A DNA stretch of 64,000 nucleotides from Octopus sinensis. Taxonomy: Eukaryota. The DNA lies in contig NC_043005.1 of NCBI RefSeq assembly GCF_006345805.1, positions 558,001 through 622,000 of the forward strand. The letters are read 5' to 3'. Shown piece after piece: positions 1 to 64,000 of the stretch. The notes under the pieces are model-generated. The model was not told the origin of the DNA, did not search any database, and was given only the letters and a program-made list of their open reading frames with translations. Within the stretch, counting starts at the first letter, position 1. Each line of letters starts with the position of its first letter. The translations under genes were made by a program, and so were the position numbers.

Positions 1-71
1 GAGAAAAGTAAAAGAATAAAAGATATATTTCACCCCACTCACACACACACACACACACACTCACACACACA

Positions 72-102
<31 letters not shown>

Positions 103-1801
103 CTATATAATATATATATGTCTTATATTTGTATTTCTGTCTGTGTGTTTGTCCCCACCTTCACTTCAGAACCGGTGTTGCTGTTTCTACTTCCCGTAAC
201 TTAGCGGGTCGGTTCTCTAAACAGATCGAGAGAATAGAATAGGCTACAGAGAATAAGTTCTGGGGTCTATTCTTCGTCTAAAAGCAGTGCTCCTGCATGG
301 CTGCAGTCCGTGATTGTAATAACTGAAACACATAAAATATTACACACACACTCAATGGCGTCATTGTTACTGAAATTTATATTGATAAACAGGTAAGGAA
401 TGTGTGCACACACCCACCCACATACAATGGCTTCGTTGTACGGAGATCTTTATATTGATAAATCTAATGATCTCGTTGCATTTGCAACAGTATAGCTTTC
501 ACTAATCAGGAATGCTAAACTCTGGAGCTTGACGTTCTGATTGGACCAAGTGGTGTCCTGGTTGTGCATCAAGCATCAGGTTTAAATTTTATTCATGCTT
601 TATTATTTTTGTTTGTTTGTTACTTTGGTCTACGTTTTTCAAATCTGGGCTTCGTTTCCGGCCCTAGGTTATACAATTTCTGCATATTTTCTTTATGTAA
701 CTTACTGCTTTATTCGTTCCTTTTTTCTTTTTTCTTTTTTCGTTTTGCTCTCTTCAGTTTCTATTTTTTATTTTAAGTCTCTTATTCTCTTTGTGTTGTT
801 TTTGTTTTTAACCTCACCACACACTTAATCGGTTGAATGGAACTCCTCACAGCATCTTCCGTTTCACTTTCCGTACCAACTTTCATTCCTGCAATTTATA
901 CTATTTCCAGATTAACGTTCTGCTAAAAAACAAAGACGAATTCTCAGAAATTCATTGTCTTCAGCTCCCTATCTTCTCAGATTCTCACACATAAACTGCA
1001 CTGAACTTTATATATTTTTCATTGGCTTTCGTAATTTTATTCACAGTTCTTATTCACATGAAACCTCTTATGATTCTACCAATAAATATTTATGAAAACC
1101 CCTTTTCGTAACGGATGGTTTCGGTCAGCTAAATGTCGTAATCTCTCCGTTTTGTAATCAAATAGAGGAGATTCAATTCAAGGGAGACATGTTTAAGTTA
1201 CAAATATTCTTCACTTGCAAATTGTTGCATGGAATCCCTTCTCGATGACGCGTACCCTAAAACGCATGGAATTAAATCAACTCTTCCGTCTTCTTCACTA
1301 AGCCTTTCACATAACTAAATCTTTCTTGGTGGAATTTGAATATTTAAACTGAATATAGGACTATATATTCATATGAGACGCTTGAGCTTTCCTCTTTGTA
1401 GACAGCGTTGTATAATTAAGGAGCGCAGAATAACTCGGGCAATACTCCATTCGGTGTGACCTCCTCTCGTAATAGAAGCGTCGGGTGGCTGTCATGATAC
1501 ACGGATAGTCTTAGACATTCAAACCATGCTGGTTCTTGTGTTTCACGAGCTCTGACAGAAACAGAATCCTTGCAGTGAGAAGAAAAGAAAGGAGGCAGAG
1601 AGATGAGAATCGGCACAAAGAAGGGAATTAGTAATTTATCGATAATGAAACAGCGAAAGGCATAAGTGGCCTGAGAGATGAGATTCGGACAAGAATGTAG
1701 AGAAAAGGAAAGACTACACAAGAAATTCTGTTTGCATGCCAATCCGATGCCAATGTTTGCTAATAGTAATGGTGCAGTGGAACATAGCATATATAGCAGG
1801 G

Positions 1802-1923
1802 TCACTAGCATAGCTGGCGTAGGGCGGTTAGGTGTGGTCCGCCAGGGTGGCACTTTTAAAGGGGTCTGGATGCGGCAAACGTAGGGGCCACCCGGGCGGC
1901 ACCACATCTAGTCCCGTTAGTGA
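1802..1923. mobile_element. Short GC-rich hairpin element (MITE-like)
   Basis: ggtgtggtccgccagggtggc is an imperfect reverse complement of gccacccgggcggcaccacatc; outer tcacta / tagtga also pair. Confidence 0.5.
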
Positions 1924-2349
1924 GCATGGTGTATACATTTCTTTTATATAATCGTAATGGAAGCACTTTAGTGTAGAAAGTAATCCGTGCTCCGTGTGTG
2001 GCAGAACTGATCCAAATAAAGCACAGGTAATTACGAAAGGTCTGTATTTAGGAACAATGGAGGCAGTTCTGAGAAACTGGCTCCGAAAAATCGTTGCCGT
2101 GTGTTGGGAGAAACTGTTGGAAAGTTTCGACTCACTCGCATAGGAAAGAATTTATGTGAGAGAAGCGCAACTATTTGTATAGACCTAAAAATCCAAATAA
2201 TTATAAGCTAGGCAAAGAATGCCTACAGAATAACCCACATGGGGAGCGCCCTGTATGAGCCTCTTTATGTTGTGAAGCATCTGCAGACGTATGACAAGTG
2301 GTGTAAAACATCATTTCACTATGGCAATATGAAATAGAAATATTATCGA

Positions 2350-4915
2350 CCTCCTACACACACAGAGTAAGACTCATGCTCTCAGGAACGACTCATTGCA
2401 AACAAACACAGGTGGAGTCACCTGCTCTACCTCACCAATGCCCTAGTCATGGAACAAGTTGTACTCAGACCAACGAGGGAAAATAACATTTTGGATCTCT
2501 GCTTCACAAACAATATAGACATTATTCATGATGTGAAAGTAACGCCGACATTAGTCTCGGATCACAACATAATAGAGCTTTCTATGTTTGGGCCGAAAGA
2601 AGCCAGAGGCATACAGCCAAAAGGAAGCACCCGAAATCTCTCCAATCGGAACTTCCACAAAGTAGACTGGAAACCGATCCAAAAAGAGATCCGCAGACAA
2701 CTGTCCGAAATGTCTCTCGGCACCAGACGTTGGCATGAAACTAGAATATTTCATGTCTGTTATGCAAGCCATATGCCAGAAATATGTTCCAGAGCACAAG
2801 GCCACAACAAATAGGAACAAGATTCTAAAGGAGAGGAAGATTCTCATGAGACGACGGACGAAGGTTTCAAATCGCCTCAACCAACATGCCAAAAGTAGTG
2901 AAAGGTCCCGCCTAAAAACAACACTGATGTAGATTGGAAAAAGCTTGAAACAATTTTATGTGAGGGATAGAGTAAACAAAGAAGCCTGGGTTAGTAAAAA
3001 CATTAAGTGAAATCCAAAGACCTTCTTTCATTACGCCACAGAAACAGCATTAATACACCGCAAGATAGGATCCCTCTTCCCAAAGGATGGCACCCTCACA
3101 GAAAGCCCAACCAGGATCAGTGAGGTACTGAATGACCAGTTCAAAACTGTCTTTATCACTCCGTTGGGACACAGACAAGTGAATTAACCGGTGGACTTTT
3201 TTTGCCGCCTCACCTATAACCAGCGAGGCAATTACGATGGAATACATCGACATTAGCGAAGAAGATTTACTAACCATAGATGAAGTGGACGCAAACTCAA
3301 CGGATGGTCCTGATGGTTTACCAGCAATCCTCCTCAAATCGTGTAAGCATACCCTGGCAAAACCCCTCCAGATTTTCTTCCAGAGCTTTCTTGCAAATGG
3401 CAGACTGCCAAGCAAGCTGAAGGAGGTAATAATATGCCCAGTCAACAAAGGAAGCAGAGCAGATGCCAAAAACTATTGGCATATCTCTCTGACTTCACAC
3501 ATCAGCAAGGTCATGGAACGGATCGTCAGATGGAACCCAATTGCATACCTTGAAGAAAATGATTTATTGAGTGATACCCAGCATGACTTTCGAACAGGTA
3601 GGAGCTGCCTGACCCAGCTCTTACAACATTATGACTTGGTGTTAAGGCAGTTACTCAACAACTCAAATGTGAACGTAACATACCTTGATTTTGCAAAAGC
3701 TGTTGATTAGGGTATGATATGCCACAAACTGCGATTTCTCGACATAGCTGGAAAACTTGTAGAGTGGTTACATGACTTTCTGAAAGATAGAAGTCAGGAA
3801 GCAGTGGCCAATAGCGCCTCCTCAACGAAAACACAAATAGTGAGTGGTGTTCTACAGGGCACTGTTTTGGAACCCCGGTTTTTCAGAGTGGCCCTCTTAG
3901 ATATGCCCTCAACTGCCCGGATAGCTACCCTTGCTAGCTACGCAGACGATACGAATGTCTCGAAAAAAAATACAGATGCCCAGCAATGTTACCCACCTGC
4001 AGCAGGAGATGCACTCAATTTACAGATGGGCTGAGGATAATAATATGCAGTTAAATGCTGAAAATTTCCAAGCCCTGCGCTACCAGCGTCCAAAACGGAA
4101 TATGGAACTTACTGGGTACACTGTTCCACAGGGAATTTCAATCCCAGAGCCTAAGTCAATGAAGGACCTGGGTATCGACATTTGTCATGATACCGCTTTT
4201 CAAGTGCACATTACCAGGATGGTGACAAAGTGCAGACGACTGACTCGATGGATCCTGAGAATATTCAGAACGAGCGAGAAGGAAACCATGATGGTCCTCT
4301 GGGGGACATTCTTCTCCAGCCGCATGGATTACAGCTTCCAGCTATGGTCACCCAATAGTGTAAAATTAACAGCGGACCTCGTAGCATTCCAGCGAAGCTT
4401 CACAAAGAAGATCGTCTCTTTGCAACAGCTCAGCTACTTGGAAAGGCTGCAAAAGCTAAGACTCTACTCCCTGAAGCTAAGGCGGGAGAGGTGTGCAGTA
4501 ATATATACATCTAGAAGATCCTGGAAGGAATTGTGCCAAATTTTGGCATTGGAAGCTACATCAATGCAAGGAACGGATCGACAATGTACAGTGCCAAATA
4601 TCCCAGCAATGCCATCGCGCTTCAGGACCAGTTACTGCAACAACCTGTGTTTCGGGGGCCCACATCTTGTTTAATATTCTCCAAAAAAACCTGAGGAATC
4701 TGCAATAAGAAGATGTAGGCGTTTTGCAATCAAAGCTGGACGTCTTCCTCTCGAGATTCCCAGATGAACGTACCTCTAGGCATGAGGTGCAAATAAGGGT
4801 AGCTATATCAAATCCATTCTACACCAAGTGGCATATATTAGAGGAGGATCTCAGTAATCAGTGTAGCAAAACAGCGGTGCTCCAACATGGCCACAGCAAT
4901 GAGCTGAAATTATAA
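2350..4915 (+). mobile_element. Decayed CR1/L2-group LINE (endonuclease C-terminus, RT, 3' end)
   Basis: Frameshifted ORFs with [23 protein letters not shown], LDFAKAxD, QGTVL, YADDT; 3' end gcggtgctccaacatggccac...gctgaaa. Confidence 0.9.
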
Positions 4916-4917
4916 AA

Positions 4918-5087
4918 ATGTATGTACATATTTTTATATATATATATGTGTATGTATATATATATATATATGCATATGTATATATAATATATATATGTAT
5001 ATACATATATGTATGTATGTATGTATGTACGTATGTATGTATGTATGTATGTACGTATGTATGTATGTATGTACGTATGTATGTATG

Positions 5088-5118
<31 letters not shown>

Positions 5119-5326
5119 GTATGTATGTATGTATGTAAGTATGTATGTATGTATGAATGTATGTATGTATGTATGTATCGGAGCAGGTATGGCTGCGTGG
5201 TAAGAAGCTTTATTCTCAAACTCGTGGTTGCGGTGTTCAGTCCCACTACAAGGAACCATGGGGATATGTCATCTAACATAGCTTCAGGCGATCCAAAACT
5301 GTGAATTGTCTATTATGAGAAGCCCG

Positions 5327-5366
<40 letters not shown>

Positions 5367-5377
5367 TAATATATATA

Positions 5378-5456
<79 letters not shown>

Positions 5457-5460
5457 GGGC
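4918..5460. repeat. (TATG)n and (TA)n microsatellites around a SINE head at about 5180-5330
   Basis: Direct reading; the head matches the copies at 35408 and 40181. Confidence 0.85.
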
Positions 5461-5689
5461 GGATGGTGCCTGTCTATCTGCCTCTATTTATCTCCACCTC
5501 TCATCGATTGATAACTGAAGCTGAGGTATGTATATATATGTACCGGTGTATTTTGTGCCGATAAAGTTTTTAGTTGAAGTCGACAGTCACCAATTGTAAC
5601 AGCGTATTTTGAATTTTGGTGTGGTCACCTATATTATTGATGATGAAATGTTTGAGTCACCAATTGTAACGGCAGAATTTGTATTTTTT

Positions 5690-6404
5690 ATATTTTATTT
5701 TATTTAGTTTCAGCTCACAAGCGGTGGCCATGCTGGGGCACCGCCATTTGGTGTTGCTACATGATTTTACTTCACGAATGCTTTTTAGCAAATGCCTTCT
5801 AGTGCTTGAGAGAGTTTGATGCAGCTGCCCTCATCTGCACCTCCTGCCGTGAAGTTGGTTCATCTGGGAAACCTGACCAGAAGAGATCCAGTTTTATTTT
5901 AAAGACATCTGCATCCACCCCATGCAGGTCTCTTATGTTCTTTGGGAGGATATTGAAGAGCTGTGGGCCTCGGAAGCCCAGGCTATCACAGTATCTTGTC
6001 CTACATCTTGATGGCAAATTTGGAGTCCTAGGCACTACGCTGTGGCGCCCAGTTCTAGCATTTGTGTAACTCTCGATGCCAAAGTTTGGAACAAGTCCTT
6101 CTAGAATCTTCCAGATGTATATTATGGCATATCTTTCTCGCCTACGCTCTAAGGAATAGAGTCTCAATATCTTGAGTCTTTCCCAATAGCTCATATGCTG
6201 CACAGAGGCTATCTTCTTCGTGTAGCTTCGTTGGATCGCCTCAAGTTCTGTGATTAACTTGACACTGGATGGTGACCATAGCTGAGAGCAATAGTCAAAG
6301 TGGCTTAGGACAAGTGTCCTCCAGAGGACTATCATGGTTTCCTGGTCTCTTGTTCTAAAGGTTCTAAGAATCCATCCGGTCAGTCGCCTACATTTCATTG
6401 CCAA
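5690..6404 (-). mobile_element. 5'-truncated CR1 LINE, 3' portion with an open 201-aa frame
   Basis: ORF 5799-6404 (LVLSHFDYCSQLWSP, LYSLERRRERY); same family as 2350-4915; tail ggcggtgccccagcatggcc...gctgaaactaaataaaa. Confidence 0.92.
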
Positions 6405-6487
6405 TTTAGCAATGTATGGTAAACTTTATTATGAAATTTTGGTGAAGGCAGTGGTAACGATAATAATTTGTGGTTATAATTGTTTAC

Positions 6488-7076
6488 TGTAGGATGTGAA
6501 AGATGCACAATGTATAAAGTTTTAAGAAGGTATTTATTTACCGTTACGTTACAAATACCTTGCCTCAACGGACAGGTTGTGATACATCCAAAAGCATGCG
6601 AAGTAAAGTTTGTGTTTGTGTCCTCATCATTGTTTAGTAGTAATTGCTGAGACAGAATGATGTTGTAAGAGAACAGAATTAGAGCTAGAGAGAAGTGTTA
6701 GTTGTTGTCTGACATTAAACTTCCTCTCTCCCTCTGATTAAGGTTGGTCAGCCAGACCCCGTTGAGTCGTCACCGACTGTGACTGACTGATTTTTGCTTG
6801 GGATGTGCTTACTTATATAAAGATCCAGAAGGATTGAGAACAATAGATTTAGTTGGTGGTCTTGTTATCTCTATTCTAGCTTTTTGTGAAGCAGAGGAGG
6901 TCAGAAAAGGTCAAGTGGTGAAAACATTATTTCGGCCTAGGTAAAGGCATTTGGAAAATGTAAAACTGCTGCCAGAGAAAAACCATTGTTCCACCATGGG
7001 AAAAGTTCTGTAGTAGTGTTATTTTAAATTTGGCTATGGTGGATCGAATCCACTTCATGCATGCAGGATTCACTAC
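6488..7076 (-). mobile_element. Candidate solo LTR
   Basis: TGTAG...CTACA termini; on the minus strand a TATATAAG box (about 6812-6819) and AATAAA about 45 nt before the end; no clear target-site duplication (TSD). Confidence 0.45.
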
Positions 7077-8225
7077 ATATATATATAGTTTATATTTAGC
7101 TTTCATAACTACTGCTCAAATATGAGATTTAGTTTTAGGCAATCACCAATATAGTTGATTATTTTAAAATTCTCCTACAAAAATAAAATCCAGTCCCATA
7201 AGACGCCCTTCCTGCGATAAATGGTATTTCTCCTTTATTCCTAACATGGTCAATTTCCGAAAAAGAAAAAAAAAAGGGGAGGGGGAAACTATCGTCATAA
7301 CGTCGTAAAAAAAAATCAGTTCATATTTTTAAGGGAATGAATTGCGAAGGTAATGATTTCAAGGGGAGTAACTACGTAATATAGAATTGGAAGGGAGTTA
7401 ACTCTAGCATGAGTTGTTCATAGCACTTTGTAGAATTTTGTCGGGGGAAATGCAAGATGCCTCTCTTCGAAAATCTGGATGCAAATTTCATATCTGGTTT
7501 CAGAATTTGCAATATACGTATTTCCAAATTATATTTAATATGACATGTAGGTATTAAAAGTTGCAAATATATGATAAAAGCTACAACAGTCATTTCCCCT
7601 GTTTTAGAGAAAGCTCTAGACTTTTTTTCCACCTACATTTCGATAGCAATGAAATCTAATGCAAAAAGATACGTGTAGCTGGATACATTCTCCTCCTGGG
7701 GGCACGAAAATACTGCCCGACAATAAAATAACTGATGTCGCTTTGGTAGGACAACCACTTGACAATGGACGCTTGAATACAATCCATTTAGAAGGAATTT
7801 TAAATTTCTCTCTACTTCTTCAGGAATATCTTTGATTGTCGAAGATCACAAAATTTATCAAATGGATTCCCAAGTGACATTTACAAAATCCTATTTAATC
7901 AACCGCAAATATATCATTTCAACTAAAATGTATCGCATTAAATGATGTGTTTTCTGTTTCGAATAGGAAAAAGATACAAACATGAAGAAATGAATGTAAA
8001 ATCTTCCTATCCCCAAAAGACGCAAACTAAAATTTCTTGTGAAGAGAATTTATTGTAGAAATTTGCAACCACATTCGAAGCTGAAGAAATCGATCTGTAA
8101 ACAAGTGTCCCAGACACTAGACAAATAATCAACATTATAACGAGCTGTTTCAGGTAAAGTTTTGATAAATAGAACACAAAACGTATTGTAAGGCAAAATT
8201 AATGTTTTATTACTGATTCATCATA

Positions 8226-8300
8226 TAAGGCAAATAGATATGTGTAAGGCAAATAGATATGTGTAAGGCAAATAGATATGTGTAAGGCAAATAGACATGG
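8226..8300. repeat. 19-bp tandem repeat x4 (taaggcaaatagatatgtg)
   Basis: Direct reading. Confidence 0.9.
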
Positions 8301-8337
8301 AGTATAGCCCAGATACTTAACTGCTGAAAATATATTT

Positions 8338-8650
8338 ATTTTGGCACAAGGTCAGTAATTTCGGGGGAATGGTGGTAATTCGATTACATCGACCCCAGTG
8401 ATCAACTGATATTTATTTCATCGACCCCGAAAGGATTACAAGGTAAAGCCAACCTCAGCAGAATTTAAACTCAGAATGTGCAATCGGAAGAAATGCCTCT
8501 AAGCATTTTCTCCGGTGTGCTAACGATTCTGCCAGCTCGTAATTAAGATATAATGATTTCAAATTTGACACAAGGTGAGCAGTTTTGAGTGAGGCGGGCG
8601 AGTCGATTACATCGACCCCCACAGTTCAATGCTACTTATTTAGTCGACCT
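8338..8650 (-). mobile_element. OK-type tRNA-derived SINE plus a partial second copy
   Basis: Family motifs atcgaccccgaaagga and gctaacgattctgccagctcg. Confidence 0.8.
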
Positions 8651-8754
8651 TGATTACTATTGAAAATATAGCGAAATTTCATAAACACCTACAAAACAAA
8701 TTCGTTTAATTGCATACCCAGTTAATTGCACAGAAATTTCAAGTGGAAATAACT

Positions 8755-8935
8755 ATGTCATAAGATACGTTAGTTTATAATGATCCTAAAAGATACGTTG
8801 GTAGATATAAGATACGTTAGTTTATAATGATACTATAAGACACGTTAGTATATATTAGTCTTAAAAGATACGTTGGTATATAATGGTGTTGAAAGATATG
8901 TTAGTAGATAGTAGTCTACATTTTTTGATATCTTA
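8755..8935. repeat. Degenerate minisatellite with core aagatacgtt(a/g)g
   Basis: About 6 imperfect units of about 18-30 bp. Confidence 0.75.
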
Positions 8936-9904
8936 AGCAGATTTTTATATTTAATTAAAAACAACAGTCTTTTATTTTATACACCCAAACACACAATGGG
9001 TTCAGTTAGGACAAAGACTTTGCTAAATATTGAATTTATTCAAATGTTCTTTAATGGGTTTCAATCATTGGATTACGGTTACATTTTGGTTACGTCTTCG
9101 TGGATTACAGTCGATTAGGATGATCTCGACCTTTCCTGTATTTATTATAGTATCGACTTTGGAGCACAACAAAAGTTGAAGTCAGCTTGGTGTAAACTAA
9201 AGCAGCAAATATGGATAGAAAACAAGAATGTAACTGAAGAATTTCGCTATGCCCTGGGAGAGAAGGAAAGTGACATTTCATACAACAAAGAGTGTCGGCT
9301 TCATTGGAGTAGGGTTGTCGTCATGGAAATATATTTCGAATCGAATGCAAATTGCTAATTAAAATATACCCGGTACACAGTCTGTCTTTATGGCTAGAAT
9401 CCCTCTTCCCCTTCAGTTTTTAAATCTCAAATTAATTCAGATGAAACCAATCTGGTTAATTCAAACAGAATTGGAAAATCGAACTTCAACTGGAGAAAAG
9501 CACAAAACCACAACATTAACTGAAGATTGCCGAAGATTATAAAAGAGAGAAACAGGAAAATATCTGTGGATTAAGTAGAGTTTGAAAGCATCTCCTAATT
9601 ATCAAATACAATAAATTTGCTGATTATTTAATGCTAAATCAGAGATATTCAATAAATGTTGTGCATCAATAAATATCTGCTGAAAATGCAGCAAGTTATA
9701 CACTAACAAAATGACTGTATCAACATAATGCTATTGTCAAGGACACGCCCATGCACACCTTCTTTTCTATCAGCAACGGAACTCTTCTTTCTTGAGCTCT
9801 ACTTTCTCTTTTTATGTCACCTAAAGGAAATGTCTGTCATGTCATTATATTTTTAAATAATTACGTATATAGGCAGTTAAGGTAAATACCAATTATACAC
9901 ACAC

Positions 9905-11181
9905 ACGAATGTATGTATGTTTGTATGTATGTATGTAGTATGTATGTATGTATGTATGTATGTATGTATGTATGTATGTATGTATGTATGTATGTAGTTT
10001 TTGTATGTATGTATGTATGTTTGTTGTGTGTGTGTATGTATGTATGTTTGTATGTATGTTTGTATGTATGTATGTATGTATGTTTTGTATGTATGTTTTG
10101 TATGTTTTTTATGTATTTATGTATGTATGTATGGTGCATGTATGTATGTATGTTTTGTATGTATGTATGTATGTATGTTTGTATGTATGTTGTAATGTAT
10201 GTATGTATGTATGTTGTATGTATGTATGTTGTATGTATGTTGTATGTATGTATGTATGTATGTATGTTATGTATGTATGTATGTATGTATGTTTTATGTA
10301 TGTAGTATGTATGTTTGTATATGTGTGTATGTATGTATGTTTTTATGTATGTATGTGTGTATGTATGTATGTTTTTTTATGTATGTATGTATGTTGTTTG
10401 TATGTATGTATGTATGTATGTAATGTTTTTTTTTATGTATGTATGTATGTTTGTTGTATGTATGTGTGTATGTATATGTGTGTATGTATGTATGTTTGTA
10501 TGTATGTATGTATGTATGTTTGTATGTATGTATGTATGTTTTTATGTATGTATGTATGTATTTTGTATGTATGTGTTATGTAGTAGTATGTATGTTTTTA
10601 TGTATTATGTATGTATGTATGTTTTATGTATGTATGTGTGTATGTTTGTATGTATGTGTGTGGTAGGTATGTATGTTTGTATGTATGTATTCATGTATGT
10701 TGTATGTATGCATTTATATATGCTTGCATGTGTGTGTATGTATGTATGTATGTATGTATGTATGTATGTATACATGCATACGTACATGCAACCATGCACA
10801 CACACACATATACGTATATAAATATGTGTGTGTGTGTGTATGTGTGTGTGTACGTGTGACTATAATTTTTGTTCCTGACTTTGATGTTGCAGTGGAGTTA
10901 GGAATCCTAACGTCCGTTTGTCGCATCGCCTACAAAGACCAATTAAATGCCAGACTGACAATAAAATACTCAAAGTGATGTGATTCACTAAACTCCGAAC
11001 GTTGTGCTCCATAACGTCCACGACCAAACTCCGAAATCTGCGAGAGAAGTAAGAGAACTTATTATTGTTATTATTATTATTGCTGTTGTTGTTGTTATTA
11101 TTATTATTTGTTATTATTATTATTATTATTATTTGTTATTATTATTATCGTTATATATTTGCAATATATATATAGATATGA

Positions 11182-11212
<31 letters not shown>

Positions 11213-11253
11213 TGTATGTATGTATGTATGTATGTATGTATGTATGTACACAA

Positions 11254-11294
<41 letters not shown>

Positions 11295-11300
11295 GAGGCA
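9905..11300. repeat. Long compound microsatellite tract, (TATG)n about 950 bp plus (TTA)n, (TATG)n and (CA)n, directly 3' of the LOX stop
   Basis: Direct reading; explains the MYVC-type ORFs. Confidence 0.95.
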
Positions 11301-11307
11301 CATACAT

Positions 11308-11422
11308 TCAAATAGCGATAGAGTTAGGAATTAAGGGAGGATCCAAGACGTCGTAAGGCCAACCACGGTTTTCAATTTTTTCACTGATTTCTTTAGTAAT
11401 TCTTTTCAGATTCGATTGGAAC
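11308..11422 (-). CDS. LOX terminal exon l ([37 protein letters not shown]-stop)
   Basis: gttttag acceptor; PYxxLxP and NSIxI C-terminus with terminal Ile ligand; TGA at 11308-11310. Confidence 0.95.
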
Positions 11423-13518
11423 CTAAAACAGAAGAAAAGAAACAATGAGAAAGAAAGAAAATTAGAAAGACATAAACAAATACACCTCATAACAACAATT
11501 ACTGCAACATAAATTAAACTTGGTTTATAGACAATCCTTTTATATTTGATAAGATTTCAGTTTGACTCTGTTTTATTGTCTCATTTCAGTGAATTTGTAG
11601 AAAATCTTTCATCAATAATGAACGAAGCTCTCCAAGTGTTTATATTTCTTGCTGTATTTTCGCATCGACTTTGACTTGTATATTTGACCACAACCTTTTA
11701 TATGTTACTTCATATTAGCACATTACCACACAACCTATTATCGCCTAATAATAGATATTCTACCAAAACTACATATTGTCACACTTTATCACATTAATCC
11801 TACGGTGATACACATTATTACAGACACAGGGGTGTGTGCACAAGTAGGTATACAGTTATGAAAAAAAAAAAGAAAACATGTACAAAATTCATTTATTTTT
11901 ATCAAAACAATTAACAGTTACGATAAATGTATTATTATGATTAATGACACTGAGAATATTAAAAATGAGGCTAACTTTTATTATTAATTTTTTTTAATAA
12001 AAATAAATGAGTATTGTAAGAGTTTTCTTTTTTCCCGGCTGTATACCTACTTTTGAGCTTTCCTGTAAAACAAAACGTTTCGCATTTTGCTATTGATAAT
12101 ACCTAGAAGAAGGTGCTTCTTTTCCCCTCACCAAAGTGAATGGAGCTTTGGCCAAGAGGAACTGATGTCATCACACTGTGTCTCCAACGATTATCAGATG
12201 TTTCCACACTGAACCGTAACACCCTCCTCTTTGTGATTCAGTAGAGGCGGCCAAATCTTTGCTCTTCATCTCCTCCTGGCTTCTAGCTTAACATCTCTCT
12301 CTTGCTCCTTAATCAGCAAGCGGATATTTATTTTCCAGCTTTATCACTCAGTATCACAAATTATCACATTGCCCTATATTATCGTATCACACAATCACAT
12401 TAATCCAATCAGATACCACCTAATATTGGCTTCCAATTTTTGGCACAAGGCCAACAATTTCAGGGGAGGATGTAAGTCAGTTACATCAACCCCAGTGTTT
12501 CACTAATAATTCTGCCGACGCCCGAAAGTATGATAAGCAAAGTCAACCTCGACGGAATTTCAACTCAGAACCGGCGAAATACCTATTTCTTTATTACCCA
12601 CAAGGGGCTAAACACAGAGGGGACAAACAAGGACAGACATAGGTATTAAGTCGATTACATCGACCCCAGTGCGTAACTGGTACTTAATTTATCGACCCCG
12701 AAAGGAAAAGGCAAAGTCGACCTCGGCGGAATTTGAACTCACAACGTAACGCAGACGAAATACCGCTAAGCATATCGTCCGGCGTGCTAACGATTCTGTC
12801 AGTTCGCCACCTTTATAATAATAATAATAAATAATATGAATAATAATAATAATATAATAATAATAATAATAATAATAATCCTTTCCACTGGAAGCACACG
12901 GCCTCAAATTACGGGGTAGGGTATAAGTCGATTACATCAACTCCATTGCTTGACTGGTACTTATTATATCAACCCCGAAAGGATGAAAAGCAAAGTCGAC
13001 TTCGGCGGAATTTGAACTCAGAACGTAAGGACGGACGAAATGCAGCTAAGCACTTCGCCTGGCATGCTAATGATTCTGCCAGCTCGTCGCCTTCAGATAC
13101 TCCCTAATTTGCAAATTATCACATGCATATTCATACATTATCACTTTACTGTACATGATCACATATCACATATTTCACATAATCGGATATGAATACTTAC
13201 TCGGCGACGCAATGACGTCCCGCTTGATGACAGATATATTTTACATCGAAATTTCCCAGAGGATTGGTTCCTCTTTTGCTCAGGACGCTGGTGATTTTCA
13301 AAGCACCGAGAATTGTTTTTAACTCAGGCAGGGCATCTACGATATGCTTCTCGGTTCTGGGTGCCTGATACACGAAACAATGAAACAAATAAAAAAAGGA
13401 AATTAACCTATCAATTCATTCGTTATTGAATAGTTTTCTGGGAAAATAATATTATTAGCTTTCAAGTTTTGAGTTTGATATCGACTGAAGGGACACATTG
13501 TAAAATAAGTCTATAAAG

Positions 13519-13572
<54 letters not shown>

Positions 13573-13846
13573 GTGTGTGTGTGTGTGTGTGTTAGAATTA
13601 AATTAAACACAATCGGTGAAAATTTACACAACAAATGGAACAAGTGACAAAAACCCCTCATCAGGTGTCTATCTACAGATCCTGCAGATTTCAGTACCTT
13701 AGAACAGACCCACTAGTTTCTTCAACTATTTATCAGTGATGGTTGACAAGAATTGATGATAAATGAGAAATGTGACAGACACTCTGATGGAAATATAATC
13801 TTGGGTCTTAGTAACTGGAAAAGCGAGAACAAAACATTAGTCTTTT

Positions 13847-13923
<77 letters not shown>

Positions 13924-16900
13924 TAATACTGCAAGATAACAGAACACATGAGCAACGATGAACAAAGGAGATATAGCAATGAGGTACAGAAAGTGACGGT
14001 GTGGGAAGACGTCAGCAGCTGGGGAGCTGACCGGAACTTAGGGCTGACTGGAAGAGGAAGTAGTAGGAGTGACGCGCGCGCAGGCAGGGCAGCATTGGGC
14101 CTTTTCGATCGAGGAAGCCGAGCGAGTCGGACGTGTGAGCTCGTTGTCAAGGTAGGAGGAAAGCAGCTGCTATTTCTAGTGTTCGGGTCGGGCCGCGTGG
14201 AAGGGTGCATTACCACTGGAGAGGTCTCCGTCGACGAAGAGAAGGTAGGTGTCCTTATTTCAAATCTCCCGTATACGCCACAAGCAATTTCGGCACTCCA
14301 TATATGACGTCACCACGATGGCAGTGAAAATCAGGATCGCCAGCGACGTTATCAGACCCTTTAATGGTGAGGGCGATGTAGTGGCCTGGGTTCGTAAAAT
14401 CAGGCTGGTGGCGAGACGTTACGAGCGTGGAGACAGTCGACCAAGGCAGCGACGATTGTCGACTTGAAATCGGCATACTTGCAACTCCATGTGAGCGACA
14501 AACTGTGGTGATATGAGCTGGTGCGGTACAAGAGCCGGACGTACTGTTTAACCAAGCTGGGTTTGGGACTGAACTCCTCTCTGAAGATCATGGCGGCGGT
14601 GCTTAAGTCTGTCCTAGGGAAAGAGGCCAAGATTAGAAAGGCCACCAGTTCTTACATAACTACGGGGTAGTTAGACATCTGGAGAAGTTCGGACTGATTG
14701 CGAAGCCACCGGAGTCGATGGAAGGGGGAGCGCACAGCGTGCAGTTACACCAAGAGACGAGTGGAGGGGGAGAGTTGGGGCGACGAGGTGGGAGAAGGTG
14801 GCGATGATGCATGAAATCCTAGAGAGGCTGAGAGTGGAAGGCCCGGTCAGGGTGAACTGGTATGTGCCCAAGACGAAATGCGGGACCGTTTGGTGTGATG
14901 CTAGCAGTATAGCGATAGGGGTTGTGTTGGCGATCGAAGGTGCTGCGGTGGAGGACGCGGCCTGGCTTCAGAAAGTAGATGACTTCAACCACATCAATGT
15001 CAGCGAATTAGACGCGGTGCTGAAAGGGGTGAACTTGGCCCTGAAATGGAAGCTGCGCTCAATTGAAATCCGGACGGATTCAGCCACTGTGCTTGGCTGG
15101 GTAGGATTGGTGATCACCGGTGAAAGGAGAGTTCGGACGAAAGGTGCCGCGGATATGTTGGTGAAGCGTCGTCTAGGAGTTCTAGGAGAATTGATTGCCG
15201 AGTTCGGACTGAAGCTGAACGTGGTTTTCATGCCTTCGGAGAAAAACAGGGCAGACGCACTGACCAGGGTGAAAAGGGCGTGGTTGGAGGAACCGGAGAA
15301 GGCACAGAAAGGGATAGCTGCGGCGTCTCGGTTGGATGACTCCGAACTGAAGAGACTGTACGGTATGCATCACTTGGGTGTGGACGGGACTCTGTATCTC
15401 GTGAAGAAAATTGATGCTGACATTACGAGGAGAAGCATCCGGAAAGTGGTCGGGAGCTGTGACAGGTGTCAGTCCATCGACCCTGCTCCGTGTGGGCATG
15501 AACAGGGAAGCCTTTCGGTGGAGCACAACTGGAAAAGGCTAGCTGTGGATGTGATGCACTACTGTCAGGGAATGTATCTCTCCGTGGTCGACTGCGGGCC
15601 GGGCCGGCTGGCCATTTGGAGGGAGTTGAGATCGGACATTGCTGACGAGATTGCGCAGATTTTGAACGGGATATTTTTAGAGAGAGGTCCCGTGGAAGAA
15701 CTGCTAATGGACAACGGGGTGGCGTTTCGTTCGGAAGCATTGAGGGATATGCTCGACCGGTGGAAAGCGCGTCGCTTGTTCAGAGCAGCGTTTAGGCCGA
15801 GCGGTAACGGAATCGTGAGAAGCACCATCGGACAGTCAAGGCCATAGCGGAAAGAGGACACATTTCGCCGCTGGAAGCAGTTTTTTGGTACAATATGTCT
15901 CCCCGATCCGGAAAAGCTGAAGAATCTGTGCCGCACAGAGCTGTATTTAAATATGAATGGAGTCACCCGAGTAAAGCGCCGGAGGGCCACAAGGAAGTGA
16001 AGGGACCCGCTTGCGTGAAAATAAGGGAGGAAGTTTGGGTTAAGCCACCGAAGGCGCGCTGTTCGTCTCAATGGAGCAGAGGAATGGTGACGGTGGTCAA
16101 TTCCAGAAACAACGTCTCCGTGGATGGAATGCCACGACATGTCTTGGACCTTCGCAGGATTGTCGCTTCGTCAGACGACGATTGTGGAGAGGGGGAGAAC
16201 GAGGTGCCTAGCCTGAGAAGATCTCGACGCGCAAGGCGCCATCCCGGTTGGATGGTGGACTACAATATGGAGTAGAGAGATGGTGATCTTTAAGATCAGG
16301 GTGGCGTGTGGGATGAAGTCAGCAGCTGGGGAGCTGACCAGAAGAGGAAGGGGCAGGAGTGATGCGCGCGCAGGCAGGGCAGCATTGGGCCTTTTCGATT
16401 AGGGTAGCCGAGTGAGTTGGACGTGTGAGCTCGTTGTTAAGGTAGGGGAAAAGCAGCTGCTATTTCTAGTGTTCGGGTCGGGCCGCGTGGAAGGGTGCAT
16501 TACCACTGGGGAGGTCTCCGTCGACGAAGAGAAGGTAGGTGTCCTTATTTCAAATCTCCCGCATACGCCACAGGTTTCTCTGGGAGAGGCAGACTGGACA
16601 GAGAAAAAGGAAGAGATGGATGCTGGGAACAGGTGACAGTGTGCAAAGAGACGGAAAAGGTGACAGAGAAGAGAGAGAAAGAGAGAGAACAGAGGAAGGA
16701 AAAGAAAAGAACGAGGCAACAATAATTTAAACAGGATTGCGATATATCTGTGTTCGTGTATATGTTTCTGGGTGTGTGTGCGCACCCGCTCGTGCTCACG
16801 TATGCTCAACTATTAAGGTCGTCTGGACACCTCCCAGTGTAGACGCGCACATTTAACTTTGGACTGCATCCAGAATCAAACCATTCACCGAATGGAGGAG

Positions 16901-16982
16901 ACTTCACAAACCAATACTTCTCAAACTCTTTCCTTCCCAATATATTCTGTTGCTGCTGTTGCTGTTGCCGCTGCTGCTGCTG

Positions 16983-17030
<48 letters not shown>

Positions 17031-18326
17031 CCCCCCCCCGCAGTCTTTGTTCCGCTTCATCACCTCCATTTGAATCCATACTATTCTCACACAAACTCAC
17101 TGTCCACTCGTTCGTTTCCCCACGATAGCATCTTTCCTACTTTATCATACCACATTATCACATGTTATCGCATATTAACAGCTATTCTCCTAATATTGTA
17201 CATTGTTATAGATTAACACATTATTACTCGTTATTACACATTATCATATATTATCACATATTTTTTTTATTATTTATTATCACATATTAACCCATATTAA
17301 CACTATTAATGTTATCAACAAAAAAAAGAGAGAGAGAGAGAGAGAAACTTACTTTGTCTTTTAATAGCGGTGTCCTCAGCATCGATGGATAGTTTGCAGG
17401 GTAACCATATTCGTCATATTGTAGGAAATTAACAGCAGCATGTGACACACTGCAGGTGAAGATGATTACGGACACAATCCATTTCAAGTCCTCCTTTGAA
17501 GACACGTGACCCTTACCATCTTTCATTGGTAAACCCTTTAACAGACAATAGAAGATATTTTATATACAACTGTATTTAACTATTTAATGATATTAGGAAA
17601 AGTCTACATAATCGTTCGATCTGCTAAAATTAACAGCCTAATCTATTCAAATCACACATTGCTGCAGTGTTTCTCAAAACTCTTTGACTTCAGAATAAAC
17701 TTCGGATAAAAAAAAGGAATACTGATCCATTTCGCTTTGATTTTCTTTTTAAGTTGTAGATTTTCAAGAAATAGAAATTTTTTTTTTGTTAATCATACAA
17801 ATTTATGAAATTTAACTAAATTCTGAGTAATAAGTTCTTCAAGACATTCATTAATTGTATAGATTTTGTAAAGCATTGTATGATATTTTTTAAAATGTGC
17901 AAACCAAAAATTGAAGATCTTAGCCACATTCTTTTCTTTCCTACCCCAGGCACAAGGCCCACTTAGCCACATCATTGCCAGTTGTGAAAGTATGTCTTCT
18001 TGTTACTTTCTCCCTTTAAAAGAATTTATTCAATTTATTTCAACTTTTACTTAAGAACAATCGAAACCGACAACAGAGTTTAATGAAAGTGTAAATATTT
18101 TCTTTATTCTCTTTACTCTTTTATTTGTTTAAGTCATTTGACTGTGGCCATGCTGGAGCACCGCCTTTAGTCGAGCTAATCGACCCAATGACTTATTCTT
18201 TGTAAGCCTAGTACATATTCTATCGTTCTCTTTGCCGAACCACTAAGTTACGGGGACGTAAACACACCAACATCGGTTGTCAAGCAATGTTGGGGGGGAC
18301 AAACATAGACACACACATACATATAC

Positions 18327-18411
<85 letters not shown>

Positions 18412-20721
18412 TATCAAACAGTCCTGATATATTTTGTCATGTCTGTGGTTCATTTACCACCAAAGCCCAGCAACGTGCCATCACAAGTGAAATCAAGAAG
18501 ATCTACCAGTTATAATTTGGCTGCTCTCTTGGGAAACAAGATAAGAGTTGGGCCCCACACATCATCAGCTCAGCTTGTTCAAATGGACCAAGGGATTGGC
18601 TAAATAAGAGGAAGAGAGCAATGCCATTTGCAATACCTATGATATGGAGAGAGCCAAAGGATCGTTTCTTGGACTGTTATTTCTGCAACGTTAATGTATG
18701 TGGGTTTACTGTAAAGACCAAGCATAAGATTGTGTATCCCAACTTGGAATCAGCAAGAACACCAGCAAGATGAAGATCTTCTTATTCCAATACCACCAGA
18801 AAATGGCCTTCAGATGTTTGACGAAGGCGTATTTCCTGAAGAAAATACTACTGCTGTGGAAGAGACCGAAGTGGATGCAGATTTCATGAGTGAAAATGAA
18901 GACGTAACACAGAAATGTTCTCAAGGAGAGTTAAATGATTTAGTTAGAGACTTGCCATTGTCGAAGGATAAAGTTGAACTTGGCTACAAGAAAAGTGTCT
19001 GCTTAAGAAAGATGTTTGTATTACTCATTTCAGGAAGAGAAATAGGGATCTGACTTCATGCTTCTCTGTTGATGTTTCAGTAATAACAATGATGAGTTAT
19101 TTCGCTGTTTGTTCCAAGAGCATGTTCCAGCCGAATGGCGCTTATTCATGATTCATCTAAGAGAATCCTCAAGGCAGTACTACTACACACTGGCAATAAG
19201 AAACCATCCATTCCCATAGGACATTCAGTGCACGTGAAGGAGTGTTATGAAAACATGCAAGTACTCCTCAATGCCATAAAGTATACAAACTACAGCTGGA
19301 AAATATGTGGAGACTTGAAGGTGATTGGAATGTTGATGGGAATGCAATTTGGGTTCACCAAATATTGTTGCTTTTTATGCCTATGGGACAGTCGTGAAAC
19401 TAACAAGCACTATGTGCAATCAGAGTGACCTTTGCGAAAATCATATGAGCAGGGAGTCTCTAGCGTCCCGAGTAAGCCATTGTAAACCCAGAAAATGTTC
19501 TTCTCCTTCTTCACATAAAGCTTCGCCTCATGAAACAATTCATGAAGACACTTACCAGAAAAAGCTCAAAAGGTTTTGAATATGTGAAGGTTAAATTTTC
19601 AAAAATCCCCGAGGCAAAACTGAAGGAGGGCATATTCATAGGTCCACAGATAAAAGAACTCCTGAATGACAACCACTTCCTCACAGCACTGGATGAGATT
19701 AAGCTTAAAGCCTGGGAATCTTTCAAATGGCTCTGTGAAAATTTCCCAGGCAACAAGAGATCTCTAGAGTTTAGAAATGGAGTGAAATGTCTTCTAGACT
19801 CCAACACTGCAATGGACTGTCGGATCTCCATTTCCTTGATTCTGGACTTTTTTGCAGGGAACCTTGGAGCAGTGTTTGATGAGATGGGGAACGCTTTCAT
19901 CAAGATATTGCATCGATGGAACATCGATATCAAGGATTTTGGAATGCAGGAATGTTAGCTGACTACTGTTGGATGTTATACAGGGATGAACCAGAGACAA
20001 AACAACATAGAAAGTCCAAATCCCAAAGATTTTAAGTTGTTATGCATTTGAGTGTATTCTAAATTATTTTTACACAATAATTTTAATTTTGTACAATAAA
20101 AAGCCATGAAACCATCGTATCTTGTATTCAATATACTTTATATAGACATGCTTTACGTATCCTATAAGTTAAAAGAGCAGGCATCATTAACATGAAAATG
20201 TGACCTGACAGAGGAAATCGGACTTCAGATTCGTAACCAGCATCAAAATTTAACCCAGAAAAGTTAATCAGCAACTCTGATGATTAAAAAAGGTTTCATT
20301 TTGTTGACCAGTGTATTCTAGATAGTTGCTTGGCTAACCAGAAACAGCAGTCAAATCTCCTTCTAATCGCACACTTACGCTTCAATCTTAATGAATCTCT
20401 CCACCAATTTTGTCCTATTCTTCTTTATAATTTGATTCATATCCAAAATGTTTTATAGAGATTCTAATTCGCACCAACACCAACAACAAGTAGTTGACGA
20501 CTATATTGTGTAATCCACTCCTAAGATAATTAAAAGTTAAGGTGGCCTCCATAGGATTTGAATTCAGATCATTAAGGACCAAAAATAAAAAATAAAAACA
20601 CCAAGGTATATTTTCTGTTATTCTAATGATTTTACAATCCACTGTAAAAAGAAAAGCAAAAAACAAAAAAAAAAAGTATTTAACAAATGAAACTAAAGAG
20701 CCATTACGGGACTAAGCAACG

Positions 20722-20760
<39 letters not shown>

Positions 20761-21048
20761 ACAGCAACAAGATTTTACTTTGTATAGAATTATGAACAGG
20801 AAATACCTTCAATCCACCTCTGCTTGGCACGGACATATTTTCTACCCAATCCTGCAACTCTCCGTCCCCATCAACAACTTCATCATTTTCTGAAATTATA
20901 AATAAATGGGGAATACGATTGTTAGTCGCAGTCAGTTGCAGGAGAGAACTGACACGTTCCTCTCAACTCCTCAGGTGTATGAAGCAGTTGGCCTCCTACA
21001 AAAATTTCTCAGTCAATTCCCGATTCTTTCCACACATTTTTGGTAGTG

Positions 21049-21119
<71 letters not shown>

Positions 21120-23433
21120 TAATGAATTAAAAGCAGCACTAGTGTTGTGAACATTATCGACCGCACATACTCAATGGATGTGTTTTGCTTGCTCACTGGT
21201 ACGCTCTGACATAGCGCTGTGGGGACGACTCCCTCTTAACACTGAGTGAAAACCACTGAAAGTCATAGACAGGCGAGACAACTCGTCCCCCGATCGCATT
21301 CAGGAGCGATGGCTGCTGATATTTCGCCATTTCTGTAGTTTATCAATATAACGGACCCGAATTGGACCAGAGACAAGGAATATGAGTGTACAGATGAAAG
21401 AAAGATGCACTCAACACGGCTGGTTGGAGTTGTATGTATTTTATAACATTTACACTCAGCTCTACATCACTTACAATTTGTGATTGTAGAACACGTGCAC
21501 ATCCTGAGATGTTCGGAGACAGAGTAGAGGAATTTTTAAAAGATTTAGAAAACTTCGAGGTGAGATTGTTTAGGCTTCCGTTGGCCTGTCACCTTAGAAA
21601 AAAATGGTGAAAGCAATGTTTTCGTCATAGACGTCAGCGAATCTTTGGACCGTGTCTGGTATGCAGAATCCTCTCGCCTAAGATTTCCACCAGGCTCTCA
21701 TCTCTTGGATCGGTAGTTTTCTATCAGATCACATTAATGTGAGGGACGAAACCGGATATGGACGGGGACGGCTTTGACTTGTTTGGGTGAGTAACCGTAC
21801 CGTTTTAAGTAATTTGACCGTGTGCTGGACCTGATTCTGTGACTGCACACCCGTTAGAGATTGAAGAATTTGGGAGAAGCGAATGAGATGTTGGGAGTTG
21901 ATGATAAGGTATGATGAGGCAAAGACCAAGAGAGAGGAAACAGTAAAATTAAAGAGAGCAGAAGAACTGAGGATGGAGTGTGTGTGTGTAGGGGGGTGAG
22001 TAGATGGAGAGAGAGAGAGAGAGAGAGAAAGTGAGAGAGAGAGCTGTTCAGGAGCTTAGAGATTTCAGAGATAACAGAGTGAATTCGAGAGAGTTAAGTA
22101 AGGAGAAAAGAGGACAAAAGAAACAAAGGAATCGAGTTGTAATCGAGAGAGAGAGAGAGAGAGAAGGATGGCAACGAGCTATTGTAACTAAATTTCTGGT
22201 ATTTCTTTTGTCCAATACTGTGTTGACTCCTCATCTCCCATCCATTTCTATTTATATCTTATAAATAAGATGAATGAATAAACGAATATAATTACCATAG
22301 TGGAGATCTATATAGCTGGACACGTACTTATATACACAGTCGTACAATAAAAGCGAATCATCTCTGAAATAGTATTTGGGCAAAACTTTCGGATCGTCAA
22401 CCTGAAATATGAAAGCAAAGAGTGATATCTTCATAGATAAAACGTGCCAGACAAATGTTTTCTTTTTATGCTTCATTAACCTTGCTGAGGAATTGTTTAT
22501 TAATAATGAAACCTCATGCCAAGTTGCCTAAGAGACTGACTGCGTCTTGCTTTCACGTAGAACGAAATCCTTTATGAATATGTATTTGTGTATTCATTGA
22601 GTTTGCAAGCGTTGAGTGTATGGAATAACGTTTCATGTACCCCAGGATAGATGTGCATATGATATATAACTTACGTATTACAACCCAGAAATATATGTGT
22701 ATGTGCTTATATCATATGTACGAAAATACTGGAGTCAGCTGAAGAGTTCATAGACTGATCAAGATGGTCTCATGGAATGTGACCAAATGAGGTGTATTTT
22801 TCAAGATGTCCTCCTTGCAGTCCACACACTTCTTCCATCGGCGTTGCAGTGCTTGGATCTCATTGGTTGAGAAGCTTTCATCCGACTGGTAAAAATAAAA
22901 TGTCATCAACAGCAGATATGATGTCATCAACGTTGCGATACTGGTTCCGAGGCAAGTGTTTTATCAGATGAAAGTCAGATGGGATCCAAATGATAGAATG
23001 AGGATGGAGAGAGTGATCAATCAGTTCAAAGCCACAATGACGCATAGCAACCATTGAAACCAAAGACTTGTCTTGATGACCACTTTCACCAAACCAAAAT
23101 AATAATAATAATTACTCATTTACGAAGACGACGAACTGGCAGACTCGTTAGCACGTCGGGCGAAATGCTTAGCAGTATTCCGTCCGTATTCATGTTCTGA
23201 GTTCAAATTCTGCCGAGATCGACTTTGCCTTTCATCCTTTCGGGGTCGATAAATTAAGCACCAGTGAAACACTGGGGTCGATATAATCGACTAGTCTCCT
23301 CCCCCAAAATTTCAGACCATGTGTCTATAGTAGAACGGATTATTTTGGGAAGATTGATTTAATTGAAGCTAATGAAACAATTGCAAGCTAAACAATAAAC
23401 GGCGTTTGATAACTTTTTTCTTTGATGTTCTTT

Positions 23434-23477
<44 letters not shown>

Positions 23478-25229
23478 TACGCTGGTGTTTTGTGGACTTT
23501 CGGATTGCAAGTGTAACGTGCTCCAGAGGGATATCTCCACTTTCCAACTTCCATATAGCCACCATTAATACAAGTTCTTCATGAGGAAAATGCCGGGATT
23601 ACACAGCGACATATAAATAAGAATACAAAGCTGGCTCTTTACAAATCATTTGTCTTACTGTCCCTGTTGTATTCTTGTGAAACATGGACTTGTTATAAAA
23701 GGCATTTTAAACTGTTAGAACAATTCCACCAGAAATGCCTTCATCGCATTTAAAAAATTAAATGGAGTTCTTTTACTCCAAACACAGATGTTCTTGTTTC
23801 TGCAGGCATCACCCCAATTAAAGCTATGATTTTGAGGAACCAACTGAAATGGTGTGGCCATATTGTTCAATGAAAGATGAACGCATGCCGAAACAGCTGT
23901 TTTATGGTGAGCTTGCAGAGGGGAAACGCTATCGACATAAACCTAAAAAAAAAGGACTACTATGAAGTTACTTGGAATGGTTCCAGAAGATATAGAAACC
24001 CTTGCTTCGGATCGAGTTGGATGGCGAACAAAGGTGTGGAGTAGAGTGAAAGCATTTGAAGAGGCCAGGATAACACAAGTAAGACTCAAAAGAGGTCCAA
24101 GGAAGGATGTCACGATCGAGACGGTGAATCACAATGTCTTTCTTTTGTGCTGGGCTCAGATCTCATTTGCGAACTCATGGAAAACGAACCTCTACCAACT
24201 ATTCTGCCTATATGTCTGTGCACACCTTTGAATGCAATGTATGCCTGAAGGTTTACAAATCCAACGGAGGATTCAAAAGACATTTGAGGATCCACAAAGA
24301 TTAGAATTTAACTGCAGCTCTTGGTGGTCCAAATCAGAGGTGCAATCTAGGTGGGTGTCTTTTCAGAACACTGTCTGGTTTAAAAAGCTACATCAGACAC
24401 CATGATGGACCTAAGGTGTCTATACAGAATGTGATCAGACTCTGCATAAGGAGTAGACACCCACCATATATATATATTTATAAATACACACACACACACA
24501 CACATACATTCATACACACATGTGTGTGTTTGTATGTATGTATATATAAATACATACATGCATATACACACACACATACACATATGTATATGTATAGTCT
24601 GAGTATCCTGTCGTTGCCGGATAATTTTCGCAATAGAATGCCTTGGCGGACTTTTGAAATAGCATAAGTTGGATTTTCTCCCTTTTCTCGTTTTTTTTTA
24701 ATGAAAATTTATGAACCTTCCTTCTTCCTCCCATTCAGGATCGATTTTGGCCATTGCGTTTTTTGCACAATGCACTTAAAACATGCGATAAGAGAAGCCT
24801 TGATGGTTGAAAAAAATGGAATTCGGTGATTATCTTTACAATTCCCACTTCCTTTATTTTCAAAGAGAAAATGAAACGTAATTTTAATAAATAGTGAAAT
24901 TCTTTCATTAAGAATATACTCTAAAATTTCGGGGTTTTTTTTCCCAAAAATATTGTTTAATCATATTTTTAAAATACGAACAGTGTGAATCTGTAATTTG
25001 TTTCCGTTTATAATTTCAAATCAATTTCCAGAGGAAAAAGTTGATTTTAAGGGAGAATTAGCAGTTGTTTCGTGAACATCCCACGGGTACCTTGATATCT
25101 TCTTTGTTTCTTTGTCATTCTGACATGTATTGATGTTTTTCAGTATTCTTCACTCCCCAAAAACACATTTTATGAAATGATAAAGCAATGATCTATTGCT
25201 AAGATGTAAGCAACAACAAAAAATTGTAA

Positions 25230-25266
<37 letters not shown>

Positions 25267-27850
25267 CGCACGCTCGCTTCAGTAAGAAAAAGCATTTACT
25301 AACAGAAAAGCATGTTATTAAAGTAAGTTATCTTTTAAATACCTTTTTAAATCAATGTTGACCTAATGAAGCTCCTTACTCATGTGCATACACCCACACA
25401 CTCAGCGTGAGCGATATAATTTTATAGAGAGTGAGAAAGTTTATCATGAGAAAATGAAAGATGAATTTCGAAATTTTTAAAATTAAGTGAAAAATTTCAA
25501 ATTTGGTATATTGTACTTTTTCACGACGAATCCAAGTTCGTGATTCGTTTATTCCTGAAAGATCTTAGTAAAGTGTTACAGAGGTTTAAAGTTTCATAAT
25601 TTTAATCTAATGGGAAAACAGAATTTGGAAGCTAAGCATTTTTTGTGTGATAAATTGTGTATCATAAAATGAAAGTGAGCATTAGAAGACCAGGTTTTAA
25701 ACAAAATGAAGGCTATGTGTGAGAATTAATAGATATACGAGTAAGAGTGAGTATCAAAGAGCATGGTAAATACAGATAGATTGATGGAGATAGAGACTGG
25801 GAGAATTGTCGATCTAAAAGTCGAGTTATTTCTCATAGAAAATTACATTTTTTAATTATTATTAACGGACAGCATTGTCTTTGGGATGCAGATTTTGAAA
25901 ATGAAATTAATTTTTCTAAAAGATGCAGTGTTTTAGAGCCTTCTAGGGCTAAACACACATACACTTGCATTGTATTTTTTACACATACACACACACATAT
26001 ATATATATGTGTGTGTATAGATATTTCTATATAAGAAGTTTGTAATTTAATGTGTCTCGCTGCAAAGGATAATAGAAAGGAAAGTTCAATAGTCTGCAAG
26101 TGAAGTCAGCGCACGCTTCTCCAAAGACGTGTTTTACTGGCAACAACAAGTCCAATTTAAAAATACTAGGATCATTTGAAGAGTACAGTTCTTTGATTCA
26201 CTCCGACCATTTTGAAGCGGGAGCAACAATGAACAGCATCAATTATACCCAGAGAAAATAGTAATCATCGGAATTCTCTTGATTAGATATGTGCATGGCA
26301 GGGGTTAACCTGACGTTAAACAACACCTCAGGTGTGTTTGATCTGCCAGAGAGATGTAAGAAACGTGCATAGCGAAAACTGCAAGAAACGTACAAAGTGA
26401 AAAATGTAAGAAATGTTTCACGTACGTTATACAATGTAGTCTTAGATTATTCTAAGTAGAATGAATAATTAGAGAGAGAATACTTCGAAGAATGATCGTG
26501 AATCTGTCGCCTCAATGAAGATTTACCTGGGGTTAAACCAACATAATAAGCAACAAAAGAATTACTTACTTTTCGGTTTGCAAAATCATTAGCAGGAATT
26601 CCATCTCGATAAAAGTCCCATTCTTGTAGTCTGAAAAAAGTATATATGCATGTGTATATGTAAATATTATAACAGTATGTTATAAAAATATTTTTGCTAT
26701 TCCTGAAAATTATTCTTCCAAGCACTTGAAAGACTGTTGAAAAGTAGTGGATACCTACCAGGTATAAAACCGAACCTGAATCAAACAATAATAATAATGA
26801 TAATCTTTTCTGCTGAAGGCAGAATGTCTGGAATTTTGGGAGAGGGGACTAAGCGATTACATCGACCCCGGTGTTTCACTGGTACTTAATTTATCGACCC
26901 TGAAAGGTGAAAAGCTAAATTGACTTCGGTGGAATTTCAACTCAGAATGTAAAGACGGACGAAATTCTGCTAAGCATATCACCCGGCATGCTAACGATTC
27001 TGCCAGCTCGCCGCATTAATAAGAAGAAAAGAAGAAGAAGAAGAAGAAGAAGAAGAAGAAGAAGAAGAAGAAGAAGAAGAAGAAGAAGAAGAAGAAGAAG
27101 AAGAAGAAGAAGAAGAAGAAGAAGAAATACAACAAAAGCTATAAAACAAATGAAATCGAAACTAAAACTAGCACAACAACGGACCATGATAAAACGATGG
27201 CAAGAAAAACTAAATGCAAAAGAAATAGATAAAGAAAAATCCCAGGATTGGTTGAGAAGCTCAGGACTCAAAGCAGAGACGGAAGGATTTTTAATTGCAG
27301 CACAAGACCAAAGCCTCCCCACCAGAAATTACCAAAAACATGTAATGAAAAGAAATATGACAAGTAACTGCAGAATATGTGGAGATGGACAAGAAACAAT
27401 AAATCATATTATCTCTGGCTGCCCAGTCCTGGCTAGGAAGGAATATATTCACAGACATGACAGAGTTGGGACCTACATACACTGGAAGCTATGCTAACAT
27501 TATGGAATAACAACAGAAAAAAGATGGTATAGGCACACTCCAGAGAAGGTCACAGAAAACGAGACGAGAAAGCAACCATACTCTGGGATATGCCAATACA
27601 CACAGATAGAGAAATTAAGGCCAATAGGCCAGATATAGTTGTTAGAGATCATGAAGAAAAAATGCTTTCTAATTGATGTATCAATACCAGCAGATGACAG
27701 TGTCTCTAAAAGAAATGGAGAAACTCTCAAAATACAAGGACCTGGAAATAGAGGTAACCCGAATGTGGAATCTAAAAACAGAAACAATTCCTATCATAGT
27801 AGGCGCATTAGGTAATATAAAAAATAAAAATAAAAAAAATAATAATAATA

Positions 27851-27891
<41 letters not shown>

Positions 27892-29371
27892 ATGTTATTG
27901 CAGAGTAAGAGCAATACTCAAGACAGAGCTGAATGTGAGAAACAGGATCGAAGCGATCAATGCTTTAGCCAAACCAGTTGTGCCTTACAGTTTCAATATT
28001 GTTACCTAGTCAATTACTAAAATATGTAATCTTGACAGAAAAATACGAAAATTGTTGACAATGCATAGAATGCACCACCCTAAGGCAGATATAGAACGAC
28101 TTTATCTGCCAAGAAAAGAGGGAGGCCGTGGACTTTTACAACTGGAAATAACAACGAAGATTGCTGCAATTGGCCTAGACACCTACCTGAAAAACTTTGA
28201 GGACTGGATGTTAAAACTTGTCTCAAAACATGAAAACAAGAAAGCATCATACTCCGTAACAAAACAGGTAAAGGAATATCTAAGTGAATTCCGAATACAA
28301 CAAATTTCGGAATTAGACATACAAGAAACAAGCACAGAAAAAGCTAAGCGCATGAAAACCCGTGCTAAAACTGCTGCTTTAGATATTCTGAATGATTAAT
28401 GGCAAGAAAAACCTCTCTATGGCAAATACCCAAAGAGAGCGAATAATGCAGATGTTGACAAAGCCCTGACCCATCAATGGCTAATGGCCTCTCGCTTAAA
28501 ATCTGAAACAGAAGGGTTTATCATAGCAGCTCAAGATCAATGCCTACCAACAAGGAACTATCAGGCCAACATATTAAAGAACGGCAGTAGCCCAACATGT
28601 CGTGTATGTCAACAACAAAATGAAACCATTGATCATGTTGTCTCCAAGTGCAGTCTTCTAGCGCCTACAGAGTATCTCAACAGGCATGATAGAGCTGCAC
28701 AATATATTCACTGGGTAATTTGCAAAAACCTGGATTTGCCCCATGAAAAAAACTGGTGGGAACACAATCCACCTCCTGTGCTTGAAAATGACCACATCTC
28801 ACTCCTCTGGAACTTCACCATTCAAACTGACAGGAAGATAGATGCAAATAGGCCAGACATCATATTGAAAGACTTCAGACAAAGAAAATGCCTCCTCATT
28901 GATATGACTGCCCCAATCGATATAAACGTATCTGTCAAGACCTACCAAAAACTGAGCAAATATAAAGATCTTGAAATAGAAATCAGCAAAATGTGGAAAC
29001 TGAAGACTAAAACAATACCTGTTGTTATAGGTGCCCCGGGAATGATAGCAAAAGGGGCTGATTGCTACCTAACTCAGATACCAGGAAACCCAAAAATGGC
29101 AGAAATTCAAAAGATAATGCTCATGGGAACTGCTCATATCCTACGCAAAATACTTTCTATATAATCTCAAGTTTTAAAACAAACATAATTTTCGTATGTT
29201 TTTTTTTAGACATTCACTAGTAAAACACTAAATACAAAACCAAATATATGGCACACTAGGCATAACAACAACAGGAACTTCCAACCTGTTGTCTCTTGAG
29301 GTCTCTGGGTAAGACTTGGAGCCAACTTGTACAAATGTAAAGCAAAAGTCAAACATAGAATAATGATGATG

Positions 29372-29433
<62 letters not shown>

Positions 29434-32400
29434 GCTGTGACAACACATAAAACAATATCATTGATGATGATGGTGGTGATGGTGATGGTGATGATGATAA
29501 TGATGATGGTAATGGTGGTGATAATGATGATAGTGATGGTAATGGTGATGATAATAACAATAATAAGCCGACTACGGCTGCTATAATGGTACGATTATAA
29601 TTGTAACGGCAATGATGGCCGTCTCCCCACGAGCCAATCAAAGCTAAAAAATGATAACATTATCGTAGCACCAAAATGTTTTTTGGAAACTAAAAGGAAA
29701 ACTAAATCAGTATACCAAATCGCTTGTCCTATGGTTAATCTGGAAGCGCGTCCCCCAGGGAAGAGCCAGCCTGGGATCGAAAAGTCATCAACTGGCACAA
29801 ACTCTTCTCCGAATACGGACATGGATGGTCACTTGAACGGGAAATCCCCCAACTCGAGCCCTCCAAGTTCACCACCACAACCACCACAGAAAGAAAAATG
29901 TAAGCGGAACAAATGGACCCGAGAAGAGTATAAAGAAGTAATATACGCTTATTACTATGCATTAGGTAGGCCATCTCAAGAGAGACACACCGCAAACTCT
30001 TACAGTATATGGAGAACACGGAATCAAGACAGTAGGCCCTATTTGGACGAGAACAAATTAGCAAATGTGAGGAGGGATATCTTTAGAAATAACAGACTCA
30101 CAGACAGTGAAATAAGCGCAATCAAGCACGCAACGGAAAATGACATAAATATAAGACACAAAGGAAATGAAGAATCAGATGAACAGTATAGCCCGCCACG
30201 AGGCTTAATTGAAACACTGCCATCTGACCAAAGTACGCAAAGGCCTGAAGATACAAGAAATTCTATTGTACCTGTTAAAGATAGCCAGGAAAACGAAAAA
30301 ACAACAGTAACTGAAGATCTCGCATTTGCTGAAGAACACAGAGAGTCCATGGCAGAAATGAGGCAGAAAATCCTGAATACGCTTGAAGTTGTAAGACATA
30401 CAAGTATGAATGATAGAGAACCGCTTCATAAACTCTCAAATACAAACCAAAATAAAAAACAAATCCAAATTGGCAACTATGTAACAAATGAAATAATACG
30501 AGAATTAAAACCTGATTTTACTGAGTTAAATGAAATTATTTACGCTTCTGCTAGGGCAATTGAAACCAGCTGTATGCCCCCGAAAAAACAAAGAAAACAA
30601 AACCTGGGAAGAAATCAAACCTGGAGAAGTAAAATTGAAAAAGAGATTGAATTTATGAGAGGGGAAATATCAATATTAAATGAACTAATATGTGGAAATG
30701 ATGTAAGATCCAGAACAGGAAGAAAGATGAAGAGAAAATTTGGATCCTCACCAAGAGAAGAACTGATATCAATAAAAGAAACGCTGAAACAAAAAGTCCA
30801 AGCAAAAGCCCAAAGAATACGAAGATTTGAGAAGAGAAACAAGTTTTACAAGCAAAATAAGCTGTTCACATCCAATGCCAAAAAATTCTACAGAGAAATA
30901 GGGAAGGAGAAAGTAACCGTTAAAGACCCCCCTCCCATGGAAGAAGTTCAAAACTTTTGGAAAAGGATTTGGAGTGACAAGAAGACGTACAACATAAATG
31001 CAGACTGGATTATACAAACTGAAGGATCCTACCAAAATTTACAACAAGCATGGGAAGACATCACAATAGCAGACCTAAGAAAAGCACTCACGAAGGCCCA
31101 TAATTGGAAATCCCCCGGTAAAGATAGGGTGCCGAATTTCTGGCTCGCATCGCTCCCGTGCGCACACGGTAAGCTAGTTCAGCTGCTCAATGGAATTATG
31201 AGAGACCCAAAGAAAACACCTGAATGGTTAGCAAGTGGCATTACTTACCTACTCCCAAAGAATAACGAAACCAACCTTCCAAAAAACTATCGGCCTATAA
31301 CCTGTCTATCCACCACGTATAAAATCCTAACATCTATCCTGGCGGAGAAAACATATGCATTCATGGAGAAGAACGATATTGTCCCCATTGAACAAAAAGG
31401 GTGCCGCCGAGGCTCTTACGGATGCAAAGATCAACTGCTAATCAATCGTATGATCCTTGAGAACTGTCACAACAAGCGCAGAAATCTCAGCACCGCATGG
31501 ATTGACTATAAAAAGGCCTTCGACAGTATACCGCATCCATGGATCTTGAGATCGCTGGACATCTTCAAAATTTCCCCTGTGATTTCAAACTTCCTGAAGC
31601 ACAATATGTCGTTGTGGAATACGAATCTCCAATTATACCACTCTAATGGAGTACTTGCCTCAGAAAATATAAACATCAACTGTGGAATTTTTCAAGGTGA
31701 CTCACTTTCACCTTTAATATTCTGCATAGCCCTAATACCCCTAACAAGTGAATTAAACAGAACAGGGTATGGGTATAAAATTGCCAATAAAAAAATAAGC
31801 CATCTATTTTATATGGATGACTTAAAACTTTATGGTAAAGACAATAATGAACTTGAAGGCCTATTGCGCACCGTGAAAGCATTCAGCGATGACATCGGGA
31901 TGGAGTTTGGACTTGAGAAGTGTGCCAAGGCCACTTTCCAGAAAGGGAAAGTGAAGACCACAAATTCAGTCGTGTTAGATGTTGACACAGTCATAAGAGA
32001 GATTGAGCAAGAACAAACATACAAATATTTAGGGATAAATGAAGGCTCTGGTATTCAGCATGCAAGCATGAAAGAGAAAATCAGGAAGGAATGTTATAGG
32101 AGAGTTCGTGCAGTCCTGAAATCTGAACTAAATGCACGTAACAAGGTGTTAGCTATAAATTCCTTAGCAGTTCCAGTTGTTACTTATAGCTAAATTCCTT
32201 AGCAGTTCCAGTTGTTACTTATAGCATATGGAATATGAGTGAAGTAAAGAATATAGATAGAAAAATACGCAAGCTGCTGAGTTGTAATAGGATGCACCAC
32301 CCAAAGGCAGACGTAGATCGCCTTTACCTTCCCAGAGCCCAAGGAGGTCGAGGCCTGATCCAATTTGAACTAGCTTACAAAACAACCACAATTGGACTGG

Positions 32401-32745
32401 CCAAATATCTCGAAATATCGAATGACTGGATGCTAAAGCTCGTGGAAAATCACGAGAAACGAAAGAAGCTTCATTCTATCATCAAGGAAAGCAAAAAATT
32501 TGCTATTGATCTCGTGCAGGATACCCAAACTGAACAACCCATATTTAAAAAATATGAACGAAATACTGAGTTTGGTTTAATGGCCTACCAATATACACTA
32601 TGAGTTTCTTTGCCCTAGGAGTCGGGAAGACACTCGGCAAGAAATGGAAGAAAATTTGAAAGAAGAGAAAAAAAGTAACAACAACAACAACAACAACAAA
32701 AACAACAACAACAACAATAACAACAACAACAACAACAACAACAAC

Positions 32746-32777
<32 letters not shown>

Positions 32778-34991
32778 CAATAATGGTAATAATATAGGGT
32801 TGAGGTAACTCCTCCAGAAGATACAGAAGCAAAAAAAGAAGAGTGTCATTGTTATGAAGTGAATGATATTTCGACATCTCGTTTGTTTTGCACAGGTTCA
32901 AAAAAATAAACTTGTCAATCTACTTCCTTTATTGCCCACAATGGCCTAAGCACAGAGGAGACAAACAAGGACAGACAAATGAGTTTCGAGTCCAGTGCTC
33001 AACTGGTACTTAATTTATCGACCCCGAAAGGATGAAAGGCAAAGTCGACCTCGGCGGAATTTGAACTCAGAACGTAACAGCAGACATAATACCACTAAGC
33101 ATTTCGTCCGGCGTGATAACGTTTCTGCCAGCTCGCCGCTTTTGTTTGAGTTTATCTTGGCTTTATATAGTCTCTGATAAATTTATCTTTTCGGATATAG
33201 ATGGAGCTCTATTGGATGATAAGTGTATCACTTCAGGTCTGGAGGTTGAAATCGAATAAAAGAAATCATTTTAAAAACATAGTCCACAAACTTTACCTCT
33301 CCAAAAGACAAAGGTAAAATTTTCTCAGTCGTAATCAAATAACATCAAGAAAAATTAACTCCGGGTTAGAAGTCTGCTGACCAACCAAGCTGTCCATCTA
33401 CATACATCTTTTTGTGAACCCTAAAGAACAAGGTAAGAAAATTTTTATAAATCTCTTAAATAGAGCTCAAATAATATCAACAAATAAAGGAATTTGCTGA
33501 CCAACTAACCTTTCCGCCTACTGTCTTTTCTGAACTCTAGATAATCAAATTTCTAAGCTTAAATCTTCATGACCTAAAGCTGATATGCTTAAATAAACAC
33601 ACCGAATCACAAAATTTTACATGTTGGACAGAACGCTGCACAATAACTTCTAACTTCATAAAACAAACAAGTTAAGTACAGATAGCAACAACAACAATAA
33701 CTCAACCTACTTACTTAGCTGCAGAATAACTTATAACTTCTCACCTACCTTCATTTTCTTGTGAACCCTAAAAAACAAGCTCAGAAGCTGACACACCTAA
33801 ACAGACACACCTGATTGCAATGTTGTACACATGCCACTGAACTCTAAACAATAACACAACACCAACGTTTATTAATAAAAATCTACTGTAATATTATTGT
33901 ATCAAACCTCGTCATACAACCAGAGCTCCATCTACAGCAGAAAAAAAAACCAAACTTACTGGAGACTATATATGACCCAGAATATCTGAGTCCGCGGAAG
34001 GCTAAAACTTCAAAGTCACTGACAACACTATTCTTGTAATATATATATATATATATATATCACCGTGATCACTGTGACCGACCAGGCTATCAGATGTTGC
34101 TACATATCGCTGGTCACAATGCGCTTCGCATTATTTTAGCCTTCAAATGACGCCACCTCGCTGGCTAAACGAGCAGGCCAATATATATATATATACGTTC
34201 AGCAAAATTTAGATTCAAATGAACATGGTACTTCAGTTAGATGCGCCAGAATTTTGTACGGTGTTATCTATATAAATCCATGGGGTGATTATAATCAAAA
34301 TAAGCAACAAGAATATCTTCAGTAATTTGGTACGATCGTTTCACGCTACTTCATTTTATTAAGCATTGTAAGTATTACAACAGTTTTAAAATGTTGAGCA
34401 ATCATCAGCCATTAATAGAGGTTTTCCATCAATACATATACTTATTTTCATGTTAATTGATAATATTATAAAGCGGGTAGATATACGGACAAAGATGTTG
34501 ATTTGAATGTTAAGAACATTAAGGTCTTAGAATTTATCTTCTGACTGAAGAATATTCTTTAAGTTATATGGAACTGCTAGAAAGTGGGGAGGGATGTTCT
34601 GTTGGATGGAGACAAAAGAGATTTTCTATTTATAGAAGTAGGTAGGGGTGAAATAAATGTCAGAAATTATTCCTAAAGAAAATTAAAGTGGAAGGGGTTA
34701 TATTGTCTTAGAGGCTGTTTACTCCTATTTGGCAATGCGATTTTGTATCAAGAAAACTAGGTCAATGCTAAATGATCACAATGGCCATCCATAAACTAAA
34801 TAGTTACAGAAAATACAGAGATTCCTTTATACTTATACAAATATATACAAATATGCATCCGCTTTAATCTTTAAGATTATACTTGGCTAGTAGGGGTTGA
34901 TTATTTCAATAAGTTGGATTAAAAGAGAATTATAAATCTAATATTTATTAAGATCGTACCAGATTACCGAAGATATTCTTGTTGCTTATTT

Positions 34992-35059
<68 letters not shown>

Positions 35060-36201
35060 GGAGGTGCGAAAATGCAATTTTAAAAGATGTCTATTCACTT
35101 GACCGGTTTCACTTTTTTAGAAAAAGATTATCAAAAGTAAACTGTAAAGCTTTGTTGTGTTAAGTACTGGTTGTCACAAAAATATTACAATATATATATG
35201 CATTCTTTGATAATAATAAGAACATGTTAAAAACAGTTTACAAGGAAAAATCTTGGGAAAATATAAAAAAAAGTTCATTAAAATATTGGGCACAAAAAAT
35301 TACAATACATATATACATTCTTTGATAATAATAAGAAAATGTTAAAAACAGTTTACAGAAAAAAATTTTTTTTGAGAAATTATATATATATATATACATA
35401 TATATATACTCTTTTACTCTTTTACTCGTTTCAGTCATTTGACTGCGGCCATGCTGGAGCACCGCCTTTTAGTCGAGCAAATCGATCACAGGACTTATTC
35501 TTTGGAAGCCTAGTACTTATTGTATTGGTCTCTTTGCCAAACCACTAAGTTACGAGGACATAAATATACCAGCATCGGTTGTCAAGCGATGTTTGGGGGA
35601 CAAACACAGACACAAATATATGCACACACACATACATATATAAATGTATATATACACATATATACGACGGGCTTCTTTCAGTTTCCGTCTACCAAATCCA
35701 CTCACAAGGCTTTGGTCTGCTCGAGACTATAGTAGAAGACACTTGCCCAAGGTGTCACGCGGTGGGACTGAACCCGGAACCATGTGATTGGTAAGCAAGC
35801 TACTTACCACACAGCCAATACTAGTAATATCAAATATATTTGTATATGCAAACATGTGCATATATATGTATGTTACACACACATACACACATACGTATGT
35901 CAGTCAATGTATGTATACATATATACCCATGTATATCTATGTGTGTGTATATATATATATGCATATATGTATACATACGTATAAATGTGTGTATGCGTCT
36001 GTGTGTGTATACACATATAGATATATACATGTATATATATATGATATAGGTGTGGATGTACACACACATACACACATATAGATATATAAACATGGGTGTA
36101 CACATATATAAATGAATAAATATGCTTACATTTATGTAGATACATATGCGTTTAAATAAATACTTATTGGGGTAGATGGACGAGTATTTATATGTGTATG
36201 T

Positions 36202-36254
<53 letters not shown>

Positions 36255-37904
36255 CGTGCGTTCAGCATCTTCCTTACCCTTTACAAACCAGTTTTATCAT
36301 TCCCTCCGATCCAATGGTCATTGTTTGGTCGACCCAAGCACCAGGATTTATAAGTTTCTTGAATGCGAAACTGCAAAAACATAGATTCAGGAGAAAAAAT
36401 GTATTAATTCACATAATAATACTGTAGAGAGGAATATTTTTAATATATATATATATAATAAAAAACGATTACCTATGTACTAATTAGTTTCACTCGTTAA
36501 TATTTACGTATATGGACATGCAAACATCTGCAAGATCATCAGCATCTGTCGTTAATTTTAAATAAAAAAATGTTCTCTAACCGGTAAATTGACTGCTGTA
36601 GTTTATTAAGTGCAGAGTAATTCCCGATCTCAGCGCGCCAAAGTGAAGGCATTTGAAAGATACACATACATATAATTTGTAGAACTTTATACATGCTGAA
36701 TTGCGGTTGAGCGTTCTGTATCTAGTTCTGGAAATTGTGTTTTATAAAATTTACGGCAGCGAATTCGTGACGAACCCTTTTTCTTTTCACTGTCGTTTTT
36801 TCACTTCATCTTTTTTACAGCGGCCCTCTCGATCTATACCTGTTGTTGTGCTCTTTCCTTCATATCTTCGTTACCAGCTCCTTCACTCTCTCTTTCAGAC
36901 CTTCCTCTTCCTATCTCCCCTCTCCTTTTTCATATCTTCTTTCTTTTTCCGCTTCCCTCTCCCTTCCTTTGTCTCTCTTTACACCTATCTCTCTCCCTCT
37001 CTTTTCCATATCCTTCTCCTTTTCTCATCTCTTTCCCTCATTCTGTCTCTCCCTCCCTTTGTCTCTTTCTACATCTACCTCTCTCTCTCTCTGTTTCATA
37101 ACTCTCACTTTTCCTCTCCTCTCCCTCCATTTCATATCTTCCTCCTTTTCTCACTTCTCTCTCCCTTCTTTTGTCTCCCTCTCCATCTACCTCTTTCCCT
37201 CTCACCTCACCCTCTCCCTCATATACTTCTCTTCTCACTCCGTCTCTCCACATCCTTCATTTTCTCATAAGACAACATAAGACAACACAATATAGTCACA
37301 TGCAATACATATCGCCCACCAGATGGTCCAAACCACATAGGCAAGTTTGAAGATTGCCTCACAAGAATTAAAGAAATCCTCATGAAACTGGAACACCACG
37401 TGAGCATATTTCTTATGAGTGATTTCAACTTCCCCAACGTCAAATGGCTCGAAGGACTCATGCTTTCAAGAATGACTCATTGCAAGCAAGCACAGGTGGA
37501 GTCCCTGCTCAACCTCACTAATGACCTATTCACGGAGCAAGTTGTACTTAGACCAACTAGGGCGAATAACATTTTGGATCTCTGCTTCACAAATAATATG
37601 GACATCGTTCATGGTGTGAAAATGACGCCGACACTAGTTTCGGATCACAACATAATAGAAATGTCTATGTATGGACCAAAAGTAGCTAGAGAAATACAGT
37701 CTTAAGGAAGCACCCAGAATCTCTCCAATCGGAACCAGAAATATGTCCCACAGCATAAGGCCAACACAAAAAGGAACAAGATTCCAAGGAAGAGGAAGAT
37801 CCTCATGAGACGACGGACGAAGGATGCAAATAACCTCAACCAACATTCCAAAAGTGGTGAAAGGTCCCACCTAAAAACAACACTGATGGAGAGTGAAAAA
37901 AGGC

Positions 37905-37944
<40 letters not shown>

Positions 37945-38488
37945 TGATAGGAATGATATTACAAACAACTGGGGTTTTTTTGTATGTTTCTGAATGGCCT
38001 TCCAGGCTGCAATTGCTTTGGTTTCAGCGCATCATATCAGATCAAAACATCTGCTACGCAAGTACGTCTCCGATAATAAAATTCAAAAATATCTGTTAGA
38101 AAATGGTGTACTTATTCATTAAAATAACAAGAAATAAAAAGCACTTACTCGTTGATAAGCATAAGTAAATAAGTGTGAGGGGCCAAAATTTTGAAGAGTG
38201 GATGCGTCGGATGTATATTCCTATGCATGTGAGCACTGACAATTTGCATCAGCATATGGGTTAAACCTGAAAAAGAATATTATTTTCATCTTGTATTTTA
38301 CATCATATATGCGATAAGCGATTTAACACGAATACATTTTTATAGTTTTTTGCTGTTTTACTGGCTTCAGTGTTACAGGGGTGACCACAATGGAGCAATG
38401 CTTTCATGGGTTTTTAGTCCTAGTCTTCTATAAATTTAATTTATTAATATCTAGGTTGTTTTATAGGAAGCCTGACTCGAGTTCACAA

Positions 38489-38570
<82 letters not shown>

Positions 38571-38849
38571 GTCTATCTATCTATCTATCTATTTTTCTTC
38601 TTTTTTCTTTTGTTCCTTTTCCTTTTCTTTTTTTTCTTTCTTCTTTTTTTATTTTTTATTTTATTTTATTTATTTTTTTTGTTCTTTTCTTCTCTTTTAC
38701 GATCCCTCTTGATCGAAAACCTACGCCACCCTTTTTTTTTCATCCCCCAAAAGAAAAGCTCTACCTTGTAACTTGTCCCATCTGTGTGCAGCCCTGTGTG
38801 GCCAATAAAGAAACTTATCTATCTATCCATCTATCTATCTATCTATCTA

Positions 38850-38900
<51 letters not shown>

Positions 38901-38901
38901 G

Positions 38902-38948
<47 letters not shown>

Positions 38949-41188
38949 GTCTACCAGTCTGCATGTCTGTGTATCTCTCCGTCTGTCTATCTATCTATCT
39001 ATCTATACATGTTTGTATGTATGTATTGCAAATTTTATTAGCAATAATATATAGAAATTTTTTTATTTTATGGTTAATTTTCCATAATATTTTCCCAGAA
39101 GATTTGGAGATGTTCCTTATAAAGTATTCATCAAGCAGAAATTACTGTCACCGACAGTACAATGCATCTCTACGACTTCCAAGGAGGAGGAAGTGGACCA
39201 GCGAAGGAAACAGGATAGTGATGCAGTGCTACTTAGAAAGTGAACCTAAAAGAAGGGGCCATAGAAAATGGGTGTTGATACTTTGGGTAGAGAAGGGTAT
39301 GTTTCAAGTAACTGAGCTGAGATCAGTAGATCAAGCTAATGAAGTGGATGAGAGAAATGGAGGGGAGAAGAGATCACTTGAGAACTGGAAAAGAAAGACC
39401 AGACAGTGGGAAAGACAAACAACGACATAAGAGATACAACTGAAACAAAAGAAGAACCCAAAGGAAAAAAATAATAACAATAAGGAAGGGACAACTGGCT
39501 TTGAGTGATTTGAGTGATTTAAGTGGGGAAGATGAGAATATTTTAGATGAGTTTCAGGAAATAAATGAGTAAAGAAATAAGAAAAAGTTTGCCAGCATTA
39601 AAAGACACCAACAGAAGGAGGCTACAAGGAGTGACTTGGAAAGTAGATTCTGTTGTCAGTTGGATAGGATAGATGATAAATATATAGGAGACACTAACTT
39701 ATTGATCTGTGCAGGAGGGGTAGTAGTTACTAGAAGATTGGATATTCCACTGGGTAAGATTGGAAAAGAGTAAATGTGGAAAAGGAGACTACAAAACAAA
39801 GTGGAGACTTTAAAACAAGACCTGGGTAGAATAGAAGCCTGGAAACTGAACAAGTTAGGAAGCACAAGATACAGATCTTCCCTTGAGAAAAGATACCTAG
39901 GCAAGAAAGCATTTGGGACAATAATAGAAGATTTGAAACAGCGTATCATAGCAGTAGCAGGCAGCATCTCCAGTTATAAGAAAAGAATAGATCTGTATCA
40001 ACAGAATAGATTATTTGAGACAGACCAAAGGAGATTTTATAACCAAATAAAGATGAGAAACCTAATGCAGAAGAAGCTAGAAAGTTTTGCAGTAATATTT
40101 GGGATAGACCAAATGCAGTATGGTTAAAGAAAGTGAGGAAAGAAGCAGTGAGTGAGAAACAGCCAAATCTATGATTAGCTACTCTCTTTTACTCTTTTAC
40201 TTGTTTCAGTCATTTGACTGCGGCCATGCTGGAGCACCGTCTTTAATCGAGCAACTCGACCCTGGGACTTATTCTTTTGTAAGCCCAGTACTTATTCTAT
40301 AGGTCTCTTTTGCCGAACCGCTAAGTGACGGGGACATAAACACACCAGCATCGGTTGTCAAGCAATGCTAGGGGGACAAACACAGATACACAAACACACA
40401 TACATATATATATATATACGACGGGCTTCTTTCAGTTTCCATCTACCAAATCCACTCACAAGGCTTTGGTCGGCCGTAGGCTATAGTAGAAGACACTTGT
40501 CCCAGGTGCCACGCAGTGGGACTGAACCCGGAACCATGCGGCTGGTAAACAAGCTACTTACCACACAGCCACTCCTGCGCCTAGTGTATTAAGTGTTAGG
40601 AAAAATGCCGAATTGGATGGCGCCAGGACTAGAGTTTGTTCAAGGGTAATGGCAAAAGAAATTTAGTAGTTTACATGAAAGTGGATGAGGGAACAATTCC
40701 AGGATTGCCTTAATGAAAGAATAATACCAGATTAGATGGCTAGAGGGAGGACACAACCCCTTATGAAAGATAAAAGCAGGGGTAGTACAGCTAGCAATTA
40801 TAGACCAATCACTTGCTTACCACTAGTGTGGAATCCGTTAACAAGAATGCTTTCAGAAAGCATTTACGAGCACCGTGACAACCAGAACCTACTACCAGAA
40901 GAACAGAAAGGTTGCAGAAAGAAGGCTAGAGGAAAACATGATCTATTATACACAGAAAAAGCAATCAATACCACCCAATCTAAAAAAAAAAAACATCTAA
41001 AAACCTTAAAAATACCCTACAATCAAGATGTATTGCAAAAGTCGGCATTACTTGGAACTGCACGCATATTGTGTAAAGTACTGTCTGTGTGAGGTCTTTG
41101 TTGTGACTTGACAAACAGTACAAAACCCCGATAGATACAACATCTTCAATCAACAACCACATGATATTGTATAATGTGCGGCGACGTC

Positions 41189-41239
<51 letters not shown>

Positions 41240-41643
41240 TAATAATAATAATAATAAACACAGTATAAAGTGATAAGTTCAGAATCTCAAGGCAACTACA
41301 GTACCAGTGATTGTAGGATCTCTAGGAATGATAAAAAAGGTACTGAAACCTATTTGAAAATGATTCCAGGCTTACCATCCCGACAGGAAGTGGAAAAAAT
41401 CGTGTTAACTGGTACGGTTCATGTACTGAGAAGAGCACTATCGCTGTGAAAATAACATCCATCCATGAATTTAATATTTATTAATTTTTAAATACATATT
41501 TTATCTGTGAATTTGCGCGTGTAATCTGGGAATGCATGCAATGCCCTTCTCTGCCCTAGGTGTATGGAAAACTTGTCGAGAAACGGAAGAAAATTTGAAG
41601 AAGGAAAAACATAATAATAATAATGATGATAATAATGATAATA

Positions 41644-41687
<44 letters not shown>

Positions 41688-41705
41688 AATAATAATAATT
41701 ATTAT

Positions 41706-41773
<68 letters not shown>

Positions 41774-44700
41774 ACAGGTATGGGAAGACATCTCAATCGC
41801 CAACCTGAGGAGAATACTAACGAAGGCTCATAAGTGGAAATCCCCTGGTATTGATAGAGTACCAAATTTCTGGCTCTCATCACTCTCGTCCGCACACAAA
41901 ATGTTAGTAATTTCTCTATATATAAACGGCAAAATGTCTGTGTGTGTGTCCTTTATACAGATCCACAATTTTTCAGTTAGTGGGTTCGCACTTTCTATGA
42001 TCATTTCAAACCGTCCAAGGGTAGTCGTGCACATCTTTACATTTCCCAGTCACCCCGCAAAGCCATTAAAAAATTAATAGAAGTGCCTTTTTTGTGAATT
42101 TTCTATCCAAAACCCAATCAAAATGCCCGAAACTTGATACACCAATTGAATGCCAGCTAGCTATATGTGATTGGTCGGAGATTTGGACAGTACTCGCGTG
42201 TACGTGCGCACACACGCAGCTGCATATGCATGCACTAGCACTATATAATAGTATTATGAAAGACCCGGAAAAAACACCCCATTGGATGGCAAATGGTATT
42301 ATTTACCTCCTCCGCAAAAATAAGAAAACGAAAGACCCAAAAAACTACCGGCCTATATGTTTATCTACTCCCTATAAGATTTTGACAGCTATTCTAGTAG
42401 AGAAAACATATACGTTTATGGAAGAGAATAACCTCTTCTCCACTGAACAAAAAGGATGCAGACGAGGCTCATACGGATGCAAAGATCAGCTCCTAATTAA
42501 TCGCATGATCCTTGAGAACTGCCATAACAAGCGCAGAAAGCTCAGCTCTTCATGGATTGATTATAAAAAAGCCTTTGACAGCATACCACATTCGTGGATT
42601 CTGAAATCGCTGGACATTTTCAAAATTTCTCCTGTGATGTCAAATTTTTTAAAGTATAATATGTCACAATGGAAGACGAAGCTCCAATTATATCATTCTA
42701 ATGGAGTATTGCATTCAAACAATATTAGCATAAACTGTGACAGTGTTCCACCGGGCAGGCTCACAGATACTGGTCCGACTCCAGCCTGTCGTTACCCAGC
42801 AATGGACCAGCACACATGACATAGACGGAACACAGAAATCAATGCTGTTGTCATGGAGTATTACTACCTGAGCAACCCTGTAGACGAAAAAGGGGTTCAT
42901 ATAGGGGATAGCGACAGAATATGCATGATCAACTCACGGAACAGAGATTATGTGATCAAGCTAGAGCAATGAGAAAAAAATCGTTGGTTCACAAAAGTAG
43001 AACTCGAAGCTATCAAAAGACAGTTATTGGAAAACAGCAGCAGAGGAAACGATGAAAATACAGTTCCTACAGATAAAAGTAATCTCATAGCAGAAAACAG
43101 TGTTGAAATCTCTAATAAACCACAGTAAAAGAACAGTGATAGCTTGCTCGATGAGAGACATATAGATGGTTTAGGAGAAGACAATAAAACTAATGGTGAC
43201 ATTACAGATGGGCCTTCGACAGAATAAAGGCAAGGCTACAGGAGATTCATAGCGACATTATTTGCAAACTTAAAAAGGCTGATCGATGGAAATTGAACCA
43301 AGAAACGAAAAATGTCAATTAAATTCTGAAATACATCAGAACAAACAACATCACAGAAACAAATAATTTGATCAAAGCAGCAAGTATTGTTGTAGCAGAA
43401 AATGTGGTGTCGATGTCAAGAAAAAGAAGCATAATGGGAGTGACAAAAGAAAAGATCTATTGTGGAAAAGAAGAACATGAGTGGGGTTAGATATGTTCAT
43501 GAAGGAAATTTCTGAGTTAGGCTGAAATGAGAAGGGGGAAATTAAAAGCGAACAAAAATACAGGGCGCTGAAAAGGAAGTATAATATTGAAAGAAAGGGC
43601 CTGAAAGTGGTAATGGAGGAACTGAAACAGCGCTTCGTTGCAAAGAAAGCAAAGATGGTAAGATACGACTAAAGAATGAAGGGTTACCAGCAGAATAGTT
43701 TATTCAGAGTAGATCAGAAGAGATTCTATAAAGAAATAAATGGAGGATGTACAGATGAAAATTTGATACCAGATAACATTGAAAGTCAAAGGTTTTGGAA
43801 TGACATCTGGAGCAAAGACAAGGAGCACAAGAAGGATGCTGAATGGTTGCAAGAACTGAAACAAACAGTAGCCTGTCCAAAACAGGCAGAAATATTTATT
43901 TCAGTTAAGGAAGTGAAGAAATCAGCAAAAAAAAAAAAAAATGAGCAACTGGAAGGCCCCGGGACCAGATGGAGTTCAAGGCTACTGGAGCAAAAGATTT
44001 GGTGAATGTCGTGCATGAATAGCTGCGCAACTCAACACTTTGTTAAATGCCGACCAAGCAAAACCAGAGTGGGTGGGACATTGGGTAGGACTGTGCTGTG
44101 CCTGAAAAACATCGGAAAAGGCAATACGGTAGACAATTACAGGCCGATATCCTGTTTGCCACTTACGTGGAAATTGTTGGTTGGAATAGTCGCAGAGTCA
44201 ATGTACGGACATCTGGCAAAAAATAGAGTCCTGCCACAAGAGCAGAAGGGGTGCAAGCGTAAGTGCCAGAGGAAGACAAAACTGTACTTAGAGACTGCAA
44301 GAGGAGGAAAACTAACTTAGCAATGTCACGGATCGATTATCGTAAGGCGTACGATATGATCCCACATTCTTGTAGCAGGAGTAATCGCATGGACACTTTG
44401 CAACAAGTATGAACTTGACAGAGCAAAAAAGTGGTACGAACATAAACCCAAAGGCACCATCGAAAATGATAATGCAAAGATCCTATATGATTTTATGATT
44501 CAGTTCGACTAGGAGATAGAGAATAGGAAGCCGGACATAGTCTTAATTGAGAAAAAAGCAAACGATGCTGGATGATACATATAGCATGCCCAGCTAACAA
44601 CAAAGTATGTGATAAGGAAGAGAGAAAAGTCGAGAGATATGACAGGTTAGCTTGGGAAGTTAAGCGGTTGTGATGGCTGAATAAGGTGGTAGTAGTACCA

Positions 44701-47403
44701 ATAATTGTTGGAGCCCTGGGAACAGTGAGTAAAAATCTCGAGAAGTACGTGGAACAAATAGGGGCTGCAATAAGTGTGGAGACTTGCAGAAAACAGCACT
44801 GCTTGGAACCGCTCCAATACTCCGGAAGGTGCTCGAAAAATAAGAAGTGTTCATTATCATCATTGTTCGACCGTAGTCGAGACAATGGAATTTACCATGC
44901 TACGCCAGACTTCACGGTCCATCATAGCATTACGGAGGTCCTGTTGCTGGATGCCTGTATCCCTGGAGATTACATCAGGGTAGGAGAGTGTGCGCCCTCT
45001 GGTATTGCGAGTAGTTGGCTTCCAGAGGAGAAGAGTAGAAATTACTTCTTTTTCAGCTCTACCACAATGTCCAGCAAACTGGACTCTCCTACCTTTCACA
45101 AGAGATGATACAGGTGGTAGTTTCCCATATATTTGCATTTTGGTTGGATGGCGCTTCCACGAGAGATTTTGAGCTCTCATAAGGAGGCGAGTGTAGGTTC
45201 CATCCAACCGCCTCTCAAGCTTCTTTGATAACGTCCAGGTTTCTGAGCCATATAGTAGAATTGGTTCGACTGTGGCTTTGAAGATTTCAAGTTTGAAGTC
45301 TCTACTTAGATTTGATGACCAGATCTTATGCATGTCATTACAGGCTGACCAGGCCATACCCTTTCTAGTTAGAAAGTCTTTTCCAGATGATGATATGTAT
45401 GACCCAAGATATTTATAATCAGAAACCATATTTAAAGGCGCACTGTTGAGAGTGTGGATGATGCAATCACTGTTGGACAGGCACTTGTTTATGTATTCAG
45501 TTTTGGCCTCATTGAGGTAAAGACCTACACAATTTGAGGCTTGTTCAAGAGATTGCAAAAGAGACTGGGCATTGGAGAGAGAATCACTGATAAGAGCGAT
45601 GTCGTCAGCAAAGTCAGTGTCTGTCAAGTACTCAGCTGGGTGTCTGGAACTTCTTCTTGGTATTATTTCAAAGCCCTTGCCAGAGATGGTATCAAGTGAC
45701 ATACGTAGCACATAATCAACAACAATGATGAAAAGAAATGGGGCGAGTGTGTCTCCCTGCAGTATTCCGGCTTTGATTGAGAAAGATGATGTTTCTCCAT
45801 CAGGGGTTAAGATGGTTGAAGACGTATCTGTGTAGAGGACCTTGATGGCAGAAATAATTTTGTCTGGTATCCCATAGAGCTTAAGGATTTCAAACATCTT
45901 GTACCTATCTACAGAATCGAACGCTTTAGAAAAGTCTACAAATACCATTGCAAGATCGCGATTAAATGCTTTTGATTCTTCAATAAGTCTGCGCAGGCAT
46001 AGTATCTGGCTCAGCGTTGAGCGCCCATGTCTGAATCCATTTTGGTTCTTTCGGAGCAAAGGTTCAACAAAAAGGACAAGACGATTTAGGATCAGTTTGT
46101 TGTACAGTTTTGCAGCAATTGACATTAGAGATATGCCCCTGTAGTTGGTGACGAGGGACAAATCGCCTTTTTTGGGTATTGGAATGATTTGAGATTGGTG
46201 CCAAATCTTTGAAGCGACAAAGGTGGAAAGTGTGTGGTTGCAGAGGTTGAGCAAAAGTGTGTGAAATCTATCATCCTTCCAAATTACAGCTGGGATGTTG
46301 TCGGGACCAAATGCTTTCGAGGCTTTTAGTTGCTTGGTGGCTGCTGTTAGTTCAAATATGGTAAAAGGGGAGGTGTTGATGTCCAGTGTGTCTGATATAG
46401 GCACACTTGGAAGAGTGGGGTTATCAGGGATTTTGGCATTCTTCCCAAGGAGGTTTTTAAAATGGGTTGACCAATTTTCTAAACGCTTCTTAGCTGATCC
46501 CCCTTTAATTCTAATTGGTGACCCAGAATTTTTGCCTGATAGGTCTTTGATGGATTTCCAGGCGAGATGGTGTTTTTTACTAATGTGCTCTTTCGATAGT
46601 TTACTAATTTTGCCATTAATAAATTCGACCTCGGCGTTCAAGTAAGCCTCATCAAGATTCTTCCTGGCAGCTATGAGTTGGATCTTTAGTGACTGGGATG
46701 GAGAACGATGGTAAGCTAGTGATATAGACTTTAGATGGTTTCTGGCTTCGATGACATTTGGGGAATTAGAAGGTTTGCTCTGGCCCCTACTCTTCCTTTT
46801 GGGAAGAGTAGCCAGTGCAACTTCCTCTGTTGATTTGATGAGGCTGCTGTATACTTCCTCAATGTTCTCAGCATCTATTTCAGAAGTAGACAGAGATTGA
46901 AATGTGTTATAGACCTCAATAGTAAATTGTTTGGACATATCGGGGTTAGATAAGACTTCCTCCCAGTCGATCATTTTGATCGGGTGAGGCTTAGTTTTTT
47001 TGGATGAGCGAAGACTAAGCTTAACGGTAGCTGATACAATTCTGTGGTCAGAGCCGACAGAACTAAAGGAAGAGTAGGATCTCGAGTCCTTAACGCTATT
47101 GCGCCATTTCTTTCGAAAGATGAGGTAGTCAATTTGTGCCCTATCACCAAGTGGGGACTCAAAGAGGTGTTACCTTAGTTCACTGGTAGTGAACAGCTGA
47201 CGCTGTAGTACATCTTCAGTGCTAGAAGCTGTGCAAAGACAATAAAATAATAATAATAACAATCCTTTCTACTGGAAGCCCAAGGCCTTAGAGTTGGGAG
47301 AAGGGACTAAGTCGATTACATCGACCCTAGTGCATAACTGGTAATTATTTAATCGAATCCGAAAGGATGAAAGGCAAAGTCGACCCCAGCGAAATTTGAA
47401 CTC

Positions 47404-47455
<52 letters not shown>

Positions 47456-50400
47456 AATAATAATAATAATACCCAAGTGCACAACAGATTGATGATAATT
47501 GGCATCAGCCATATTGTACCACATTTTAGCAAGAGTCCAAACGCCTTCATCGTCTGTTGGAAGAAAGACCTAAAAGAAAGTGGTAAATGTCAATATTTCA
47601 TAAGTAAATATTTGAACATCGAAATGAAATTAACTGGAAGACACAGACATATAGACAACCAGATCAACGCATACGCATAGATATCCAGCATGGTTGCATA
47701 GACATGCAAATCTCATGGGAAGTTGATTTCCTCAAAGAATTGTAACATACATAGGATATAGGGAGAAGTAAGAAGAAAAATAAGCGAAAATGCACATTGG
47801 AACTCAAAAAAAGTAAAGGCTTTTTATGAAAAGTAACGATAGATATATACAATTAGATGAACTGAGGTAGAAATAAAAGTAATGAAAGTCATTATTGTGA
47901 ATTGTTAAAGAGATTCAAAAGCATACCGGTTTCGTAAAATTATTAATCATTGCTTTGAATGCACACCGATCACTGCACGGTGTCAGGTCTACTAGTCCCT
48001 GAGTAAAAAGATGTGTAAGGGAGATAAATAGTTCTGGATTTGGTGCAATTAGGGTAGAAATATATCTTTAATGTGAATGGTATATGGGATGTATGGGGAT
48101 TAGTGGTATTAATTGAAAGGTTAGTAATGTTCTGTATTATGTTATGTATTCATATTGAGTTGTGGAATATATTTATTAATGAAAGTTGGCTCTTTATTCA
48201 TTCTTTGTTGTACTGAGGTATTCTGTGAACATTGATAGAAGGGGAAAATTAGGATTAAGATTCCTAGCACACCTTTCTATGTGTTCCCTAACCTGTATCT
48301 GTCTGTATTGTGTGTGTCGGATTTGTTCTTTGTCTTAGTGACATTCCTGTTTGCCCAATATATTGATTACCGCACCCTAAGCGTGTAATGGCATAGATTA
48401 GGTTTTCCGAAGCACAGGTAAAGTTTGACTTTATCTTAAATATTTCACCTTGTTTAAAGTGGAACTCTGTACCCGCCAAAAGGTGGGGGCATGTGCCACG
48501 GTTAGATCGTCCGCATTTTTTCACGTTTAGTTCCTTTGTTAATAGATATAGTCTTGTGTTGGTTAATATTATTTTTAATGATTTCGGTTGCATTTTGCTC
48601 TTGATAATTTTGTGTGAGCCTAAAATTTTGTTCATTGTTTTATCTCCTGTGAGAATGGATAGATTTTGTATGATGATGTTGAAGGCCTCATTGTTTCTAT
48701 GGTTGTGTGTGAAGAAGTATGGGAGTATTTTAAAGTCTGGTTTGGTATTTCGGTTGACTTCCCTTAATGTTCGTATGTCTATTTCCTTTTCTCGTTTAAT
48801 CCCATCATTTATTAATGATGCTGGGTAATGTCTCTTGATTAGTATTGATCTGAGTTCAAGGAGTCTTCGTTCACGAGTATAGGTGTCCGAAACTATAGTA
48901 CAGATTATTTTCGCTAGATTATAAGTATATTAATTTTTATGTGTTTGGGATGGCATGAGTTGAATAATAGGCATTGTTTAGAATCTGTGGGTTCATAGAA
49001 GATGTCTGTTTCGATATGGTTATTAACTATTTTAATTAGGATGTCAAGAAAAGGAAGTTGTTTATTGCTGTGGTCCATGCTGAATTGTATGTTGCTATTG
49101 ATATCGTTGTGCATTATTTTGAAATCGAGGAGTTTGTCAATGCTATCTTTCCAAAGTATAAAGCAATCATCTAAATAACTCTTCCAGTGATGCCCTGGAT
49201 TTGTAGACTTCGAATCTGCTTTCTCCTTTCTTAATTTCTCAAGACTGGTACGTAGGCAGTGTATTACATATCCCAGTTACCCAATAATTACATGTATAAA
49301 CCTATTATGTCGCACGTTCGGATGACCTCTAATCAACTCAACTCTCGACGTCTAGACTTCTCCCTCTATATCTACATATTGGGCTAGCTTACTTCATCGT
49401 CTGGGGGCGTCCACACAACACCTCCCTCTTTTCAGTTTTTTAAACCCGAATTTATCAATTTTATTTCCTCGGTGAGAATCTGGCATATCTTGTTCTCTTA
49501 GCGTTAATTTCCATCATTTCTGTAGGTTTTCTCTCCCTATCCTTTTTCGAACCAAAAATAGACAATAACGGTCGGTGATCCGTTTGCAGTGTAAACTTCT
49601 TCCCATGTAAGAATTTATGGAAATTTATTACTGCGAAGATTAATGATAACGCCTCTTTTTCAATCTGGCTGTAGTTTCCTTCTGCTGGTAATAGAACTCT
49701 CGATGCATGTGCAATAGCTTTGATTTTACCATCATTAAATTTATGCAATATCACAGCTCCTACACCATATTCATAGGCATCCGATGCCACAATTATTTTC
49801 AGATTTGGGTCGAAATCAGTTAATGATAACTCTGATGTTAACCGCTTTTTAATTCCTCGAATGATTTCTGACATTCGTTTGTCCAACTCCATTTCGAGTC
49901 CTTCTTTAGCAACTTATTCAACGGAACTCTTAGCTCATACATTTTAGGTATGCACAACTGGTAATAACTTACCAAACCTAAAAATGATTGTAGTGTTGTT
50001 TTGTTATTGGGAGCAGGCATTTTTTTATCGCGTCGATCCTAGAAGGGTCCGGTTTTCGCCCGTTTTCATCGATCACCTGTCATAAGTACTTTATTTTTAT
50101 CAAGAAAAATTCCCATTTATCCTCCCTTACTTTGAACCCGTAATCACACATTCGTTTGGAAACCTCTTCTATATATTCAATATGTTGGTCCCTTGATTCA
50201 CTTTTGATCAATATGTCATCCAAGCATGGGACCGCGAACTCACAATCTGCTAGCATAGTATCCATCACTCACTGAAACATTGCTGGTGCGACCTTTACCC
50301 CAAATGGCAGTCTTTTGAGACGGTACAGACCTTTATGAGTATTGATTGTTAATACTTCAGCACGTTCTTCATCTACCAGTAATTGGAGGTAGGCCTCTGA

Positions 50401-53400
50401 CAAATCCAGCTTGGAAAAAATTTTCCCACCATTGCACTTAGCAAATATTTCTTCTGGGTTTGGAAGCGGATAATTGTAATTTATTAAACAATCATTAAGG
50501 CCAGTTGAGAAGTCCGCACATACTCTTACTCGTTCTTCTTTTTTATATATAGAGTAGGAGCCGCCCACTCAGAGTAGTCTACTTTTTCAATCATTTCCAT
50601 GTCTTCCAATCTTTTTAATTCCTTCTCAACTTGATTTAACGCCGCAAAAGGTTCATTCCTTTTCGGTTTGAACATCGGCACCGCATTTTCTTTCAACTCA
50701 AAAACATTACTTTAATTTTTTTACACGTACCGAGCTCTTTCGAAAAAATATCAGGGTACATCTTTTTCAATTTTAATTTCATTTTTTCCGATGCTTTCTC
50801 TGACACAGACTGTGATGCCTTCACCTTGTTACATGATGTATTTAGTGATAGATCCTACAGGTCGAATCCATCCTTCCATTAAATCTGTCCCGAACAGATT
50901 CATTGTATTCTTAGTTTACACTTCCGCGTCCTATTTTTAAGTTTTATTTCTGGTGAAATTTCGCTCAAGAATTGAACTCGTTCCGCTGACACACCGTAGA
51001 GTATCCTAGTAGTTTTTTTATACAACGGTCTGCCTATCTTACTCCATGTTGCCGTATTTATTATCGATGCGTCTGAACCGGTATCTAATTGCATTTTGGT
51101 CTGAAACCCATTTATTTCTACCAACACAAATTTTCGGTTTTGTCTGGTATAATTTGCTTTTGTTGAATAGACTTTCTTCTGTTTTACCATTTTCTTTGAC
51201 CGGCATTTCGTCTGTATATGTCCAATTTTACCACACTTAAAATAGGTTTTATCTTTTAAGGGGCAATCTTTCCTCAAATGGCGATCTCCGCAATCATACC
51301 ACCGTTTTGAATTAAAATTTTTCCTTCTTTCTGTACTTTCTTTACACATTTGTACATTATTATTCCTGTCTTCTATCTTTCTTGTATCATCTCGAAGGTT
51401 TATTATTTGTTGGCATTCCTCAACCACTTTCTGCAAAGTGAGTTTCACATCTTGATTCAACTGTGTGGTTACTCTTCTCAGTCCCAAATCACTATGTCAG
51501 TTCTATTATGTTTATTGAGGTTTTCACTGGGATATCCCACCAGTGTTCCTTTTTATTATGAGTGGCTATGGCTTCTACCATACTGTGTGTTCTTATTTAT
51601 TTGACCTCAGAATTATCCTTTCGAGTGATCTCCTTATGCAGTGTCCTGGCTGCAACATTATGTCTCATCGGTACATAATACCATGATGACATTTTCGGAC
51701 AACTGCTTATGAAGAGAAGAGAATAGGAAACTGTTAATGAATCATTGTTACGAAAGTATCAAAAGTATCTCAGGCAGCCAAGAACCCTGATGACAAAGTA
51801 AAACTACAAAATGACGTGTGTGCAATATAAAAATGGGTTGATGAAAATAACATGCAGTTCAATGCTGATAAGTTTCAAGAACTCCACCATCGGCCCACAA
51901 ACAGACAACTATAGAAATACATATGACTAGAGGCTAGAGTAATCCCAGAATTAGAATTGGGGTGTGACCTGGGAATGCACATGAGTAGTGATGCAACATT
52001 CCATGTGTATATTACCAGGATGGCAAAACTGTGCAGGCGAGTAACTGGACGGGTCCTTAGATCATTCAAAACCACAAATGAAGATACCTAGCTACTCCTA
52101 TGGAGGACATTTGTCCTCAGTCTTCTGGATTACTGCCCCCCACTGTGGGCACCGCAGAGCATAATATATTAGTGACGGAACTTGAAGCAATCCAGCACCA
52201 CTACACAAAGAACATTGACTCGTGAAACAGATGAGCTGCTACTGGGAAAGGCTACAAGAAGGGAAACTGGAGAGAAGGCGAGGAAGGTATGCAGTGATAT
52301 GGAAGATCCTGGAAGGTCTAGCTTCCAACTATTAAATACTATACCTATTTCTTTACTACCCACAAGGGGCTAAAGACAGAGAGGACAAACAAGGAGAGAC
52401 AAACGGATTAAGTCGATTATATCGACTTCAGTGCGTAACTGGTACTTAATTTATCGACCGCGAAAGGATGAAAGGCAAAGTCAACATCGGCTGAATTTGA
52501 ACTCAGGACGTAACGGCAGACGAAATACCGCTAAGCATTTCGCCCGGCGTGCTAACGGTTCTGCCAGCTCGCCGCCTTATCTATTAAATACTATACCAAC
52601 CACCGAAATAGACGGCATTGCTTAGTACCAAAGATACCGTTTTCTTCATCTCAGATAAGGACTCAGTATTGCAACAGCTTAGGCTGTTTAACACCTTCCC
52701 AAGGAACCTTAGAGATCTGCAAGGGTTAGATGGGAAAACGTTCAGAAAGCACCTGAACAAATTTCTATCTGAACCCCCAGATGAGCCCACATGGTGACAG
52801 GATGCACAAAGAAGAGCAGCTTCGTCTAACTCGCTTCTTCACCAAAAATAGTACCAAAAGGAGACCCCAAAACATTGAATGGCGGTGCTCCAGCATGGTT
52901 CCAGCTTCTGGCTGAAACCAGTAAAAGAATAAAAGTGATACAGAGAATATTAATGTACAGTATTGAGAGTGACACTGTCGTTTGACGTTTAAAGATGTTT
53001 CATAGCATTAGCTAATATGTAGGTGAGGATTAAGACTGCTGAGAGCAACAAATATTTAGTGAATAAACACTTAAGCTTTAATCCATTCAATGAGGGGATG
53101 GTAGCACAAGCTTACATTGTTTCAACAGATCTACCGAAATAGTGATAAATATGGAAAATCTCTGCTCTGACAGTTAGGTATCAACTGGCTTGTTGAGGTT
53201 GTTGAGACTGAGAATTTTAAACAAAACCGAAAGACTCTCAAACTAAAATATACACAAAAGCAATTGTTAAACAAAACTAATAAAATTATTCTAGAAACAC
53301 TTACAGGATTTTCTTGTCTTTTGTCTTGCTGCAGTTGTATTGCAATTGGTGTCAAATCGTCGTTTGAATTCAGCATAAATAATGCAATGGGAGCACACAT

Positions 53401-55569
53401 CTGAAATATATATACATGCATATACATACATATGCATACATAACCAGAAAGCAGAAAGCTGATTCGAAGACTACAGATCCAATCCATCACTGGAACTGTA
53501 AACATCTGTAAAACTTTCAAGAAGTTTATCATTTAAATATATATGAGCATATATATGCATGAGAATACGTACATAAAACAAAATACACAGATCTTCACAT
53601 GTACATACAAACAAAAATACCCAGTTGATGGGTAAATACCCACCATCTGTCCGTGGCCGTTTGCCAGCCCCGTCTGGGACCTGTGCAGGTGGCACGTAAA
53701 AAGCACCCACTACACTCACGGAGTGGTTGGCGTTAGGAAGGGCATCCAGCCGTAGAAACACTGCCAGATCAGACTGGGCCTGATGCAGCCTTCTGGCTTC
53801 CCAGACCCCAGTTGAACCGTCCAACCCATGCTAGCATGGGAAGCGGACGCTAAATGATGATGATGATGATGTTGAAATTCCAATGAAGGTGTCTTGGATC
53901 TGGGTTAGAAACCAGCTCTTTCTCTATTGCCAAGAAATCTTGAAATATTATCTACATACACACACTCACACACACACACATGTTAATGTTTTTACTTGTT
54001 TTAGTCATTAGACTGCGGCCATGCTGGGGCACCACTTTGGAGAATTTTTAGTCGAATGAATCGACACCAGAACTTGTTTTAAAGCCTGGTATTTATTCTA
54101 TCAGTCAGTTTTACTTAACCGCTAAGTTACAGGGATACAAACACACCAACATCGATTTTCAAGCAGTTGCGGGGGACAAACACAGTCACAAAGACACACA
54201 CACTTGCATATAAGACGAGCTTCTTTCAGTTTCCATCTCTCATCTCCGCACAGAAAACTCTGGTTAGCCAGAGGCTATAATAGAAGACACTTGCCCAAGG
54301 TGCCATGGCGCCACACTGTAGGACTGAACCTAGAGCCATCTGACTGGGAACGACTACTACTGTTATGCTTGGCACTCCACGTAGATTACCATAATCCACT
54401 TTACTTCCTGTATAGTCATTAAGTAACTTCTATACCGGGTACTATTACTAGTTATGACCTACAGGGCAAATGTAGATGAAATAAGGATAAACACAAGTTT
54501 ATATTAGGGTTCCTCTTCGCGTTTGACCATTATGGTTGATTGAAACCCAGAAGTAAATGTTCCAAATGCTTTTTAAATGACCAGCCACAACAAATTACCA
54601 GGGACCGTTTTACTGTATTTAGTTAGAGATAACTATGTGAAAAGTTGGAAAGATGACGAGGCATTTTATACTCGTTTTGGAATACAATGGGATGAGAAGG
54701 AAGTGTACAAGGTACAGCAGAAAATGGGTGAGAGATAGAAAAAATAACTAGAGTAATAAAAACAGAAAAAAGAAAAGAAAGGAAAAACAGAAGGAAATAA
54801 AGAAAGAAGTAAAGAGGAAATTAGGAAGAGAGAAAAAGGAAAGAGAGAGAGAGAGAAAAGTAAGAAGAGAATGATTTGCACAGTTGAAGCAGAAATGAAT
54901 AAAATATAAGGTATATAATATATATAAAAAACGAAAACATAAAATATAAATTTACGGAGATGTACTTGCATAGCAAGTGACCTGATCTGAGAGTGTGTGC
55001 TGAAATAAAAATAATTGCAGAGTGGAAGGCGTTTATGAGCCATTTAAAAACACACAAAAACCGTTAGATTCACTTCAACATTTAAATTTAATTTGTCAAA
55101 ATATTTTTGTCGCTTTGAGACCGCGTCCTATTCACTGACAAAATCCCGTGATGCAGCACGAAAATATTTTGACAAATTAAATTTAAATATTGAAGTGAAT
55201 CCAACGAATTTTGTGTGTTTTTTAATGGCTTATAAACACCTCCCACACTGTAATTGATTAAATATATTAAATAAATTAATGGAGAAATAGATAAAGATAG
55301 TTAAGAGAGAAAGGAGACAGAGACGAATGTAGAGTGAAGGTGAGGGCAGGCGAAAGATGGGGTAGAGGGGAGTGAAAGATAAATGAAAGGGAGTCAACTA
55401 TCTGTGAGTCATTAGTACTTAGGCTGAGGATGAATAGAAACATGAATCCACAAACGATAAGAATTCAAAGGCTATTTTTAGAACGATGCATATTTTTTCA
55501 TAGCTGGGTAGATATATTATGTGCAAGTATGCTTGTGTGCATATGCATCTTTGTATCTAAGTGTATGTG

Positions 55570-55618
<49 letters not shown>

Positions 55619-58393
55619 CTTACATCATATTCTTTTCTGTGTATAACACCATCCAAAATTTTTAAATCTGTGTAAAACAGACGTTTCTTTTTGATTAATC
55701 CTTCCAGTGTTTCTCCTTTCAGAACTGGTTCCATCATCGCTTCATCCACACCAAGTCTACGAGAAAAAGTTTAAAAGCACACAAAACGATCAGTGGTAAT
55801 CAATGGTCGTCTACATTAGAAAAAACTATTGAGTTGGGTTGATAGATTTTAGATAAATTCATTTGTTTTAGAGAGAAGGAATATGTTTTAGATATTAAGG
55901 GAACAAATTATTTTATTCATTTAGAAGTAGAAAGAAAACTTAATTAGATCAGCATTCATTCACATTCACTGACCACTAATGATCAGATGAATATCATACC
56001 ATATAAAGTAAATGGACATATTTAAAAGAAATCAAAAGAAAGGAGAAATATCGTTTCAATTTGAGTAATGAGGCCAGCCCATAGCAATACAGTTTTATAA
56101 TTTTTTTGAACATTACAAGTTTGTATTAACTGAGACGAGTAAATTGAAATTCTAATGATTTTGTCCCAATTCACCAGAAAAGAAAAGGAAAAGAAAAAAT
56201 CTAAAACTTTGAGGGTTTGGGCAAATTTGTCAAAATCTAACTAATGTAAAATGTAACTAAAATTAACTTTACTGCACTTTTAACTCTGTGATTTCTAATT
56301 AAAACCTTTATTTGGAAAATACTTGAATACTTTTCTAAACGACTGTGCTCACTTTACTGTTAATTTGCTTGCGCTATTCAATAACCTGCAATTAGAGGTA
56401 AGAATATGGAATATTTCTTCCAAGCAGAGATCACAATTCGAATTCCCAACAGTAGACGGCGAAGTGCTATTAATATTTGTCCACTTAATATCATATATAT
56501 CACCCCTATTCTTTAAAATCCAGATGAATCCACTCAAACTTAAAATTCATTTTCCCCCCATTTTTGAACGAAGAAAGGTGGTTGCGTAAACTTTGTTTAA
56601 AATAAGCAGAACAAGAACATATGTAATAATCAGAAGTGCCATCAGTTGTTACTATACATCTAAAAACTAAGCATTTTTATGAGACATTGCCTTCAAGTGG
56701 ACATACTAATTTGTTCTTATAGTTACGATAATGCTTATTAGTACTAACTTATGCTTGCTACCGGTAGAAATATCATGTACCCCATCTATAATGTTACGTA
56801 TCACTTTATGGTTATTATCAGTTTCGCTATAGATTGAAGTAGATGTATCATTGCTTTTCCTTACTCAGCTCATTTAATTCAGATGAGTGTAGTTTGGGCT
56901 CAGCTGCCTCCTTTATACTATCTTCTGTAGTTCTTTAGTGTTTTCGCAACTACTGCTAACTAAATAGTTCATTATCCCACAAGAATCATTCATATTATGT
57001 TCCACCTTATCCGTATAGTTATTATTATTACTAGTTATATTACTAATATTTATATTGGTTTTATTATTTGTGCTTACTAGGTTCCTATTAGTTAATTCTC
57101 TAACTCTAAAAATTGTAAGCTACAATAATTTGGGCTAGGTTCGTACTTGTATTAAAAGCAAATCTAATCGTGTGCCGATTGAAAATCTGACTCTATTTGT
57201 TAGATGGTGGAAACTTAATGCAGCGAAAAATTTTGCAGGTATATTTGTGACTATCTGAGTTCCGAAGACTGCATTATAATATAATATATGTGTCTAGATC
57301 TAGCTTTTCTTTTAGTGGGTAGGGGTCACTGTTTTTGTTAACAACTTCATTTTTATATCTGTTGTATGTTTTTTAAAATAAATCTATTACTACATTTAGT
57401 ACGGGATTTACTTAAAATAACATCGTTATCCATTATTCTTATTATTGTGGTGTTTGGCACGATGACTGGACATTTCATTATCTTTGTAGAGCTTTTTGTT
57501 TTATGCTCACTTATTTACTTATATCTGCTGGGTTCATAATATTAACCTTATTCAAATTTTATTAAGTCATTCTATGTTTAAGTGATATTAGAACTATAGC
57601 CACAGCGTATTTCAAAGCAATCTTTGTTGGCATGTACCCTGAGATTCTTATGATCCCTCACCTAGAATATACTTTCAGAAGGACTTCCAAAAACTTGAAT
57701 CCTCAGTTCGTTTCATCCAGGCAAACTGAACAAAGCTGCATAGGAATGTCTGCCTCCGATGAATGTGTAACGCAAGTGAATCAACTGAATGCTCATAAAT
57801 AGATCAAGGGATACTAGGACAGTTATCCAGCAGAAACACGTGTTGGATTGGTATTTGCTGAGAATAACACTTGAATAAATAGATTTTGAAGATGTATAAT
57901 TCTCCATTCTTCTTTGTGATGTCTTCTTGATTATATATGTGTGTATACAGAACGGGTCTCCAAGCAGTTCGTGCCTATTAAATTCCACTTAGAGAACTAC
58001 GTTAAGTGACACATGCTCTAGAACCACGCGATTGCCGCTGCCAGTTCTAATAAACCCACTTTTTCTGCTTCTTTACATACTAAAAAAAATTACAAGAAAA
58101 GTCTAGGTTTTTCCTGTATTAGAAAATCTGTTTATGCATAAAAAAACAAACAAACAAACAAAAGAACTGAAAGGGAAATTAATATTAAAACTGTTTTAAT
58201 ATCTGTGGACCTCGGTAATGCCTAGCGAGTCCCAGATATTTAAATTATTGTTTAAATATATAATTGTTCTAAATAAGGATCTGCTGACTTACTTTGAAGG
58301 GATTTCTTCACACAATCTTATTGATTTGGGGTTACAACGATTAAGACGTTGATATCCAAACCACGTGTCTTCCTTCCAATGCATAAAAGACTC
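11308..58393 (-). CDS. Lipoxygenase (arachidonate LOX / AOS-LOX-like catalytic domain), 12 exons in window, 5' part outside window
   Basis: Manually spliced exons 58393-58293, 55756-55624, 53400-53305, 47569-47473, 38266-38149, 36370-36278, 26630-26570, 22401-22296, 20889-20807, 17535-17353, 13364-13201, 11422-11308. All introns are GT-AG, phases match and the total is 1350 nt. Motifs: WKEDxWFGYQRL, PIAIQL, WTLAKMW, HQxxxHLxxTH, [15 protein letters not shown], ELQxW, HAAVNFxQY, C-terminal PNSIAI-stop. Confidence 0.95.
11823..12067. mobile_element. Tc1/mariner-type MITE
   Basis: Terminal inverted repeats (TIRs) aagtaggtatacag / ctgtatacctactt, further AT-rich complementarity inside, and a ...cctgTA end. 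Confidence 0.65.
12425..13095 (-). mobile_element. Three tandem OK-type SINE copies or fragments (12425-12575, 12580-12812, 12880-13095)
   Basis: Repeated aaagtcgacctcggcggaatttgaactc and ctaacgattctg motifs; (TAA)n spacer. Confidence 0.88.
13201..13364 (-). CDS. LOX exon k ([55 protein letters not shown])
   Basis: tatcag acceptor, gtaagt donor, phase 0 to 2. Confidence 0.92.
14000..16572 (+). mobile_element. Internally deleted Ty3/Gypsy LTR retrotransposon (LTRs 14000-14282 and 16307-16572)
   Basis: Two similar TGTGG...CCACA LTRs; gag-like start near 14317; ORF 14798-15847 with RNase H ([21 protein letters not shown]) and integrase (HxxxxHLG, CxxC, DNGxAF); no protease or RT. Confidence 0.9.
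17353..17535 (-). CDS. LOX exon j ([61 protein letters not shown])
   Basis: gttaaag acceptor, gtaagt donor; HAAVNF Fe-ligand motif. Confidence 0.95.
18110..18310 (-). mobile_element. OR-type SINE 3' half
   Basis: cagtcatttgactgtggccatgctggagcaccgcc motif shared with full copies. Confidence 0.85.
18415..20312 (+). mobile_element. Decayed Chapaev3-like (CMC superfamily) DNA transposon
   Basis: Frameshifted transposase pieces: [17 protein letters not shown], KAVLLHx[20 protein letters not shown], MKQFMKx[11 protein letters not shown], NLGAVxDE; 3' end ...ttttgttgaccagtg. Superfamily assignment is from motif recall. Confidence 0.75.
20807..20889 (-). CDS. LOX exon i ([27 protein letters not shown])
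   Basis: tttcag acceptor, gtattt donor, phase 1 to 0; DxELQxW motif; absent from the ORF track. Confidence 0.93.
21590..21770 (+). mobile_element. Relic L2/CR1-type RT fragment
   Basis: Translates to [11 protein letters not shown] and SWIGSFLSD-like motifs across frameshifts. Confidence 0.5.
22296..22401 (-). CDS. LOX exon h ([36 protein letters not shown])
   Basis: tttcag acceptor, gtaatt donor; LPxYxxRDD motif. Confidence 0.95.
22725..23070 (-). mobile_element. Mariner transposase 3' relic
   Basis: PSDFHL and LQRRWKKCV...EDIL motifs, followed by terminal-type sequence. Confidence 0.75.
23125..23345 (+). mobile_element. OK-type SINE, plus strand, near full length
   Basis: gaactggcagactcgttagcacg...gttctgagttcaaattctgccgag...ctggggtcgatataatcgacta. 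Confidence 0.88.
23560..24460 (+). mobile_element. Decayed RTE LINE 3' portion
   Basis: YSCETWT, QFHQKCL, LKWCGH and [10 protein letters not shown] motifs with stops and frameshifts. Confidence 0.8.
26570..26630 (-). CDS. LOX exon g ([20 protein letters not shown])
   Basis: ttttttcag acceptor, gtaagt donor, phase 2 to 0. Confidence 0.9.
26805..27015 (-). mobile_element. OK-type SINE
   Basis: Family motifs; (ATT)n tail at about 26788-26804. Confidence 0.88.
27130..27815 (+). mobile_element. R4/Dong-clade non-LTR element, 3' fragment (CCHC zinc knuckle plus restriction-like endonuclease, REL)
   Basis: [42 protein letters not shown]. Confidence 0.88.
27890..29370 (+). mobile_element. R4/Dong-clade element, RT C-terminus to 3' UTR, followed by (TAA)n
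   Basis: [43 protein letters not shown]. Confidence 0.9.
29600..32675 (+). mobile_element. R4/Dong-clade element, 5' end through RT (836-aa ORF 29683-32193), REL deleted, 3' UTR stub
   Basis: [48 protein letters not shown]; a 35-bp tandem duplication at 32156-32225 breaks the frame. Confidence 0.93.
32925..33140 (-). mobile_element. OK-type SINE (alternative tail)
   Basis: Family core plus the ggacaaacaaggacagaca tail type. Confidence 0.88.
34195..34995 (-). mobile_element. Penelope-like relic with a 44-bp inverted repeat (34294-34337 / 34952-34995), flanked by (TA)n
   Basis: Inverted arms read directly (3 mismatches); contains a hammerhead-like motif; PLE origin is inferred. Confidence 0.5.
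34322..34416 (-). ncRNA. Hammerhead-ribozyme-like motif, core intact, long stem II insertion
   Basis: attaatgg CTGATGA t tgct..(49 nt)..agcg t GAA ACGATCGT A ccaaatta; palindromic stem III, GUA triplet; stem I weak. Confidence 0.5.
35094..35141 (-). ncRNA. Minimal hammerhead-like motif, good stems, two core substitutions
   Basis: tttactt TTGATAA t cttttt cta aaaaag t GAA ACCGGT C aagtgaa; 7-bp stem I, 6-bp stem II, GUC triplet; C3U and G8A. Confidence 0.5.
35408..35820 (-). mobile_element. Full-length OR-type tRNA-derived SINE with CR1-like tail
   Basis: Head tggctgtgtggtaagtagc...ggttcagtccc; tail gctccagcatggccgcagtcaaatgactgaaac. Confidence 0.92.
36278..36370 (-). CDS. LOX exon f ([31 protein letters not shown])
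   Basis: tttttgcag acceptor, gtaagg donor, phase 2 to 2; carries the Coffa-site codon GCA at 36364-36366. Confidence 0.93.
36470..36550 (-). ncRNA. Hammerhead-ribozyme-like motif with intact core, about 105 nt upstream of the LOX exon f acceptor
   Basis: cagatg CTGATGA t cttg..(34 nt)..cgag t GAA ACTAATTAGT A catagg; 10-nt palindromic stem III, GUA triplet. Confidence 0.55.
37270..37890 (+). mobile_element. CR1 LINE endonuclease-region fragment
   Basis: [23 protein letters not shown]; similar to 2400-2930. Confidence 0.88.
38149..38266 (-). CDS. LOX exon e ([39 protein letters not shown])
   Basis: ttttcag acceptor, gtaagt donor, phase 1 to 2; second Fe-ligand His (38256-38258). Confidence 0.95.
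40181..40582 (-). mobile_element. Full-length OR-type SINE inserted in a Dong copy
   Basis: Head aggcgcaggagtggctgtgtggtaag; same body and tail as 35408-35820. Confidence 0.92.
41915..42238 (+). mobile_element. Insertion of about 325 bp in a Dong RT fragment, Helitron-like non-autonomous element
   Basis: Interrupts the HKMLx..LYNSIM coding stretch; starts tctatatataaac..gtctgtgtgtgt and ends CTAG after short palindromes. Confidence 0.35.
44851..47163 (-). mobile_element. Young 5'-truncated RTE-clade LINE with an uninterrupted reading frame
   Basis: Open frame 47163-44860 (767 codons plus stop): [42 protein letters not shown]; (TGA)n-like tail; 9-bp TSD-like aagaagtgt (44842-44850) / aagaggtgt (47162-47170). 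Confidence 0.93.
47262..47405 (-). mobile_element. OK-type SINE, partial
   Basis: Core and tail motifs; lies just 3' of the exon d donor. Confidence 0.8.
47473..47569 (-). CDS. LOX exon d ([33 protein letters not shown])
   Basis: ttttag acceptor, gtatta donor; WxxAK motif and first Fe-ligand His (47477-47479). Confidence 0.95.
47700..49250 (-). mobile_element. Penelope-like element (RT C-terminus, GIY-YIG endonuclease, pseudo-LTR)
   Basis: YLDDCF, LPFLDI, CHPKH, YIGQTG motifs; degenerate hammerhead-like motif at 47913-47960. Confidence 0.88.
49260..51657 (-). mobile_element. Decayed Ty3/Gypsy element (zinc knuckles, protease, RT, RNase H; integrase absent)
   Basis: [50 protein letters not shown]; polypurine tract aaaagagggagg at 49421-49432; LTR-like ends 49260-49420 and 51495-51657. 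Confidence 0.88.
51660..52935 (+). mobile_element. Decayed CR1 RT and 3' end, interrupted by an OK-type SINE (52345-52578, minus strand)
   Basis: MQFNADKFQ and LDYC..LW motifs; tail ggcggtgctccagcatgg...gctgaaaccagtaaaagaataaaag. Confidence 0.82.
53305..53400 (-). CDS. LOX exon c ([32 protein letters not shown])
   Basis: tttcag acceptor, gtaagt donor; APxALF/PIAIQL motif. Confidence 0.95.
53625..53870 (+). mobile_element. Third SINE type or LINE 3'-end element with (GAT)n tail; second copy at about 60905-61310
   Basis: Shared gtgcaggtggcacgtaa, gagtggttggcgttaggaagggcatccagc and aaccgtccaacccatgc motifs. Confidence 0.8.
53990..54345 (-). mobile_element. Degenerate OR-type SINE
   Basis: Family tail and body motifs. 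Confidence 0.8.
55018..55250. mobile_element. MITE / fold-back element with arms of about 90 bp
   Basis: gtggaaggcgtttatgagccatt...gtcaaaatatttt is the imperfect reverse complement of aaaatattttgac...aatggcttataaacacctcccac. Confidence 0.8.
55624..55756 (-). CDS. LOX exon b ([44 protein letters not shown])
   Basis: ttctcgtag acceptor, gtaagt donor, phase 2 to 0. Confidence 0.92.
56340..56560 (-). mobile_element. Relic Penelope-type GIY-YIG C-terminal fragment
   Basis: [16 protein letters not shown]...CDLCLEE...LLN pattern. Confidence 0.6.
58293..58393 (-). CDS. LOX exon a ([34 protein letters not shown])
   Basis: catacag acceptor, gtaagt donor, phase 0 to 2; LOX WxEDxxFGxQxLNGxNP region. 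Confidence 0.92.
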
Positions 58394-58969
58394 CTGTATG
58401 TATGACAAAGACAACAAAACTAAACATTGATTTCTAATATAGAAACAAGATTTCCAGTTTTATTTGTAATTGGGAGAAGGTTACATACTGGCAGGATCGT
58501 TAGGGTAGCACACCGGACAAAATGCTTAGTGGCATTTATTCCGGCTTTACATTCGGAGGTCATCTTTTTGTGGTCGATAAAGTAAGTTCCAGTCACTCAC
58601 TGGAGTCGATGAAATCGACTATCTCCCTCCCCACAACATTTCAAGACTTGTGCCTATCGTAAAGAGGATTTGTAGTAGGAAAGGTATAGTTAATTAAGAC
58701 CCACTACCAATACATAATTTGCATTTCATTATCGACCCCCAAAGAATCGAAAGCAATCGTGACTTTGGTAGTAATTGGAACGAGACCATAAATAAGTCTT
58801 ATGAAATACCATAACGAATTTTTGTACGACGCACCAGAATTTGTTGTCTATCGACTTAACTTTTGTTTGTCCGTGTAAACCAGAACTCACTGTTCTGAAA
58901 CAAAAAAATGTAACTAAACTTACATTAGAGAATTTAGTACTAGAAACAAGATACTTGAGGGAAATTGTG

Positions 58970-58993
58970 CTTCCCCGCCTCCTCCTATGCCTT

Positions 58994-59037
<44 letters not shown>

Positions 59038-59373
59038 TAAAATAAATATAAGAGAATGGTCACTATGTGGCTCATTCTAGCACTAGAAAATCCAAAAGGT
59101 TTCAACCACAAAAATACATGTTTCCCATGAAAGTCAGTACGATTGTTAGCTCGTACTGACTTTCATGGGAAACATGTATTTTTGTGGTTGAAACCTTTTG
59201 GATTTTCTAGTGCTAGAATGAGCCACATAGTGACCATTCTCTTATATTTATTTTTGTGTAAAATATTATAATATATTATAAAATATTATAATAATCCAGG
59301 TTTCTCGAAGCACTGGGCCACTTCGTGTTGAATAGATATACTATTAAATTAGTATCTAATTCTCTCACCCTTA

Positions 59374-59471
<98 letters not shown>

Positions 59472-59476
59472 ATATT

Positions 59477-59509
<33 letters not shown>

Positions 59510-60491
59510 AAATAATAGTAATGGCATTTTTATATAAGCTTAAAGCTCGTGGCGATCATCGTGCAATGACTAAGGAAAATAGTCCAATAAAGTGGCGTAT
59601 AAGCCCTCGACAGAATAAAGAAGGCTTTCCAATCGGTGTCATCGCACGGTAAGCGTTAAGCTTATATAAGAATACCATCATTATTATTATTTAAAGGATT
59701 GTAAACTCGGCGGCGTATAGAAAAAAACATTCGCACCGAAAGCATATATATATATCTGATGAATTCCGTTGCTTCGTACAACCAAATTTCCTTAAAAAAA
59801 AAACTGATTGGTCAATTCTAGACAATTAAAATCACATACTCCGGCTGCCGTGCTGTAAGATTGAATTAGGTTCAGCCTGATAGAAAAGGAAGTCTCCTTG
59901 CTACACAACTCTACCTTCAGTTTATCATTTATATTCCGACCCTTAAAATGTACTCTTTGGGTTAGATATAAATATTGTTATTGAAATGTATTGTTTGTTT
60001 TCAGATTCATTTCAACCCTGATAGAGCAAACGTTTTGAGCGAAAGCATTCCAGCCTTGTTCAGGTTGTCTTTTCTTCAGATTTAGTGCGTTTAAGTATGT
60101 ATTAAACCCAATTTTTTAAGGCGGTACGCATGACGCATGGAAGATTTAGCTATTACTTTTAATAGATCAAGCAACTGTATACAGCATTTGTTTTTTTAGT
60201 TGATCCATCGTCCTCTGATCAACAATCACCCTCCTAACCAGGCTACCGTCTGGGGCCTTACCTTCATTTTCGTTATAGGTATACATAATCATGTGATCTC
60301 GAGTGCTGTATATCTGAAATGAAATTGGATGGTGGGAATGTCTTTGATCATAGGTTTAGTTTGTTGGGTAGATCTATAGCAAATGATAACTTTAGCCTAT
60401 TTTGAATTTCTTGAGTTTCATATATAATTAGCCCTTGTTGTCATTTAGTTCTATACTAATCGCCATTGAGCAAACAGAGTATCAGAAGCGT

Positions 60492-60542
<51 letters not shown>

Positions 60543-60773
60543 TTTCGGTGCGAATGTGTTTTTTATACGCCGCCGAGTTTACAATCCTTTAAATAATAAT
60601 AATGATGGTATTCTTATATAAGCTTAACGCTTACCGTGCGATGACACCGATTGGAAAGCCTTCTTTATTCTGTCGAGGGCTTATACGCCACTTTATTGGA
60701 CTATTTTCCTTAGTCATTGCACGATGATCGCCATGAGCTTTAAGCTTATATAAAAATGCCATTACTATTATTT

Positions 60774-60828
<55 letters not shown>

Positions 60829-60876
60829 CATACATACATATATATAAGGAAGGAAGGCATAGGAGGAGGCGGGGAA
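58970..60876. repeat. Inverted duplication: arms about 59480-59755 and 60530-60800, outer tags 58970-59000 and 60841-60876
   Basis: Direct reading with few substitutions; spacer of about 780 bp. Confidence 0.9.
59039..59254. repeat. Perfect 104-bp inverted repeat with an 8-nt loop
   Basis: Arms 59039-59142 and 59151-59254 read as exact reverse complements; loop ttgttagc. Confidence 0.95.
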
Positions 60877-61329
60877 TCATGACCTTCGAACCTTGAGCCT
60901 CACAGCACAGAGGCAATGACAAGAGACCGAGACCTTTGGAGAGATGCTGTGATTGTTGGACAGCATGCCATGCTTGAAAAGATGAGTCAAGTAAAATCAA
61001 AATCAAATTCAAAATGGAAATTGTACTTGTGGCTGATGTCAGCTCCACCTGACTGGCACCCGTGCAGGTGGCACGTAATAAGCACCATTCAAGCGTAGCC
61101 TGTGCTGCCTGACTGGCTCCTGTTCCGGAGGAATGTAAAATTACCCTCTACATTCTCGGAGTGGTTGGCGTTAGGAAGGGCATCCAGCTGTAGAAACCTT
61201 GCCAGATCAGATTGGAGCCTGGTGCAGCTACCTGGCTTTCCAGTCCCCAATCAAACCGTCCAACCCATGCCAGCATGGAAAACGGACGTTAAACGATGAT
61301 GGTGATGATCATGATATATATATATATAT

Positions 61330-63044
61330 ATATATATATGAAAAAACAAGTAAAAAATAGAAAATGCTAAAATGATTTTATAGTGAACATTTCAGTACCG
61401 GTTTCGGTCATTTTGAGACCTTTTCAACTGTAACGATTAAATAATTAAATTTAGAAAAATTAGAAGAAAAGTTTTTTTAAAAATATTTCTATAGTAGTGT
61501 TCAGATTTAAGTGGCATTCTGCCTTTCTCTGACTCCCTTGTTTGCACTTGTGTGTTCGAGGTAGTTGTGAGTTCTTGGTAGGGTAGTAGAGAGAAGGCTG
61601 GTGAGGAAAGGGGTGGGTGGGAGAATCTGGGAGTGCCCTGATGGTCGTATTTTAAATGGTCAGTGGCGGCTGGCAGTCTCAGTTCAATTCAGGATAATAT
61701 TTATATTGACAGGCTTGTTTATAGAATTAGCGTAGGTGTTATACTAAAAAACATTAGTGACAAACTTAAGGGGTAGGGGGTGGAGAAGAAGAAGAAGAAG
61801 GAGAAGGAGAAGGAGAAGATGACGATGATGGTGATGGTGGTGATGATTATGACGGCGATGATGATGATAACGATGATGATGAAGAAGAAGAAGAAGAAGA
61901 AGGAGGAGGAGAAGGAGAAGATGGTGGTGATGATGGTGGCGATGATGATGATGCCGATGATGATGATAACGATGATGATGAAGAAGAAGAGGAAGAAGAA
62001 GAAGAGGAAGAAGAAGAAGAAGAAAAAACAGAGAAGGGAGAATAGTAATGGGTGTAAATATAGCTATGAAGGGGCTGATTAGTAATGGATTCTATGGAGT
62101 GTAGTATTTGTGTGTGTATATATATATATATATTTTTTTCTTTTATTCTAAAGTTGAGGTATATTAATTGTTTGTCGTAGACCCCTTCTTAACGGGTCTA
62201 CGACAAACAATTAATATACCTCAACTTTAGAATAAAAGAAAAAAATATATATATATATACACACACAAATACTACACTCCATAGAATCCATTACTAATCA
62301 GCCCCTTCATAGCTATATTTACACCCATTACTATTCTCCCTTCTCTGTTTTTTCTTCTTCTTCTTCTTCCTCTTCTTCTTCTTCCTCTTCTTCTTCATCA
62401 TCATCGTTATCATCATCATCGGCATCATCATCATCGCCACCATCATCACCACCATCTTCTCCTTCTCCTCCTCCTTCTTCTTCTTCTTCTTCATCATCAT
62501 CGTTATCATCATCATCGCCGTCATAATCATCACCACCATCACCATCATCGTCATCTTCTCCTTCTCCTTCTCCTTCTTCTTCTTCTTCTCCACCCCCTAC
62601 CCCTTAAGTTTGTCACTAATGTTTTTTAGTATAACACCTACGCTAATTCTATAAACAAGCCTGTCAATATAAATATTATCCTGAATTGAACTGAGACTGC
62701 CAGCCGCCACTGACCATTCAAAATACGACCATCAGGGCACTCCCAGATTCTCCCACCCACCCCCTTTCCTCACCAGCCTTCTCTCTACTACCCTACCAAG
62801 AACTCACAACTACCTCGAACACACAAGTGCAAACAAGGGAGTCAGAGAAAGGCAGAATGCCACTTAAATCTGAACACTACTATAGAAATATTTTTTTAAA
62901 AAAACTTTTCTTCTAATTTTTCTAAATTTAATTATTTAATCGTTACAGTTGAAAAGGTCTCAAAATGACCGAAACCGGTACTGAAATGTTCACTATAAAA
63001 TCATTTTAGCATTTTCTATTTTTTACTTGTTTTTTCATATATAT
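61330..63044. repeat. Near-perfect palindrome, arms of about 850 bp, 9-nt loop (62185-62193)
   Basis: Differences I found: one substitution and four repeat-length changes; contains a PLE-like 3' end and a compound trinucleotide repeat. Confidence 0.95.
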
Positions 63045-63070
63045 CAACTCGTGTGTTCCTTTTCACCCTT

Positions 63071-63129
<59 letters not shown>

Positions 63130-63130
<1 letters not shown>

Positions 63131-64000
63131 GAAATAGGTTTCAAAGAGAAAAGAAACTACACTTTGTATAAATATGTAAAAACTAAAAATAAAAGAGAAA
63201 ATGCACATTGTATATGAAAAAATATAGGCTTTTTATGAACAGCAATGATAAATATATACAATTAAATGACCTGAGGTAGAATTAAGAGGTATAAAAGTCA
63301 TTATTTTGTTAAAGAGATTCAATGTCATACCGGTATTGTCAAAAGCTGTTCACTGTCTTTGAATGAGCACCGATTTCCAAACGGTGTCGGGTCTACTCTT
63401 TGTCGGAGTGACATTCCTGTTTGCCCATCAGTACCCGCCAAAAGGTGGGGGCATGTGCCACAGTTAGGCCACCCGTATTTTTCACTTTTGGTTCCTTTGT
63501 TAATAGATATAGTCTTGTGTTGGTTAATATTATTTTTAATGATTTCGGTTGCATTTTGCTCTTGATAATTTTGTGTGAGCCTAAAATTTTGTTCATTGTT
63601 TTATCTCCTGTGAGAATGGATAGATTTTGTATGATGATGTTGAAGGCCTCATTGTTTCTATGGTTGTGTGTGAAGAAGTATGGGAGTATTTTAAAGTCTG
63701 GTTTGGTATTTCGGTTGACTTCCCTTAATGTTCGTATGTCTATTTCCTTTTCTCGTTTAATCCCATCATTTATTAATGATGCTGGGTAATGTCTCTTGAT
63801 TAGTATTGATCTGAGTTCAAGGAGTCTTCGTTCACGAGTATAGGTGTCCGAAACTATAGTACAGATTATTTTCGCTAGATTATAAGTATATTAATTTTTA
63901 TGTGTTTGGGATGGCATGAGTTGAATAATAGGCATTGTTTAGAATCTGTGGGTTCATAGAAGATGTCTGTTTCGATATGGTTATTAACTATTTTAATTAG
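63130..64000 (-). mobile_element. Penelope-like element, same family as 47700-49250, running out of the window
   Basis: 63491-64000 is identical to 48530-49039; the pseudo-LTR portion is diverged. Confidence 0.9.

Follow-up and report, generated by a model that had tools for sequence, protein, structure and literature searches.

The hammerhead motif m1, in an intron of a lipoxygenase gene of Octopus sinensis, is more than a chance match and is probably the ribozyme of a Penelope-like element (PLE), borne on a 5'-truncated or non-autonomous copy that would lie in the intron as a passenger with low predicted activity. Hammerhead-bearing PLEs are a known and common kind of element; m1 is real and most likely carried by one of them. 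An intact ribozyme core, on the sense strand and near a splice site, led a first-pass annotation of the window (the whole analysed stretch of 64,000 nucleotides) to propose an influence on splicing or expression. Caution is advised here, as this combination is better read as the signature of a retroelement insertion than as that of a gene-specific regulator. No description of hammerheads in octopus genomes was found in the literature searched.

Anatomy and setting of motif m1

On the minus strand, m1 reads cagAUG-CUGAUGA-U-CUUG...CGAG-U-GAA-ACUAAUUAGU-A-CAUagg. Its parts, defined through sequence reading, descriptor scans and folding, are as follows:

36471..36549, minus strand: hammerhead motif m1
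36545-36543 / 36477-36475, minus strand: helix I, 3 bp
36542-36536, minus strand: core CUGAUGA
36535, minus strand: U after the core
36534-36531 / 36496-36493, minus strand: helix II, 4 bp
36530-36497, minus strand: helix II extension, 34 nt, foldable
36492, minus strand: U before GAA
36491-36489, minus strand: GAA
36488-36479, minus strand: helix III, perfect 10-nt palindrome ACUAAUUAGU
36478, minus strand: A17

Rereading of the sequence recovered the hammerhead string, the intact core, the GUA triplet and the 10-nt palindrome on the sense strand as they had been annotated. The core of a type I hammerhead is complete (C3 U4 G5 A6 N7 G8 A9 and G12 A13 A14), A15.1 (36488) and U16.1 (36479) are present, and H17 is an A, not a G; as A17 occupies 36478, cleavage is predicted between 36478 and 36477. 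Three helices surround the core with helix I open, which is the type I layout, and helices I and III are weak. The segment of helix II that had been passed over as an open loop folds by itself into an extension of this helix (-9.7 kcal/mol, z -1.9). A Watson-Crick pair at 10.1-11.1, usually G-C, is missing from m1: U 36535 lies opposite U 36492, and this U after A9, facing the second U before G12, can be read as a bulge or as a U.U pair. Helix III comprises 3 bp and an AAUU loop in a monomer and 10 bp in a dimer. The palindromic 15.2-16.2 and loop 3 typical of PLE hammerheads are present and, in principle, dimer-capable. The proposed dimer reading holds in so far as the palindrome is fit for it, but no partner in cis was found: across the 64 kb of the window, the palindrome ACTAATTAGT has a single occurrence.

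m1 lies on the sense strand of its host, a lipoxygenase gene encoded by the minus strand. Twelve lipoxygenase exons lie within the window, between 58396 and 11311, and the homologues are annotated octopus lipoxygenases with PF00305. Two features delimit the 3' end of the m1-bearing intron:

36371..36442, minus strand: final 72 nt of the intron (polypyrimidine tract, likely branch point and AG)
36277..36370, minus strand: lipoxygenase exon f

The intron closes with AG at 36372-36371 and exon f starts at 36370, and therefore the predicted cut falls 107 nt before the 3' splice site, in agreement with the distance of about 105 nt first given. The final segment, 36442-36371, is 96% identical to O. 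bimaculoides, compared with 78-84% for the rest of the intron. The only yUnAy-like site read in this segment is at about -34, which would put m1 approximately 74 nt upstream of the candidate branch point; m1 lies upstream of the conserved segment and not, as had been suggested, near the branch point.

Recurrence of the architecture

A relaxed scan identified a second motif, m2, in the next intron, 2.1 kb downstream of m1 and on the same strand, the two motifs being placed on either side of exon f. Its string is UGG-CUGAUGA-U-UGCU...AGCG-U-GAA-ACGAUCGU-A-CCA, with the following parts:

34327..34414, minus strand: hammerhead motif m2, same architecture as m1
34411-34409 / 34330-34328, minus strand: helix I
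34408-34402, minus strand: core
34342-34340, minus strand: GAA
34339-34332, minus strand: palindrome ACGAUCGU
34331, minus strand: A17

The oddities of m1 are repeated in m2, namely a long helix II flanked by two U residues, the GUA triplet and a 3-bp helix I. Helix III is in both motifs a perfect palindrome that starts with AC and ends with GU, and the two palindromes are not complementary to each other. The blocks carrying m1 and m2 share no sequence homology beyond that of shuffles (score 19 versus a shuffle mean of 21); the motifs are independent occurrences of one structural family.

Further instances were found with a descriptor derived from m1, and the helix covariation among them is consequently partly built in. 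The recurrent architecture can be written as CUGAnGA-U-[helix II]-U-GAA-AC..palindrome..GU-H-[3-bp helix I] and is present at 36542 and 34408 of the window, at (-)22319 of the O. bimaculoides locus L006 (GAC-CUGACGA-U-UAGCUG...UAGUUA-U-GAA-ACACGUGU-A-GUC) and at (+)7487 of the Argonauta hians locus L007. The helix sequences differ across all instances; the U/U pair and C15.2-G16.2, neither of which is demanded by the descriptor, are invariant. All four instances have a 3-bp helix I, the length already noted for m1, and the U/U deviation at 10.1-11.1. The helix II segments of the three Octopus motifs self-fold as extended hairpins of 44, 59 and 89 nt, with z-scores of -1.9, -1.8 and -4.4, respectively.

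The Argonauta instance ties the architecture to a PLE. Its hammerhead (7487-7530, UCU-CUGAUGA-U-ACAAA-ACAA-UUUGU-U-GAA-ACUAGU-U-AGA) is located about 70 nt from the 3' end of a PLE whose RT-EN ORF ends at 6116 and whose 3' end abuts a (TA)n tract. A 2.2-kb inverted truncated copy occupies 1091-3296, with an inverted copy of the hammerhead at (-)1205. m1 corresponds to this hammerhead element by element, including the layout of a position near the 3' end, a short tail and then (TA)n. It differs from the compact 16-nt helix II (5 bp and a tetraloop), the 6-nt palindrome and the U at H17 of the Argonauta motif and, unlike the latter, is not physically contained in a PLE with an ORF and an inverted truncated copy. 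The three additional instances, one of them near the 3' end of the Argonauta PLE, bear out the earlier assignment of m1 to the PLE type with a palindromic stem III.

A PLE is also present in the window:

47924..49276, minus strand: PLE fragment with an ORF at 49276-48197 (C-terminal part of RT and GIY-YIG endonuclease)
47950-47944 (AUGAUUA), 47933-47931 (GAA), 47930-47925 (ACCGGU) and 47924 (A), minus strand: decayed hammerhead of this PLE

The ORF contains an LIY...YIG endonuclease motif. A Pfam search of it gave no match even at E<=10, and its identity is settled by homologues that carry RVT_1, DUF8422, HTH_animal and GIY-YIG domains. The PLE closest to that of the window, at locus L009, has an intact hammerhead with the helix III sequence ACCGGU 270 nt after its ORF, and comparison by eye locates the decayed hammerhead about 250 nt downstream of the window ORF. 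CTGACA at ~47986 was rejected as the core of this hammerhead, the L009 comparison placing the decayed core at 47950-47944.

Rfam, folding and chance

The explanation favoured at first, on account of the missing Rfam match and the unfavourable fold, was pure chance, in which an AT-rich intron would happen to combine CUGAUGA, GAAA and short complementary flanks with no ribozyme ancestry. With the Rfam hammerhead models, a search of the window at gathering score was negative, and so were searches at E<=10 of 36300-36750 and of the whole window. The 91-nt m1 region folds no better than shuffles (z = +0.23), and the hammerhead pairing alone amounts to +3.4 kcal/mol and a 2e-4 fraction of the predicted ensemble. 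The 3-bp helix I and the missing G10.1-C11.1 pair also speak for chance. In addition, a descriptor copying the criteria of the first-pass annotation matched once in 300 dinucleotide shuffles of the window and five times in 40 Mb of second-order Markov sequence, corresponding to ~0.016 matches per window and to several hundred per genome, if a size of ~2.7 Gb is assumed.

The Rfam and folding negatives, however, fail a control. The Argonauta PLE hammerhead is also missed by Rfam at E<=10 (251 nt searched), and the MFE fold of the Argonauta motif is likewise not a hammerhead; both negatives were therefore dropped as evidence against m1. Motifs of this kind escape the hammerhead models of Rfam altogether and will therefore be under-represented in genome annotations. 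The covariance-model and descriptor check suggested earlier divides into an Rfam search that is silent on m1 and control alike, and a descriptor search that exceeds chance: with a perfect palindrome of 8-14 nt demanded for helix III in addition, two matches are obtained in the window (m1 and m2, both on the sense strand) and none in 4849 dinucleotide shuffles. Structure-only scaffolds in the real window (6481) lead to an expectation of ~0.002 matches with a true core. The second, third and fourth instances, namely m2 with the same odd details 2.1 kb away on the same strand and two motifs in other octopods, one of them within a PLE, were the reason for rejecting chance. The invariant positions that the descriptor does not demand argue against it as well, as does the block carrying m1, with its (TA)n end and its absence from the orthologous intron of O. 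bimaculoides. The chance explanation has already been largely refuted and is now considered quite improbable.

Blocks carrying the motifs

The sequences that carry the motifs were delimited as follows:

36443..36750, minus strand: block 1, lineage-specific, 308 nt, with m1 near its 3' end (locus comparison)
34196..34497, minus strand: block 2, a 302-nt insertion with m2 (empty site in paralogue L004)
34824..34994, plus strand: degenerate inverted copy of the m2 element, core decayed to UUGAUUA

Block 2 is absent from the O. sinensis paralogue L004, in which CAAATCAA is directly followed by (TA)n, a clean empty microsatellite site. About 600 nt away, the inverted copy of the m2 element has the same 3' tail as m2, ATTACCGAAGATATTCTTGTTGCTTATTTGGA, and abuts the (TA)n tract 34995-35055. 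As judged from these sequence comparisons, m2 is demonstrably carried by a mobile element.

The lipoxygenases form a tandem array, of which the window, O. vulgaris L001 and L002 and O. sinensis L004 and L005 are members. The window is collinear with the other four at 96-97% identity, and m1 and block 1 are present in all of these fetched paralogue loci (five copies with the window). The final 17 nt of block 1 (36459-36443) are a (TA)n tract, and m1 ends 15-28 nt before it. The O. bimaculoides orthologue, L006, was reached through XP_052827065.1; its intron aligns with 38147-36751 of the window at 78-84% and with 36442-36371 at 96%. Block 1, which lies directly upstream of this conserved 3' splice-signal segment, has no counterpart in the L006 intron, though both flanks align, and its position is taken by 1.66 kb of unrelated low-complexity sequence without an assembly gap. 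As the comparison has no outgroup, the difference could be a loss in O. bimaculoides and not a gain in the lineage of the window. Conservation of the core among orthologous introns, which had been named as a test of the proposed role, is absent at the distance of O. bimaculoides. m2 has no match in L006 either. A compact and distant lipoxygenase paralogue of O. bimaculoides (L003) was uninformative: its intron contains CTGATGATC, with a non-significant and non-collinear alignment (E = 2.7), and its sole GAAA is ~280 nt downstream of CTGATGATC.

Block 1 is probably itself a PLE-derived insertion. Because it matched only its own paralogous copies when compared with ~350 kb of octopod and PLE-bearing DNA, its membership in a repeat family is presumptive. 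With 308 nt and no RT/EN-like ORF seen (the sole listed sense-strand ORF has 51 aa), it can only be a 5'-truncated or non-autonomous copy if it derives from a PLE. Separately, the missing RT/EN coding remnant was recorded as a point against PLE origin.

The proposed history starts with a truncated PLE copy of ~300 nt, or a short non-autonomous derivative, that would have inserted in sense orientation at a (TA)n tract. This insertion would predate the tandem duplication of the O. vulgaris/O. sinensis lipoxygenase genes and would have occurred after, or apart from, the O. bimaculoides lineage.

Comparison with known hammerheads

PLE hammerheads are located in pseudo-LTRs, have a palindromic helix III and appear to work as dimers; the minimal forms combine a short helix I and an enlarged helix II with an extra nucleotide after A9, and their cleavage in vitro is poor, even as dimers (Cervera and de la Pena 2014, PMC4209133). 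m1 resembles these minimal type I hammerheads in its full core, the opening at helix I, the short helix I, the enlarged helix II, a U after A9 that may be read as the extra nucleotide, the palindromic 15.2-16.2 and helix III, the position near the 3' end of the element and the occurrence as many diverged copies. It differs in having a U facing a U in place of G10.1-C11.1, said to be highly conserved there, and in lacking an attached RT/EN ORF or a recognisable pseudo-LTR. Helix II of the three Octopus instances, with 44-89 nt, is extended relative to the minimal forms. The octopod hammerheads of the Penelope type share a U.U at the base of helix II, and the Octopus ones tolerate helix II extensions of this length. 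The insertion of PLEs is biased to microsatellites, (TA)n in the case of Naiads, with element diagrams marking (TA)n as the preferred target, and PLEs are often accompanied by a neighbouring copy that is inverted and truncated at its 5' end (PMC8557442).

The self-cleaving hammerhead HHR_Amex2 of axolotl non-LTR retrozymes (Cervera and de la Pena 2020, PMC7229834) likewise has a U.U mismatch where helix II begins, and it shares with m1 a weak helix III with a palindromic loop and a carrier unit of ~300-350 nt with low GC. HHR_Amex2 cleaves much better as a dimer; for m1, this likeness consists of the predicted dimer capability of its palindrome. The axolotl motif occurs in tandem arrays and keeps some contacts between loops 1 and 2, whereas m1 is single, with an open 3-bp helix I and no loop 1.

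Alternatively, block 1 could be a solo monomer of a non-LTR retrozyme, that is, a ~300-nt unit derived from circular RNA with a type I hammerhead, and not a truncated autonomous PLE. The sizes of the blocks (308 and 302 nt) and their low GC match metazoan retrozyme monomers (roughly 300 bp, <45% GC; PMC7229834), the blocks have no coding remnant, and retrozymes have been proposed to descend from PLE pseudo-LTRs (bioRxiv 10.64898/2026.07.22.740005). The class is, however, defined by tandem arrays (units of ~150-450 nt, each with a type I hammerhead), and blocks 1 and 2 are both single units. Additionally, the offset of the hammerhead differs between the blocks, with 15-28 nt from the end of m1 to the (TA)n tract in block 1 and 131 nt from the end of m2 to the end of the block in block 2. 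The latter has a compound look, and it has no sequence in common with block 1. A solo retrozyme is therefore unlikely, and it overlaps with the preferred explanation of a PLE-borne hammerhead, which already admits a non-autonomous PLE derivative.

Expected activity and role in the lipoxygenase gene

In the parent element, the hammerhead would be situated near the 3' end of the pseudo-LTR and is thought to trim long, tandem or read-through transcripts, the short palindromic helix III allowing two neighbouring element copies to pair into an active dimer. In the lipoxygenase pre-mRNA, m1 would be transcribed with the intron as a passenger. As the neighbourhood offers it no identical partner, the monomer fold, in which helices I and III have 3 bp each, would be the only one open to it, and from this fold little or no self-cleavage and no designed effect on splicing are expected; the activity of m1 is thus probably low. 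A precedent for monomer cleavage, counted against an inert passenger, is the axolotl U.U variant, with 22% in 1 h (PMC7229834).

The first-pass annotation had instead regarded m1 as a device of the lipoxygenase gene, in which a co-opted ribozyme would self-cleave in the pre-mRNA and tune splicing or expression, maybe together with m2. The intact core in sense orientation in five of five paralogous copies is consistent with such a role, as are the two same-strand motifs flanking exon f and single substitutions in helix II that keep pairing (G to A in m1 of L004; C to U in m2 of L001 and L002). However, the intron around m1 is 97-99% identical among the five copies throughout, and therefore the retention of m1 says nothing about constraint. 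Variable sites number 2 in the 72-nt motif and 12 in the other 279 nt; one of the two is in the helix II extension and the other is the G-to-A change, by which U.G becomes U-A. Constraint by the host is not detectable, m1 changing no more slowly than its flanks. The absence of block 1 from the O. bimaculoides orthologue, the absence of m2 from paralogue L004 and from the matches with L006, the missing dimer partner, the poor cleavage of PLE minimal hammerheads (PMC4209133) and a cut site outside the conserved 3' splice-signal block all stand against co-option. A regulatory role of m1 is possible but unsupported, and co-option is regarded as very unlikely.

Two amniote hammerheads, HH9 and HH10, are reportedly conserved across amniotes, as described in a 2010 paper. 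m1 is similar to them (Rfam RF02275 and RF02277) in being of type I and on the sense strand of an intron of a protein-coding gene, and is unlike them in being lineage-specific, in evolving like its flanks and in having no Rfam match.

An even more speculative and highly improbable scenario has both m1 and m2 active in vivo, perhaps assisted by proteins or by dimerisation in trans where the tandem array is transcribed. If it were true, cuts after 36478 and 34331 would free a ~2.15-kb RNA that includes exon f and bears 5'-OH and 2',3'-cyclic-phosphate ends; ligation could then yield a circle, or the cuts could simply abort some of the transcripts. The pair would amount to a transposon-derived brake on a recently expanded lipoxygenase family.

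For the PLE-borne passenger, the broader observation is that hammerhead insertions in sense orientation persist in the introns of an expanding gene family, whereas vertebrate retrozymes are reported to be excluded from introns (bioRxiv 10.64898/2026.07.22.740005).

Hammerhead motifs and Penelope-like sequences around exon f

The main hammerhead motif, m1 (36471-36549, minus strand), is accompanied by a second intact motif (m2), whose carrier element also occurs as an inverted, degenerate copy:

34327-34414, minus strand: m2 hammerhead motif, within block 34196-34497, on the sense strand of the intron next after that of m1
34824-34994, plus strand: degenerate inverted copy of the m2-carrying element, adjoining (TA)n at 34995-35055

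Exon f (36277-36370, minus strand) is bracketed by two hammerhead motifs, both on the sense strand. As in m1, helix II of m2 is flanked U/U; its helix III is an 8-nt palindrome. Comparison of loci places m2 on a 302-nt insertion, absent from the O. sinensis paralogue L004. The inverted copy has the 3' tail of the m2 element and a core mutated to UUGAUUA. The two form an inverted pair with approximately 600 nt between them, an arrangement like the inverted pairs described for Penelope-like element (PLE) insertions.

A third hammerhead, with the architecture of m1 and m2, was found in the orthologous O. bimaculoides locus (L006), and PLE ORF fragments, recognized via their homologues, as well as a decayed motif, occur elsewhere in the window:

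L006, ~22200-22330, minus strand: third hammerhead, antisense, in the intron after exon f
47924-49276, minus strand: PLE ORF fragment, reverse transcriptase (RT) C-terminus and GIY-YIG
63396-64000, minus strand: second copy of such a fragment, RT C-terminus and GIY-YIG
47950-47924, minus strand: decayed hammerhead (AUGAUUA...GAA-ACCGGU-A), within the first PLE region

Upstream of the L006 hammerhead, whose helix II hairpin spans 89 nt (z = -4.4), is a reverse-transcriptase-like fragment; an assembly gap follows the hammerhead. A Pfam search of the window PLE ORF fragment returned no match; its homologues contain RVT_1 and GIY-YIG domains.

Intron and exon evolution

The lipoxygenase introns of the window are several-fold longer than those of the O. 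bimaculoides orthologue and contain four long retroelement ORFs, assigned by eye:

29683-32193, plus strand
44860-46974, minus strand
49400-51496, minus strand
37382-37705, plus strand

Two of these resemble reverse transcriptases of the non-LTR type; another resembles the pol of an LTR retrotransposon, and the remaining one, which shares the intron of m1, a LINE endonuclease-domain fragment. The final 72 nt of the m1 intron (36371-36442) are 96% identical to O. bimaculoides, compared with 78-84% for the remainder, and this conservation marks them as the putative functional branch-point and polypyrimidine region.

Exon f was compared with the paralogues L001 and L002 (O. vulgaris) and L004 and L005 (O. 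sinensis). Relative to the O. vulgaris copies, 5 of its 94 nt and 4 of its 31 amino acids are changed, against ~2% in the adjoining intron, and L005 carries an in-frame stop in this exon (TIG*EG), which together suggest relaxed or diversifying evolution of the tandem array, with some pseudogenes.

Rfam matches below the gathering score

A weak intronic SNORA15-like match with microsatellite sequence alongside (25968-26098, minus strand; 32.6 bits against a gathering score of 47, E = 0.044) is probably due to chance. The other match is a near-perfect hairpin:

59058-59235, both strands: 178-nt hairpin matching MIR2863

The hairpin scores 84.6 bits, under the gathering score of 94, and resembles a MITE-type inverted repeat, not a microRNA gene.
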